A stretch of DNA of 64,000 nucleotides from Clostridia bacterium. Its GTDB lineage: Bacteria; Bacillota; Clostridia; Saccharofermentanales; DTU023. Shown here in pieces: positions 1 through 64,000 of the stretch. The notes below the pieces were generated by a model. That model did no database searches, had not been told where the DNA came from, and saw nothing but the letters and a program-made list of their open reading frames with translations. A program made the position numbers and the translations under genes. Location of the stretch: positions 247,150-311,149 of the forward strand of contig JAXGOR010000002.1 of assembly GCA_040767365.1 (NCBI GenBank), in the 5' to 3' direction. Positions within the stretch are counted from its first letter, which is position 1; every line of letters starts with the position of its first letter.

Positions 1-593
1 AAAGACTGGTTGATCAGGGGGATGAGGGTCGTTGACAGGAGCATAAGGATATAGGCCAGGGAGGAGAGGAAGGCCGTGAGTTGACCGGAATTCCCCCCTC
101 CCGAACCCGCCTGTATCCTCACCGGCATGGTCTGGTCCAGGACCTCTGCCAGGCCCTGGGAGTCCAGGTCCCCCTCCTCTGACCTGAAGTTTTCCAGATA
201 ACGCAAGAAACTTTCCGCCGCCGAAACTGCCAAAAATCCGTCTGCCGATCTTTCATCGACCAGGACCCTGACGGAGGGATCCCCCTCCTTGAAGAGGAAG
301 ACGGCCTGGTAGGTCTGGTCGAAGATAGCCTCCCGCGCCTCTTCTTCCGGGAGGCTGACCCGGGAGACCCGGTGCCCTGCCCCTTCAAACCAGTCGGCCA
401 ACTGGCTCCCTCTGGCGTCACCGGGGGCCTGGGAAAAGGCCAGGTTGATCCTGGTCGCCTCAAAGAGGCTTGGATCCTCGGACTGGCTGCTCCCCCCGAT
501 GATGAGGGTGAGAAGGAGGAAAAGGGTCAGATAGGCCAGGACGATCAGTCCGTGTCTGCGCAGGACGGCCAGATAGGTTCGAAGAACAATCAT
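1..593 (-). CDS. ABC-2 type transporter permease, N-terminal part (3' end lies beyond window start)
   Basis: The minus-strand frame starts with ATG at 593-591 (MIVLRTYLAVLRRHGLIVLAYLTLFLLLTLIIGG...) and stays open to position 1. It has an N-terminal TM helix followed by a soluble loop, like the neighbouring permease. It is absent from the ORF track because no stop codon falls inside the window. Confidence 0.5.
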   Translation of the reverse strand, partial: MIVLRTYLAVLRRHGLIVLAYLTLFLLLTLIIGGSSQSEDPSLFEATRINLAFSQAPGDARGSQLADWFEGAGHRVSRVSLPEEEAREAIFDQTYQAVFLFKEGDPSVRVLVDERSADGFLAVSAAESFLRYLENFRSEEGDLDSQGLAEVLDQTMPVRIQAGSGGGNSGQLTAFLSSLAYILMLLSTTLIPLINQS

Positions 594-600
594 AACCGCC

Positions 601-1653
601 TCACAGACTCCGGTAGCTTGCCTTCCTGACCAGGGCAAAGGCCAGGCTGAACAGGAGGATGGAAGCTGCCAGGAGCAGGAGGACCCCTGTCAGGTATTCC
701 CTGGTCGAGCCCAGGGCATTCAGCCGGTAAAGCAGCCGGCTGATCAGGCTGACTGGATTGTAACGGTTCAGCCAGGGGGCCTGGCGGTCAAGAAAGAGAC
801 GGAGGTCATTGCCCATCATACCGCCAAAGGCTCCGAGCAGGAGGAGGACGGCAATGCCGACCACGGTCTTGCCCATGGAGGGCAATTTGTTCGAGGAGGC
901 GGCGAAGAGGCCCAGGCAGAGACCGAAGAGCCCCGCCAGGAAGAGGAGGAGGAGGGTCCTGGGCAGGTCGGTCAGCAGGTTGACTGACCAGGCATATTTC
1001 AGGTAGATGAGGAGGAGGGTCGATTCGAGGAAGGCCAGGATGGTATTGACCAGGGTTCCCGCCGTCAGATAGGACAGCTTGCTCAGGGGCGAGATGGCCA
1101 GGCGGGCCGCCAGGGGTGACAGGTTGGCCTGGACCCGCTCGATCATACCCAGTCCGGCAAAAAAGGAGTAGAGGGAGAACATGCCGACCGTGGCGCAGAG
1201 GATGGACTGGAGGAGGCCCGACTCCTGGTTGGCCAGGGTCACATGGGTCCCGCCGGGATCAGGAAACCTGCCCAGGCGGGCGGCCGCCTCCTGCCGCTTG
1301 ATCTCATTGCCGATCTCCTGGAGGATGGTCGCGTTCAGGCCCTCGCCCCGGACCAGGAGGCTGCCCTCCTTCAAAAATACCCCGTCCACGGCCTTGGCGC
1401 GGAGCGCCTGGCCGGCCTCAGGACCCTCCAGGACGGAGAGGTCGAGCTGGTCCAGGGACCGGAGGATCTCCACGTAGGGATGGCCGGTCTCCACGGCCGC
1501 CTTGACCGGCTCCATCCCGGTTCCGATCCCCCGGAAGGCCAGCATCATCATGGTGACCAGGAGGATGGGGTAGAGGAAGGCCCAGAAAAGCGAACTCTTG
1601 TCCTTGACCGTCAGCGTACCCAGAAGTTTTGCCTGCGCGAGGAACTGCTTCAT
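601..1653 (-). CDS. ABC-2 type transporter permease
   Basis: 350-aa ORF with an N-terminal TM helix, a large loop and a C-terminal bundle of hydrophobic helices. It starts 16 nt downstream of the ABC ATPase gene on the same strand. Confidence 0.7.
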   Translation of the reverse strand: MKQFLAQAKLLGTLTVKDKSSLFWAFLYPILLVTMMMLAFRGIGTGMEPVKAAVETGHPYVEILRSLDQLDLSVLEGPEAGQALRAKAVDGVFLKEGSLLVRGEGLNATILQEIGNEIKRQEAAARLGRFPDPGGTHVTLANQESGLLQSILCATVGMFSLYSFFAGLGMIERVQANLSPLAARLAISPLSKLSYLTAGTLVNTILAFLESTLLLIYLKYAWSVNLLTDLPRTLLLLFLAGLFGLCLGLFAASSNKLPSMGKTVVGIAVLLLLGAFGGMMGNDLRLFLDRQAPWLNRYNPVSLISRLLYRLNALGSTREYLTGVLLLLAASILLFSLAFALVRKASYRSL

Positions 1654-1669
1654 CCGGTCACCTGGCCCC

Positions 1670-2611
1670 TCATTCCCTCAGATCCTTGCCTGTCAGGGAA
1701 AGGAAGACCTGGTTCAGTGTCGGCAATTCACTGTACAGGGACAGATAGGCGACCTCACGCGCCCGGAGGGCTTCCAGGAGACCGGGCAGGTGCTGGCCCG
1801 GCGGCGACAGGCGGACGATGGCCTTCCCCTTGTTTCCCTGGGCATCAATGACACCGGGAAGACCCCGGATCATGGCGTAGAGATCATTTTCCACCTCCTC
1901 CCCGGTGAACTCGATATGGACCGACTCGGTCGGGTCGACCAGCTTGATCAATTCCTCCAGGCTGCCGGAGGCCCTGTTCCGCCCTTCATCCATGATGACA
2001 ATCCGGTCACAGAGGGCCTGGACCTCGTCAAGATAATGGCTTGTGTAGAGAACCGTCGTGCCCCTCTGATTGAGTTCACGGACGCCGTCCAGGACATACT
2101 GCCGACTCTGGGCGTCCAGGGCCACCGTGGGCTCATCCATGATCAGGAATTCAGGGCTGTGGGCCATGCCGCAGGCAATATTGAGCCGCCGCTTCAGGCC
2201 ACCTGAAAGTTTTTTCGCTGTAAATCTGCGGTATTTTTCAAGCCCGGTAAAGGCCAGAGCCTGATCGACCATGTTTTTATGCCTGACCTTATCCCCCTCG
2301 TAAAGGCCGGCAAAATAACGGACATTCTCCTGGACCGTCAACTCATCGAAAAAGGCCAGGTCGCTTGGGACCACCCCGATCCTGTTTCTCAGGGCGCGAT
2401 TGCCCCCTCCGGGCGGTTCCCCGAAGAGCTCAATCTCCCCCTCATCAAAGGTGAGCAGGCCCAGCAGGCAATTGATGGCTGTCGTTTTTCCCGATCCGTT
2501 GGGGCCGAGCAGGCCCATGATCTCGCCCTCCTGGACCTCAAGGTCAAAATGCCTGAGAGCGACAACTTCCTTGTAGCGCTTCACCACCTGCCGCATGACG
2601 CAGACCGCCAT
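1670..2611 (-). CDS. ABC transporter ATP-binding protein
   Basis: Walker A GPNGSGKTT, ABC signature LSGGLKRRL, Walker B FLIMDEPT, H-loop TSHYL. Confidence 0.9.
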   Translation of the reverse strand: MAVCVMRQVVKRYKEVVALRHFDLEVQEGEIMGLLGPNGSGKTTAINCLLGLLTFDEGEIELFGEPPGGGNRALRNRIGVVPSDLAFFDELTVQENVRYFAGLYEGDKVRHKNMVDQALAFTGLEKYRRFTAKKLSGGLKRRLNIACGMAHSPEFLIMDEPTVALDAQSRQYVLDGVRELNQRGTTVLYTSHYLDEVQALCDRIVIMDEGRNRASGSLEELIKLVDPTESVHIEFTGEEVENDLYAMIRGLPGVIDAQGNKGKAIVRLSPPGQHLPGLLEALRAREVAYLSLYSELPTLNQVFLSLTGKDLRE

Positions 2612-2678
2612 AAATCAGCCCCCCTCCACCTGATGTCCGGTCCGGCTGGCCCGGTCCCGCTGGACCCCGGCCAGGCCC

Positions 2679-3695
2679 CTACTCTTGGTCCAGGCAGGCC
2701 GGATCAGCCTCATCGCCGACTAGTGGTTCATTGTCCAGATCGGGCTGTTCCTCCACCTGCTCCGGATGGGGAAAGATCTCCTCCGGCCTTTCTTCGGCCA
2801 ATTCACAAAGCGGCATGGCCTCTTCTGTACAGCCTGTCCCCTTGTCGATTGACAGGACGGGCGGGTCCAGGTTATCTGTCTGGTCGGGATGTGGGTTCTT
2901 CTCTGGCGGCATGGTGTCCTCCTCCAGGTTTTCCAGCCCGGCCGTATAGGACCGTAGCTGATCAAAAAGGGATTGCCCCTCCATAACATAGGCAAGATAG
3001 CGGCTGTGCCGGCCCTCCAGATCCGCCTTCCGGGCCTCCAGCCGGTCCAGCTCCTCCTTGAAGGCCGCTTCCTCCTCCCGGCGCCTGGCCCGGTAAAGGA
3101 AGAGCTCCTCCTCAGCCGTTGTCTGGGCCTTGCGGATAATCTCCTCACGCTCAAGCCGGGCCTCCGAGACGATATCGTGGGCCCGCTGGAGCAGTTCCTG
3201 CCTGTGGTCCAGGTCCTGGAGACGGGCCCGGAGCGCCTGGTTCTCCTCCAGGAGGAGGTTCATGGACAGCTCAAGGGGATCATCAGCCCCCTCTTCCAGG
3301 GCCGGGTCCTCCAGCTGCTGGGACAGGACCTGATCAAGTTCCTCCGGCGGCTTTTCCTCCGCGGGTTCAGGCAGGCTTTCCTCCTCCCCGGGAGACGGTA
3401 GCTCTTCCAGGGGGGCGCCGATCAAGGCTCCCTCCCCCTCTGCCCACTCATCCAGCAGGCGCCTCAGGGCCTCAGGGTCCTCTGCCACCTCCAGGAGCTG
3501 GGTCTTCATGAGCTCAAGTTTTCGGTATTCCTCGGTAACCAGTTCTTCGCAGACATCGCGCGCTTTCACCAGTAAATCCTTGAATTTACTGTAGACATCA
3601 TTTTTATCGTATCCGAAGACGGCGGCCTTGATATCGAGTGTCTTGACAAAGGCGACCATCTCCCGGTCGAAACGGTATTTCACAATAGTCTCCAT
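2679..3695 (-). CDS. DivIVA-domain-like coiled-coil protein
   Basis: The N-terminal segment LDIKAAVFGYDKNDVYSKFKDLL resembles the DivIVA motif (F..GYD..V..F.D). The rest is E/L/R-rich, coiled-coil-like sequence with an acidic tail. Confidence 0.4.
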   Translation of the reverse strand: METIVKYRFDREMVAFVKTLDIKAAVFGYDKNDVYSKFKDLLVKARDVCEELVTEEYRKLELMKTQLLEVAEDPEALRRLLDEWAEGEGALIGAPLEELPSPGEEESLPEPAEEKPPEELDQVLSQQLEDPALEEGADDPLELSMNLLLEENQALRARLQDLDHRQELLQRAHDIVSEARLEREEIIRKAQTTAEEELFLYRARRREEEAAFKEELDRLEARKADLEGRHSRYLAYVMEGQSLFDQLRSYTAGLENLEEDTMPPEKNPHPDQTDNLDPPVLSIDKGTGCTEEAMPLCELAEERPEEIFPHPEQVEEQPDLDNEPLVGDEADPACLDQE

Positions 3696-3740
3696 AAGTT
3701 GCTCCTGTTTTTCCGCTCAAGGCTGGGCTGGATGTCGAAT

Positions 3741-6554
3741 CTATGATAACACGTCACCCTTGCTGTCAGCCGGCCGTCCCCGCCTGCGCCTGTGGAGGTA
3801 AAGGCCGGCCGTGATCAGGATTCCGCCCAGGCTGGCGGCCAGTCCCTGGCCGAAGCCGACCGGGACGAAACGGGCGGTGATCCGGTGGCTGCCCTGGCTG
3901 ACCGGCAGGAGGATGAAGCTCCCCCTGACTGTCTCCGCCTCTGTCCTGACACCGTCAACCGTGAAGGTCCAACCAGGATTCCCCGTTGTCGGCAGGAAGA
4001 GATAGCCGTCCCGGGGCGCCGTCAATTCCCCTGAAAAGGCGGTCGCTGAGAAATGGTCAAGCGCCAGCGGGTGGGCCGCCAGTTCCTGCCGGGCCGCCTG
4101 CCAGGCCGCCTGGTCCAGCCGGGCCACGCAGGCCCGGAAGGTCCCGTCCACCTCCTGCTCCGACACCAGGCTGACCCGGAAGTGGAGCTCAGTTCCGGCC
4201 TCGAGGAAACCCACATCCCCTATGCCGCGCTTGTTGCTGCCCAACTGGAAGAATTCCTGATCCCGGATGAAGCCATTGCTGTAGTTGATGCCCGCCGTCT
4301 CATCCTCCCAGAAAATATAGTAGCTGCCATCCTCCGGCACCTGGTAGACCAGGAAGGCCCACTCGCCGTTGCCGGCCTCTCGGTAGACCTGGAAGACAAA
4401 GGGGTCCCCATAGGCGTATTCGACATAGCAGCCCTCCATCTCCCAGGGCTGGAAGGCCTCCTTGACCAGGGCGCCGGAGAACCCGCTCAGGGCGGACAGG
4501 AGGCGGTTTTGAACGTCCGGCCCATCCTCCGGCATGATCTCATCGTTCAGGTAGGCGGCCTCCGGCGTCGCGAAGAAGCCGAAGGGGAGGGCCCCCTCAT
4601 TTTCCAGGAGCCGGGTCTCCTTGCCCCTGGCCACTTCCCGGCGTGTCCTGTCGTCGAAGATCCGCTCCTCATCGTGGATGAGATAGGAGATGGAGAGCAG
4701 GCTGTCCATGACCACCGTCGACTCCTTGTACTGGAAGCTGTTGACCCCGTTGGTCGGGTAGCCCAGATCGGCAAAGTAATCGATGGAGGCCTGGGGGAAG
4801 GGGGAGGCGAAAAGGGAGAGGCCATTCGTCCCGTAGAGGAAGGGATCATTGACGCAGGTACCGGGCAGGATCTCGGCCCGCCAAGGTTTCCCCCTGTTTT
4901 CCTGCCTCAGGGTCTTCGTGTACCCGTAAACCTCCGAGGCGCTGACATTGTCCGTGTAGTACTGGCGGTCGCCCAGGGGGGCGACCTGCTGGTAGAGGGC
5001 GGCCCCGGTGAAGGCGTGGAAGAGCAACTCCACCGCCAGGAAGAGGAAGAGGGCGTTATGCGCCTGCCGGTAGGCGATCTTCCTTCGCCTGCCCCAGACA
5101 TCGCCTTCGACAAGGGGCTTCCGACTCAGCCCGAGGAAGGGGATCATACGGGCCCGGGGGCTTATCTGATGCCGTCCTGTCAGGCTATAGGTCAGATCTT
5201 TCCGGGGGAAGGCGCCGGCCACCCGGTCAGCTGGGGGGGAGAGCCGGTGGAAGATCAGCAGATAGACGACAGAGAGGCAGACCGTGGTCAGGATGCGCCA
5301 GTGCGAGAGCGTTTCACCCTCCAGGGTCTGCTGCTCGATCAGGAGGAGGAGGAAGCTTCCGGCCGCCGTGATCAAGAGACCGGTCCGCCGTCGACCCAGG
5401 TCGTCACCCACTGCCTGATAGGCCATGGAGAGGGTCAGGGCGACAAAGACAAAGGCGTAGCGGTAGTCGAGCGAATTGGGATAGTGGGCCCCATGCCAGA
5501 GAAAGCTCAGGGTCCTTGACTGGAAGGAAAAAAGCAGGAAGCCCAGGAGGAGTCCGTAGGCGGCCCGGGTAGACAGGGGCCGGGACCGGTTGCCGAAAAA
5601 GGCTGGGATAAGGAGGAGGACAAAGAAGCCGGCGAAGATATTGGGCAGGCCGCTCATTATATGAGGGGGCCTGAGCGGGGTCAGCCGGCCCAGGGTGTCG
5701 ATCAGGGGCTGATTGAAGGTGAAGCCGGAGGGAAAGGCGTCACCCGCGGCTGAGGTGAGGCTGAGCGCCCGGACAGTGGGCCAGAGGACGAGCGCCGACA
5801 GGAGGGCCGACAGGAGGGAATAGGCGGCGAAGCGGCCCAGGGAGACCAGGGCCCCGAAGCGGACCTTGACCTTGGGGGGGAACTGGATCCGGACCAGGAA
5901 ATAGTAGAAGAAGAGGAAGACCGCGCCAAAGAAGGCGGTGTAGTAATTGGTCACCAGCATGAGGGTCAGGGCCAGGACATAGCGGCCGGGCCTTCTGTCC
6001 CGGACCAGCTCGACCAGGCCCAGGCAGGCCAGGGGGAAAAATACCAGGGTATCCAGCCACATGATATTCCAGCTGTAGGCATAGACCCAGGCGGAAAGGG
6101 CGTAGAATCCGGCAAAGAGGGAGGCGGTCGCGTCCCGCTTCCGGAAGGCGCCCGTCAGGAACTCCCGGAAGAAGAGGCTGGCGAAGCCGATCTTCAACAG
6201 GGTGATGAGGGAGACGGCCTCCGTCAGGAAGCGATCGGGGAAAAGCAGGGTCAGCAGGTTGAAGGGGCTGGCGGCATAGTAGGTCAGGATGCTGTAGTAA
6301 TCGACGCCCAAGCCACCGCTCCAGGAGAAGAAGAGGCTTTCACCGGAGAGGAGTTTCCGTTTCAATTCGCGCAAAAAGGGCGCGTATTGATGGTAGAGGT
6401 CATAGGCCAGGAGGTGCCTGTTGCCAAAGGGCCAGAGCCCATGGGCCACGAAACTGAAATAGAAGGCCAGGGCAGGCAGGACAAAGGCGATCAGGCGCTG
6501 GTATCTCTCCTCGCGCTCCCGTTTGCGCTCAAGCAGGGTCGGCATGGTCGACAA
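3741..6554 (-). CDS. YfhO-family polytopic membrane protein
   Basis: 937 aa. The N-terminus (PFGNRHLLAYDLYHQYAPF...) is followed by many TM helices, a large C-terminal extracytoplasmic domain and a final TM helix. This is the YfhO layout. Confidence 0.65.
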   Translation of the reverse strand: MSTMPTLLERKREREERYQRLIAFVLPALAFYFSFVAHGLWPFGNRHLLAYDLYHQYAPFLRELKRKLLSGESLFFSWSGGLGVDYYSILTYYAASPFNLLTLLFPDRFLTEAVSLITLLKIGFASLFFREFLTGAFRKRDATASLFAGFYALSAWVYAYSWNIMWLDTLVFFPLACLGLVELVRDRRPGRYVLALTLMLVTNYYTAFFGAVFLFFYYFLVRIQFPPKVKVRFGALVSLGRFAAYSLLSALLSALVLWPTVRALSLTSAAGDAFPSGFTFNQPLIDTLGRLTPLRPPHIMSGLPNIFAGFFVLLLIPAFFGNRSRPLSTRAAYGLLLGFLLFSFQSRTLSFLWHGAHYPNSLDYRYAFVFVALTLSMAYQAVGDDLGRRRTGLLITAAGSFLLLLIEQQTLEGETLSHWRILTTVCLSVVYLLIFHRLSPPADRVAGAFPRKDLTYSLTGRHQISPRARMIPFLGLSRKPLVEGDVWGRRRKIAYRQAHNALFLFLAVELLFHAFTGAALYQQVAPLGDRQYYTDNVSASEVYGYTKTLRQENRGKPWRAEILPGTCVNDPFLYGTNGLSLFASPFPQASIDYFADLGYPTNGVNSFQYKESTVVMDSLLSISYLIHDEERIFDDRTRREVARGKETRLLENEGALPFGFFATPEAAYLNDEIMPEDGPDVQNRLLSALSGFSGALVKEAFQPWEMEGCYVEYAYGDPFVFQVYREAGNGEWAFLVYQVPEDGSYYIFWEDETAGINYSNGFIRDQEFFQLGSNKRGIGDVGFLEAGTELHFRVSLVSEQEVDGTFRACVARLDQAAWQAARQELAAHPLALDHFSATAFSGELTAPRDGYLFLPTTGNPGWTFTVDGVRTEAETVRGSFILLPVSQGSHRITARFVPVGFGQGLAASLGGILITAGLYLHRRRRGRPADSKGDVLS

Positions 6555-6581
6555 ATTCCCCCTTCGAGGCGGTTGGACGCC

Positions 6582-7490
6582 CTAGGGGCGTGACCGCAAC
6601 AAGTGCTCGATCAGCCGTTCCCTTTCATCGGCTGAATGGTAGCGGATAACAATCTTGCCCGGGCCCTGCCCACCTTCCACCGTGACCCGGGCGCCGAGGG
6701 CCCGCCGGAGCTTGTCTTCCAGGTCACGGATGTGGAGCCGGGCCTTGTCCTGGACGGCCACTGGTTTTTTCCCCGGCCGGCCGCGGAGTTCCTTGATGTC
6801 CTTGACCAGCTTCTCCGTATCCCGGACCGACATCTCCTTGGCCAGTATCTCGGCAGCCGCGCGGCTTTGCTGGGTGGCATCGGTCAGGGCCAGGAGGGCG
6901 CGGGCGTGGCCCGGGGACAGTTGGCCCTTCCGGACCAGCTCCCGGATGCTTTCGGGAAGGTTCAGGAGGCGGAGGGTATTGGCGATGGCCGGCCGGCTCT
7001 TGCCGAGCGCGGCGGCCAGGTTTTCCTGGGTCAGGCCGTAGTCCTTGATCAGCTTGTCATAGGCCTCAGCCTCCTCCATGGCGTTCAGGTCCTGACGGAC
7101 CACATTGTCGATCAGGGCCTGGCGCTGAACCGCGTCCGCCGTCAGATGGCGGACAATCACCGGCAGGCTGTCCAGGCCGGCCAGCCGGGCCGCCCGCCAG
7201 CGCCTTTCACCGGCCACAATCGTATAATTGCCGGCCTGGCCGGAGGGTGTGACAATCAGGGGGGAGATGACGCCCTGGTCTCGGATGGAGACCGCCAGTT
7301 CCTCCAGGCCGTCCGGGTCGAAATCCTGCCTCGGCTGATCCCTGTTCGGTTCCAGCCGGTCAATATCGACCTCGGTGACCCCTGACAGTTCCGGGGCGTC
7401 CGCTTCCTGCCCCGCCTCGAACAGGGCACCCAGTCCGCGACCCAGACCCCGCCTGGACCTCGCCGGACCACTTGTTCTTTCCTCAGCCAT
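6582..7490 (-). CDS. parB: Chromosome partitioning protein ParB/Spo0J
   Basis: GLGRGLGALF N-terminal motif and ParB box IVAGERRWRAARLAG. It lies immediately downstream of parA. Confidence 0.9.
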   Translation of the reverse strand: MAEERTSGPARSRRGLGRGLGALFEAGQEADAPELSGVTEVDIDRLEPNRDQPRQDFDPDGLEELAVSIRDQGVISPLIVTPSGQAGNYTIVAGERRWRAARLAGLDSLPVIVRHLTADAVQRQALIDNVVRQDLNAMEEAEAYDKLIKDYGLTQENLAAALGKSRPAIANTLRLLNLPESIRELVRKGQLSPGHARALLALTDATQQSRAAAEILAKEMSVRDTEKLVKDIKELRGRPGKKPVAVQDKARLHIRDLEDKLRRALGARVTVEGGQGPGKIVIRYHSADERERLIEHLLRSRP

Positions 7491-7522
7491 GGGCTGTCCC
7501 TCCTATCGTCATCCGGCCGCCC

Positions 7523-8323
7523 TCAGAAGCGGCCGATCCTTCCACTGTCCCAAGCCTTGCTGGCCAGCCGCCTGGCCAGCTCATTGGCCAGCAGCTTGTA
7601 ACTGTTGGCGCCCCGGGACCGCCTATCGTATTCAAAGATAGTGTTGCCGAAACTCGGCGCTTCGCTGAGGCGGACATTCCGCGGGATCCCGGTCTCCAGG
7701 AAATCCTCCCGGAAGTACCAGGCCACCTCATCCCGGACCTGTTTGGAGAGCTGGGTCCGGGTATCGAACATGGTGATGAAGACACCGGCGAGACGGAGGG
7801 AGGGGTTATAGGCCTTCTTGACCAGCCCCAGGGTGGTCATAAGTTGCATGAGTCCCTCCAGGGCATAGTATTCCGCCTGCACCGGGATAAGGACGGCGTC
7901 AGCGGCGGTGAGCGCGTTTACAGTCAGGAGCCCCAGGGAGGGCGGGCAGTCGATCAGGAGATACTGGTAGTCGTCCTTGAGCGGCCGGAGGGCTTCCAAC
8001 AGCCGGCGTTCCCGTCCCTTCATATCGACCAGCTCGACCTCCGCGCCGGCCAGATTGATGTTGGAGGGCAGGAGGTCGAGATTCGGCCGGGCCTTGATCA
8101 GGCTGTCCCCGGCCTCCCCGGCCCTGCCGACAAGAAGGTCATAGGTAGAAAGCTTCAGGGATTTTTTGTCCACTCCCAGGCCTGAGGTCGAATTGCCCTG
8201 GGGGTCGGCGTCAACCAGGAGCACCATCTTCCCCTGGGCGGCCAGGGCGGCGGCCAGATTGACACAGCTGGTCGTCTTCCCGACGCCCCCCTTCTGGTTG
8301 GCGACAGCAATCACAATCCCCAT
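7523..8323 (-). CDS. parA: Chromosome partitioning ATPase ParA/Soj
   Basis: Deviant Walker A NQKGGVGKTT. 266 aa, the typical Soj size, and directly upstream of parB. Confidence 0.9.
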   Translation of the reverse strand: MGIVIAVANQKGGVGKTTSCVNLAAALAAQGKMVLLVDADPQGNSTSGLGVDKKSLKLSTYDLLVGRAGEAGDSLIKARPNLDLLPSNINLAGAEVELVDMKGRERRLLEALRPLKDDYQYLLIDCPPSLGLLTVNALTAADAVLIPVQAEYYALEGLMQLMTTLGLVKKAYNPSLRLAGVFITMFDTRTQLSKQVRDEVAWYFREDFLETGIPRNVRLSEAPSFGNTIFEYDRRSRGANSYKLLANELARRLASKAWDSGRIGRF

Positions 8324-8407
8324 AAAAACTCCTGCCTGATTCCGGTCATATGCCTCCTCCGGTCAGCCTCCCATTAACGCGTTAATTGTAACACGACCCC
8401 CCTCTTT

Positions 8408-10000
8408 TCATCCGAAGAGATTCTCGATATCCTCCGCCCGGGTCGCGAAGGAGGTCACGAAGCGGCAGACCTGACGACCGCTGTCCAGGGGGAGGACAGT
8501 TTCGAAGAGGGCCCGCTCTTCCAGGGCCTCCAGGAGCTCGCCTCCCAGGATGACAAAGAGCTGATTGGTCCGGGGTGGGGCATAGAAGGCCACGCCGCGC
8601 GCCCTGAAGGCATCCGCCAACTGTGAGGCCAGGGCATTTTGATGGCGGCCGATCTCAAGGTAGAGGTCCTGCCGGAACAAGGCGGCGAACTGGACGCCCA
8701 AAAGCCTCCCCTTGGCAAGCAGGCCCCCCCTCTGTTTGAGCAGGGTCCGGAAGTCCTTTTGGAGCTCCTGGTCCGTGACCACGATCGCCTCGCCGAACAT
8801 GGCGCCGCACTTGGTCCCCCCGATGGTGAAGGCCTGAGCCAGGCCGGCCAGATCGGCCAAGTCGAGATCCAGTTCCGGCAGGGCCAGGGCCGAGGCCAGC
8901 CGGGCCCCGTCTATGAATACCCGAAGCCCCCAGTGATCGGCCGTCCTCCGGATGGCCTCCAGGTCACTTCTCCGGTAGACGGTGCCAAGTTCCGTGGGCT
9001 GGGAGAGATAGACCAGACCCGGCTGGACCATGTGTTCCCGGGTGGCATCCTCCGCCAGTGACCGGCAATATTGATCGATGGAGGAGGCGGTCAGCAGACC
9101 GTCCTGGGAGGGGATGACCAGGACCTTATGGCCGGTCGCCTCGATGGCGCCGGCTTCATGGACATTGATATGGCCGGTTCCCGCCGAGATCACGCCCTGC
9201 CAGGGCTTCAAGGCCCCGGCCACAAGGACGAGATTGGCCTGGGTCCCCCCCGTGCAGAAATGGACCTGGGCCTCGGACGTCCCACAGGCCTCCCGGATCA
9301 GGGCCCGGGCCTCCTCCGTAAAGGGATCCCGGCCGTAACCGCTCACGGCCTGGTCATTGGTCCTGACCAGTTCATCCAGGACGAGGGGGTGGCAACCCGT
9401 GGTGTAATCGTTTTCAAAGTTGATTTTCGGACGGCTCATAGCATCAAAGGCCTCCTTCAGTAGATGGTATTCCAGGGTCGGCTGGGAGTCCGGTATGTCA
9501 CGCCGGCGCTGGAAACGACGGGAGAAGCGGAAGCCCGCCTTCTCCATGACCCGCCGGCTCTGCCGGTTGGCCTCCGTGCAGCAACAGACCAGGAGCCTGG
9601 CCTCCGTATAGTGGAAGAGGTAGGGGATCAGGGCCCGCACGGCCTCCAGCATGAGCCCCCTGCCCCAGTAGTCCTTGCTGAGCGCGTAGCCGACCTCCTT
9701 GGCGGGGAGGCCTCGGAGGGGGTCCGGCAAATGGTGGGGAACCCTGTGGATACCCAGGGACCCGATCACCTTCCGGTCGGCCTTGGAGACCAGGGCCAGG
9801 ACCTCCTCGCCCTCAATGAAATGGTTGAGGATCCGGTCCGTCTCCGCCAGGGATCTGTGATGATGCCAGCCGGCCATCTCGCCGACCCCGGGAACGCTCG
9901 CGTAGGCATGGAAGTCCTGGATATCCCCCCTCTTCCAGGGTCGGATCAAGAGCCTTTCCGTTTCAAGTTCGATATCCTGTACCGAAAAAGAGAAATCCAC
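8408..10000 (-). CDS. Fusion protein: N-terminal GNAT (RimJ/RimL-like) acetyltransferase + C-terminal threonine aldolase-like PLP enzyme
   Basis: Residues about 1-185 have a GNAT pattern (LLIRPW..., GYALSKDYWGRGL, MEKAGF). Residues about 195-530 resemble low-specificity threonine aldolase / beta-eliminating lyase (NFENDYTTGCHP, GYGRDPFT, GGTKCGAMFGEA). Confidence 0.6.
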   Translation of the reverse strand: MDFSFSVQDIELETERLLIRPWKRGDIQDFHAYASVPGVGEMAGWHHHRSLAETDRILNHFIEGEEVLALVSKADRKVIGSLGIHRVPHHLPDPLRGLPAKEVGYALSKDYWGRGLMLEAVRALIPYLFHYTEARLLVCCCTEANRQSRRVMEKAGFRFSRRFQRRRDIPDSQPTLEYHLLKEAFDAMSRPKINFENDYTTGCHPLVLDELVRTNDQAVSGYGRDPFTEEARALIREACGTSEAQVHFCTGGTQANLVLVAGALKPWQGVISAGTGHINVHEAGAIEATGHKVLVIPSQDGLLTASSIDQYCRSLAEDATREHMVQPGLVYLSQPTELGTVYRRSDLEAIRRTADHWGLRVFIDGARLASALALPELDLDLADLAGLAQAFTIGGTKCGAMFGEAIVVTDQELQKDFRTLLKQRGGLLAKGRLLGVQFAALFRQDLYLEIGRHQNALASQLADAFRARGVAFYAPPRTNQLFVILGGELLEALEERALFETVLPLDSGRQVCRFVTSFATRAEDIENLFG

Positions 10001-10023
10001 AGTCCCATCCCGGTTTTTGCCAA

Positions 10024-10039
10024 TGTTTCACGTGAAACA
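10024..10039. promoter_or_regulatory. parS centromere-like site
   Basis: Perfect 16-bp palindrome TGTTTCACGTGAAACA, which matches the Firmicutes parS consensus TGTTNCACGTGAAACA. It is intergenic, between the GNAT-aldolase start and the gyrB stop. Confidence 0.85.
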
Positions 10040-10048
10040 TGGCCTGGA

Positions 10049-11998
<1,950 letters not shown>

Positions 11999-12151
11999 TC
12001 ATAATCGGCCGTCAGCGCATGGACGTCCTCTGCCAGATTCACCAGTTCCTCGCCGTCCGCGCCCGCGTCTTCCCCGGCACGCCGGAGCAGTTCCCTCAAT
12101 TGGGGGTCCTGGTTTTCCGAACGATTGTTTGGTATGTTTTTATTATCTGAA

Positions 12152-12418
12152 TTATTCATAATGTCCTTTCGAAAGCTGGTTTTCACCCTTCAACCTGCTC
12201 CTGAGTGTGGCCGTGGAGACGGGTGACAGGAAGACCCGGTCGACCGTGACGATCATGGATCGGGGGAGCTCCCCCGTCATCCAATCGAGTCTGCCCTCCT
12301 CTTCCACCCGCTTCATAAATTCAGCCGTCACCCCGGCCGGCGCCAGCCGGTCAAGATCAAAAATTCCAATGATCCAAGGGGCGGGGATGGAGACATCGCC
12401 CCCAATGTGAACGTACAT
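12152..12418 (-). CDS. DUF370 / RemB (YaaB)-like small protein
   Basis: 88 aa, MYVHIGGDVSIP...IIGIFD...SMIVTVDRVFLSPVSTATLRSR. This resembles B. subtilis YaaB/RemB and occupies the same recF-gyrB intergenic position. Confidence 0.75.
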   Translation of the reverse strand: MYVHIGGDVSIPAPWIIGIFDLDRLAPAGVTAEFMKRVEEEGRLDWMTGELPRSMIVTVDRVFLSPVSTATLRSRLKGENQLSKGHYE

Positions 12419-12523
12419 ATGGCTCCGTCCCGGCAGGTGAAATCAGGCCTTTGAATCCTCATGAAATTATAGCATAAAACCCGGTCCCCCCGCTTGACAG
12501 AAGCGGCCAACCGGGGCTTGGAA

Positions 12524-13708
12524 TCACTTGATGGCAGGCATCTCCACCTGTTTGACCCTGCCCTCCTCCACCTGGTAGTAGTGGACAGGCCCCGACCAGC
12601 TGACAGCAGGTCCGGTCAGCCCGGCTTCGGTCGCGGTGAGGAAGACCTGATGATCCCTTATCACCTCCATGAGGCGGGATCTTCTGGACGAATCGAGTTC
12701 CGACATGACATCGTCGAGCAGGAGGATGGGTTTTTCACCACTTATTTCCTCCAGGAGCATGAGTTCCGCGATCTTCAGGGCCAGGACGGCAGACCGCTGC
12801 TGGCCCTGGGAGGCGTAGAGCCGGGCGTCGGATCCATTGAGGGTGATCAGCAGGTCATCCCGGTGGGGCCCCTGGGAGGTGCTGCCACGCAGCAGATCCT
12901 CCTCCCGGGACCGGGTCAGCCGCTCCCGGTAGGCGGCGAGGATGTCGGATCGGCTCATGCCGGCCTCCAGGCCTGGAAATCCCCTGTATTGGATGTCAAG
13001 CACTTCCCTGGAGGAGGTCAGGTGCTGGAGGGAGAGCGCGGCATAGGCCGTCAGCCGGGCCGTGTAGTCCAGCCTCTTTTCCAGCAGGGCGGCCGCCTGG
13101 TCCGACAGGGCCTGGTCCCACACATCGAGCTGGGCCCCAGCCGGATGGAGGGCCTGGTCCCCCGGCCTGGCAGGGGCCGAACGCAGGTTTTTCAACAGCC
13201 GGTTCCTCTGGGCAATGATCCGCCAGAATTCCTGCAGGTCCCGGAAGTAGGACCGGTCAGTCCTTGAAATCAGGATGTCCAGGAAGCGCCGTCTTTCAGC
13301 CGGGCCGTCCTTGACGATCTGGAGGTCTTCAGGGGCAAAGATGATGGCATGGAAAAGGCCCATCATATCGGCCAGTCTCTCGACTGTCAGGCCATTGTAG
13401 CGGACGATCCTGGCCGGCTGTCCCTGCCGGTCCGAGGCCCGCCTGTACTCAATGGAGACTGTCTCGCTGATACCCCGGTCGGTGACGAAGGCCACGCTGG
13501 TCCGGTAGCCGTCGGCGCCCTGCCTCACCAGCTCCTCGTCACGCCCTGTCCGGTGGGACCGGGCACAGGTACAAAGATAGATGGCCTCCAGCAGGTTGGT
13601 CTTGCCTTGCGCGTTGGGCCCGAAAAGGATATGCGTGCCGCCCGGGAAGTCAAGCTTGAGACTCTGGTAGTTTCTAAAATCAGTCAGCTCGACGGAACAA
13701 AGGCGCAT
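12524..13708 (-). CDS. recF: DNA replication and repair protein RecF
   Basis: N-terminal L.L.DFRNY and Walker A GPNAQGKTNLLEA, SMC-like signature QGQQRS, Walker B LLLDDV. Located between dnaN and gyrB. Confidence 0.9.
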   Translation of the reverse strand: MRLCSVELTDFRNYQSLKLDFPGGTHILFGPNAQGKTNLLEAIYLCTCARSHRTGRDEELVRQGADGYRTSVAFVTDRGISETVSIEYRRASDRQGQPARIVRYNGLTVERLADMMGLFHAIIFAPEDLQIVKDGPAERRRFLDILISRTDRSYFRDLQEFWRIIAQRNRLLKNLRSAPARPGDQALHPAGAQLDVWDQALSDQAAALLEKRLDYTARLTAYAALSLQHLTSSREVLDIQYRGFPGLEAGMSRSDILAAYRERLTRSREEDLLRGSTSQGPHRDDLLITLNGSDARLYASQGQQRSAVLALKIAELMLLEEISGEKPILLLDDVMSELDSSRRSRLMEVIRDHQVFLTATEAGLTGPAVSWSGPVHYYQVEEGRVKQVEMPAIK

Positions 13709-13714
13709 GGCGGC

Positions 13715-14821
13715 TTATCTGCGGAGTGGCAGGATCATGTAGAAAAATTGATCTCCGGACTCCGGCTTGATGGAACAGGGCTGCAGGCTGCCACTGAAGG
13801 TCAGGACCACCTGCTCCTCGGTTATCTCGCGCAGGGCTTCGATGAAAAAGCGGGGATTGAAGTCAATCTCGATTTTCTCCCCTGACAGGGCAACCGGAAT
13901 CTCTTCACGGGCGGTCCCTATGTCGGTCTTGGACTCGATGGTGAGCGTATCCTCATCGGGCATGCTGAAGACCACGGGGAAGCGTCTGTCATCGGTGTCA
14001 ATCATGATGGAAGCCCGGATGACGGCCGCAAGCAGGACCTCAGGTGAGATCATGAGACTGGTATCGGCGTCCCGGGGTATGATGCTCCTGTAGTTCAAGA
14101 ACTCACCCCGGATCAGACGGGTCACCACCTTGACCTCCCCCCTGTTGAAGATGATGTAGTTGTGCGAGGGGGAGATGACGACCTCTTCATCCGTATCCTG
14201 CATAATCCGCGCGATCTCGCTCATGGCCTTGGCGGGGATGATGATATTGGTGTTGACCGCCATACCGGGAATCTCCTCCTTGCGTACGGCCAGGCGGAAA
14301 CCATCCAGGGCGACCAGGGTCAGGGTCTCATTCTCACAGATCATGTTGATGCCCATGAGGATGGGCCGGCTCTGATCCGTGCTGACCGCGAAGAGGGTCT
14401 GGTTGATCATCTGCCTCAGGGTGCTCTGTTTGAGGCTGATTTTCGACTCCTCCTCGATAAAGAGGATTTCAGGATACTGATCGGCGGCGTAACCCCGGAT
14501 ATTGAAGACACTCTTACCGCTTTCAACCACCAGGACCGTCTCCTCCTTGATGGCCAGGTAGACGTGGTTGTCAGGTAGTTTTCGGACAACCTCCGACAGG
14601 ATCCTGGCGGGCACCACCAGCCCTCCCTTGTGGGAAATATCAGCTTCCATACGGTATTCGATACCGGTTTCACTGTCATAGCCCGTCAGGACAAGCTCCT
14701 GGTTGGCCTTCAAGAGGATCCCGTCCAGCACGGGATTGGTCGATCGAGTGGAGACCGCCCGCTGGACTGTCGAAATCGCTTCCATTAACTGGTTTCTTGA
14801 GCAAGTAAGTTTCATTTTCAT
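13715..14821 (-). CDS. dnaN: DNA polymerase III beta sliding clamp
   Basis: MKMKLTCSRNQLMEAISTVQRAVSTRSTNPVLDGILL... is a typical DnaN N-terminus. I prefer ATG at 14821, preceded by GGGAGG, over the ORF-track start at 14872. Confidence 0.9.
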   Translation of the reverse strand: MKMKLTCSRNQLMEAISTVQRAVSTRSTNPVLDGILLKANQELVLTGYDSETGIEYRMEADISHKGGLVVPARILSEVVRKLPDNHVYLAIKEETVLVVESGKSVFNIRGYAADQYPEILFIEEESKISLKQSTLRQMINQTLFAVSTDQSRPILMGINMICENETLTLVALDGFRLAVRKEEIPGMAVNTNIIIPAKAMSEIARIMQDTDEEVVISPSHNYIIFNRGEVKVVTRLIRGEFLNYRSIIPRDADTSLMISPEVLLAAVIRASIMIDTDDRRFPVVFSMPDEDTLTIESKTDIGTAREEIPVALSGEKIEIDFNPRFFIEALREITEEQVVLTFSGSLQPCSIKPESGDQFFYMILPLRR

Positions 14822-14939
14822 TGCCTCCCGCCGGGCCTGTCGTCCTCTAAGATCTTTCACCTTCCTCCTCATCTGTCCGTGGAAAGTGTGAAAAACCGCT
14901 TGCTTTCGAGTCCGGGCCGGCCTTTGCGCCTGTTACCAA

Positions 14940-15063
14940 TCCGTTAATTGTATGTGATCTCCCTGTTGAGATCCCGGCTTATCCACAATTTGTTGTTTGT
15001 GCACATTCACTCAACAGGGTGTTGACAACGAATTATCAACAAATGATCATAACTTGTTGATTA
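14940..15063. promoter_or_regulatory. oriC DnaA-box cluster, dnaA-dnaN intergenic part
   Basis: Perfect TTATCCACA at 14979-14987 and TTATCAACA at 15033-15041. Reverse-orientation variants tgttgacaa at 15020-15028 and tgttgatta at 15055-15063. The region is locally AT-rich inside a GC-rich genome. Confidence 0.65.
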
Positions 15064-16410
15064 TTCCAGTCTCGTTTCAATATTATTGATGGCTTCCGCC
15101 AGTACCGCGTCGGAGACCAGGCCTTCTGAAATTTTATCACAGGCGTGCAGGACAGTCGCGTGATTCTTGCCGCCGAAGGCGTTGCCGATTTCCTTCAGGG
15201 TCTTGTTCAGCTTCTTCCGGCAGAGGTACATGGCGATCTGGCGTGGCTCCACAATATCCTGGCTGCGCTGGCGGGACTTGAGGTCATCGACGGTGACCCC
15301 GTAGTAGTGGGCCACGATCTCCATGATCAGGGGGAAGTCGAGAGGCTTGACCGCGCCCGGCTGAATCACGCTCTGGAGGGCCTGGCGGGCTGTGTCGAGG
15401 GTGACCTCCGACCCGATCATCTGGAGGGCGCTGATGGTCTTGAAGGCCCCTTCAATCTCGCGGACATTGGAGGTGATGTTGTCGGCGATGTACTCGATGA
15501 TCTCCGGATCCATATCAACCCCGTTGCTGCGGCCCAGGTTCTTCAGGATGGCGATCCGGGTCTCGTAGTCGGGGGGCTGAATGTCGATGGTCAGCCCGCT
15601 GATGAAGCGGGTGCGCAGCCTGTCTGTCAGCGAGGCCAAGCTCTGAGGCGGTTTGTCACAGGTCAGGATGATATTCTTGCCCGACTCGTAGAGGGCGTTG
15701 AAGGTGTAGAAGAATTCGACCTGCATCCGCTCCTTGGACTCGATGAACTGTATGTCATCGATCAGGAGCATGTCGGCCAGGCGGTAGTGGTTGCGGAAGG
15801 CCTCGAAATCGTTCTTCTGGATGCAGCTGATAAATTCGTTGACAAACTGCTCCGACTGGACGTAAACTACGCGCTTATGGGGAAAATCATGCCGGACCTG
15901 GTTGCCGATGGCCTGCATGAGATGGGTCTTGCCCAGACCCGAACCCCCGTAGAGGAAGAGGGGGTTGTAATTGCTGGGGCTCTCCATGGAGGCGACCGCC
16001 ACCGAGGCCGCATGCGCGAAGTTGTTGCCGGGGCCGACGATGAAGGTGGAAAAGGAGTAGTCGGGATTCAGCTTCCCGTGCTGGAAGGCCCCGTTGCCGC
16101 CGTTGTTCTCGGCTGACTGCCGGCTGGAGATCTCATCCTTTGAGGGGACGCTGCCGTCCGCCCGGACGGCGATTTCCAGGGCATAGTGGACCCGGGTCAA
16201 CTCCCGGAGGGAGCCTTCGATCAGCTCCCGGTGCCGGCCGATATATTCCTGGGCGAATTCATTGGGCACGGAAAGGCCGAAGGTACGCTCATCGGGGAGG
16301 TAGGGTTTCGCCTTGGAAAACCAGGTATTGTAGGTAAGTGGATTTATTTGCTTGCTCAGTGTTTGAGAGCACACGGAATCCCAGATCGAATCGGCACTTT
16401 TTCTTGCCAT
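15061..16410 (-). CDS. dnaA: Chromosomal replication initiator DnaA
   Basis: MARKSADSIWDSV...TYNTWF N-terminus, AAA+ Walker A GGSGLGKTHL, LLIDDIQF, and C-terminal DNA-binding domain (...GGKNHATVLHA). I prefer the internal ATG at 16410 over the ORF-track start at 16527. Confidence 0.95.
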   Translation of the reverse strand: MARKSADSIWDSVCSQTLSKQINPLTYNTWFSKAKPYLPDERTFGLSVPNEFAQEYIGRHRELIEGSLRELTRVHYALEIAVRADGSVPSKDEISSRQSAENNGGNGAFQHGKLNPDYSFSTFIVGPGNNFAHAASVAVASMESPSNYNPLFLYGGSGLGKTHLMQAIGNQVRHDFPHKRVVYVQSEQFVNEFISCIQKNDFEAFRNHYRLADMLLIDDIQFIESKERMQVEFFYTFNALYESGKNIILTCDKPPQSLASLTDRLRTRFISGLTIDIQPPDYETRIAILKNLGRSNGVDMDPEIIEYIADNITSNVREIEGAFKTISALQMIGSEVTLDTARQALQSVIQPGAVKPLDFPLIMEIVAHYYGVTVDDLKSRQRSQDIVEPRQIAMYLCRKKLNKTLKEIGNAFGGKNHATVLHACDKISEGLVSDAVLAEAINNIETRLE

Positions 16411-16527
16411 GGCCAAGCTGTCACGTCTCCTTCCCGTTTCCAAAACCTCTCCAGTTTTCAGATGAGGGTGATGACTATCGTACCAGAAAAAAAGCTGTCG
16501 CGAAAGGCTGAAAGCCGCAATTTTCAA

Positions 16528-16750
16528 CGCATTTTCAACTTATCCCCGCCTTTCGGATACCAACAATTTGTGGCTTGCAGCCTGTTGATTGTTGATAACT
16601 TTGTTGATAAACCGTCCGGCCCCTTTCTGATCCTTGATTCATCGGATTTTTAATCCCGAAAATTGCTTTTGGATCAAAAAAATCCTGAAATTATCTCTCT
16701 TTCCTGTTGACAACTTGTTGATTATTCAAAAAATGAATGTTGAAAACAAT
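16528..16750. promoter_or_regulatory. oriC DnaA-box cluster upstream of dnaA with AT-rich stretch
   Basis: tgttgataa (reverse complement of TTATCAACA) at 16590-16598 and 16602-16610. tgttgacaa at 16705-16713 and tgttgatta at 16716-16724. An AT-rich stretch spans 16630-16700. The 16-nt string aacttgttgattattc also occurs at 15051-15066. Confidence 0.6.
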
Positions 16751-17905
16751 TTAGTCAGTCTCAGCCATGAGGGTGGCCAGGGCTTCGAGGGCTGTATCGA
16801 TCTCTTCCTCCGTATTGGCGGCCCCAAAGGAGAAACGGACCGTCCCTGAGGGGAAGGTGCCCAGGCTCTGGTGGGCAAGCGGGGCGCAGTGGAGGCCGAC
16901 CCGGGTCAGGATCTGCCATCTCTTCTCGAGCTGGTGAGCAATCAGGGCATTGTCCCGGCCCGGGAAATCCAGGCTGGCGACAGCCGTCCGGCCCTCCAGG
17001 CCGGGCAGGCCGGCGGGAGCAATGCCGGGGATGGACTCCAGGCCCTGGAGGAAACGGGCCAACAGTCCCTCCTTCTTCACCTGCAGTTTTTCAAGTCCCT
17101 GGTTTTCCAGGTGGATCAAGGCGGCGCGCAGACCCAGGATCCCGGGCAGGTTGACCGTCCCGCTTTCATACTTGTCGGGCAGGAAGGAGGGCTGGTCAAA
17201 GCTGTTCGACCGGCTGCCCGTCCCGCCGACCACCAGGGGTTCCAGCCTCTCCGCCAGCTCCCTGGTCAGGAGGAAACCGCCGGTTCCCTGGGGTCCCCCC
17301 AGGGCCTTGTGTCCGGTGAAGGCCAGAAAATCGATGGCCATATCCCGCATGGAGACGGGGATCGCGCCGGCTGTCTGGGCGGCATCGACGGCAAGGAGGA
17401 TCCCTTTGGCCCGGCAGAGCTGTCCCAGCTCCTCCAGGGGGAGGATGGTTCCGCAGACATTGGAGGCATGGAGGGTGACGACCGCCCTGGTATCCGCCTG
17501 GATCTTCTCCTCGAAGGCGGCGACCCTTACCCGGCCGTTGCGGTCGGCCGGGGCGATGGAATAGCGGATCCCCCGCTTTTTCTCCAGCCGGGTCAGGGGC
17601 CGCATGACGGCATTGTGCTCCATGCCGCTCACGACGACGTGGTCGCCGGGCTGGAGGATCCCCTCCAGGAACAAATTGAGCGAGAAGGTGACGCCGGAGC
17701 TGAGGATGACCCGCCTGGGGTCGTCCAGCTCAAAAAGATCAGCCAGGCGGTCCCGGGTGTCCAGGACCCGGGCCTCAACGCTGTAGGCCTCCTGGTAGTT
17801 GCCCCGGCCGATATTGACCCCCTCCTCCTCGATGAAGGCCTTCATGGCCTCCCCTACCCCGGGTGCCTTGGGGAAGGAGGTGCTGTTCTGGTCAAGATAG
17901 ATCAT
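16751..17905 (-). CDS. Class V aminotransferase-fold PLP enzyme (cysteine desulfurase / selenocysteine lyase-like)
   Basis: MIYLDQNSTSFP... start, and FTGHKALGGPQGTGGFLL (PLP-lysine motif of the class V fold). The ORF-track extension to 18154 overlaps nadE and is Pro/Arg/Ser-rich low-complexity sequence, so I prefer ATG at 17905. Confidence 0.75.
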   Translation of the reverse strand: MIYLDQNSTSFPKAPGVGEAMKAFIEEEGVNIGRGNYQEAYSVEARVLDTRDRLADLFELDDPRRVILSSGVTFSLNLFLEGILQPGDHVVVSGMEHNAVMRPLTRLEKKRGIRYSIAPADRNGRVRVAAFEEKIQADTRAVVTLHASNVCGTILPLEELGQLCRAKGILLAVDAAQTAGAIPVSMRDMAIDFLAFTGHKALGGPQGTGGFLLTRELAERLEPLVVGGTGSRSNSFDQPSFLPDKYESGTVNLPGILGLRAALIHLENQGLEKLQVKKEGLLARFLQGLESIPGIAPAGLPGLEGRTAVASLDFPGRDNALIAHQLEKRWQILTRVGLHCAPLAHQSLGTFPSGTVRFSFGAANTEEEIDTALEALATLMAETD

Positions 17906-20195
17906 CCGGGTCCCTCTTTTTCTCTTCAAGATAAGCCTCAAGTTCCTCGATCCAGAGCTGGGGCGTGGCGTCCCCCGGCATCTGCCAGGCGGTGGCCGGC
18001 AGGAGCCGCCAGGGGAAGGCGGCAACCCCCTCCGGGGAGGCGGTCCGCTTGAACTGGTGCTGGAAAAACCGGCGGAGGAAGACGGTAAGCCAGCCCTGGA
18101 TGTCAGATGCCTGGTAGTCCTCCTTGAAATCCTGGCAGGCCAGTTCATAGACAAGCGACACCTTCCGGCCCTGGAAGATGAGATGCCAGAGGAAGTAGTC
18201 GATCAGCTCATAGGGGCCGATGACCTCTTCTGTCAGCTGGACCAGCTGGTCTTCCGGGCCGGTCGGCAGGAGTTCGGGGGAGACGGGCCGGGCCAGGATG
18301 GTCCGGAGGGCGGCCGCGGCCGCCCGGGCCCTGTCCCCCGGCGGGAAGAGGGGGGACTGGCCCTTGTCCAGGAGCTGGGCCGCCAGCCGCGTCATCTCAC
18401 GGACCACGGTTTTAGCCAGGGAGGCGTTGACGGCATACATGGACATCTGGTCGGCGTTATAGGTACACCAGCCTACCGCCAGTTCGGAAAGGTCGCCTGT
18501 ACCGACCACCATGCCGCCCTCCAGGTTGGACAGGTCCATGAGGATCTGGGTCCGCTCGCGGGCCTGGGCGTTTTCAAAGGTGACATCCTTTTTTTCGCCG
18601 TCATGGCCGATGGCCCGGAGATGGAGGTCGACCGCCTGGTCGATGGGGATCTCCCTGAAATCCGCGCCGGCGGCCTCGCCCAGGGTCCGGGCCAGTTCCC
18701 TGGATTTATCCGAAGTGCCGGGGCCTGGCAGGGAGAGGGCCAAAAGATCGGAGGCGGGCCGGTCGAGCAGGCGGAGGGCCTCGAGTGAAACCAGGAGGGC
18801 CAGCGCGGAATCCAACCCCCCCGAGAGGCCGAGGACGGGTTTGGTCTGCAGGAAGTCCAGCCGGTCGGCCAGGCCCCGGGCCTGTATGGCCAGGGTCTCC
18901 TGGTAGAAGCTGACAGGGTCGAGCTCCTGCCGCATGAGGAAGGGCAGGCGGGTCCAGTCCTGGGGGGAGGGATCTGCCAGTTTGTCGTTTTTCAGGATAT
19001 TCCACCGGGTCCCCCTGTCCCCCCTCATACGGAAGAGGTCACCCGAAGCCATGTCGGCCAGGGTCAGGCCGGTCGTGTAGGGCTGGCCCTCGGCCAGGAC
19101 ACGGCCATCGGAGATGATGAGCCGGTGGCCGGCGTAGACACCGCCGCTGGAGGATTCCCCCTTGCCGGCCCCCGCGTAGAGGACGATGCTGCGGTCACGG
19201 AGGGAACGCCGGATCAGTTCCCGCCTGATCCGCCGGTAGTCACCCGTCCATTCCTGGCGGGCGTCAGCGATGGCAGCGACCGGGATGGAGCCATGCGAGA
19301 GCGCGTCCTCCGCGTGGGCCGGGTCAAAATTGAAAAGCCTGACATCCTGGCAGTCATTGATATTGCGGGGGAGGAGGGAGGGCCTGACGGCCAGGCAGGG
19401 GATGACCGTGCAGAGATTGACGAATTCGAAGGTGAAGGAGAGGAGATTTTGGGCCGTCATCTGGCAGAGGGGGAACTCAAAGTCGAAGGCGCTGCCTCCC
19501 GGGTCCGGCCCGGAGGGGAGGGGCTGGCCCGGATCAAGGCGGATGATGGTCGGACATTCAGCGGGAGGCAGGCGGAGCTCGGTAATCCCGTCCCCCTCCG
19601 TCCGGCCGCCGGCGTCGGCGATCAGTTCACAGGGGAAGGAACCCGGCAGGCCCAGATCCTGGCTAAAGGGATCGGAAAACCAGCGCCGTTCATCCCGGGT
19701 CAGGTAGGCCGCCGGTGTCATCCCCACAATCCCCCCGTGGTAGAGGAGGGCGGTTGCCTTGAAGAGGCGCCTTTCCAGCCGGAGGGGGAGGGACAGGAGG
19801 ACCAGGATCTGTGAATCGGAGGTGGCCCGCGTGATCCGGGCCAGGCTCTCCAGGCAGGCGTCCTGCAGGCTTCTTTGGAAGAAGAGGTCGCCGGCGGACC
19901 GGCCGGTCAGCGCCATGTCGGAAAAGAGGAGGACGTCGGCGCCGGCCGCGGTGGCCTCCCCGATCAGGGAGAGGATCTGCTCTTCATTATGGGATACCTG
20001 GCCCAGACGGATCTCCGGGGTTGCCAGGGCCAGCCGGATATCCCGGTAGCCGTCCAGCATTTCGCTGGCGGTCAATTCCAGGACCAGGCTGTCCTCCCCG
20101 GTCAAGGTGAGGCCGGCCGGCCTTTCCACCGTCAAGGTATCCGCCCCTTCCCCGGGCGGCCTGCCGACGTTGGGATCTTCCCGATCAGGATTCAT
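17892..20195 (-). CDS. nadE: NAD+ synthetase with N-terminal CN-hydrolase-like domain
   Basis: PP-loop GLSGGLDSALALLV, and FENAQARERTQILMDLSN...GTGDLSELAVGW in the synthetase domain. The N-terminal region is alignable to the glutaminase (nitrilase-fold) domain of glutamine-dependent NadE. Confidence 0.8.
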   Translation of the reverse strand: MNPDREDPNVGRPPGEGADTLTVERPAGLTLTGEDSLVLELTASEMLDGYRDIRLALATPEIRLGQVSHNEEQILSLIGEATAAGADVLLFSDMALTGRSAGDLFFQRSLQDACLESLARITRATSDSQILVLLSLPLRLERRLFKATALLYHGGIVGMTPAAYLTRDERRWFSDPFSQDLGLPGSFPCELIADAGGRTEGDGITELRLPPAECPTIIRLDPGQPLPSGPDPGGSAFDFEFPLCQMTAQNLLSFTFEFVNLCTVIPCLAVRPSLLPRNINDCQDVRLFNFDPAHAEDALSHGSIPVAAIADARQEWTGDYRRIRRELIRRSLRDRSIVLYAGAGKGESSSGGVYAGHRLIISDGRVLAEGQPYTTGLTLADMASGDLFRMRGDRGTRWNILKNDKLADPSPQDWTRLPFLMRQELDPVSFYQETLAIQARGLADRLDFLQTKPVLGLSGGLDSALALLVSLEALRLLDRPASDLLALSLPGPGTSDKSRELARTLGEAAGADFREIPIDQAVDLHLRAIGHDGEKKDVTFENAQARERTQILMDLSNLEGGMVVGTGDLSELAVGWCTYNADQMSMYAVNASLAKTVVREMTRLAAQLLDKGQSPLFPPGDRARAAAAALRTILARPVSPELLPTGPEDQLVQLTEEVIGPYELIDYFLWHLIFQGRKVSLVYELACQDFKEDYQASDIQGWLTVFLRRFFQHQFKRTASPEGVAAFPWRLLPATAWQMPGDATPQLWIEELEAYLEEKKRDPDDLS

Positions 20196-20212
20196 GGTCT
20201 GCCTCCTCCGCT

Positions 20213-22063
20213 TTAAAAGGGCTCTGTTTCCTCCAGGACAAAGGCGAGTTCATCACCTCCAAGGTAGGGCGTGATGGCCTCCCGGACCGCCAGGTTATAG
20301 TCATTCAGCCAGTCGAGCTCTTCCCCTGTCAGCAGGGCGGGGTCTATGGCCTCCCTGTCGAAGGGGACGAAGGTCATGGTCTGGAAGCGGAGGAAGAGGT
20401 CACCCGCCTCGTTCAGGGTCAGCTCCCGGTCCTGGAAGCTGACCGATTCGCCCTTGATCAGGAGATCACGGTTGATGGGCAGGACAAGATAGTCATTTTC
20501 CAGGCGGATCCCATGTTGGCCCTGGCGGTAGATGCCGGGTTCGATGGTGATGACCAGGCCCTCCACAAAACCGAAGTTGCCCAGCTCCGGGTTGGGGGTC
20601 AGGCGCTGGGGTCCCTCGTGGACGCCGAGCAGGTAGCCAAAACCGTGCCCGGTTCCGCACTTGTAGTCCAGCCCCTGCCGCCACATGACCGACCGGGCGA
20701 TGGCGTCGAGCGCCGTCCCGCTCGTGCCCGACAGGAAGGGAAGCGAGGCCAGGGCGATATGGGATTTCAGGGTCAGGGTGTAATCACGCCTTTCCTGGTC
20801 CGTCAGGGGGCCCAGGGAGATGGTCCGGGTGATATCCGTAGTCCCCTCATAGCTTTGGGCCCCGCAATCGACCAGGTAGAAGCCCCGGGGCTCCAGGCGG
20901 CTGTACTGCTCAGGCGTCGCCTGGTAATGCATCATGGCGGCATTGGCCCCATAGGCGGAGATGGTGGGAAAGCTCTCCGTGATGAAGAGGTCCGATTCCG
21001 CCCGGTAGTGGTGGAGTTTTTCAGCCAGCTCGATCTCGCCCAGCCCCTCCCCAGCCTTCCGCTTCACATAGTGGAGGTAGCGGGCCACCGCGACACTGTC
21101 ACGGATCCCGGCCCGGAACTGGTTTTGGATCTCGACCGGATTGAGAACCGCCTTCATCTGGTGGGGGTAGTCAAGCCGCTTTTTCAGGAGCTTGACCCCC
21201 TCCGGCAGGGCCCTGACCAGGGCCCGGCTGACCCGGTCCGGATTGGCGGCCAAGAGGCCGGGTGACAGGCTTCCCAGCTGGGTCACCAAGTCTTCGTAGG
21301 CCAGGAGCTGGACGCCCTGTCCCTCCAGGATCAAGACCAGGCGGCCGTCCAGCTTGACGGGGTCGATGAAGAGGAAGGCCTGGTCGGCCGTGACCAGGGA
21401 AAAGGCCAGGGCGACCGGGTTGTGGGGGACATCCCCTCCCCTGAAATTCATGAGCCAGGCGATGTCATCCAGGCCGACAAAAAGGGCGTAGTCGGCGCCG
21501 TCCTCCGCCATGGAAGCGCGGATCCGGCCGATCTTCTCCCCCGTGTCACTGCCGGTATAGGACCGGTCGAGGGGGAAGACGGGCTCCGTGGGCAGGGGGG
21601 GCCGGTTCTCCCATAGGGGGCCGACCGGATCCAGGTCGGTGACCAGGGTGATCTCCCTTTTACCCAGTTTTTCCTCCAGCAGCAAGGCGAGGGCTTCAGG
21701 CAGGAGGCGGCCGTCAGCGGCCAGGCGGCCACCTGGGGGCAGGGAGTCACCCAACCAGTCCTCAACGGAAGGGACCCCGGGCGCGCCCTGCTTCATGAGC
21801 TCAAAGGGGGTCCCGGCAAGCTGGGCCTCTGCCTGGATATGGTAGCGGCCATCCGCCCAGAGGAGGGCCCGGTCGGCGGTGACGACAGCGGTACCCGCGG
21901 AACCGGTGAAACCGGTCAGCCAGGCCCTGGCCTGGTAGTGGGGGGCCACATACTCCGAATCGTGCGGATCGGCCGTCCCGATATAGGAGGCGTCGACCGC
22001 CTCTTCCCTCATGAGGGCCCGAAGTTTCTCCAGCTTCTCGTTGACTGTCAGCATAGTTATCAC
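20213..22063 (-). CDS. M24-family Xaa-Pro aminopeptidase (aminopeptidase P-like)
   Basis: 616 aa. Creatinase/prolidase-like N-terminal domains, then the pita-bread catalytic domain (YLVDCGAQ, GTGHGFGYLLGVHEGP, ITIEPG). Confidence 0.8.
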   Translation of the reverse strand: MITMLTVNEKLEKLRALMREEAVDASYIGTADPHDSEYVAPHYQARAWLTGFTGSAGTAVVTADRALLWADGRYHIQAEAQLAGTPFELMKQGAPGVPSVEDWLGDSLPPGGRLAADGRLLPEALALLLEEKLGKREITLVTDLDPVGPLWENRPPLPTEPVFPLDRSYTGSDTGEKIGRIRASMAEDGADYALFVGLDDIAWLMNFRGGDVPHNPVALAFSLVTADQAFLFIDPVKLDGRLVLILEGQGVQLLAYEDLVTQLGSLSPGLLAANPDRVSRALVRALPEGVKLLKKRLDYPHQMKAVLNPVEIQNQFRAGIRDSVAVARYLHYVKRKAGEGLGEIELAEKLHHYRAESDLFITESFPTISAYGANAAMMHYQATPEQYSRLEPRGFYLVDCGAQSYEGTTDITRTISLGPLTDQERRDYTLTLKSHIALASLPFLSGTSGTALDAIARSVMWRQGLDYKCGTGHGFGYLLGVHEGPQRLTPNPELGNFGFVEGLVITIEPGIYRQGQHGIRLENDYLVLPINRDLLIKGESVSFQDRELTLNEAGDLFLRFQTMTFVPFDREAIDPALLTGEELDWLNDYNLAVREAITPYLGGDELAFVLEETEPF

Positions 22064-22196
22064 CTGTTTGTCTGAAATTTATTCTGTCATTCATTGTAAC
22101 ATCGGAGGGCGACCGGCCCGCATGGTGTAGAATGTGTCGCAACACCCAAAGGGCCTGCCGGCGGGCAGGCAGTGGGGAAAGGGATGGAACGGGAGC

Positions 22197-22940
22197 ATGG
22201 ACAGACAAAAGACAGCGCTGGTGACGGGCGGGGCCCGTGGCATCGGCCGTGCCATATCGAAGGCCCTGGGCCGGGACGGCTACCGGGTCCTGATCAATTA
22301 TTTCAGGTCCGAAAAGGAGGCCCTTGAGCTCCAGGCCGAGCTGGCGGAGGATGGCTGTGAGGCCCGCCTGCTCCGCGCCGATATCGCCAGTCCCAAGGCC
22401 GTCCGGGACATGGTCGCTGAGGCCCTCCTTGAAGCCGGCAGGATCCATGCCCTGGTCAACAACGCGGGGCTGGCCGCCTGGGGCCTGCTGACCGAGACGC
22501 CCGAGGAGACCTGGGACCGGGTCCTGGCCACCAACCTGAAATCCGGTTACCTGCTCTCCAAGGCCCTCCTGCCCAACATGATCCAGAATGGTTCGGGCAG
22601 TATCGTCAACGTATCCTCCATCTGGGGTGTCCTGGGCGCCTCCTGTGAAGCCGCCTATTCGGCCAGCAAGGCGGGCCTGATCGGCCTCACCCGGGCGCTG
22701 GCCCAAGAGGTGGCGCCGGCCGGTATCCGGGTCAACGCCGTGTCGCCCGGCATCATCCAGACCGACATGCTCTGCGGTTTCGATGAGGATGAGCTGCAGG
22801 CCCTGGCCGATAAGACCCCGCTGGGCCGGATCGGAAACGCGGAGGAAGTCGCCGAGGCGGTCGCCTTCCTGGTCTCCGACCGGGCCTCCTTCATAACCGG
22901 TCAGGTCCTCAGCGTGGACGGGGGCTTCACCTGCCAGTAA
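22197..22940 (+). CDS. Short-chain dehydrogenase/reductase (3-oxoacyl-ACP reductase-like)
   Basis: TGGARGIGRAI cofactor motif, NNAG, catalytic YSASKAG. I prefer the internal ATG at 22197 (MDRQKTALVTGG). Confidence 0.8.
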   Translation: MDRQKTALVTGGARGIGRAISKALGRDGYRVLINYFRSEKEALELQAELAEDGCEARLLRADIASPKAVRDMVAEALLEAGRIHALVNNAGLAAWGLLTETPEETWDRVLATNLKSGYLLSKALLPNMIQNGSGSIVNVSSIWGVLGASCEAAYSASKAGLIGLTRALAQEVAPAGIRVNAVSPGIIQTDMLCGFDEDELQALADKTPLGRIGNAEEVAEAVAFLVSDRASFITGQVLSVDGGFTCQ

Positions 22941-22949
22941 GCCGGTATC

Positions 22950-24953
22950 CTATTTGAGGAGTTCCGGGTGGGGCAGCTGGCTCTCCGCCTTATCGTAGCT
23001 GAGCGGTGTATCACCCGTCATCAGGGTGTCTATGATCATCTCGTTTCGCCAGGTCGCTTCAGCGAAGGGGAAGTAGGGATACTCCCTCGCCAGGTAGGCC
23101 TGCATGGCGGCCTGGTCCGGCATTCGTTTGGGTTCCTGCAGGGGCAGGACCCTGTCATGTTCGACATCGTAGGCAGTCCTGGCCGACAGGATGAGGGCGC
23201 CCTCACCCACCCGGGCGATATCCCTGATCAGGGCCTCGAAGTCCAGTCCCTTCACCACGAAGAATTCCATAAAACCCTCCGTATCGTCACCGACGATGAA
23301 GACCGGCAGTACGGACTTGTTGTAATAGTTGCTTGTGGGAACGCCCTCCTCCAGCTCCTCTATGACCCTGTCCAGGGTCTTGAATTCCTCATAGATCATG
23401 TTCCTGTCATGAGCTGACGGGACAGGCAGGGACAGCTCTTCCGCGTAAAAACCGTATTCTCCATGACCGCCGAAGGCCGCCAGGAAATAGAGATAGCCAT
23501 CCTTGTAGATCAGGTCGCTGATACCTGAGGCGTAGAAGCCGAGCAGTTTCAAACCGCCGGAGCTTTCGGTGAAAACGGCCCAATAGCCACTCAGGTCTAC
23601 ACCCCCGTAGGACTCACAGGCGCAGTGGACCACATGCTCGAGGATGCCGTCCCCATCAAGGTCCAGGCTGGCGTATTCGTAAACCGGCTCCGTGACCAGG
23701 TTCTCCAGGAGGGCCGCGTTGGGCTGATTGATAGCCTCCTGGTCCGTGGCATAGGGGGGCATACAGTAGCGCCATTCGAAAAAGGCGGGGTTGTTTTTCA
23801 GCATGTGGACGACCTCGGCCCATTCCGCCTCGGCGTCCGCCTCCTTTTGGTCGGGCACGATCCCGGGCTGGGGGCTTACGGTCAGAAGATCCCGCATATA
23901 GGCGCTGTTGAAGTAGACCGGGCTACCGTAAAGCTCCTTGGCGTACCAGGCGGGGTCAGGACCTGCCTGGGTGGTGTCCTGGACGCAGAACATGTGATCC
24001 TCGTCGGCGGGCACCCATTCCACGGGGATCACATCAATACCCTGGAGCCCCTGGGCCACCATGTCCGCTATGAGGGCATTGCTTTCATCGTGGGTCAAGA
24101 GGTCGATGCTGACGGTATTGGCCTCCAATTCCATGCCGGACTGATAATCCCTCAGGGAAGCATACTGATAAGTGATGGCCTGGCGGTGGGTGACAAGGAA
24201 GCCATTCTCTGTCGGTATGACAAAGATCATACGGGCCGCCTCCGGGTCATCGCGGAGATCGATGGCAATATTCAATTCAGGATGCTGGTAGAAATAGACC
24301 GGGTTGGCGCCCAGGTGCTGGGCCTCGTAAGGATCCAGCGCGTTCAACCTTTCCTCAAAGACGGAGACAAGGGGAAGCTCCGGCTCTGTCTCCGTCGGCC
24401 GCGGGGTCGTGGCCACGGTCGTTGTCGGGGTGGTAGTTGTGGTCTTCCGGGTGGGTTCCGGTTCCTCCCCCTTGTCTTTTCTCAGGACAAGGACGTAGAC
24501 GGCGGCGCCTATGGCGCCCAGGAGGATGACCCCGGCCAGGACGATGGCGGCGATGGCCCCGGCCCCCATCTTCTTTTTCGGGGGAGGCGGTGGATAGGGT
24601 CCGGGATAGCCTGGTGGGGGCTGGCCGGCCGGCGGATAGCCGGGATCGGGGGCCTGGGGATTGGGGTAGCCTGGGGGCGGGGTAGCTTGCGGAGCGCCTC
24701 CTGGCGGCGGACCATAGCCCGGGGGCGGTGGGACAGCCGGAGGCACTCCTTCTGGCGGTGGTGCTTGGGCGGGTGGGGCAGGCGGCGGAGTGTAGCCCGG
24801 AGGCGGAGGGGTAGCCGGGGGCATTCCCTCTGGTGGCGCCTCCTGGGTGGGCGGGGTTTCCGGCGGAGCGTAGCCTTGATCATTTTTGTCAGGTGAAGTG
24901 GGATCTGGCATAGAAGGGAACCTCCACAGTTTGATGTCCCCATTATAGGGCAT
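22950..24953 (-). CDS. Proline-rich single-pass membrane protein, function unknown
   Basis: About 125 aa of PPxG/PPPG repeats, then a TM helix (GAGAIAAIVLAGVILLGAIGAAVYVLVL), a Thr-rich linker and a roughly 480-aa extracytoplasmic domain containing DLDGDG. Confidence 0.5.
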   Translation of the reverse strand: MPYNGDIKLWRFPSMPDPTSPDKNDQGYAPPETPPTQEAPPEGMPPATPPPPGYTPPPAPPAQAPPPEGVPPAVPPPPGYGPPPGGAPQATPPPGYPNPQAPDPGYPPAGQPPPGYPGPYPPPPPKKKMGAGAIAAIVLAGVILLGAIGAAVYVLVLRKDKGEEPEPTRKTTTTTPTTTVATTPRPTETEPELPLVSVFEERLNALDPYEAQHLGANPVYFYQHPELNIAIDLRDDPEAARMIFVIPTENGFLVTHRQAITYQYASLRDYQSGMELEANTVSIDLLTHDESNALIADMVAQGLQGIDVIPVEWVPADEDHMFCVQDTTQAGPDPAWYAKELYGSPVYFNSAYMRDLLTVSPQPGIVPDQKEADAEAEWAEVVHMLKNNPAFFEWRYCMPPYATDQEAINQPNAALLENLVTEPVYEYASLDLDGDGILEHVVHCACESYGGVDLSGYWAVFTESSGGLKLLGFYASGISDLIYKDGYLYFLAAFGGHGEYGFYAEELSLPVPSAHDRNMIYEEFKTLDRVIEELEEGVPTSNYYNKSVLPVFIVGDDTEGFMEFFVVKGLDFEALIRDIARVGEGALILSARTAYDVEHDRVLPLQEPKRMPDQAAMQAYLAREYPYFPFAEATWRNEMIIDTLMTGDTPLSYDKAESQLPHPELLK

Positions 24954-25033
24954 GGCGACCCTGTAAAGTACAGGCCGGGTTTACCGCCGGTTCCAGCCCG
25001 CAAGCTGTTGACAGGGGAACAAGCAGACAAGAA

Positions 25034-25065
25034 GGCCGCCCCGCGTCTTCCGGCGCGGGGCGGCC
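25034..25065 (-). terminator. Putative intrinsic terminator downstream of eno
   Basis: GC-rich hairpin ggccgccccgcg-(loop)-cgcggggcggcc, 22 nt past the eno stop. On the minus strand it is followed by a T-containing tract. Confidence 0.5.
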
Positions 25066-25086
25066 TCAATCGGACAGGAGGAATAA

Positions 25087-26418
<1,332 letters not shown>

Positions 26419-26492
26419 TCATCAAGGGAATTTTTACGATCCAAGCTGTAGTATAGCAAAACAGGACCGGGAGGGTATGACAGGAATAGGAT

Positions 26493-27845
26493 TTACTCCT
26501 CGAAGTCCTTGGGTACCGCCCGCCAGGAGATCAGGAGGATCAGGATCTGGGCGGCCGAGGTGAAGAAGAGGAGGTAGGCGATGGGGAAGACATCCGCCAG
26601 GGGCCCAAAGATGATGGCCCCGAAGGGGATGGCGGCCGATCCGATCATGTAGAGCAGGGAGAAGACCCGGCCGTGATAGGCGCGTTCAACCTGTTCCTGG
26701 AAGAAGGTGGTGACGGCCGTGGTGTAGAAGGGGACGATGGTTCCCAGACCGAAGGCCAGCAGGATGAAGAGGGCGAAGAGGGGTGAGTCAAAGACCCCGA
26801 AGAAGGCGAGTCCCAGGGTCCCCGCCGCCACCAGGAAGCCCGACCTCCGGATGGTCTTGAGCTTGCTCTTGAACTTGCCCTTGATGGAGACGGCCAACCC
26901 CCCTATGGCCATGCCGGTGAAGACGGCGGTCTGGGCCGCCGAGATCCGCCAGGCCGCCGCGTCAAAGTGGCGGCGGATGAAGAGGGGGAAGAGGGTGGCG
27001 ATGGGTGACAGGAGGACCATGAAGAGGGCGTAGACCAGCATGAGGTTCCGGATGACCAGATGTTTGCTCACGTAGGCGAAGCCCTTCCGGAACTGCCGCA
27101 TGACCGGCTCGTGGGGGAGGTCCTCATCCTCAAGTTCGGCCTGGCTTTCCGCGGTCTCAAGCTCCAGTTCCTCCCGGCTGGGGAAGCCCCATTCCTGACC
27201 GGCTTTCAGCCTCGGTTTCCTTCCTGTTACCGTCAATACCTGGCCCGTCCGCTGATGGGGGATGGGGAGCCAGAGCATGATGGCGACGGCGACGGCCGCT
27301 GTCACCACATCCACCATGAAGACGATCCAGACCGGGAAGAGGGTGATGAGGGCCCCGCCCAGGACAGGGGACAGGAGGAGGACAACATTGTCAATGGTGC
27401 TGTAGAAGCCATTCAGCCGGACCAGTTCACTTCTGGGGGTGATCTGGGGGATCAGGGCCTTGATGGCGGGGCTTTGGATCCCCCCGCCCAGGGATCGGAT
27501 GGCCGCGGCGATGTAGATCATCCAGACCCGGTCGTAGCCGAAGAAGAAGAGGAGGGCGGTCGCCAGCGTCACCAGGGCGATGGCCGAGTCTGACAGGATG
27601 ATGAGCCAGCGCCTGTCATGGCGGTCGGCCCAGACACCGGCAAAGGGGGCGACCACCAACTGGGGGATGAAGGAGGTCAGCGTGATGATCATGAGGGCCG
27701 TGCCGGAGTTGGCGCGGAGGGTGACAAACCAGATGATGGCGAACTGAACCAGGCCTGATCCCAGGATCGATACAGCCTGGCCGGACAAAAAAGCAGCGCC
27801 AATGCCCTTCCAGCGTTGAGTCAGCTTCTGAACATCTCCCTGCAT
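26493..27845 (-). CDS. MFS transporter
   Basis: 450 aa with about 12 hydrophobic helices and a central charged loop. The motif GVWADRHDRR follows TM2. Confidence 0.75.
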   Translation of the reverse strand: MQGDVQKLTQRWKGIGAAFLSGQAVSILGSGLVQFAIIWFVTLRANSGTALMIITLTSFIPQLVVAPFAGVWADRHDRRWLIILSDSAIALVTLATALLFFFGYDRVWMIYIAAAIRSLGGGIQSPAIKALIPQITPRSELVRLNGFYSTIDNVVLLLSPVLGGALITLFPVWIVFMVDVVTAAVAVAIMLWLPIPHQRTGQVLTVTGRKPRLKAGQEWGFPSREELELETAESQAELEDEDLPHEPVMRQFRKGFAYVSKHLVIRNLMLVYALFMVLLSPIATLFPLFIRRHFDAAAWRISAAQTAVFTGMAIGGLAVSIKGKFKSKLKTIRRSGFLVAAGTLGLAFFGVFDSPLFALFILLAFGLGTIVPFYTTAVTTFFQEQVERAYHGRVFSLLYMIGSAAIPFGAIIFGPLADVFPIAYLLFFTSAAQILILLISWRAVPKDFEE

Positions 27846-27930
27846 GCAAAAAAGTATAGCATGTCAGGCTGGGTGGGTGGACAAACCTGCGTTTGGGGAT
27901 AGGCCGGGCCTGTGTTATGGTATGCCACGC

Positions 27931-29304
27931 ATGAATGAAGAAAACAGATTGGCAACCCGCAGTATTCCCCGGCTTCTGCTGGCTTTTTCCCTGCCGGCCG
28001 TCATCGGGCTCCTGGTCAATGCCCTCTACAATATTGTCGACAGTATGTTCGTAGGCCGCGGGGTCGGTGACCTGGCCCTGGCCGGTGTGACAGTCTCCTT
28101 CCCCATCATGACCCTCTTTATTGCCTGCGTCACCCTGGCAGGCATGGGGGCGACCGCCCTGATCTCCCTTTATCTGGGGGAGGGCAGGCGGGAGGAGGCC
28201 GAGACCGTCGCCGGCAATGCCGTGATCCTCTTTGTCCTCATAGGCCTGGGCCTGGCTTCCCTGGGCCTGCTTTTCCTCGACAGGATCCTTGTCCTCTTTG
28301 GCGCCAGCCCGGAGGTGCTTCCCTACGCCAGGGCTTATATGCAGATTATATTGCCCGGCAGCGTCTTCATGGCTATCGGCACCGGCATGAACAACTTCAT
28401 CCGGGCCGAAGGCAATCCCAGAGTGGCTATGAACACCATGCTGATCGGCACCATGGTCAACATCGTCCTGGACTATGTCTTCATCTTCATTTTTTCCTGG
28501 GGCATCCGGGGGGCGGCCCTGGCGACTGTCCTGGCCTACCTGGTGACCTCCACCTGGGTCCTCTATCATTTCTTTGCCGGCCGGAGCACCCTTAAACTCA
28601 GATCCCATCATTTCAGGCTCCAGGCCGCTGCCGTATCCGCGATCCTGAAACTGGGCCTGCCAAGCTTCACCGTCCAGGTAACCAGCAGCATCCAGCAACT
28701 CATGCTCAACCGCCGCCTGGCTCACTATGGGGGTGATCTGGCCCTGGCCGCCATCGGCATCATCATGAGCATCACCACCTTCCTGATCCTGCCAGCCATG
28801 GGCATCAGCCAGGGAGCCCAACCCCTTTTGGGCTTCAACAAAGGGGCCGGGCAGTATGGCCGGGTCAAGGAAACCCTGAAACTGGCCACCCTGGCGGCAA
28901 CCGCCGTCATCGTAGTCGGCTCCACCGCGGCCAGGCTCTGGCCGACCCAGCTGATCGGCCTCTTCAACCGGAACCCCGACCTGATTGACCTGGGTGTCCA
29001 CGGCATGGGGATTTTCTTCAAGCTCATCCCCCTGGTCGGTGTTCAGATGTTGGGCACCTCCTATTTCCAGTCCATCGGCAAGGCCAGGGAGGCTACCTGG
29101 CTGGCCCTCTCAAGGCAGATCCTGATCTTCATCCCCCTCCTGGTCATCCTGCCCTACTTCCGGGGCCTGGAGGGGGTCTGGTGGTCGGCCCCCCTATCCG
29201 ACTTGGGGGCCTTCCTCTTCACCGGTGCCTGGCTTCTGAAGGAAATCCGCTCCCTCAAGGAAGCCGAGCTCGCTCAGGAGGAGATCCCCGTCGAAAGTTC
29301 CTAG
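27931..29304 (+). CDS. MATE-family efflux transporter
   Basis: MNEENRLATRSIPRLLLAFSLPAVIGLLVNALYNIVDSMFVG is a typical MATE N-terminus, followed by 12 TM helices. I prefer ATG at 27931 over 27844. Confidence 0.85.
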   Translation: MNEENRLATRSIPRLLLAFSLPAVIGLLVNALYNIVDSMFVGRGVGDLALAGVTVSFPIMTLFIACVTLAGMGATALISLYLGEGRREEAETVAGNAVILFVLIGLGLASLGLLFLDRILVLFGASPEVLPYARAYMQIILPGSVFMAIGTGMNNFIRAEGNPRVAMNTMLIGTMVNIVLDYVFIFIFSWGIRGAALATVLAYLVTSTWVLYHFFAGRSTLKLRSHHFRLQAAAVSAILKLGLPSFTVQVTSSIQQLMLNRRLAHYGGDLALAAIGIIMSITTFLILPAMGISQGAQPLLGFNKGAGQYGRVKETLKLATLAATAVIVVGSTAARLWPTQLIGLFNRNPDLIDLGVHGMGIFFKLIPLVGVQMLGTSYFQSIGKAREATWLALSRQILIFIPLLVILPYFRGLEGVWWSAPLSDLGAFLFTGAWLLKEIRSLKEAELAQEEIPVESS

Positions 29305-29422
29305 TAAAAAACAAGGTCTATTTGCTAGACTTGTAGGAATCGAATATCCAGGTCCCCAAGGGCCCCGGCAAGGATCCGGAGAGGGACGACCGGCTGCCTG
29401 GCGGAGGAAAGGAAGCAAGATC

Positions 29423-30676
29423 ATGACTTTTCAGGAACGGACAGAGGAAGCCAACAAAAAGGCCATTGAGCGGATACAAAAGTCCGGGATTGACCTGACC
29501 GGTGTCGGCAGGGCCTCGGAGGAGATCGCCGTCTTCTCGGACCAGGCCTATACCCTGACCCACAGCGGGCCACCGGTGGCCTGGGAGCATATGTGCCCGG
29601 CCATGAAAAACTCCATCCTGGGTGCCATTGTCTATGAGGGTTGGGCGCCCGATTTGGAGCAGGCCCAGATATTCGCGGCAAGCGGCCGGATCCGCTTTGT
29701 CAGCAACAATGACAGCCACTGTGTCGCACCTATGTCTGGCATCATATCACCCAGTATGCCTGTTTTCATCTTCAAGAACAGGACCTATGGGAATGTCACC
29801 CACACCAACCTGAACGAGGGCCTGGGGAAGACCCTCCGCTTCGGCGCCTTCGATGACGGTGTGCTCGACCGCCTGATCTGGATGCGGGATGTCCTGGGTC
29901 CCATGCTGGGGGAAGCCCTGGAGCTGTCGGGTCCTGTCGACCTGACCGAGATGTCCGCCAGGGGTATCCGGAGGGGGGACGACTGCCATAACAGGAACAC
30001 CGCCTCCACCGCCCTTTTCATCCGTTATATGGCCAAGTGGCTGGTGAGGACGGGCTTCAGCAAGGAAGCCATTGCCAGGGCCCTGGACTTCATCGACTCC
30101 AACGACCATTTCTATCTCAACCTCTCCATCGGCAGCTGCAAGGCGACCATGGACGCCGCCTCCAATATTCCGGACAGTTCGGTCGTCACCTGTATGACCG
30201 CCAACGGCTACAGCTTCGGGATCAAGGTCTCTGGCTGCGGGGACGAATGGTTCACGGTCCCCTCCCCCTACGCCGTCGGCAACTACTTTGAGGGCTATTC
30301 AATCGATGACGCCAACCCCACCGTGGGGGACTCCTATATCACGGAGACGTCGGGGATCGGGGCCTTTGCCATGGCGGCCGCGCTCGGGATCGGCAGCTTC
30401 ATCGGGGTCGACGTGGAGCGGCTGAAGCAGCTCAGCCTGGATATGTACAAGATCACGATCGCGGAAAGCGACCACTTCCAGATCCCGGTCTTCGGCTACC
30501 GGGGGACGCCCCTGGGCATCGATGTCCGCAAGATCGTAAAGTCGGGTGACCGGCCCATCATCAATACCGGCATCGCCCATAAGGAGCCCGGCATCGGCCA
30601 GATCGGCGCCGGCTTCTTCTACACCCCCCTGGAATGTTTCCAGGCGGCTTATGACCGCCTCCTGGCCAATTCCTAG
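29423..30676 (+). CDS. DUF1116 (YlbE/AllH-like) protein
   Basis: The motifs NLNEGLGKTLRFGAF and INTGIAHKEPGIGQIGAG, and the 417-aa size, match my recollection of E. coli YlbE. Confidence 0.6.
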   Translation: MTFQERTEEANKKAIERIQKSGIDLTGVGRASEEIAVFSDQAYTLTHSGPPVAWEHMCPAMKNSILGAIVYEGWAPDLEQAQIFAASGRIRFVSNNDSHCVAPMSGIISPSMPVFIFKNRTYGNVTHTNLNEGLGKTLRFGAFDDGVLDRLIWMRDVLGPMLGEALELSGPVDLTEMSARGIRRGDDCHNRNTASTALFIRYMAKWLVRTGFSKEAIARALDFIDSNDHFYLNLSIGSCKATMDAASNIPDSSVVTCMTANGYSFGIKVSGCGDEWFTVPSPYAVGNYFEGYSIDDANPTVGDSYITETSGIGAFAMAAALGIGSFIGVDVERLKQLSLDMYKITIAESDHFQIPVFGYRGTPLGIDVRKIVKSGDRPIINTGIAHKEPGIGQIGAGFFYTPLECFQAAYDRLLANS

Positions 30677-30755
30677 CTGCGGCGGCCTTGGTGCCGGGAA
30701 GGTCAGGTCTATGAGAGAATGAAGTTCAAATAGAAGAGTCTGAAAGGGGTTGGGT

Positions 30756-32759
30756 ATGAAAGAGAATATCCGGATCATCCGCGACCAGGTCAACGGCGAA
30801 AGGATCCTTAACGACATCCGGGAGATCACCCAGTTCAACCGGATGCAGGCCTCGACCGGCTACCGGCAGGCGGCGGAAAGGGTTGCCGCCAGACTCCAGG
30901 CCGAGGGTATCGACTGCCGGATCCGGCCCTACCCCTTTGACGAGAAGACCTGGTATCTCTCACATAAGTCCTTCCTGGAATGGGACTGCCAGGGGGCCTG
31001 GCTGGATCTGGAGACCCCTGAAAGAAGGCGGCTGGCCGACTACCAGGCCAACAACCTCTCCATCATCCAGAAGAGCTTTCCCTGTGACTTCTCCCGGGAA
31101 CCCGTGGAGATCGTCCTCCTTGACCGGGGCTCCGACCAGGCCGCCTATGAGGGGCTGGACCTGGCGGGCAAGCTCCTCTTCATCCGGGAGGACTTCAAGC
31201 CTTATATGGGCTGGGCCATCAAGGAGGGGGGCGGCCTGGGCTTCATCTCCGACTACCTCCGTGAAGTCCCCGGCGTCCGCACCCGGGCCGACCTCTACGA
31301 TGCCAGGAACTACAGCTCCTTCTGGTGGAAGAATACGGACTTCGAACCCAATACCTTCGGTTTCGTGCTAAGCCCCAGACAGGGGGATGAGCTGGCGGCC
31401 CTCTGCCTCAAGCTCCGGGAAGAACACGAAAAGGACAGCACCCAGCCCCCCTACCCGACGGCCCGCTGCCGGATGGACACCCGCCTCTACCCCGGGGCCA
31501 TTGAGCTGGTGGAATCCTTCCTGGAGGGGGAGACGGAGGAGGAGATCCTGCTGGTGGCCCATCTTTGCCACCCCAAGCCCTGTGCCAATGACAATGCCAG
31601 TGGGGTCGGCAGCGCCATGGAGATGCTGCGGGTGCTCAAGCGGCTTTTGGATGCTGGTGATCTCCCGCCGCTCAAGCGGGGTATCCGGGTCATCTTTGTG
31701 CCGGAGTTCGCAGGCACCTATGCCTGGCTGGCCGACAAAAACAACCGGTCCGACCGGGTCCTGGCCGGCCTCAACCTGGACATGGTGGGCGGCCGCCAGA
31801 CCACAGGCTACGGTCCCCTGACCCTGGGGGCCCAGCCGCACGCCGCACCCTCATTTGTCACCGATATGGCGACCCTTTGTTACGATGAGGTCAAAAGCAA
31901 TGTCCCCTACCTCAACCCCTCCGATCAGGTTCCCATGTTCAATTTCTTCCTGGGCGACTTCTCGGCCGGGAGCGACCACCAGGTCCTGACCGACCCCTCC
32001 ATCGGGATCCCCACCCCCATGCTGGGCCAGTGGCCGGACCGCCACTACCATACCTCCGCCGATACGGTGGACTGCCTGGACCCCTTCATCCTCCACAAGT
32101 CCGCCTCCATCGCCGGGGCCTACGCCTATTCCCTGGCCAACCTGGACAGGTCCGGTGCCTTCCAGGTCCTGACCAAGATCCTGGAAAGGGCGGTCAAGAA
32201 GCTTGTCGCCTTGACCACAGACGCCCTGGATCAGGCCTGGGAGACCCGGGAGACCTATGAGAAGCTGGAACACTCGGCCACCTATTTCCAGGATAGCTGC
32301 CGGGATCTCCAGCGCTTTTTCTCAACTTCTGTCTACCAGGAAAGCCTGGAGGGGATCACGGAGTCTTTTTGCACCGCCATCGAGGACCAAAAAGACCAGC
32401 TTTTCCAGGCCTACCTGGAAACCAGCGGCCAGGAGGATTTCAACTACCAGCCGGAAAGCTGTCCAGCTCAATACGCCTACGTCCCTCGCAGGCTCACCCC
32501 CTCCCCCATCCTCCATCTGGAGGACTACACGACCGGAAATGAAAGCTTGACCCAAGCCTATGAGGCTTATACGGCCAAACACAAGCTGGACTACACCCAG
32601 CTTCGGACCCTGGAGCTCCTGATCCAGTACGCCATGGATGGGAAGAGGACCCTCTTTGAGATCGCCCGATTTGTCATGCTCGAGACGACCGGCTGTTCGG
32701 TCGAGCTGGTCCATGACTTTGTCCAGCTTATGGCTATCCTGGGCACTGTCGCCCTCTAG
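30756..32759 (+). CDS. Aminopeptidase-like (DUF4910 / M28-related) protein
   Basis: HLCHPKPCANDNASGVGSAMEML resembles the metal-ligand region of DUF4910/M28-like proteins. ATG at 30756 is preceded by AAAGGGG. Confidence 0.5.
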   Translation: MKENIRIIRDQVNGERILNDIREITQFNRMQASTGYRQAAERVAARLQAEGIDCRIRPYPFDEKTWYLSHKSFLEWDCQGAWLDLETPERRRLADYQANNLSIIQKSFPCDFSREPVEIVLLDRGSDQAAYEGLDLAGKLLFIREDFKPYMGWAIKEGGGLGFISDYLREVPGVRTRADLYDARNYSSFWWKNTDFEPNTFGFVLSPRQGDELAALCLKLREEHEKDSTQPPYPTARCRMDTRLYPGAIELVESFLEGETEEEILLVAHLCHPKPCANDNASGVGSAMEMLRVLKRLLDAGDLPPLKRGIRVIFVPEFAGTYAWLADKNNRSDRVLAGLNLDMVGGRQTTGYGPLTLGAQPHAAPSFVTDMATLCYDEVKSNVPYLNPSDQVPMFNFFLGDFSAGSDHQVLTDPSIGIPTPMLGQWPDRHYHTSADTVDCLDPFILHKSASIAGAYAYSLANLDRSGAFQVLTKILERAVKKLVALTTDALDQAWETRETYEKLEHSATYFQDSCRDLQRFFSTSVYQESLEGITESFCTAIEDQKDQLFQAYLETSGQEDFNYQPESCPAQYAYVPRRLTPSPILHLEDYTTGNESLTQAYEAYTAKHKLDYTQLRTLELLIQYAMDGKRTLFEIARFVMLETTGCSVELVHDFVQLMAILGTVAL

Positions 32760-32779
32760 AAAGGTCTGGCAAAGATGCC

Positions 32780-34000
32780 GTGACCCCCAAAGACCGTACC
32801 ATCCTCCACTGTGACCTGAACGGCTTCTACGCCGCGGTGGAGTGCGTCTTCAATCCCCAGCTGAGGGCGGTCCCCATGGCGGTTGCCGGCAGCCCCGATG
32901 ACCGGCACGGGATCATCCTGGCTAAGAATGAACTGGCCAAACAGTGCAAGGTCAAGACAGCCGAAACCATCTGGCAGGCCAGGCAGAAATGCCCGGACCT
33001 GGTCCTGGTCCCTCCCCACCACGAGGAGTACGCCCATTATTCCCGCCGGGTCAACGCCATCTACCAGGAGTTCACTGACCTGGTCGAACCCTTCGGCATT
33101 GATGAGAGCTGGCTGGATGTGACGGGGGTGGAGAGGCTCTTTGGACCGGGCCAGGTTATTGCGGACAAAATCCGAAAGACCGTCCGGGACCGCCTCCAGC
33201 TGACCCTTTCCGTCGGTGTCTCCTTCAACAAGATCTTTGCCAAACTGGGCAGCGACTACAAGAAGCCGGACGCCACCACGGTCATTTCCCGGGAGAATTT
33301 CAGGGAGATCCTCTGGCCCCTGCCGGCCTCTGCCCTCCTCTATGTGGGCAAGGTGACCCGGGAGGCCCTGGCCCAGATCGGGATCCGGACCATCGGGGAC
33401 CTGGCGGCGACTGACCGGGAGGGCCTGGTCCAGCTCCTGGGCAAGACGGGCGGTATGCTCCACGACTATGCCAACGGCATCGATGACAGCCCGGTCAAGT
33501 CCGCCTACGCCGACCAGGACCTGAAGTCGGTGGGGAATGGAACTACCTTCAGCCGGGATCTCATTGGCTATGAATCCATCCGGACCCAGGTGACCCTCCT
33601 GGCGGACGAGGTAGCCCGGCGGATGCGGAAATATGAGGTCAAGGCCAAGGTCATCTCCGTCGCCATCAAGGATCCCCAATTTCGGACCATCAGCCGGCAG
33701 AAGTCCCTAAACAACCCCACCCATCTGACCCGGGAGATCACCGACACGGCCATGGAGCTTATCCAGGCCTCCTGGCGGCCGGACAAGCCCATCCGCAGTC
33801 TCACCATAACGGGCATGGACCTGCTTCCCGCCCAGGAGGCGACCGAACAGCTGTCTCTTTTCGATCAGGTCGAAGAAATTGACAAGGAGAAGTTGGAACG
33901 GCTGGATCAGACGGTGGACCAACTCCGTGAACGCTTCGGCAAAGGGGTGATCGGTCCCGGTGGGGCCCTGCCAACCGGGGAATCCAAGGGGGAGGACTAG
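32780..34000 (+). CDS. dinB: DNA polymerase IV (Y-family)
   Basis: ILHCDLNGFYAAVE and SIDESWLDV-type motif (GIDESWLDVTG). Typical length, GTG start. Confidence 0.9.
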   Translation: MTPKDRTILHCDLNGFYAAVECVFNPQLRAVPMAVAGSPDDRHGIILAKNELAKQCKVKTAETIWQARQKCPDLVLVPPHHEEYAHYSRRVNAIYQEFTDLVEPFGIDESWLDVTGVERLFGPGQVIADKIRKTVRDRLQLTLSVGVSFNKIFAKLGSDYKKPDATTVISRENFREILWPLPASALLYVGKVTREALAQIGIRTIGDLAATDREGLVQLLGKTGGMLHDYANGIDDSPVKSAYADQDLKSVGNGTTFSRDLIGYESIRTQVTLLADEVARRMRKYEVKAKVISVAIKDPQFRTISRQKSLNNPTHLTREITDTAMELIQASWRPDKPIRSLTITGMDLLPAQEATEQLSLFDQVEEIDKEKLERLDQTVDQLRERFGKGVIGPGGALPTGESKGED

Positions 34001-34027
34001 AAGATTCCAAAAGACCGCAATATTGGA

Positions 34028-34051
34028 GGAAGCCACCCGGAGGTGGCTTCC
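34028..34051. terminator. Hairpin between convergent dinB and lipoprotein genes
   Basis: Perfect 10-bp stem ggaagccacc / ggtggcttcc with a 4-nt loop. A second, smaller hairpin (acttccc...gggaagt) follows directly. Confidence 0.45.
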
Positions 34052-34085
34052 CGACTTCCCTCTCAGGGAAGTTCTTCAATCCATC

Positions 34086-34943
34086 CTAGTTCTCTCCAAC
34101 CTTGTCACCGTCCCGGTTGACCCCGGTCATCTTCCCGTCCTCATACTGGTACCACTCGGCGGCTGATTTGGGGAAGTCGTAGGCTTCCTTGCCTGTCAAG
34201 GGATCAGGATCATCCGAATCCTGGACGATCCCGATGATGCCGTTGTCACCTTCGATTGTAAACAGGTAGAGGGTATTCAGCATAACGGCCCCACCCATAT
34301 AGGTCTGGCCGGCATAACCGTAAGGGGTCCGGACGAATTCCATATAGGGTTTCCTTCCGTCCTCGAAGTCCGCCACCATTACGAAGCGGCCTTCCGCCTC
34401 ATAGTAGTTGGACGTGAAGGTCAGCTTGTTCCCATTTTCATCGGTATAGGTCATAACCGCCTGATCCTTGCCTCTTTCAACCTTAAAATCCTCTATGCCA
34501 TGGAAGAGTCCGACCTGCTCCAGGGCGTAATCGCTGTCCCAGAGAACACTGTAGGCCCACATGATGGCATCCACCTCATAAATGCTTAACAGCTCGGAAT
34601 AGGACCCCATCTCAATCGAGAGGTTCTGAAAGATGCTTCTATTGATATTGCTGATCAAGTCACCCCTCGCGTCCTGGTATTTATAAAATTCACTCTCGAG
34701 CGACCCTTCCTGGCCAAAGCTGTCGTCTTCTCCTCCTATTACAAAATCCTTGCCTTCATCTACAACGCCAGCAACATCCTCAAGAATCTTGCCGACTTCA
34801 TCCTTCAGATCCAAATCCAGATCCGTCTTCTGACCTTTCAAGGCACCTTCCACCAAATCCGCAACATTAGGCGCCCTGGCACACCCGACCACAAATAAAA
34901 TAGCGGCGAGTACCAAGGCCGTTAGGGTTAATATCTTTTTCAT
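34086..34943 (-). CDS. Putative lipoprotein, function unknown
   Basis: Signal peptide with lipobox MKKILTLTALVLAAILFVVGC. GC content is intermediate, and the gene sits at the compositional transition. Confidence 0.6.
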   Translation of the reverse strand: MKKILTLTALVLAAILFVVGCARAPNVADLVEGALKGQKTDLDLDLKDEVGKILEDVAGVVDEGKDFVIGGEDDSFGQEGSLESEFYKYQDARGDLISNINRSIFQNLSIEMGSYSELLSIYEVDAIMWAYSVLWDSDYALEQVGLFHGIEDFKVERGKDQAVMTYTDENGNKLTFTSNYYEAEGRFVMVADFEDGRKPYMEFVRTPYGYAGQTYMGGAVMLNTLYLFTIEGDNGIIGIVQDSDDPDPLTGKEAYDFPKSAAEWYQYEDGKMTGVNRDGDKVGEN

Positions 34944-35156
34944 AGGCCTATCCTGCCTTTCAATCGATTCCCCAACATTGTCTCCCGCTACTTAGCCAAG
35001 ATCATTATAGATAGGAAAAAAGCAAGAGATCGTACCGGGTGTATTGATTGGCAGGGTAAATAGATAATCTAGCGGATATTCCATATCTTCAAAACGATAG
35101 GGTTGCTAACTATTTTCTCTTATTTTGGCAGGAAACCATGAGGGCTGAAGGATCAA

Positions 35157-35555
35157 ATGAAACTCAGCATTGAGGTTGCCTTTGACGAAATATGCACAGA
35201 CAGGCTATCTTATTGGAAATACGAATTCATGCACTGCCAACCAATAGGTAAAAGGAGTGTGTCTCTAGTGAAAACCAAATACAAGATCATACTTAATGAA
35301 GAGCCCAAGGAAGGCACGACGTACCTATACAAGTTTGGTCACACACCAGGAATCAAGATAAATGTCATTCGGCAAGAGATTAGCATTGAATTTGAAATGA
35401 CTGTAAAAAAGTCATTTGAAGATATCTCTGAACTAAAGCTATTACTTGTTCCCGATGCGTTGCGTAAAGCACATCTTTTGCATGCTCTCGATAAAAATGA
35501 AGCTCTCAAAATTAATGAAATTATCGTTTTTATTGGTGAGGAGTCACGGCACTAG
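35157..35555 (+). pseudogene. Hypothetical gene truncated by IS256-family insertion
   Basis: The stop codon TAG (35553-35555) is created at the IS junction. With the IS and one TSD copy removed, the frame continues for about 23 more codons from 38660. Confidence 0.5.
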
Positions 35556-38500
35556 ATAAAGTAGCATATGTTTCGCACATTTGAATAAAGAGGACATGGA
35601 ACCTCGTCTCACTTGGTAAAATTGATTTTAGGAAAAAAGAACCAAGGAGAGTGAAGAACCATGTCCGAGAAAATTATACAGTTGAACGAAGGAATCATCA
35701 AAGAAGAGTTGGGCGAGATGGTGCGGAGATAAATGACAATGTAACCTGGACAGTGAGTCAAAAAAAACGTCCAGCTTAATCTGGCAAATAGAATGTCCTA
35801 CTTATTCAAAGAGTGGACTCTTTCGTCAACCAAAACTTTATACTGTCCTGTACATAGTCCAAGCTCAAGGCGGGCCTTCCCTAAGGAGGCTGCCATGAGC
35901 CACTACCAACACCTGACCCTGGAGGACAGGGTCTTAATCAAATGAAATCGAAGTCGCCGACTTTTTCGTAAGATCGCAAAAGACTTGGGTAAATCCCCCA
36001 CCACCATCTCCCAGGAGATAAAAAAGCATCGGAGCCGTATCGAGAAGAATGCCTTCAATACCCGCTACAACCCTTGTGGGCACTGATTCCACTGTCCTGC
36101 CCAACTTTATGGTGGCTCCTATCAAAAGAAGAAAACCTGTGCCTCCTGCAAGAAGGTCAAGCCCTCTTGCCCTGACTTCAAAGAAGAATACTGCCCACGC
36201 CTGCAAAAGGCACCCTATGTCTGCCATGGCCGCATAAAGAATCGCTGTGGTCTGACTCACATGAGTACATGCCACCGCTGCTCACCATCACCTGGAGCCT
36301 CTGGTCCGAATCCCGTCAAGGGAGGTCTTATTCGCCTGAAGAGAAATGATCTATCCGCAAGATCGTGAAGGCAGATTCAAGTGGGGCTATCGCCTTTACA
36401 TCATCTGGGCCAACCACAAGAACGAACTGCCTTGCCTCACCGGACTATTCATTGGCCCATCCAGGACCGAGCCCTGGCTGAAGTCTCAGGCTTTGACCTG
36501 CCCTACAAGATCCGGTTACCGGCCCAGAAGAAAGAGGCGGGAGCAGCAGATTGACATGGCGGCCGCCGTCAGAGGACCTGCCAGGACTACCTGGCCTTGG
36601 CGGGGAGGACCCCCGGCCCGTCGTCGAGATGGACACGGTCGGTCGACGGTTTCCAAAGGTCATCTTGTCCCTCTATTTCCAAGAGTCCTCTTTGCTCCTC
36701 TTATACTTGAGAGAACGTAATACGGCCCAGTCCGTCATCGATTGCTTTAATCGCCTCTACGATGTCCTGGGCCGGGACAGCTTTTGTCGACTCTTCCCGG
36801 TCCCTCCTCACCGACAACGGATCGGAGTTCTCCAATCCTGTTGCCATTGAGCTTGACCAAGAAGGCCAGCAGACCGGATCTACTATTGTGACCTGGGGAT
36901 GCCAACCAGAAGCCTGGAGTGAAGGGGCCCATGCTAATTTAAGGCGCATTTTACCTTGGCGACGTCTTTCAATGATCTGACCTAGGAAGACCTGAACCAG
37001 GCCGAGGGGCCATGTCAACGGTTTCCTCAGAAAAAGCCGAATGACCGGTCACCAACCCAGTCATTCAGCGCTACTTTCGGAGGGATATCCCCGGAACGCT
37101 TAGGCGTTCCTTTATCGATCCTTCCCAAGTAGTTTTACGCCCAGCGCCCTACAAAAGTAGACTGCTGATTTTTCGGGAAAAAGCCCAGCTCCTCGAACGC
37201 TGCTCTTCTCTAACGTTCCAGGCCATCCAGCTTAAAGTGTCGTAAACGACAAATAGCTCGATGGTTCTGGTTAAGCGCGCTCTTCTTCTGCCGCTCCCCC
37301 ATTCTACCATTTATCTTCGCTTTACGGGGTTTTTCTTGTGACTGCCAAACCCCTCGCTACAGTTTGTTTCAAGTTTTCTTGGATCCCTACTCTACTGTCC
37401 AGGTTAGCTTGTCATTTATCGCGAGATGGTGCGGCAAAGCGTGGAAGATACGCTGAACGCACTTTTGGACGAAGAGGCCGACCGGCTGACCAATGCGAAA
37501 CGCGGAGAGAACGGCTCTGAGGAAGAGTGCTGTGCCGGACACTACAAAAGAAAACTGTTGACACGGGCAGGCGAGGTAGAACTCAAGATGCCCAAGCTTC
37601 GACCTTGACATTTCAAAACTGCCATCATCCAGCGCTACCAGAAACGCGAGATAAGCGGAGGAAGCCTTGGTGGAGATGTACCTGGCCGGAGTCTCTGTAC
37701 GCCGTGTAGAGTGACATCACAGAAGTTCTGGTGGGGCACGGAGTGAGTGCGGGGACAGTCAGCCGCCTCAACCAAAAAGGTATATGCCCAAATTGATTGT
37801 ATCGGCGGAAGCGGTCACTTGAGATGAGTTACCCTTACGTCTACCTTGACGGGATCTATCTCAAGCGAAACTTTGCTGGCAACTTTGAGAATGTGGCCAT
37901 CCTCATCGCGATGGCAGTCAATGAGGAAGGTGAGCGTGAGGTCATTGGAGCCTGTGAGGGGTTACGAGAAGACAAGGAGTCCTGATGGGCTTCCTGCGGG
38001 ATCTTAAGTCAAGAGGACTTCGGGGTACACAGCTTTTCATCGGAGACAAGTGCTCGCTTGCTGGAAGCAGTTCGACACGATTTACCCTGATGCTCGTTAT
38101 TGAAGGCCGGCAGCTGGTCGATTTTACCTGCAATGTGCTGTCAGTTGTTCCCCGTGGGAAGATGAAGGTCGCGGCCATGTTGCGGGCCATCCATGCTCAG
38201 GAGGATCGTCAGGCCGCCATTGCCAAATCCCAGGATGTGATCGCAAGACTCGGGAAATGAAACTGACGAAGGCGGCAAAGAAGGTCGAGGATTCGGTCGT
38301 CGAAACCCTGGAGTATATGTATTTCCCCAGAGAACATTGGCGCAAGATCCGAAGCAACAATGTCATTGAGCGATTGAATCGGGAGATTAAGAGGCGAAAT
38401 ACGGGTCGTAGGCACTTTTCCTGACGGAGAGTCAGCACTTATGCTGGTCTGTGCCCGATTGAGATACATGGAGAGCTCCCTCTGGGTTCTAAATTGTATG

Positions 38501-38651
38501 CGAGTATGAAGCACCTGAAAAACACGAGCTGGAACTCAGATGGAATATGAGGGGGCATAGTGTCAACACGTGCTTTAGTTCTCTCTGACCGGGGGAACCT
38601 AAAGTATCTGCTTCAAGTGAGATAAATGTGCGAAAGATCCTTGACAGTACC
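35555..38651 (+). mobile_element. IS256-family element, copy A (carries a nested IS30-family insertion; transposase is a pseudogene)
   Basis: 8-bp TSD CGGCACTA at 35547-35554 and 38652-38659. Co-linear with copy B (58323-59714) apart from the nested insertion and scattered differences. The transposase frame starts at 35661 (MSEKIIQLNEG...), is split at 35727, and carries further indels (for example a 2-nt deletion at about 37653). Confidence 0.85.
35727..37420 (+). mobile_element. IS30-family element, copy 1 (transposase pseudogene), nested in IS256 copy A
   Basis: Terminal inverted repeats AGATAAATGACAATGTAACCTGGACAGTGAGT and ACTCTACTGTCCAGGTTAGCTTGTCATTTATC. 14-bp TSD GCGAGATGGTGCGG at 35713-35726 and 37421-37434; this sequence is present once in the uninterrupted IS256 copy B. 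Transposase fragments include MSHYQHLTLEDR, GKSPTTISQEIKKHR, VRYRPRKK and LTDNGSEFSNPVAIE, spread over several frames. Confidence 0.85.
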
Positions 38652-39040
38652 CGGCACTACGATAAACGTTATCCTAAATTCCCTTTTTGTTTTCACGTTT
38701 CAAGAAGGTTCTCTCGATCTTAATAATAGTTCATGGCAGAACCAACACATCTACGAACAAATACTATCCACAACAAAAACTGAAATTGACAAGGATTTGA
38801 GATTTTCGTCACTCTATTCTTATCTCGCTTCCATTAAACGCCCTTTCGAGATTGACAGGTTCACTCTTCTTTGCCATCAATGAATGCCTACTATAGCTAT
38901 GTATCTGGTGGCGTGAAAGGGGACCATCAGAAAATGGATGACCTCATCAAATCAATGAGGTTAGGAGATGGAAACCTTCTAGAAAATGTCAGAAAGTCTA
39001 TGAACTCCTTTATGAAAGCGTTGGTGACAGTTTAGTCGGT

Positions 39041-39364
39041 TTGTCAAAAGAACATATTGAAGAGGTGTGCGCAATTCTGTCAGTCAATCCGACGGCAAAA
39101 TCTATCCAGTTCCGGGATGGAAGGTTGAATCCAATCAATGACCTCGCTGAAAAGTTGTCCATCACCCCGTATGGGCTGATGTTACTTGAATATCCATACC
39201 ACTGGCGTTGTCGCTATTCTCACGGTGAAAGCGCTACAATATTGTTCAGTACCCATAATAATGACCGTGCGATCTCAATCCTTCGTGTCCTCAATTGTCT
39301 TCTGACTGACTTTTTGGGAAAGGAGATTCCGAAACTTTTCGATATATTAACAAACTACGACTGA
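39041..39364 (+). CDS. Hypothetical protein, possibly the last fragment of a decayed gene
   Basis: 107-aa ORF with a TTG start. It follows two shorter ORFs in the other two frames (38626-38883 and about 38886-39040), which suggests one gene broken by two frameshifts. Confidence 0.3.
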   Translation: MSKEHIEEVCAILSVNPTAKSIQFRDGRLNPINDLAEKLSITPYGLMLLEYPYHWRCRYSHGESATILFSTHNNDRAISILRVLNCLLTDFLGKEIPKLFDILTNYD

Positions 39365-39595
39365 TTATCGACGCACTGTGCGAATAATTGTTTGTGGCCG
39401 ATTAACCAGAAGCGGTGGCTGGTTTAGGTAACATATTTATTAACCAGAGGATCACATCTCTAGTTCCTAAGTGCTTATAGCAAACAATTGTCAGAATCAC
39501 GTATTCCCGCAATATGAATAAACGTGTTATTGTGTAAATCAGATATATATATATAGCCTATGAGTTTCCATATGTGATTGAGAAGGAGTAGTGCC

Positions 39596-41485
39596 GTGGA
39601 ATGGGTTTTTCCTTTGAACAACGGGGGAGAGATAAAGGGCCTCAGAGATACAGGAATCGAGACATTTAAAGGAGATCCTTTGCGATTCCTAGCCCGAGAA
39701 ATCTGTCAGAACTCACTCGATGCAGGGAAAGAAGGTCAAACGGTTCGAGTTGAGTTTGTCCCCTTTTTTGTTAAGCGGACAGATTTTCCGGGAATAGACT
39801 CTTTGTCGGATGCATTCAGATTAGCCCGTGATTTTTGGGAAATGCTAAAGATTAAACATACCACCCAATTTTTCGAGCAAGCAATCCTTGAATTGCAAAA
39901 AGATTCAATTCCATTTCTAAGAGTAAGCGATTTTAACACCACAGGTCTTAGTGGATCTGATGGAGAATTCAATACGCCTTGGCTGAATCTTACAAAATCA
40001 TCGGGGGTATCTGATAAGGCAGGCACGGCCGGAGGATCATTCGGGATTGGAAAGTATGCCCCCTATGCATGTTCAGCTTTCCAGACTGTATTCTACGGAA
40101 CTATTGATTACGAAAGCAAGGTAGCTTTCCAAGGGGTATCCAGAATAACAAGTTTCCGATTGAGAAATAGCCAAGATATAACCACAAACGTTGGTTATTG
40201 GGGCGACGAGGGCAATAAACCCGCCAAATCATATACATTACTTGACCCGAGATTTGAACGGTCTGCGGAAGATTTTGGGACGGATATTTTCATCACGGGA
40301 TTTAAGTATTTTGATCAACCCGATTGGAAAGAGAACATTCTTGGCTCCATCATAGACGGGTTTTTATTTGCGATTTTTAATAATAAATTGTCTGTTCGGA
40401 TAGAGGATATCGAAATTAATCGCGACACATTACCTAGCATACTGGACGATTACGGCACGTATAGCCAGCAACACGCAGCAAACTATTATGAGGTTCTAGT
40501 TTCTCCTGAAACAAAAAAGTTTTGCGTGGAAAATTTCAATAACCTAGGCGAACTTCGACTAGACTTAATGATACATCCTGAGATGCATAGAAAAGTTGCT
40601 ATGGTCAGGAAGACTGGCATGAAAATTATGGATCGTGGATATATTTCTGGAATTGTTCCTTTTGCAGGTGTTCTATTGATAGAAGGTGACGAAATTAATG
40701 AATACTTAAGAAATTTAGAGAATCCAAGCCATACGGCCTGGGAGCCAGAGCGGATGGAACCTATTTCGAAGAAAGGCCAGGCAGAAAGATATCTCAAAGG
40801 AATCAGGGATTTTATTGTTGAAAGTCTCGAAGAACTTAAGAAAAATGATCCAATTGAAGAAATTGATGCTGACGTCGGTGATTTTTTACCCGATGAGTAC
40901 TCAGATGATGAAACTCAAAAAAGTACAGAATCTGAAAATATCTCAGATAAGACTCAAGATATTAAGAAGCTGACAATCCATACTAGCAGGAAACTTGGTA
41001 GTAAACGAGATGAAGACGGAGTGGAGGGTCTGCCGGACGATGAAGGCCCCCTTGAAGCTGATGTGAATAGGCTGGGGGCCGGTCATAGGGATGGCAAGAG
41101 CCGCGCAGGGGGGCCAGGTGTAGGAGCGGATGAGGGAGAGGGTGAAGGATCTAACTTGGATATTGAAAAACGGAGTCTCAGAGCTGTTAGCCTAGCGAAA
41201 GTGAGATCTATTTGCCTTAACAAAGAAGAAGGACGATACCATTTATCTCTTATCCCCAACGTAACCGCGTCGTCTGGACAAGTCGAAATATTTGTATCTG
41301 CAGAAACTGATCGATATAAGGCTCCCATACGAGATATTCAGGTCATGAATCAACCAGATGCCAATTTTGAAGGTAATCGGATAGTCGATTTGCAGTTTAT
41401 AGAGGGTGAAGCCATTAGGATTCAATTACTCATAGATTATTTTGACTACGTAGCTATGGAGGTTCGAGCACATGGAAATACGTGA
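39596..41485 (+). CDS. Hsp90/sacsin-like GHKL ATPase-domain protein (operon gene A)
   Basis: N-box FLAREICQNSLDA, G1-like VSDFNTTGLSG, G2 box GGSFGIGKYAPYA (compare Hsp90 ELISNSSDA / GQFGVGFYS). Then comes an unassigned middle region, an acidic then Gly-rich linker, and a C-terminal domain of about 100 aa. GTG at 39596 lies 7 nt after AAGGAG. The alternative start is TTG at 39578. Confidence 0.7.
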   Translation: MEWVFPLNNGGEIKGLRDTGIETFKGDPLRFLAREICQNSLDAGKEGQTVRVEFVPFFVKRTDFPGIDSLSDAFRLARDFWEMLKIKHTTQFFEQAILELQKDSIPFLRVSDFNTTGLSGSDGEFNTPWLNLTKSSGVSDKAGTAGGSFGIGKYAPYACSAFQTVFYGTIDYESKVAFQGVSRITSFRLRNSQDITTNVGYWGDEGNKPAKSYTLLDPRFERSAEDFGTDIFITGFKYFDQPDWKENILGSIIDGFLFAIFNNKLSVRIEDIEINRDTLPSILDDYGTYSQQHAANYYEVLVSPETKKFCVENFNNLGELRLDLMIHPEMHRKVAMVRKTGMKIMDRGYISGIVPFAGVLLIEGDEINEYLRNLENPSHTAWEPERMEPISKKGQAERYLKGIRDFIVESLEELKKNDPIEEIDADVGDFLPDEYSDDETQKSTESENISDKTQDIKKLTIHTSRKLGSKRDEDGVEGLPDDEGPLEADVNRLGAGHRDGKSRAGGPGVGADEGEGEGSNLDIEKRSLRAVSLAKVRSICLNKEEGRYHLSLIPNVTASSGQVEIFVSAETDRYKAPIRDIQVMNQPDANFEGNRIVDLQFIEGEAIRIQLLIDYFDYVAMEVRAHGNT

Positions 41486-42365
41486 GAAACTGTATCCTTA
41501 TCCTGTCTTAGCTACATTTACAGATGATTATCGGGATAGTTATTTTGAAACTGTTTTCGATCTACAAAAAGACGGATACGATCTGTGTCTTCACATCTTA
41601 TCTGAACTAAAAAACGAAGAACTCCAAACCCTGCTACTAGAGAATAGAGTGAACTTTGTTTACCACATCGAATGTTCTCAAACAGGTTATAGAGTGGCAG
41701 TCAACACCAATCGCAACGTCTTTGAACATAGAATTATTGATAGCAAAGTTAGCGGAAGACTGCAAGTTTGCTCCTTTATCATTGCCTGCGAGGATTTATC
41801 AAACTATACCAATCAATTGCTACATGGAGACTATAGCGGTTTCACATTTGCTATCGACAGAGGGAATATAATGGCAGTCGGATCACAAAGCGATTTTGAG
41901 ATCGAAAAGACTTTAAGTGATCTGTCGTACGTGCCCTCCGTGATTGCCATTGTTAAGAATCCTGAAGTAGACGCCGAGGGCATGCTAGTGAGTATTGATC
42001 AAAATAAAATAGTAATCAGAATACCTGAAAACGATTTTTACAATTATCGAAGCCTTTCAAAAGAGGTAGGTGCAAAATCTATATTACGATCCCTCATTAT
42101 TGTGCCTGCACTAGCTTACGTGTTAACCGAAGTTGCTAAAAGAGATCCTTCAGAACGCTATATCTATAGTTCTTATTCTTGGTATTTGGCGATTAAGAAA
42201 AACCTGCGCACGATATTCGAATGCAATATAGAAAGTGAAGACTTCGCAGAGTTAGACATGTTACGTCTAGCGCAAAGGATTTTGAATTCTCCGCTTGGGA
42301 AAGCATTATCCACCTTGGCTCAAGATTATGGGATTTTTGTAGGAGATGGTGACGAATGGATTTAG
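41472..42365 (+). CDS. Hypothetical protein (operon gene B)
   Basis: 297-aa ORF. Its ATG overlaps the end of gene A by 14 nt, and GGAGG lies 9 nt upstream. No motif recognised. Confidence 0.6.
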   Translation: MEIREKLYPYPVLATFTDDYRDSYFETVFDLQKDGYDLCLHILSELKNEELQTLLLENRVNFVYHIECSQTGYRVAVNTNRNVFEHRIIDSKVSGRLQVCSFIIACEDLSNYTNQLLHGDYSGFTFAIDRGNIMAVGSQSDFEIEKTLSDLSYVPSVIAIVKNPEVDAEGMLVSIDQNKIVIRIPENDFYNYRSLSKEVGAKSILRSLIIVPALAYVLTEVAKRDPSERYIYSSYSWYLAIKKNLRTIFECNIESEDFAELDMLRLAQRILNSPLGKALSTLAQDYGIFVGDGDEWI

Positions 42366-43081
42366 TGATTATTAGTGAAGACAGTCTGCTTGATTTACGA
42401 AGCAATTTACCGAGCATACTGCACTATTTTACGGAATCAACTCCTCATTGGCTCAATGAGTATTTTGGCTTTTCGCCATTCCTGGAGACAAAGTATTCGG
42501 TTGAAGACTTCGCTCTGGATATGTCAGCGGATAGGCCATTTCATACAGAATTTGAGAACGTAAAGCGTGTGTATAACCGTCTGAATTTTCTGACCTGTTC
42601 GGAAGCCTCAGATGAGCGTTTATGGGCTGGGTTATGCCTTAAGTATTTTTGGAAATATGTCCAATATCGGTGGAATATTGTGAATCAATGCACACTTGAG
42701 AATGTCTTGCAGCATTATTTTTTTGGCTTTGGGGCTCGTCGCTCTCTGACACGAAATGCTTTGTCTAGACTTTGGTGGATTGGCCACCTGACTTATGACG
42801 ATGAACGGAAAAATCCCTATGCTTTAACTCAATTTGTGTGTGAAAATTCGAATTATATTATGCATATATTGGAACGGAACACATCAAACAATCCCGATAT
42901 TGTTAGGCCCTTCATATCAGCAATTATTGAAGCCCGTTCAGAAGGGTATTCGATCAACACAAATGTCGTAGCAACCTTGTCTCGATATCTCAATTTGTTG
43001 GGGGGAACTTACCTGCTTGATTGTCTCCCACAAGAGATAATTCAAAGAAAAGTAATCGATTACCTGCGGCTTATTTCATAA
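42356..43081 (+). CDS. Hypothetical protein (operon gene C)
   Basis: 241-aa ORF. Its ATG overlaps gene B by 10 nt, and AGGAG lies 10 nt upstream. Trp-rich segments ERLWAGLCLKYFWKYVQYRW and LSRLWWIGHL. No family confidently recognised. Confidence 0.6.
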   Translation: MDLVIISEDSLLDLRSNLPSILHYFTESTPHWLNEYFGFSPFLETKYSVEDFALDMSADRPFHTEFENVKRVYNRLNFLTCSEASDERLWAGLCLKYFWKYVQYRWNIVNQCTLENVLQHYFFGFGARRSLTRNALSRLWWIGHLTYDDERKNPYALTQFVCENSNYIMHILERNTSNNPDIVRPFISAIIEARSEGYSINTNVVATLSRYLNLLGGTYLLDCLPQEIIQRKVIDYLRLIS

Positions 43082-43094
43082 CTGTAGAAAAAGA

Positions 43095-45824
43095 TTGCAA
43101 TATATGTACAAAAATATTTCTGAACTACTAGACGACCCAAAATTTGAGAAGATCGTCCATTATTTAGGATCAAATAAAATTCTTTCATTGGATGACCTGA
43201 TTAATTTTGATGTAGAAGACTTATATTTCATCCCAGGAATAACTTTAGGATTGGTAGAGGAAACCCAAAATAGAATCAATGACTATTTAAAAGGTAAGAC
43301 TCGTATTGCAGACACAGAGATCAACCACAATTTGGAAAAACTAATTCAGACGGGGAAAAGGCGAGCATGCCATCCCACAGAGAACAAAAAAGTCTCAATT
43401 GTTGGGACAGATCCTCAGATAAAAGAAGAGTCAGATAAAAGCGAGGTATGTACAAATAACTATGTCAGAATTCCGATTGATGTTGCGTATGTAAATAGCA
43501 AAAAAGGCGCGTGGTTTGTAAAGTTCTGTTGTGACCGAGGGAAGGTTTTCATGGATCAACTCTCTGAGGAAGATTTTTCTGAACTTAATAGCCAGATAGG
43601 TATAGGCGTAAAGTTTAAGTTGCAGTTGGAAGAGATTTTTAATGAATATCAATCTTCGCCATCGTCTTTTAGTGAACGCTCATCTGAAATTGATTTATCC
43701 CTTTTCGCACATCGCCACTTTTCGACAAATACAAGTCGCTGGCTTAAGAGTGCAGGTATCCGAACCATCAAGGCCATGCGAGGATTTGATTTTGATTATC
43801 TGCTTGATCTTGGCCGAATGAATCGGACCATCTATCGAGAAATAACAGGTTTCCTACATCACTTGAAGGGGCAACCGATTACTAAAAAGAGTCGAGAAAT
43901 TGCTAAAAGTAGTAAGATATATTCTACGAACGATATTGCATCGGAGAACTTTCATATCCAACTCCGTGTTTTCACTCTCTTGTATCTTTTATCTGAGGCA
44001 GATTACCAGGCTTTAGAAGCACGAGGACTTCACATCGTAGGTGATTTGTGCGATCGGGTACTAGACTCATTTGAGCTTGCTGTCGTGGAACGAATTGTTG
44101 GCAAGATTGTTACACCGGTTCTTGAGCAGTACCTACATGCTTTCGAGAGCCTCCCAGATAACCACCGCTCGATCTTGATAAGTAGAGCGACCGGCGATAC
44201 GCTACAGGAGATTGGCGACCGCATCGGGCTTAGTCGAGAAAGAATTAGACAAATTTCAAATAAAGCAACAAAACGTTTGATTAATTGGGCGGTTCTTTTC
44301 GGTGGGTCATTGCTGGGCGAAATGCGGCGTTTTGTTTCTTATAACGAGCTTCTGGAAGCGTTTGATGAACAAGTACATGCCTCGATTATTTCTTTGATTT
44401 ATCGAGAATACACGACCATACAGTATTTAGATTTTCGAGATAAATTCGACTATTTCCCTCAGACCATTTCGGTGTGCGAGCAGTTTGAAATGATGGCACG
44501 CGATCTTATCGGTGATGGTGTAGATTTCTACGATCAAATTGATGTTATTGAAGATGAGTTGGATGTAAGGGGATTAGGGGAGCTAGATTTCGAAGATTTC
44601 ATGCATTATCTGATAAGTTGCGGATATCGTTTTTATGGTGACTTTGTGGCTCTCGACCAGAAGGCCTCAACCCTTATCTATTACGACGCAATCGATCGAT
44701 ATTTTTCCTTGGATATTAAACTTGACTCCAAGAAAGAAAATGAAGATATGAATAAACTGAGGAAAGAAGTTGAAATGAAGTACCCGGGATTCCGTCAACC
44801 TAAAGATAATCGCTCGTTGACTGCCATGATAACGAGAAATCCGCGAATAATTCTCTCTGGTCGTGGAACTTATCGCCCAATTAGCAAGATTGTATACAGT
44901 CGACCGCTACTCAACGAAATTCGGGAATATATACAAAACAGTACCCTGCCCTCGCTATACTATTTTGAATTGTTCGAATCGTTCAAAGGCCGCTTGCTGG
45001 CGGAAACAAGTATCGACAATTATCATCTACTTCATGGGATGCTTAAATACTTGTTTAAAGAATCTTTTTCTTTTAGGCGCGATAGAATCGCTAAATTGGG
45101 AGAAAAACACCTTACCGTTGACGATAGGATTGTCCAGCTTATTCTAAATCTCGGCCGACCAATTACTAAAACGGAAATCAGAAGAACAATTCCAGGCATT
45201 TCTGATTTTGTAATTGCTTTTGCAATAGAAAGAGTTCCGGACTTGATTCAATGGGATAACAACCGGTTTAATCACGTCGACAACGTGCGTTTAGATGATT
45301 ATGCACAAAAAGTATTTTCCGAATGCCTGAAATCGTTGACCAGCGATTCAGGATACACGAGTGCCCAATTATTTTATAAAAAAACATATGATTTATACCC
45401 GCAAGTCATTGAGAACAATAATCTTGAAAACTCAGACAACCTTTTTTATGTTGCATCCTACTATTTAGATAAAGAGTTTCGTTTTAATAGAAAACATATC
45501 GCGTCGTTGGATTTTCCGGTGGAGGAACTTACTGTTGCTAACATAGTTCGCCATTTCTTAGGTGATAAGGATTCTTTCTCTTATGAGGAGTTGCTTGAAT
45601 TGGCGCGTGGGTATGGCTGGTCAACAGCTTCTCTCTACAATACTATTTCTTCACTGAAATCTTACTACGTTAGAGTGGCGGAGGATGAATACATTAAGAG
45701 AGATCTTCTCTGTATATCCCAATCGGATCAGATTGCCATCAAAACGTTACTTGAAAATTTGACGCGACCATCGGGGTACTTTGCCCTCTTTAGTATTTTC
45801 GACTACCGGATGTTTCTGATATAG
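43095..45824 (+). CDS. Large DNA-binding protein with alpha-CTD-like HhH repeats and sigma-70 region-4-like HTH (operon gene D)
   Basis: 909 aa. HhH modules lie at about residues 19-66, 143-185, 205-256 (STNTSRWLKSAGIRTIKAMRGFDFDYLLDLGRMNRTIYREITGFL) and 292-345. A sigma-r4-like HTH lies at residues 352-397 (LPDNHRSILISRATGDTLQEIGDRIGLSRERIRQISNKATKRL). The remaining roughly 500 aa are unassigned. Start is TTG at 43095 or ATG at 43104. Confidence 0.65.
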   Translation: MQYMYKNISELLDDPKFEKIVHYLGSNKILSLDDLINFDVEDLYFIPGITLGLVEETQNRINDYLKGKTRIADTEINHNLEKLIQTGKRRACHPTENKKVSIVGTDPQIKEESDKSEVCTNNYVRIPIDVAYVNSKKGAWFVKFCCDRGKVFMDQLSEEDFSELNSQIGIGVKFKLQLEEIFNEYQSSPSSFSERSSEIDLSLFAHRHFSTNTSRWLKSAGIRTIKAMRGFDFDYLLDLGRMNRTIYREITGFLHHLKGQPITKKSREIAKSSKIYSTNDIASENFHIQLRVFTLLYLLSEADYQALEARGLHIVGDLCDRVLDSFELAVVERIVGKIVTPVLEQYLHAFESLPDNHRSILISRATGDTLQEIGDRIGLSRERIRQISNKATKRLINWAVLFGGSLLGEMRRFVSYNELLEAFDEQVHASIISLIYREYTTIQYLDFRDKFDYFPQTISVCEQFEMMARDLIGDGVDFYDQIDVIEDELDVRGLGELDFEDFMHYLISCGYRFYGDFVALDQKASTLIYYDAIDRYFSLDIKLDSKKENEDMNKLRKEVEMKYPGFRQPKDNRSLTAMITRNPRIILSGRGTYRPISKIVYSRPLLNEIREYIQNSTLPSLYYFELFESFKGRLLAETSIDNYHLLHGMLKYLFKESFSFRRDRIAKLGEKHLTVDDRIVQLILNLGRPITKTEIRRTIPGISDFVIAFAIERVPDLIQWDNNRFNHVDNVRLDDYAQKVFSECLKSLTSDSGYTSAQLFYKKTYDLYPQVIENNNLENSDNLFYVASYYLDKEFRFNRKHIASLDFPVEELTVANIVRHFLGDKDSFSYEELLELARGYGWSTASLYNTISSLKSYYVRVAEDEYIKRDLLCISQSDQIAIKTLLENLTRPSGYFALFSIFDYRMFLI

Positions 45825-46132
45825 GCTTTGATTGGAATGCGCACCTTCTGGCACACATAATTAAAGAGTACGACGTTAGCCACAGATTACTCGAGCCAAT
45901 GAACTCAAATCGTGGCCCTCAGAGGGGTGTTATTGTCTCACAAGTCCATGATTGTAAAACGCACGATGATCTAGTGTTTAGATATCTTAAACAAAATAAT
46001 ATTAAAGTGATCACGAGAAAAGATCTTCAAAAATTACTGGAAAGTGCGGGTATTATCGAAGGAGCCCTTGCATTTGACATTGATAGTTCCCCGCATTGGA
46101 CAATAAAGGGTGACCGTCTTTTTGTCGGATAA
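45794..46132 (+). other. Open frame continuing gene D in the -1 frame (probable C-terminal extension separated by a frameshift)
   Basis: This frame has no stop from 45794 to the TAA at 46130-46132 and overlaps the last 28 nt of gene D. The translation reads sensibly (..LPDVSDIGFDWNAHLLAHIIKEYDVSHRLLEPMNSNRGPQRGVIVSQ...). The ORF track lists only 45899-46132. Confidence 0.45.
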
Positions 46133-46265
46133 CCACAAGAACAGCTTCATTACATATATGGGATAATTTTTGGATTACGCATCATCCTAAGGGTCAAACC
46201 AGTCGTCAGCAATTGGGTAATTCGTACAAGTTCTGATCGTCAAAAAGATTAATATTGTACTGAAA

Positions 46266-47837
46266 TTATTCTAACTCAGCATTATGCATATCTTGTAATT
46301 TAACCTGCCTGCCACACGAAAAAAGCTCTCGTATCTTGTCGTGCGAATAGGGTTTTAGCCTGTGCAAGTCAACAAGTTCTATCATCCTAGAAACACTTAT
46401 GCCTGAACCATCAAGGTTTGTTGCTCTAACGATAGAATTCAATTGTTTGTCAAAAGATGCCGAAAAACCACCCGCAATATATAGGAAAAAACTTAACGGC
46501 GCTAATGAGTCACTGTATTCACTAAAACCACCAATGTAATTATGGACCATCCTATTGTAATGGTCATTGCTAATCGAATATGATCTGTAAGCCTTATTAT
46601 CGATAATTGCCTGATAATTTGAATCTGAGGATAAGATAAGAACGTCCGGTGTTTTACCAAGGGGACCAACATGGGTGGCCTGGAATCCGAAAATTTCTTG
46701 GAATAGTTCAACGGTCGCTTTCTCAAAATTTGTAGCCTGATCAAAGCCTTTAAAAGCCATATCAAAATAATTTGCTAGGAAACCTCCAATAGCCCCTTGC
46801 GGATAAAATCTGTACAAAGTGTCCAAGACAATCTCACTGTCAAGACCGGTTCGTTCTGAAATATATTCAGCGAGGTTAGCGCTAATTTTTACAATCGGCG
46901 TTGCAAGAGCTTTCTCAAGAAAGGCTCTTCTAATTTGTTGTTCGATAATCATTTGGCCAGTGATAGTTCTCGATCCCTCGAGATTCCGTGTGTCTTTACG
47001 ATGATTAGGATCAACTCCAAATTTTCGTTGAAAATATTCGTGGCTTTCTGGCCTGTCTATCAAAGGTGAAGGGGATGTCAAGATCTTTGTGACCTCATCG
47101 AACCGGTCTTCAATTATCCTTATGGTTTTTGATTCGCGTTCGATGAGCTGCGTATATTCAAGCCAGTTGACCAGTGTATTGGCAACATCAAATAATCTTT
47201 CAAATGGGTATTCTTGATTAACATTTGCTCGCGAGGGTTTATATTTCTCAAAAAAATCCGCCGCCAAACAATTATCACCAAATTCTCTAAATTCTAGAAC
47301 CCGGTTAACAACGTGCTCGAAACACTCATCATCTTCATTTTCTGCTTCTGTGATGATGATTTTGGCAATCTCTTCCTCGGTCAGGACACGAATTCGGCTG
47401 TCCGATAGTAGGCGTAACAAAAAGAGGAAAGGACGAATGCGAAATCTGTCTGAAACTTTAACACCTCTTCTTATTGAGAAAGCAGAAGGGAACTGATACT
47501 TGAGTATTTGATTCTTTAGCACAGTGACTGGATTATCACCATTAATAATTGCTTCTCCAGCCAAAGTGAGTTGCACACGATTTGTCGTTTCTTGTGTAAA
47601 GATCAAACCGAGACTCAGTAGCCACGCGGCGTAAGTGCGAGCGCCACCACCTCCTTGATCACGGCGGATGCCATGTCGTTTAATTTCGTCACGTTCGAGA
47701 GTTTCTTCGAGTAATAGATGTGTATTTCGCTGACCTTGCCATTCCGCATCGAGAGAAACTTCAACGAAGGTAGCTAAAACAGAAGGGATGCTGTTCAGTT
47801 TTCTCTTTGGTCTCGTGACCCACCAATAATTGATCAT
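46266..47837 (-). CDS. Type IIS restriction endonuclease, AlwI family with FokI-like cleavage domain
   Basis: N-terminus WWVTRPKRKL, and ILKYQFPSAF / IRPFLFLLRLL, as in N.BstNBI/AlwI-family enzymes. The C-terminal TPDVLILSSDSNYQAIIDNKAYRSYSISNDHYNRMVHNYI closely resembles the FokI catalytic segment (..IVDTKAYSGGYNL..EMQRYV). It starts 10 nt after the methyltransferase stop. Confidence 0.65.
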   Translation of the reverse strand: MINYWWVTRPKRKLNSIPSVLATFVEVSLDAEWQGQRNTHLLLEETLERDEIKRHGIRRDQGGGGARTYAAWLLSLGLIFTQETTNRVQLTLAGEAIINGDNPVTVLKNQILKYQFPSAFSIRRGVKVSDRFRIRPFLFLLRLLSDSRIRVLTEEEIAKIIITEAENEDDECFEHVVNRVLEFREFGDNCLAADFFEKYKPSRANVNQEYPFERLFDVANTLVNWLEYTQLIERESKTIRIIEDRFDEVTKILTSPSPLIDRPESHEYFQRKFGVDPNHRKDTRNLEGSRTITGQMIIEQQIRRAFLEKALATPIVKISANLAEYISERTGLDSEIVLDTLYRFYPQGAIGGFLANYFDMAFKGFDQATNFEKATVELFQEIFGFQATHVGPLGKTPDVLILSSDSNYQAIIDNKAYRSYSISNDHYNRMVHNYIGGFSEYSDSLAPLSFFLYIAGGFSASFDKQLNSIVRATNLDGSGISVSRMIELVDLHRLKPYSHDKIRELFSCGRQVKLQDMHNAELE

Positions 47838-47847
47838 AATTTACTTC

Positions 47848-48918
47848 TTACCAAACCATATTACACTCGATGCAAGGGTATGTGAGATTTGCAAAAGTAT
47901 TTAAGATGGACTCAAAAATAATTTGTGCTCCCGTGCAGGGCACCGCCATCCCAATTTGTCGTCGAACTTGTTCCTTTGTTCCCTGGAAAAAGAAATCATC
48001 TGGAAAAGTCTGTAACCTGGCTCGCTCGCGGTTTGTTAGTGCACGATGTTCCTTGTAATGATAGATGTGCGTACCACCTCCTCCGGACCCAGTTACAGTG
48101 TATGCGGGCTTGTCTGGGTCTAGCCTCTTATATATTTGACTGATTTTGGCGCCCTTAACATTTAGCTGTAATTCGGGTGGAAGATCCGCAGTGAAGGCAT
48201 TTTCTCCAGGTTTGATGTGTTTCAATCTTTCGACAACAATTGATGACTGATTTGTAAATTCATGATTCAAGGCGTCGGGAGAAATGGGGGGATTTTCAAG
48301 CGCATTTCGGCAAGTGTTATCAATGCTCAAGTATGGTTCTGTTGAAGGCGGAAAAAAGTGCATAGGTAGATCTTCTCTAATCCCCACGATTATAATCCTA
48401 TGGCGTGCTTGCGGAACTCCGTATTGCTCAAACTTATATAGATGAGGATATATCCGATAACCTGCTTGGATGAAGTGTTCGAAAATTATTGCCAATGCCC
48501 CGCCTTTGTTTGCGCTCCTTAATCCGCCAACATTTTCTGCTAGGAACCACAGCGGTTGATGAGATTTCAAGACCTTGACGCCGTACGAATACAACGGGCC
48601 ATAGTCACCGTCAATCCCTCTTTGTTCGCCAACCACCGAGAAGTCATTGCAGGGGAAACCAAATGAAAGTGCATCAATCGCGGGCAAAGAAAAGGTATCC
48701 AGTTCCCTAACATCTTCTTGAATAACACTTTCCGGAACGCCCGGGCATATATTGAATCTAAAAGTTTCACAGGCTGCCGGATCAATGTCGGTAGCCCAAA
48801 TGTGCTTGATTCTGTGTTGACCGTCGAGCGAACGTGCCTGCATACCACCGTATGCTAGTCCTCCAGGCCCACAAAACAACTCGCCCATTCGATAAATAGT
48901 ATCCGTCTCGGTTGCCAA
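47848..48918 (-). CDS. DNA (cytosine-5)-methyltransferase
   Basis: Motif I ELFCGPGGL, motif IV GFPCNDFS, motif VI LAENVGGL, motif VIII QARHRIIIVG, motif X RALTNRERARLQTFPDDF. TTG start, 7 nt after GGAG. Confidence 0.9.
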   Translation of the reverse strand: MATETDTIYRMGELFCGPGGLAYGGMQARSLDGQHRIKHIWATDIDPAACETFRFNICPGVPESVIQEDVRELDTFSLPAIDALSFGFPCNDFSVVGEQRGIDGDYGPLYSYGVKVLKSHQPLWFLAENVGGLRSANKGGALAIIFEHFIQAGYRIYPHLYKFEQYGVPQARHRIIIVGIREDLPMHFFPPSTEPYLSIDNTCRNALENPPISPDALNHEFTNQSSIVVERLKHIKPGENAFTADLPPELQLNVKGAKISQIYKRLDPDKPAYTVTGSGGGGTHIYHYKEHRALTNRERARLQTFPDDFFFQGTKEQVRRQIGMAVPCTGAQIIFESILNTFANLTYPCIECNMVW

Positions 48919-49513
48919 ATTTGAACTCCTTCGGATTTTCCTATTTGAAGCCTATGGATAAACTGCTTGACCAAATGCGGCATACCCGCTTCAGATATGT
49001 CACCCACTTTTTGTGTCTGAACGAAATGTTCACTTCATTAAAAATCATATCATTCTTAGAATTGCGTTGCTGATTACATTTTTGATATTGGCATCAATTG
49101 TGATAGATCACAATATTGAGGAATTAAAATCCCAATTTCGTGTATCGTGCCGATCAAGCAGAATCAAACACGTAACCACCTTTTGGGAGACCACGCCCTC
49201 TCCAAGGTCAGAGGCGTACTCAGCCATTGCATTATTTATCTCAATCTCGCTCCTTGTTGTTCTAAGCATTATCATCAACAAAGATCCATAGACGCTCTAG
49301 GGTGGGGACCGCCTTTCGAAGACGAGCTTCTCTTCTATCATCTGTAGCCCTGACCGACACAGTTCGCTCTAACCTGACGAGCAAATTAAATATCACATAT
49401 CTCAAATAATTATTCCAGCACAATAACTCATATTATATGCAGCACACTCCACGATGCCGAGCACCTTGCCTCCAGACATATTCCGTCAACTTGTAATAAC
49501 TCGTATAGTTGAC

Positions 49514-51202
49514 GATAAATGACAAGCTAACCTGGACAGTAGAGTAGAGATCCAAGAAATCTTGAAACGAAATGTAGCGAGGGGTTTGGCAGTCATTAGA
49601 AAAACCCCGTAAAGCGAAGATAAATGGTAGAATAAGGAGCACGGCAGGAAAGAAGAGCGCGCTTAACAGAACCATCGAGCTATTAGCCGTTTACGACACT
49701 TTAAGCTGGATGGCCTGGAACGTTAGAGAAGAACACGATTCAGGGCGAGCCTTTTAGATCAGCAACTTATTTATCTAAGATGCCGGGCCGTAAAACTACT
49801 TGGGAAGGATCGATCAGAACGCCTAAGCGTTCCAGGATGTCCCTCGAAGTAGCGCTGAATGACTGGAGTGGTGTCTGGTCATTCAGCTTTTTCTGGGGAA
49901 ACCGTTGACATGGCCCATGACCTGGTCCAGATCTTCCTGGGTCAAGTCATTGAAAGACGTCCCCTGGGTAAAATGCGCCTTAGTGCTTGTGGGCCCTTCC
50001 ACTCCAGGCTTCTGGTTTGGCATCCCCGGGTCACAATAGTAGATCCGGGTCCGCCTTTGGCCTTCTTGGTCAAACTCAATGGCAACAGGATTGGAGAACT
50101 CCGATCCGTTGTCGGTGAGGAGGACCGGGAAAGTCGACAAAAGCTGTCCCGGCCCAGGACATCGTAGAGGCGATTAAAGCAATCGATGACGGACTGGGCC
50201 GTATTACGTTCTCTCAAGTATAAGAGGAGCAAGGAGGACTCTTGAAATAGAGGACAAGATGACCTTGCCCCCGACCGTCCCGATGACCGTGTCCATCTCG
50301 ACGACGGGCCAGGGGTCCTCCCCCATGAAGGCCAGGTAGTCCTGGTAGGTCCTCCCCGACGGCGGCCTTGTCAATCTTGTGCTCCCGCCCTTTCTTCTGG
50401 GCCGGTAACGGATCTTGTAGGGCAGGTCAAAGCCTGAGATCAGCCAGGGCTCGGTCCTGGATGAGCCGGTAGATGGTCCGGTGAGGAGCAAGGTAGTTCG
50501 TTCTGTGGTTGGCCCAGATGATGTGGCGATAGCCCCGCTTGAGATCTGCCTTCACGATCTTGCGGATGGAGTCGACCTCTTCAGGCGAATAAGACCTCCC
50601 TTGACGGGATTCGGACAGGAGCTCCAGGTATTGATGGTGGGCAACGGTGGGTCATGTACTCGTAGCGGTCAGGCCACAACGGTGCTTTTGTTTACAGCCA
50701 TGGCACATAGGGTGCCTTTTGCAGGCGTAGGCAGTATTCTTCTTCGAAGTCAGGGCAAGAGGAGAGCGCCTCCTTGCAGGAGTGCACAGGTTTTCTTCTT
50801 GAGTAGAGCCTGCCACATAAAAGTTGGGCAGGACAGTGGAATCGGTGCTTACAAGGATTAGCGGGTATTGAAGGCATCTCTCGATACGGCTCCGATGCTT
50901 TTTTATCTCCTGGGAGATGGTGGTGGGGGATTTACCCAAGTCTTTTGCGATCTTACGAAAAGAGTCGGCTGCCTTCCAGTTTCATTTTGATTAGGACTCT
51001 GTCCTCCAGGGTCAGGTGTTTAGTGGCTCATGGCAACCTCCTTGGGGAAGGCCCGCCTTGAGCTTGGTTCTTCTCTTGGGACAGTATAAAGTTTTGGTTG
51101 ATGAAAGAGGTTACTCTTGCCAGATTAAGTGGATATTCTATTTGCCAGATTAAGCTGGACGTTTTTTTGACTCACTCGTCCAGGTTACATTGTCATTTAT
51201 CT
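49514..51202 (-). mobile_element. IS30-family element, copy 2 (transposase pseudogene)
   Basis: Same terminal repeats as copy 1, in inverted orientation. 14-bp TSD CTCGTATAGTTGAC at 49500-49513 and 51203-51216. The transposase is fragmented across frames, with a premature TAA at codon 4 and several frameshifts (ORF-track fragments at 49883-50140, 50204-50491 and 50652-50939). Confidence 0.85.
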
Positions 51203-51296
51203 CTCGTATAGTTGACCCTACATATAGTTGACTTTATAGATATTAGTCTATAAATTTGTTTCGTGATTATTAATGCACAAGAGAGGAGTCATTATT
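51203..51296 (+). promoter_or_regulatory. Candidate promoter/operator region of the BMP-ABC operon
   Basis: Direct repeats TATAGTTGAC at 51207-51216 and 51223-51232, each containing a TTGAC -35-like hexamer. Palindrome TTTATAGA-N6-TCTATAAA at 51233-51254. RBS GAGGAG at 51283-51288. This is an inference only. Confidence 0.3.
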
Positions 51297-52351
51297 ATGA
51301 AACGTATTGCACTTTTATTAGTCATCGCACTGCTTACTACAGTGCTGTTCTCCCTGCAGCCGCCGGTGGAGGAACCTACGCAACCAAGTAAGGAAGACTT
51401 AGCCCCAGAACCTTCTGTCACCGAAACTGAGGGTGATACCCAGAGCCAGTTGATTATTCTAATATGAAGGTCGTAATCCTGTTGCCCGGTGTGATTACAG
51501 ATGGCGGCTGGTGCTCCATTGGCCACAGCATAGTCGAAAATTTGTCGGACAAGTATGGTATGACTGGTTCTTATGTCGAAAACATTGCCGTTTCTGACAT
51601 GGAAGAATATTTGAGGATGTACGCTGAAGATAATTATGATTTGATTATCGTTCACGGGTCACAATATATAGATAACATGATCAAGGCCGCTAAAGAATTT
51701 CCAGAAATCAACTTTTGCGTTTCATACGGAGATGAGGATGTCTCGGAAGGACTCAATAATGTTGGTTGCGCAGGGATGAAAAACATGGGAATTATGATAG
51801 GCGCAATTATGGGAGTGTTGACCGATGATAACCACGTGTGTTTCCTTGCGGGAGAAGAAAATCCGGTCTTCACTGGGATGGTTAATACGATCGAAGAAGG
51901 TGTTCGCCTTACAAACAAAGAATGCAAAGTCGACCTTGCCTATATCGGCACCATCACTGACCAAAGTATGGCCAAAGAAATGGCAATAAGCTACATCGAT
52001 GCGGGTGTAGATGTCATTTCCTCTGCCGCTAATGCTGCACAAGTCGGGGTACTCGAAGCTGCTGAAGAAAAAGGAATATTGTGCCTTGGGACCAACACGG
52101 ATCAGTATGAACTCGCGCCAGACGCAGTAGTGCTATCAGTAATGCGTAATTATCCTGCTATCTATGAGAATGTAGTAATTGACATTGCGAATGGTACATT
52201 TGCCGGTGGTCTCCTCGATTATGGACTTGCTCAAAATGGGACCCTCGTGTCCGAGTGGCATGGATGGGATGAAAAATTGCCTACTGAAAAAGTCGACGAA
52301 GTCAATCGTGTAGTCGCGGGTTTGTTAGCCGGAGAGTTTGGTGATTATTAG
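51297..52351 (+). pseudogene. BMP-family (PnrA-like) ABC substrate-binding protein, split into a signal-peptide ORF and a mature-domain ORF
   Basis: 51297-51467 encodes MKRIALLLVIALLTTVLFS... plus a linker. 51464-52351 encodes KVVILLPGVITDGGW..., the typical start of a mature BMP domain. The two frames overlap at ATGA, so a single -1 shift within 51438-51464 would fuse them. Confidence 0.6.
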
Positions 52352-52918
52352 GCAACCCGTGCGTAGTTTTGTGATATTTCTATATTTGTAGTGATACATG
52401 AGACTCCCTCGCGCATTGAAAGATGTCGAGATCAAGGAGAGTTCCCCAGCAGCGAGACTCCATTACGAAACAAAAGTGTTCAAATGGAGGATCGCTGTTG
52501 GGGAGAAACATCCACATCAGTGTTGAAGTTTTTGCTACACATCGAAGTATCTCCTTCTGGTCAAAGGTGTAAGATTATCGCTTCTAACCTCTGAATGGTT
52601 TTTGTGCCTCCGAGACGAGATGCCTGTTGCTAATAAATTCGCGGTGGATGGTCTTGAAAAATGAAAATTGTCGAGATAGTTGCATTTGATAACTCGCATT
52701 CTTGGCGTAGATAAAGGCTTGCATTCTTGAAATGTACCGACGCGTTATCATCGAGAATCGACTGCTTAGGTGTTTTTTAATGTGTTCGAAAAGTTGCGCA
52801 TTGATGGCGAGAATACTGATTGCAGTCCAGCGGACCGAAGTGAACCTAGTCAAGCTCCATCAAATGGCTAAACGATAATAAGTATGAGAATAAATGGACC
52901 GTGAAGGAATTCAATTAA

Positions 52919-53998
52919 ATGAAATCAAATGTTAAGAAATTCTGTAACCGTCTTGATTTGTGGCAAGTATCGGTATCAGTATTTTCAATTTGTGTATCGA
53001 TGCTAGTTGGTATCGGCCTAATTGCTTTGATGGGTATAGACCCAGTCAAGGCCCTCAACTCCCTATGGGAAGGCTCTTTTAGCAGTATAAAGGCTGTTGC
53101 CGAAACTACCGTAAAAATGACTCCCCTCCTATTTACTGGGATGAGTTATGCTCTTGCCAACAGATGTGGATTGACCAATCTTGGTATGGAGGGCCAGCTT
53201 TATATGGGGGCGTTATTCGCTTCCATTGTTGGCATCTATGTCAGCGGCTTGCCTAGCATTTTGCATGTACTACTCACAATTTTGGCCGGTATGTTGGGGG
53301 GCGGATTGTGGGGATTAATTGCAGGTACCCTGAAAGTATTCTTTCGAGCTAGTGAAATCATTACTACCGTTATGTTGAACACAATCGCTATAAACTTAGT
53401 TGAGTTTATGGTGAATGGCCCAATTATTGAGCCACCCGGCATCAACAACCAAACGAGACCCGTACTTGAAAGCGCGCGGCTAAATAGAATAGTGCCAGAT
53501 ATGCGAGCACATTGGGGATTTCTAGTCGCGATAATGGTTCTGATCTTGTTTTGGTTTTTCCTATTTAAAAGTAAAAAAGGATTTGAGGTTCGAGTGTCAG
53601 GTCAGAATACATTCGCAGCGACTTATTCTGGCATTAATACGAGAAGAAACATTTTGTTGATTATGTTTCTGGCAGGTGGCGTCGCTGGACTCGCTGGATG
53701 TATTGAAATAATTGGCGTTCAGACTAGGTTGGTTCCTGTAATATCACCTGGGTATGGGTTTGATGGAATTGCGGTGTCCCTCATCGGAAACAACGCTCCT
53801 TGGGGCATATTCTTCGGCGCCTTATTGTTCGGTGCTTTCCGTGCTGGAGGTAATCGTATGCAAATGCGTACACAAACTCCAATCACTATCATAAGTGTGA
53901 TCCAGGCATTGGTGATCATTGCAGTTATTAGCGGGAATATTCTAACGGACAAAATTAAAGCACGTAAGATGGTTTATTCACAGTCTGCAACGGAATAA
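52919..53998 (+). CDS. ABC transporter permease (BMP/nucleoside-type, first subunit)
   Basis: 359 aa, polytopic, and in the same operon as the BMP binding protein and the double-cassette ATPase. Confidence 0.8.
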   Translation: MKSNVKKFCNRLDLWQVSVSVFSICVSMLVGIGLIALMGIDPVKALNSLWEGSFSSIKAVAETTVKMTPLLFTGMSYALANRCGLTNLGMEGQLYMGALFASIVGIYVSGLPSILHVLLTILAGMLGGGLWGLIAGTLKVFFRASEIITTVMLNTIAINLVEFMVNGPIIEPPGINNQTRPVLESARLNRIVPDMRAHWGFLVAIMVLILFWFFLFKSKKGFEVRVSGQNTFAATYSGINTRRNILLIMFLAGGVAGLAGCIEIIGVQTRLVPVISPGYGFDGIAVSLIGNNAPWGIFFGALLFGAFRAGGNRMQMRTQTPITIISVIQALVIIAVISGNILTDKIKARKMVYSQSATE

Positions 53999-54011
53999 AG
54001 GAGGAAAATAT

Positions 54012-54935
54012 ATGAATGTTTTGCAAATAATTGCCGGTCATATTTCGTCTGACATACGGATGGCGACTCCGATTCTATTTGCTGGCTTGGGTTTATTGCT
54101 GATTAATCATAGCGGGCTTCTTTGCATTGGTGCCGAGGGTATCATGCTCATGGCCTCCCTTACAGCAGTTATCGGATCATTTTACACTGGGAGTGTTGCT
54201 ATCGGATTTGCCTGTGCCTTGTTAGCAGGGATTGTGATGGGATTACTATTCGCCTTTCTTACTGTCACTGTAAAGGCAAATCAAATCGTAACCGGCGTCG
54301 CAATTAATGTTCTTGGATCAGGCCTTTCTGCGACGATAAGCAGACTATTGTTTGATGTAGGTAAACCAACAAAAATTCCAGTATTCCAAAATATTTCGAT
54401 TCCTGTCTTGTCTCGTATACCATTCTTCGGGAAAGCTTTATTCAGCCATATGTTGCCCGTGTATTTGGCATTTGTATTAGTCCCCATACTGACTTTTTAT
54501 TTGTTCCGTACTCAGAGAGGTCTGAACTTACGGGCCGTTGGGGAAGATCCTAAAGTCTCAGATACAATGGGAATTAATATTTTCCGTACACAGTATCTTG
54601 CGACGATTGCCGGCGGTTTGCTAATTGCCGCTGGTGGTGCCTTCCTTTCAACAGGTTTAGTATCTTCATTCTCTGAAGAAATGGTGTCTGGTAGAGGTTT
54701 CATCGCTTTAGCCGCGGTAATCTTTGGCCGTTATAAACCAGCAGGTGTTTTGCTGGCGTCCGTTGTATTTGTAACAGGTAACGTCCTCTCAAACGTTTTG
54801 CAGGTAGCTGGAACTCCCATTCCGTACACATTGCTAACTATGACGCCGTATCTATTAACAATTATTGCTCTTACCATCTTCGCAAAAGGAGCGGTTGCCC
54901 CCGCTTCACTGGGTAGGATATATAGAAGGGGATAA
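54012..54935 (+). CDS. ABC transporter permease (BMP/nucleoside-type, second subunit)
   Basis: 307 aa, polytopic, starting 13 nt after the first permease. Confidence 0.8.
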   Translation: MNVLQIIAGHISSDIRMATPILFAGLGLLLINHSGLLCIGAEGIMLMASLTAVIGSFYTGSVAIGFACALLAGIVMGLLFAFLTVTVKANQIVTGVAINVLGSGLSATISRLLFDVGKPTKIPVFQNISIPVLSRIPFFGKALFSHMLPVYLAFVLVPILTFYLFRTQRGLNLRAVGEDPKVSDTMGINIFRTQYLATIAGGLLIAAGGAFLSTGLVSSFSEEMVSGRGFIALAAVIFGRYKPAGVLLASVVFVTGNVLSNVLQVAGTPIPYTLLTMTPYLLTIIALTIFAKGAVAPASLGRIYRRG

Positions 54936-54942
54936 GTGGTTT

Positions 54943-56472
54943 ATGGACAAAATCATTGAAATGAAACACATCTCGAAATACTTCCCTGGAGTCAAAGCTT
55001 GTGATGATATAAATCTTGATATAGAGCGAGGAGAAGTTCATGCTCTTTTAGGTGAAAATGGGGCGGGTAAAACTACGCTTATGAATATTCTGTGTGGTTT
55101 GTACAAGCAGACAGATGGAGAGATATGGATCGATGGTGAACCGGTCCGATTCACATCCGCTAAAGACGCTATGGCTATTGGCATTGGAATGGTACATCAA
55201 CATTTTATGCTCATTCCTTCTCTAACCGTAGCTGAAAATTGTCTTATTGGAAATAAATCTAGCGCCCTTAAGATTGATATCAAGCGTACCTCAAATGAAA
55301 TTGAATCACTTGCTGATCAATACAATATGCCTATTGATCCCAATGTAATCGTATCTTCTTTATCAGTTGGTGAAATGCAAAGGGTGGAGATAATTAAAAC
55401 CCTATACCGAGGTGCGAATATTCTAATACTTGATGAGCCAACTGCTGTATTAACTCCACAAGAAACTCAGCAACTGTTCAGTATGATACGAAACTTAACA
55501 GCAAAAGGATACACCGTACTGTTCATTAGTCACAAACTTAATGAAGTTAAAGAAATCTCTGATCGCGTCACAGTTTTGCGCCACGGTAAAATAGTTGGCA
55601 CGTTTAAAACTAGCGAGAGCCAAATAGCTGATCTTGCGCGCCATATGATAGGCCGCCCAATTGCTGAATTTGATAGAAAGCGATCACCTGTATCAGAGAA
55701 TATTACACTCAAGGTGCGAGGGCTCACGTATAGAGATAAAGGTAGTGAGAAGGCGCTTAAGGACATAGACTTAGATATTCGTTCTGGAGAAATATTGGGG
55801 ATCGCTGGAGTAGATGGGAATGGCCAGACCGAATTGATCGAATGTCTGACAGGAATGGCTAAGGCTGTTGATGGCATTGCGCAATTCAATCAATTGGACC
55901 TATTGCAATGCAAAACTCGTGAGATAATGCAGGGCGGTGTCTCGCATATTCCACAAGACAGACAAAGGACCGGCCTTGTTTTATCTATGCCATTAACTGA
56001 GAATTTTGTGTTGCAGGATTATTATTCTGAAAAATTTGGGAAATTCGGCATTATGAACTGGCGGACTGTCGACCGCTACAGTGACGAGTTGATTGAAGAG
56101 TTTGATATCAGAACGCCTGATAGAAATGAATTAGCTCAAAATTTGTCTGGCGGTAACCAACAAAAGGTTGTCGTCGCTCGTGAGATTAATCGTGAGCATA
56201 GCCTTCTTATCGCAATGCACCCAACTCGAGGGCTGGATATCGGCGCGATCGAATTTATCCACAATCAACTTATTAAAGAACGTGAGAACGGTAGAGCAAT
56301 CCTGCTAATTTCTACCGAGTTAGAAGAATTAATGAAATTATCAGATCGGATTTCAATAATGTTTGAAGGAAAAATACTAGGGACTGTTGATCCCGATGAC
56401 TCAAGTATTGAGAAAATTGGCCTTATGCTTGGGGGCGCTTCCGAGGTTCTTGAAGAACCGAGCATCTATTAA
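54943..56472 (+). CDS. ABC transporter ATP-binding protein with two ATPase cassettes
   Basis: First cassette: Walker [10 protein letters not shown], signature LSVGEMQRV, Walker B LILDEPT. Second cassette: [19 protein letters not shown] prefer ATG at 54943 (after GAAGGGGA) over 54865. Confidence 0.9.
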
Positions 56473-56530
56473 ATTTATGGTAATAGTCATAATCAATTGA
56501 TAGAGAATACCTTTATTCCAGGAGGAAACT

Positions 56531-57718
56531 GTGAAAACGTTGATCAAAAATATACTTCCCCAAAGAGAAAAAGAAAGACATGACATCTTAATCGAAGGCA
56601 GTTACATTGTTGAGGCAAGACCAGCTGGATCAATAGCTGAAATAAACAACAATATTATTGATGGCACAGATTATGTGCTATTTCCTGCCTTCGTCGATGC
56701 CCATTCACATTCAGACAAAACAATGCTTGGCCTTGAATGGTTTAACAATACGCTTAGCGATAGAATCGCTGAACGTATTTCGTTTGAGCGTACTAACAGA
56801 AAAAATTTGGGTATCGATTCTTATGTACAAGCAAAAAGGGCAATTTCATTAGCAATTGCCAACGGTACCTTATTCATGCGTAGTCACGTGGACATTGATC
56901 CATTAGTGAAGCTGTCAGGTGTTGAAGGGATTATGCAAGCGAGACAAGAGTTTGCGGATATCTTTGATTTGCAACTGGTAGCTTTCCCACAGTCCGGTAT
57001 AGTGCGAGATATTGAAACGTATGAACTTATTGAAAGATCCTTGCTAATGGGTGTCGATCTTATGGGCGGCATTGACCCTGCCGTCGTTGAGCGCGATCCG
57101 AAAGGTTCCGTCGATACCATATTTGAGCTGGCTCACAAGCATGGCGTGTCTTTGGATGTACATCTTCACGAACGTGGTGAGCTGGGCGCTTTTGATTTAG
57201 AGTTAATGCTCGAAAAAGTCGAAGCTTACGAAATGCAGGGAATGCTGACGATCAGCCATGGCCTTTGTTTAGATCATCGAAGCGATTATTACGAAGATTT
57301 GTCAGATCGAGTGGCTAAGTGCAATGTCAGCATTATCACAGGTGGACAAGCATACATCCCGTCAATACCTATGGTAAAACCACTTATCGAAAAAGGAATT
57401 TTGGTAGCAGGGGGTAATGACAGTCTGCGCGATGTTTGGAGCCCTTATGGGACAGGCGATATGTTAGAAAGAGCACAATTTATTGCCATGAGGAATTTGT
57501 TCAGGCGCGACGATGATTTGAATCTCGCCGCTGAACTTGTTACGTACAATGGAGCCAAATTATTAGGTATTGAAAATTATGGGACAGATGTTGGCGATAA
57601 AGCGAACCTTACGCTAGTTCGCGGGCGGAATGTTGCAGAGTGTGTCGCAACTTCACCAACAGATCGTATCGTGATAAGAAATGGCAAAGTGATTGCTACC
57701 AATGGCGAGTTAAATTGA
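56531..57718 (+). CDS. Amidohydrolase-superfamily enzyme (cytosine deaminase / AtzC-like)
   Basis: Metal-binding FVDAHSHSD (HxH), later HVD and DVHLHE motifs, and a C-terminal GND. GTG start 6 nt after AGGAGG. Confidence 0.7.
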   Translation: MKTLIKNILPQREKERHDILIEGSYIVEARPAGSIAEINNNIIDGTDYVLFPAFVDAHSHSDKTMLGLEWFNNTLSDRIAERISFERTNRKNLGIDSYVQAKRAISLAIANGTLFMRSHVDIDPLVKLSGVEGIMQARQEFADIFDLQLVAFPQSGIVRDIETYELIERSLLMGVDLMGGIDPAVVERDPKGSVDTIFELAHKHGVSLDVHLHERGELGAFDLELMLEKVEAYEMQGMLTISHGLCLDHRSDYYEDLSDRVAKCNVSIITGGQAYIPSIPMVKPLIEKGILVAGGNDSLRDVWSPYGTGDMLERAQFIAMRNLFRRDDDLNLAAELVTYNGAKLLGIENYGTDVGDKANLTLVRGRNVAECVATSPTDRIVIRNGKVIATNGELN

Positions 57719-57994
57719 TAGTGCCATAACCCATCGTTTGGCGTTGCTGCGAGCGTCAAATGACTGGAAGTAGCTGAATTATTTTGTAAAGGTATTGCCG
57801 GACGAGCTGTCCGAAAAGGTTCACTAGCTAGTCCGGCAAAAATGGTAGATTCAAATTATCTGTGCAATCACAAAGCGAAAATCGCTGGCTGAGAGGACGC
57901 ATTTCTCACGCTACGCCCCGTAGATCAGGTACTGTCAAGGATCCGAGCTGTTGACTGCTTATTTCGGAAGGGTAGCACAACAAGTCCGTTAAAC

Positions 57995-58102
57995 GGTACT
58001 GCCAAGGATCTTTCGCACATTTGTCTCACTTGGTAAATGTTTTAGGTTTCCCCCGGCCGGGGGGAACCTAAAACGCGGCTCATTTTCCTATGCCCCTCAT
58101 AC
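57995..58102 (-). mobile_element. Solo IS256-family right-end fragment (about 108 bp, inverted)
   Basis: Its reverse complement matches the last roughly 108 bp of copy B (59607-59714), including the terminal GGTACTG(C/T)CAAGGATCTTTCGCACATTTG and the subterminal palindrome AGGTT(T)CCCCCGG..CCGGGGGGAACCT. A further isolated 16-nt end, ggtactgtcaaggatc, lies at 57928-57943. Confidence 0.65.
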
Positions 58103-58322
58103 TGGAAACCACGCCTAACGAAGTCCACCGCCGCCCTGCTAAAAGGCGATTGGCCTTAAGGAAGCGTACTTTCCAGATGCTCGTCAAGTTATCTGAAGAA
58201 GAGTCAGCGTCACTGCTGGAGGTGATTCATCGAAGGCACCTTAAGAAGTCCACGATCTTTTCGCACCAGCCGGATGGCATCAACGAATCGCAGAGGAAAC
58301 GTTAGCCGATGCGATCCTTGAT

Positions 58323-59714
58323 GATAAAGTAGCATATGTTTCGCACATTTGAATAAAGAGGACATGGAACCTCGTCTCACTTGGTAAAATTGATTTTAGG
58401 AAAAAAGAACCAAGGAGAGTGAAGAACCATGTCCGAGAAAATTATACAGTTGAACGAAGGAATCATCAAAGAAGAGTTGGGCGAGATGGTGCGGCAAAGC
58501 GTGGAAGATACGCTGAACGCACTTTTGGACGAAGAGGCCGACCGGCTGACCAATGCGAAACGTTATGAGAGAACGGCTCTGAGGAAGAGTACACGTGCCG
58601 GACACTACAAAAGAAAACTGTTGACACGGGCAGGCGAGGTAGAACTCAAGATGCCTAAGCTTCGGACCTTGACATTTGAAACTGCCATCATCCAGCGCCT
58701 ACCAGAAACGCGAGATAAGCGTGGAGGAAGCCTTGGTGGAGATGTACCTGGCCGGAGTCTCTGTACGCCGTGTAGAGGACATCACAGAAGCCCTGTGGGG
58801 CACCCGAGTGAGTGCGGGGACAGTCAGCCGCCTCAACCAAAAGGTATATGCCCAAATTGATGAATGGCGGAAGCGGTCACTTGAGATGAGTTACCCTTAC
58901 GTCTACCTTGACAGGATCTATCTCAAGCGAAACTTTGCTGGCAACTTTGAGAATGTGGCCATCCTCATCGCGATGGCAGTCAATGAGGAAGGTGAGCGTG
59001 AGGTCATTGGAGCCTGTGAGGGGTTACGAGAAGACAAGGAGTCCTGGATGGGCTTCCTGCGGGATCTTAAGTCAAGAGGACTTCAGGGCACACAGCTTTT
59101 CATCGGAGACAAGTGCCTGGGCTTGCTGGAAGCAGTTCACACGACTTACCCTGATGCCCGTTACCAGCGGTGCGGCATCCACTTCACCCGCAATGTGCTG
59201 TCAGTTGTCCCCGTGGGAAGATGAAGTTGGTCGCGGCCATGTTGCGGGCCATCCATGCTCAGGAGGATCGTCAGGCCGCCATTGCCAAATCCCAGGATGT
59301 GATCGCAAGACTCCGGGAAATGAAACTGACGAAGGCGGCAAAGAAGGTCGAGGATTCGGTCGTCGAAACCCTGGAGTATATGTATTTCCCCAGAGAACAT
59401 TGGCGCAAGATCCGAAGCAACAATGTCATTGAGCGATTGAATCGGGAGATTAAGAGGCGAACACGGTCGTAGGCACTTTTCCTGACGGAGAGTCAGCACT
59501 TATGCTGGTCTGTGCCCGATTGAGATACATGGAGAGTTCCCTCTGGGGTTCTAAATTGTATATGAGTATGAAGCACCTGGAAAAACACGAGCTGGAAACT
59601 CAGATGGAATATGAGGGGCATAGGAAAATGGGCCACGCTTTAGGTTCCCCCGACCGGGGGAACCTAAGACATTCACCAAGTGAGACAAATGTGCGAAAGA
59701 TCCTTGACAGTACC
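58323..59714 (+). mobile_element. IS256-family element, copy B (transposase pseudogene with at least 3 frameshifts)
   Basis: 1392 bp. 8-bp TSD TCCTTGAT at 58315-58322 and 59715-59722. The transposase is spread over ORFs 58429-58860, 58676-59224, 59170-59472 and 59502 onward, with IS256 hallmarks (VEEALVEMYLAGVSVRRVEDITEALWG, YPYVYLD, QRCGIHFTRNV, NNVIERLNREIKRRTR). The extra C at about 58696 is absent from copy A. Confidence 0.85.
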
Positions 59715-59820
59715 TCCTTGATCGAATCTTTCACAACGCTTACCAGATCCATCTTAAATCATCAGAAGATACGCCCTCTATGAGAAAGAAATACGGTCTA
59801 AACGATTAGTGACCGACCTG

Positions 59821-59898
59821 CCGGAAGGGTGGCCGTTCCTAACGGAACACTGGCCGGAATCGAACGGATCAGTGGGGCTACCCTTCCGAAATAAACAC
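59821..59898. repeat. Structured repeat unit R1 of unknown family
   Basis: Long-range stem ccggaagggtggcc / ggctacccttccg encloses a gttcc-taac-ggaac hairpin. The 3' 42 nt (59857-59898) recur at 60015-60056. The motif gctacccttccgaaataa recurs inverted at 57959-57976. Confidence 0.4.
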
Positions 59899-60014
59899 TC
59901 AATATCGAGAAATCATACGCGTGGGTGCGGGGGCGTCCAGCAAACACACCATCTCAATGATTATTACGGTGCGGTGGAACAGTGACTCTGCCGCAACGTG
60001 ATAATCAATTGGCG

Positions 60015-60056
60015 AGAATCGAACGAATCAGTCGGGCTATCCTTCCAAAACAAGCA
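60015..60056. repeat. Repeat unit R2 (direct copy of the R1 3' half)
   Basis: gaatcgaacgaatcagtcgggctatccttccaaaacaagcac compared with ggaatcgaacggatcagtggggctacccttccgaaataaacac: about 85 percent identity by eye. Confidence 0.4.
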
Positions 60057-60063
60057 CCATCAA

Positions 60064-60660
60064 TTAGTGTTTACCTTTGTAGCTATCAATATCATTAACA
60101 AATAATTCAAGCAAATCTCCTGGGGCAAGATTTTTATTCTTATGGCCAAGATCCTTTCTAATCAGCATAAGCAACTTTTCTAACTCAAAAATATTGGTGC
60201 CATTCGGGTTTGTTGATTGGTCTGGAGAGGGTAATGAACTACGATATCTCCCCCATTGCAAAATTACCTCATCTGAGCCCCAGATCATCAGGTTTGTTGT
60301 AAACTGGATCAGGTCCTTTACCAGATCTTCTTCTCTTGGTTTATGCTCATTACTTAATCTGTCCTTCAATAAATAGTTCATAGTGAATTCAAAAAAATGG
60401 AGATACAAAGGAATTTTTCTTTCACGCAAATCTTGTTCTACTGAACGTTTTTTTTCCAGATATTTCCCAGTCATCACAGAAAATACGGAGACAAGTATCG
60501 TCGCTACTGCTGCAATAATTGATGCTTGAACTTCTTTTTGAATACTTGCAAAGTATATAAAAAACCATCTACCTACCCAAAATATTCCTACTGCTATTAA
60601 TATTAAGATAAGCCAACCAATAACTAAAGTAATTTTTTTATCTTCATTTTGTGTGGACAT
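60064..60660 (-). CDS. Two-TM membrane protein with cytoplasmic helical domain, function unknown
   Basis: I prefer ATG at 60660 (MSTQNEDKK), 5 nt after GGAGG. Two hydrophobic helices lie at the N-terminus, followed by a charged soluble domain of about 130 aa. Confidence 0.45.
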   Translation of the reverse strand: MSTQNEDKKITLVIGWLILILIAVGIFWVGRWFFIYFASIQKEVQASIIAAVATILVSVFSVMTGKYLEKKRSVEQDLRERKIPLYLHFFEFTMNYLLKDRLSNEHKPREEDLVKDLIQFTTNLMIWGSDEVILQWGRYRSSLPSPDQSTNPNGTNIFELEKLLMLIRKDLGHKNKNLAPGDLLELFVNDIDSYKGKH

Positions 60661-61356
60661 TTTGACCTCCAAATCTACTTCCAATTATTGAACCAACCCT
60701 TATCACAATATATTAAAAACGCTCTAGCCAACCTTTCAATAAAACATATACACAAAGCAATAAGAAAATGAACAAAATAGGAAATTGATAAAGAAAACCA
60801 TGACTCGACCGTTTTCTAATGCGAACAATATCTCTCTGCCCTTTTTAAGGATGCTTATAGTCATAAAACCTATCATCTTGTTCCACAATACTCTAAAAGG
60901 AATCAATCTGCTCCTCATCCCGTACCTCAACCTCCTTGATATACCACACCCCTAGACGAGCTTTCATTTTTTGCAAATAATTATCTTCGTGATACACGTC
61001 AAAGCTTGTTCAACTCTTGACTGAATATTATCGAAATGAGTGCGATTAGCGGTGCCAGGCAACGAGGCTATTTAGTTATTGCCACTCTCACTATCAATCG
61101 ATTGGCCTCAGATAATGGAGCGGTAAAGAAAGGAGGGGGCGGAAGCTAGAAATGTGCCCCTTAAATATGGTACCTCCAATGACTACCAGTTAGCAATTTT
61201 TGGCTGTGCAAAAGGAGAATACTTGGATCTTTAGGACTACGATTCCAGACATGATTAACTTGTTAGCTTTAATTATCCAGCGGCGTAATCATAAAGTGCT
61301 TAAGTTAGTTGTTTCCGGATGCCCGTATTCCGTCCAGAAATAACCGGAATAAAACC

Positions 61357-61965
61357 TTAAACCAAGAAGGATTGCTTTGGAGTACGATTCCGTGCTTGGT
61401 AAGATTGAAGGAGGGCATAATCAATAACCCATCGCCCATGCCTGCCGCGTCCATCAAACGATAATATTTTTCTCTTTTTCCAATATCTGATAGCTCGCTC
61501 TACAGCGTATCGTGTTTCAGCGAGTTCCGCACATATTGATTTAATCGTTCTTTTTGGGTTTTCCTTAAACAGCTCCAATACTTCTTCATAATAATCATTC
61601 TCTTCTTCTTTTGGCCCTTCTCGGATAATTTGAACCCAGCTCAATAAGGTTGATTTTTTCAGGACCATCCGAGCGTTTACCTTGAATCCCCATCTGTAAA
61701 TGGAGCCATTTTCCATCAAATATATTATTCGTTGGTCCGTCTTCTTCATCCCAACTCGCCCGTGAGCAAAGGCGCATCGAATGTGTCTAAAAAGGCTCAT
61801 GAATTGATTTTCCTCATTATCATGGAAGGCAACTCGTTCATCATCTAAACGTGCAAAATCTTCATCCGAAAGTTTTGCCTTGTGAAGGGCACCTGGTAAC
61901 TCGTTATAGGTTTTTGCAGTCTGGAAATATTGTCTTATCCCCTCAAAATGATCTGACACCAGCAA
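61357..61965 (-). CDS. Hypothetical protein with HEPN-like Rx4H motif and C-terminal wHTH-like region; N-terminus possibly truncated by IS21
   Basis: FRHIRCAFAHGR contains R-x4-H. The C-terminal RTIKSICAELAETRYAVERAIRYWKKRKIL looks like a wHTH. The ORF begins with TTG immediately next to the putative IS21 end. Confidence 0.35.
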   Translation of the reverse strand: MLVSDHFEGIRQYFQTAKTYNELPGALHKAKLSDEDFARLDDERVAFHDNEENQFMSLFRHIRCAFAHGRVGMKKTDQRIIYLMENGSIYRWGFKVNARMVLKKSTLLSWVQIIREGPKEEENDYYEEVLELFKENPKRTIKSICAELAETRYAVERAIRYWKKRKILSFDGRGRHGRWVIDYALLQSYQARNRTPKQSFLV

Positions 61966-62002
61966 GTGTAGCCGTCAAGTAGCAATTTACAAAAACTGCT
62001 AA

Positions 62003-62767
62003 CTAGGTTTTTACACTTTCCTCTTTGAAGATTGTTTCCTGATGCTTCATTCTGAAGCTATCCCCATCCATTTTTACAATCTCTGACCGGTGTAGCAGCC
62101 GATCAAAAATAGCTGTTGTTGTGGCAGGATCATCCGCCAGTGCGCTCCACAGTTCAGGCGACCGATTGGAGGTCAAGATAATGGCTGTATTTTCATAGAG
62201 ATCGTGGATTAAATGAAAGAACATGGTTTGTTCGCGGGCGCTGGTTCCAAAATACATCAAGTCATCGATGATGACGACATCTGCTTTTCTGACCCTGCTG
62301 ATCTTAATCTGGGATTTTCGCATGAACTCTTCTGTCTTCAAGGCATCGAGGAGGCTGTTCATGGTGGTGTAGTAGACCCTCAATCCCTTCTTGATGCCTA
62401 CCAGTCCAAGACCCAAGGCCAGATGGGTTTTGCCCACACCTGGCGGCCCTAAGAGGATGAGATTGTAGGCATCGTGTACCCAATGAAATTCTGACAATTC
62501 TTTCAGCTGCCTGTCTGAAATACCGGTCAACTCACCCAACTTGAAATCTGCCAGCGATTTGATGTAGGGGAACTGAGCCCAGGTCAGACGGCGTCTCAAT
62601 CGTCTATCTTCCAGGTCGTCCACTTCCGCCTTCAGGATGTACTCCAGAAGCTCAGCATGCGTCCAGGAAGCCTTCTGCGCTTGCCTAAGGATGTCGGCCA
62701 ACTGGTCTCTGGTCGACAGAAGTTTTAGTTGACCACACTGTTCCTGCATCGTTTTTATGGTATCCAT
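62003..62767 (-). CDS. istB: IS21-family helper ATPase IstB
   Basis: Walker A GPPGVGKTHLALGLG and Walker B VVIIDDL. 254 aa, immediately after istA. Confidence 0.9.
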   Translation of the reverse strand: MDTIKTMQEQCGQLKLLSTRDQLADILRQAQKASWTHAELLEYILKAEVDDLEDRRLRRRLTWAQFPYIKSLADFKLGELTGISDRQLKELSEFHWVHDAYNLILLGPPGVGKTHLALGLGLVGIKKGLRVYYTTMNSLLDALKTEEFMRKSQIKISRVRKADVVIIDDLMYFGTSAREQTMFFHLIHDLYENTAIILTSNRSPELWSALADDPATTTAIFDRLLHRSEIVKMDGDSFRMKHQETIFKEESVKT

Positions 62768-64000
62768 TAACCCACCCCCAGTTTTACTAAGTAGGAATCA
62801 ACCGATCGTTGCGGTGCACTTTCAAGTACTTGCTGTGGGCTATCCTGGCTTTCCAGCAGCTTGATGGGTTCATGCCTTTTACGCCAAGCATCTTCGTAGG
62901 CCAGGAAGTGTTTGAAAGAGTTGGCTGAGTAGGCGTCTTCATGGATGCAGCGCTCCAGGGCAGCTTTTGCACTTTGCGGATACTCTTTAAGACTTCGAAT
63001 GATTAACCTGAATTGATCTTGACGGTGTCGCGGATAGTTGCGCCATATCTCTTCAACAAAGTGTCTTGCCTGGTCAGTGAATCCCAGCATCTGAAAGGCT
63101 TTTTCTTTCAGCTCCATCTGTGACTTTGAGGGTTGTCTTTCATGAAGCTCAGATCCGATGAGCTTGCCCTTGTTCTGGCAAAGCGGATGTTTGGCCAAGA
63201 TCTCCCTTTGTAAGGGATCCATGATGAGCAAGTGGCCGGCCTCCAACCGAAGAGTCAGTCTTTGTCCACCAAAGCGGTTATAGGTACCCAAGGGCACTGT
63301 GTAGCGGTTGGATCGGTAAGAGATGCTGTTGTCCTTGCGAATCGTCCTTGTTATACTCAGCTTGTAATTCTTGTCCAGAGTTACGGGATGGGCTGGCAGG
63401 AGATGTTTTTTCTCGGAGATGAACATCTTCTGCGGCCTTTCTTTTGTGAGATGGTGTTTTCGGTGATTACCGGTTCGCTTTAACCAGTTAAGAGACCGCT
63501 GATTCCAATCTTCTAAGCTGTTATAGAGCCTGTTTGCCGCAAAATTCCGTTTGACAAACTTCACCACACTCTCAACCTTGCCCTTTGATTCCGGGTCCTC
63601 CTTGCGGCATAGCCTCACTCGAAAGCCCCTGGTCTCAACGTAGGCTTGGAAGCCCGCGGTCAAAATAAAATCGCCCGCGTTCTCATTCACGGAGATGATG
63701 GCGTCTTGGTCGTAGACAAACTCTTCTGTCATGCCGCCAAAATAGGCTAACGCAAGTTCGTGGGCACGAATGCCATCGTCTGTAGTAAAGGGTCTGTCCT
63801 GCCAGTGGACGAACTTGTAGCGTGAGTGGCTCAAGACAAAAGAAATGAAGTAGAGTTTGATTTGACCGCCCCCTACCTTTTTCTGCCGGGACTGTCCCCA
63901 GTCGACTTGTGTTTGTTTACCAGGGGGCAGCTCAGGGACAGCCATGTAGGTTCTTGGCTTTGGATTCTTGGTGATCCCCTCGGCCTCCCTTAACTCTCTC
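62767..64000 (-). CDS. istA: IS21-family transposase IstA (5' end beyond window)
   Basis: PGKQTQVDWG, HSRYKFV and a DDE core. The frame stays open upstream of the listed Met (..RELREAEGITKNPKPRTYMAVPE..) to position 64000. Confidence 0.9.
   Translation of the reverse strand, partial: RELREAEGITKNPKPRTYMAVPELPPGKQTQVDWGQSRQKKVGGGQIKLYFISFVLSHSRYKFVHWQDRPFTTDDGIRAHELALAYFGGMTEEFVYDQDAIISVNENAGDFILTAGFQAYVETRGFRVRLCRKEDPESKGKVESVVKFVKRNFAANRLYNSLEDWNQRSLNWLKRTGNHRKHHLTKERPQKMFISEKKHLLPAHPVTLDKNYKLSITRTIRKDNSISYRSNRYTVPLGTYNRFGGQRLTLRLEAGHLLIMDPLQREILAKHPLCQNKGKLIGSELHERQPSKSQMELKEKAFQMLGFTDQARHFVEEIWRNYPRHRQDQFRLIIRSLKEYPQSAKAALERCIHEDAYSANSFKHFLAYEDAWRKRHEPIKLLESQDSPQQVLESAPQRSVDSYLVKLGVG

Follow-up and report, generated by a model that had tools for sequence, protein, structure and literature searches.

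A multidomain protein with degenerate alpha-CTD-like, sigma region-4 and winged-helix domains encoded in a PDC-M33 candidate defence operon

Introduction

How multi-gene defence systems, BREX among them, find and judge foreign DNA has yet to be clearly accounted for. In a 64,000-nt stretch of the genome of a Clostridia bacterium (the window hereafter), a large gene, here designated gene D, had been read from its sequence alone as carrying copies of both promoter-recognition modules of RNA polymerase (RNAP), the C-terminal domain of the alpha subunit (alpha-CTD) and sigma region 4, inside a defence-like operon. The locus thus raises the question of what a protein outside RNAP does with these domains, and whether it serves to recognize DNA, to regulate its neighbours, or to bait phage factors that attack RNAP. 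Here we describe the domains, the operon and the relatives of D, and weigh these possibilities.

Results

The intact frame of gene D

The ORF listed for gene D in the window ends at 45824 and encodes 909 aa. Homology carries on in the frame ending at 46132, as P0002, a homologue of 1012 aa, is 69% identical to D. In four of four public runs, an extra C was found after position 45815 in contigs otherwise identical to the window over 45600-46200 (Table 1), and with this nucleotide the gene encodes an intact protein, P0218, of ~1012 aa from a TTG at 43095 or 1009 aa from an ATG at 43104. Because of the intact frame in the public contigs and the homology to P0002, we regard 43095-46132, the span proposed earlier, as the real gene D. 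The deletion in the window is either an assembly error or a strain mutation. The protein consists of four degenerate copies of the alpha-CTD, a single helix-turn-helix (HTH) of sigma region 4, and about seven or eight winged helices (WHs).

Table 1. Coordinates of gene D, its domains and neighbouring genes in the window.
Feature	Position (nt)	Strand	Basis
Gene A, PDC-M33A	39578..41485	+	PADLOC, E 1.5e-202
Gene B, PDC-M33B	41472..42365	+	PADLOC, E 3.3e-93
Gene C, PDC-M33C / DUF6339	42356..43081	+	PADLOC, E 3.2e-95; Pfam DUF6339, E 2.6e-55
Gene D (window copy frameshifted)	43095..46132	+	ORF calls; homologue P0002; intact P0218
Alpha-CTD-like (HhH)2 module 1, aa ~8-70, acidic	43116..43304	+	PDB profile search; hhalign 94%; pLDDT ~95
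Alpha-CTD-like module 2, aa ~125-196	43467..43682	+	P0201 alignment; hhalign with intermediates; pLDDT ~93
Alpha-CTD-like module 3, aa ~198-260, basic	43686..43874	+	hhalign 95%; PF03118 in P0189 at aligned position
Partial alpha-CTD-like module 4, aa ~285-345	43947..44129	+	hhalign 65-91%; model without one helix
Sigma-70 region 4 HTH, aa ~346-408	44130..44318	+	Pfam; PDB matches; Foldseek
About seven tandem winged helices, aa ~407-871	44313..45707	+	AlphaFold; Foldseek
C-terminal ~140 aa, helix and 'P.IG.EW..FLLESII' tail	45711..46132	+	Conserved in A1 and A3; P0218 sequence
Site of 1-nt deletion	45815..45816	+	TTTCTG in window, TTTCCTG in other assemblies
FokI-cleavage/AlwI-family endonuclease	46266..47837	-	Pfam
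C5 cytosine methyltransferase	47848..48918	-	Pfam

Sigma region 4

The identity of the sigma-70 region 4 was unambiguous. PF04545 matched aa 349-395 (nt 44139-44279) with an E value of 8.5e-11 and 41.6 bits (cut-off, 24.1), all PDB sequence matches of the region were sigma domain 4, and Foldseek superposed the model on the sigma-4 of SigD (3vfz_A, TM 0.78, rmsd 2.5 A) and also found 4g6d_A; the HTH recognized from the sequence is thereby confirmed. In the recognition helix (SRERIRQISNK), R381, E382, R383, R385 and Q386 were invariant in the family alignment A1, and [ST]RER[IV]RQ was retained in 144 of 161 family members. We take these five residues to correspond to those contacting the -35 element in structures of primary sigma factors. 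As few positions of region 4.1, the N-terminal half of the domain, are conserved in the family alignment, the similarity to sigma-4 is centred on the HTH and the recognition helix. No Pfam match to Sigma70_r2 or Sigma70_r3 was found in D, and NCBIfam models matched region 4 only, far under their cut-offs; without a sigma region 2, D is not a sigma factor. A scan of the genome contigs with the sigma-4 motif returned ordinary sigma-like genes.

Alpha-CTD-like modules

PF03118 matched neither the whole window protein nor its excised segments at up to E<=10, so a pattern match by itself is no proof of an alpha-CTD; an HMM seeded with RpoA CTD sequences gave no match to the window protein either. 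When a profile of module 1 was searched against the whole PDB, the alpha-CTD of Thermus RNAP topped the list (1doq_A, E 2e-4). Module 3 reached an hhalign probability of 95% from three degenerate sequences alone, and P0189, the D gene of an A-B-C-D locus (L028), carries PF03118 (E 4.4e-17) where this module aligns. Module 2, which corresponds to the family-wide 'F..YC..GK' N-terminal module, scored 7% alone and 97% after P0189 and P0201 were added, the latter bearing a true alpha-CTD (PF03118) at the aligned position. Module 4 retains the first hairpin, the second being degenerate or partial. As a control, the whole of D was scanned in sliding segments, and the hhalign background elsewhere was <=22%.

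The four modules were modelled by AlphaFold with pLDDT values of ~86-97. The helix order in the models of modules 1-3 (short, long, two short, long) is that of the alpha-CTD, and module 4 follows it minus one helix. Modules 1 and 3 combine an (HhH)2 helix order with profile-detectable homology to PF03118 (hhalign 94-95%), and for modules 2 and 4 homology emerged only with intermediates or in part. Foldseek searches of a five-domain N-terminal model against the PDB and a viral library returned sigma factors only, and no superposition on an alpha-CTD. The sequence-only reading had counted at least three, probably four, alpha-CTD-like HhH segments; all four are borne out as alpha-CTD-like, with no direct PF03118 match: profile comparison supports two of them, the operon orthologues have true alpha-CTDs at two of the positions, and module 4 is partial.

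The residues at positions 265 and 268 are K/H, W/K, N/R and A/Q in modules 1 to 4, and among positions 296, 298 and 299, G296 and K298 are kept in module 2 only. Judged from these residues, the 265 determinant (R265, N268, G296, K298 and S299) is lost as a set in all four modules of the window protein. The degenerate modules are conserved among window D, P0002 and P0213. Elsewhere in the family, PF03118 was present in 23 of 40 homologues (best family E value, 7.7e-36), and the alpha-CTD modules keep R265 (138/143), G296 (140/143), N268 (109/143) and S299 (97/143). Significant alpha-CTD modules lay N-terminal of sigma-4 in 142 of 142 cases, as do all four modules of the window protein. This order in the protein is that of the UP element and the -35 element on a promoter.

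Winged helices, C-terminus and charge

The winged-helix array, which makes up about 60% of D and was absent from the earlier reading, was modelled with a pLDDT of 92 and a pTM of 0.80, and its Foldseek matches were tandem-WH proteins (UFL1, SelB WH1-4, Dcc1, ESCRT-II and an Mga-type regulator). The C-terminal ~140 aa, a helix and a conserved tail, probably form another winged helix; this region is removed by the frameshift in the window, and the modelled fragment held its first ~37 residues only. HARE-HTH (PF05066) matched none of the seven excised WH units nor the tail at E<=5, and D was ruled out as a HARE-HTH protein. The net charge of D is -17, and most modules are acidic (-13.5 for WH2), so much of D may bind protein rather than DNA.

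Operon and neighbourhood

The adjacent genes A, B and C all match the models of PDC-M33, a PADLOC candidate defence system, and D is the fourth gene; the description of the operon as defence-like was thus well founded. PDC-M33 itself is a candidate defence system only, and a literature search on PDC-M33 and DUF6339 found no publication. Gene A had no Pfam match and no PDB sequence match, so its putative identity as a GHKL-type ATPase rests on motifs read from its translation (E..QN..DA, DFNTTGLSG and GSFGIG). D follows gene C after 13 nt as the last gene of the PDC-M33 operon, and its translation is probably coupled to that of gene C. Convergent to D, the endonuclease and methyltransferase genes form a type IIS-like restriction-modification (R-M) pair (46266..48918, minus strand). 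A C5 methyltransferase recurs beside A-B-C(-D) in L001-4, L028-30, L033, L036 and a Priestia plasmid. A promoter/terminator scan of the operon found no excess of promoter-like sites.

The D family

The D family comprises 1,500 or more clusters (50% identity), 1,527 of them being counted at E<=1e-30. We found no curated model for it, no published description, and among its homologues no family whose function is known and unrelated. A literature search for proteins combining the alpha-CTD (PF03118) and sigma-4 (PF04545) found nothing, plasmids searched with D by tblastn yielded no match, and no PADLOC model matched D except MzaA at chance level. The order A-B-C-D is conserved in L001-4, L028-31, L033, L036 and L047. 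A-B-C operons without D occur in other genomes, so D is not essential to the A-B-C module. Other D homologues head BREX type-4 phosphorothioation loci, being followed by PAPS reductase, BrxC, PglZ and BrxL in L005, L008, L022, L043 and L054; L042 and L046, which are shorter contigs, hold the opening genes of this order, and L023/L024 are variants of it. In L009/10 and L051, the genes after D encode an SF2 helicase and an AAA_23 ATPase (helicase/DndD-like, Pbe-like), and some homologues stand alone among housekeeping genes. When a rough NJ tree was built from the winged-helix region, D proteins grouped largely by partner system; this pattern suits an integral subunit more than a regulator that moves freely between systems.

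Discussion

We favour a role for D as a subunit of defence systems that binds DNA for targeting or sensing, with a probability of about 0.45. The domains of D, its place in the operon, the spread of the family over partner systems, the grouping of the tree, the conserved DNA-contact residues of sigma-4 and of the family's alpha-CTD modules, the order of these domains and the winged-HTH arrays of other defence proteins all speak for this reading. D would be a long nucleic-acid-binding subunit, built like beads on a string and co-transcribed with the GHKL-ATPase module of PDC-M33, and its family would be an add-on part of several DNA-modification-linked defence systems, i.e., PDC-M33 beside the C5-methylase R-M pair, BREX type 4 and the helicase/DndD-like (Pbe-like) systems. 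The sigma-4 helix is predicted to bind DNA and to read a -35-like TTGACA motif, the basic parts (module 3 and WH3/WH4) most likely contact DNA as well, and the acidic modules would hold partner proteins. By recruiting the products of genes A, B and C, we infer, D could target or license the ATPase and the modification/restriction machinery on DNA. We counted against this reading the acidity of D, the lost 265 determinant, the A-B-C operons lacking D, the stand-alone homologues and the mere candidate status of PDC-M33 as a defence system.

If D instead controlled transcription of the defence or modification genes next to it, its sigma-4 would sit on the operon promoter, and D would be a large counterpart of the controller proteins of R-M systems, or of DndB or BrxR-type regulators. 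An HTH with intact DNA-contact residues, the first position of D in BREX type-4 and helicase-type loci, and its occurrence with several unrelated partner systems and sometimes alone, like portable regulators, would all suit this role. Nevertheless, we consider it unlikely, as D, with ~1000 aa and at least 12 domains, far exceeds the known regulators of this kind, D is last in PDC-M33 with probably coupled translation, the recognition helix is almost unchanged across systems with different promoters, the D tree tracks the partner system, and promoter-like sites are not in excess around the operon. 

The DNA-contact residues of sigma-4, being near-invariant, mildly favour the promoter-DNA sensor that had been suggested from the sequence. 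It is attractive to speculate that the alpha-CTD/sigma-4 cassette works on its own as a reader of the UP element and the -35 element, or of RNAP, which places or triggers modification-based immunity at incoming promoters. PDC-M33, BREX type 4, Pbe-like and some Dnd/BREX-like loci are candidate users of such reading. Were this doubtful scenario true, promoter reading would add to bacterial immunity a mode of sensing that has not been described there.

Sigma-4 is the domain by which sigma factors bind the beta-flap of RNAP. As the domain of D is a close structural match, and as the acidic modules suggest protein contacts, D might dock on RNAP with its sigma-4 at the beta-flap tip, tethering the defence machinery to initiating or transcribing polymerase or competing with sigma; the alpha-CTD-like modules would then touch RNAP or activators. 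This seems quite improbable, since the strongest conservation lies at DNA-contacting residues rather than at an identified flap-binding surface, and D has no sigma-2 or sigma-3 domain. A slimmer chance still is left to the decoy put forward in the sequence-only reading, in which the RNAP-like surfaces of D would catch phage factors (Alt/ModA-like or AsiA-like) and trigger the GHKL ATPase. Arg265 of alpha is the target of Alt/ModA. The domain composition of D and the Arg265 kept in the family-wide alpha-CTD modules suit a decoy, but K, W, N and A occupy this position in the four modules of the window protein, which contradicts the alpha-CTD half of the proposal there. Few positions of region 4.1 are conserved, the similarity to sigma-4 being centred on the HTH and its recognition helix, and 60% of D is a winged-helix array. 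Moreover, the D family also occurs in modification-based systems without a GHKL ATPase, so the proposed link to this ATPase is not specific: D is found in BREX type-4, helicase/DndD-like and stand-alone contexts, and A-B-C without D. We therefore find no support for the decoy. It is about as hard to believe that, in the window, D is an accessory in decay or without function, to which the frameshift at 45815 and the lost alpha-CTD determinants might point. The frame is intact in four independent assemblies, and the degenerating modules are conserved in window D, P0002 and P0213 and fold confidently in the model; we rate decay lowest of all.

The preferred reading, D as a DNA-binding subunit, bears on how modification-linked defence recognizes DNA. 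The D family reuses the two promoter-recognition domains of RNAP, retaining their DNA-contact residues, within three or more types of modification-linked system, and is a concrete, testable candidate for the DNA-recognition step of such systems. In addition, PDC-M33 has a four-gene form and recurs beside cytosine-5 methylases.

Comparison with known systems

D shares with the alpha-CTD of RNAP (PF03118) a homologous (HhH)2 fold, and family members keep R265, N268, G296, K298 and S299. In contrast to RNAP alpha, the D family lacks the alpha N-terminal domain and carries one to four CTD copies in a non-RNAP protein of ~1000 aa; in the window protein, the four copies score too low to be detected by Pfam and no longer have the 265 determinant. 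The sigma-4 of D (PF04545) is closest to the RpoD/RpoS/RpoH type, with SRERIRQI..K nearly identical to primary sigma factors, but unlike in sigma factors it sits between the alpha-CTD-like modules and the winged-helix array, without sigma-2 or sigma-3.

MzaA of the MZA anti-phage system (NF041931) is, like D, a large sigma-4-bearing protein of a defence operon, and the MZA operon also encodes a MutL-type GHKL ATPase. D scored 17.7 bits against the NF041931 cut-off of 800, over residues 365-395 only (~30 residues of sigma-4), and is not MzaA. The proteins P0024, P0026 and P0036 (alpha-CTD, sigma-4 and HARE-HTH) share the N-terminal cassette of D and similar neighbourhoods: P0026 comes first in a locus of PglX-type MTase, DUF4007, BrxC and PglZ, and P0036 is part of a dnd cluster. 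Their C-terminal regions have no detectable homology to the winged-helix array of D, and PF05066 was matched in P0026 and P0036.

The winged-HTH arrays of DndG, SspB, the FokI DNA-binding domain, BrxA/DUF4007 and PglW have been read as target-recognition or scanning units, and PglW has an alpha-CTD-like domain as well (PMC10853773, PMC12839542). D resembles PglW (BREX type 2), BrxA/DUF4007, SspB, DndG and the FokI DNA-binding domain in having alpha-CTD-like domains and/or tandem winged HTHs, a likeness of domain type. It differs from them in lacking kinase, nuclease and STAND parts, and in carrying many more domains of the DNA-binding type.

Extent and surroundings of gene D

The mechanical ORF of gene D spans 43095-45824 and encodes 909 amino acids (aa) from a TTG start, with an ATG three codons in. 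The sequence-only reading had ended the gene at 46132, which is not in frame with this ORF. The longer span proved to be correct and the window copy to carry a 1-nt deletion, because (i) resemblance to P0002 (1012 aa, 69% identity), the closest homologue, carries on in the frame ending at 46132, (ii) an extra C after 45815 is present in all four contigs from public metagenome runs, which are otherwise identical to the window over 45600-46200, and (iii) the protein database holds an intact protein of 1009 aa, P0218, in the same 90% cluster as the window protein. At the frameshift, the window has ATG TTT CTG ATA TAG where ATG TTT CCT GAT ATA GGC is expected. The missing base reflects either an error in assembly or a mutation specific to the strain. 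The assemblies without the 45815-45816 deletion are independent and derive from bioreactor and other engineered-environment samples.

Gene D lies inside a low-GC island, the GC content falling from ~0.61 to ~0.40-0.45 at ~34 kb and staying low to the window end. The window contains no tRNA gene, and no integrase could be recognised at the ~34 kb boundary. Genes A, B and C, directly upstream, were assigned to PDC-M33 A, B and C by PADLOC (E = 1.5e-202, 3.3e-93 and 3.2e-95, respectively); gene C is a DUF6339 gene that ends 13 nt before gene D. The translation of gene A bears GHKL-type motifs, and neither Pfam nor the PDB sequences gave a match for it.

Coordinates of gene D, its neighbours and related loci
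Feature	Sequence	Position	Strand	Remark
Gene D	window	43095-46132	+	
WH2, second winged-helix unit of gene D	window	44463-44654	+	aa 457-520
FokI-cleavage/AlwI-family endonuclease and C5 methyltransferase	window	46266-48918	-	downstream of gene D, convergent
Bmp/PnrA-type ABC transporter (binding protein, two permeases, double ATPase), then amidohydrolase	window	51464-57718	+	low-GC part
IS21-family pair	window	62003-63945	-	IstB-like ATPase 62003-62767; rve/Mu-transposase C-terminal transposase 62767-63945
PDC-M33-like locus	L026 (Ligilactobacillus salivarius plasmid NZ_CP123987)	7980-13484		A gene apparently split
P0026	L056	1643-4477		heads PglX-type MTase/DUF4007/BrxC/PglZ locus
P0036	L055	10001-12796		in dnd cluster

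Alpha-CTD-like modules and sigma region 4

At least three, and probably four, segments of gene D had been likened, from a residue pattern, to the C-terminal domain of the RNA polymerase (RNAP) alpha subunit (alpha-CTD); four such modules are treated here (modules 1-4; aa ~8-70, ~125-196, ~198-260 and ~285-345). The pattern itself was not significant against PF03118, which gave no significant match for gene D even with excised segments at E <= 10. The sole Pfam match of the region was a sub-threshold HHH_5 (aa 24-50), and an HMM built from three RpoA CTDs missed the window protein while detecting clear alpha-CTDs in 121 of the 217 proteins collected. The modules were, however, upheld by homologues and by profile-profile comparison. 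PF03118 was matched by 7/14, later 23/40, gene D homologues (best E = 7.7e-36). P0189, which shares 100% identity with the D protein of L028, a locus with the same A-B-C-D operon, matches PF03118 at aa 186-239 (E = 4.4e-17), aligned to aa ~205-256 of the window protein; the two PF03118 stretches of P0201 (E = 7.3e-33) align to aa ~141-192 and ~205-256. When each module was compared with an alpha-CTD alignment from which close relatives had been left out, the probabilities for modules 1-4 were 94, 7, 95 and 65% with three degenerate sequences only and 95, 97, 98.5 and 91% with two intermediates added, and a sliding window along the whole protein gave <=22% outside the modules. Against all PDB sequences, the module 1 profile found the Thermus RNAP alpha CTD on top (1doq_A, E = 2e-4), and the three-sequence profile of module 3 reached E = 1.8 only. 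All four modules were confidently modelled (pLDDT ~86-97); modules 1-3 follow the helix order of the alpha-CTD (short, long, two short, long), and module 4 has one helix fewer. A direct alpha-CTD superposition was not obtained, as Foldseek with the five-domain N-terminal model listed sigma factors alone. At the level of sequence comparison, the homologues, the closest relatives and the profile-profile comparison settle the question of these modules.

The sigma region-4 HTH reported at the outset was confirmed. Sigma70_r4 of Pfam matched aa 349-395 well over the gathering score (E = 8.5e-11), and NCBIfam and PDB sequence searches with gene D returned sigma domain 4 alone. In the model of aa 1-410, aa 341-400 had a pLDDT of 96-98, and Foldseek aligned the sigma-4 part to two sigma-4 domains of known structure, 3vfz_A (TM 0.78, rmsd 2.5 Å) and 4g6d_A. 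The domains of gene D are true relatives of RpoA-CTD and sigma-4. The recognition helix is SRERIRQISNK; R381, E382, R383, I384, R385 and Q386 were without variation in the first family alignment, and [ST]RER[IV]RQ is kept in 144 of 161 family members. In sigma-4/-35 DNA structures, these positions make the -35 hexamer contacts of primary sigma factors. Sigma regions 2 and 3 are absent from gene D, which is therefore not a sigma factor.

Throughout the family, each significant alpha-CTD module (142 of 142 modules) precedes sigma-4 in the chain. The DNA-binding 265 determinant is well preserved in the family, 143 modules of which carry R265 in 138 cases, N268 in 109, G296 in 140, K298 in 78 and S299 in 97. 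The window residues at 265/268 are K/H, W/K, N/R and A/Q in modules 1-4, and G296 plus K298 are retained by module 2 alone. The lineage of the window protein, P0002 and P0213 has therefore kept the fold and not the canonical DNA-contact set.

Winged-helix array

The model of aa 396-909 (pLDDT 92, pTM 0.80) consists of about seven consecutive helix-helix-helix-hairpin units, for which Foldseek listed the tandem winged-helix proteins UFL1 (E = 1.4e-5), SelB WH1-4, Dcc1, ESCRT-II, an Mga-type regulator and AlkX/YcaQ. None of the units matches any Pfam family. The last ~140 residues, conserved family-wide and lost through the frameshift in the window, look like an additional winged helix; the modelled fragment covered only the first ~37 of these residues. 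Basic charge is found in module 3, the linker after it, sigma-4 and WH3, whereas modules 1, 2 and 4 are acidic, as are most winged helices. WH2 stands out as extremely acidic, with a net charge of about -13.5 and a pI of 4.05; DNA-binding domains are rarely like this, and such a charge would be compatible with binding to protein or with mimicry of DNA.

Partner systems

Searched with a family profile, 1.84 billion representatives yielded 1,527 gene D family clusters at E <= 1e-30; Pfam, NCBIfam and PADLOC have no model for the family beyond the two N-terminal domain types. About 40 inspected loci fell into four kinds of context: (i) A-B-C-D operons (L001-4, L028-31, L033, L036, L047 and the window); (ii) BREX type 4, with D followed by PAPS reductase, BrxC, PglZ and BrxL (L005, L008, L022, L043, L054; on L042 and L046, which are shorter contigs, this order is seen for its first genes, and L023 and L024 are variants); (iii) D followed by an SF2 helicase, a small protein, a DndD-like AAA_23 ATPase, a dnd-associated protein and an N6 methylase (L009/10, L051), resembling the CxC/Pbe-type systems of PMC10853773; and (iv) a lone D among housekeeping genes (L006/7, L034-37, L039). 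When the winged-helix region was placed in a rough neighbour-joining tree, D grouped largely by partner system. A-B-C also occurs without D, e.g. on a Priestia megaterium plasmid. At L026, the A gene and the B/DUF6339 genes are separated by ltrA, which encodes a group II intron reverse transcriptase.

PDC-M33 A-B-C(-D) loci almost always adjoin a C5 methyltransferase or a type II R-M pair (the window, L001-L004, L028-L030, L033, L036 and plasmid NZ_CP117691, L025). The position and orientation of these genes vary; at L033, orthologues of the C5 MTase and the FokI-like REase are found upstream, in the same direction. Such recurrence in varying placement points to a functional link rather than to accidental co-occurrence in defence islands.

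A second family (P0024, P0026, P0036) carries the same alpha-CTD and sigma-4 cassette joined to HARE-HTH domains and a C-terminus unrelated to gene D. The P0036 gene has a helicase/DndD-like module on one side and dndB, dndE-D-C-B and dndA on the other.

Possible roles of gene D

The domain string, operon membership, partner-system pattern and conservation of DNA-contact residues are established for gene D. In the favoured reading, it would act as a DNA-binding subunit for targeting or sensing. DNA contact would be made by sigma-4 and the basic modules, predictably at motifs resembling a -35 element, and the acidic modules may hold the ATPase and the modification/restriction partners. In the literature, the comparable winged-HTH arrays of DndG, SspB, the FokI DNA-binding domain and BrxA/DUF4007 are read as recognition or scanning units, as is the alpha-CTD-like and winged-HTH segment of PglW.

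Gene D could instead be a plain regulator of its operon; this is disfavoured by its size, its last place in the operon here, a recognition helix near-identical across different systems and its co-diversification with partners. An RNAP-docking factor is a putative alternative. The sequence-only reading had also proposed an RNAP decoy, for which we found no positive evidence and whose alpha-CTD half is contradicted by the missing Arg265 equivalents in the window protein. It is rather improbable that the cassette works by itself in immune sensing by reading the upstream elements of promoters.

Comparison with known proteins

Gene D is related to RpoA through its domains and is not itself an alpha subunit; identity with MzaA was likewise rejected (17.7 bits against an NCBIfam cut-off of 800). 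Our literature search found no description of the gene D family or of four-gene PDC-M33. The borrowing of such domains by defence proteins is itself known: sigma-like HTH or alpha-CTD-like domains have been reported in BrxL and PglW (PMC12839542), in a DndH variant (PMC10853773) and in MzaA (NCBIfam).
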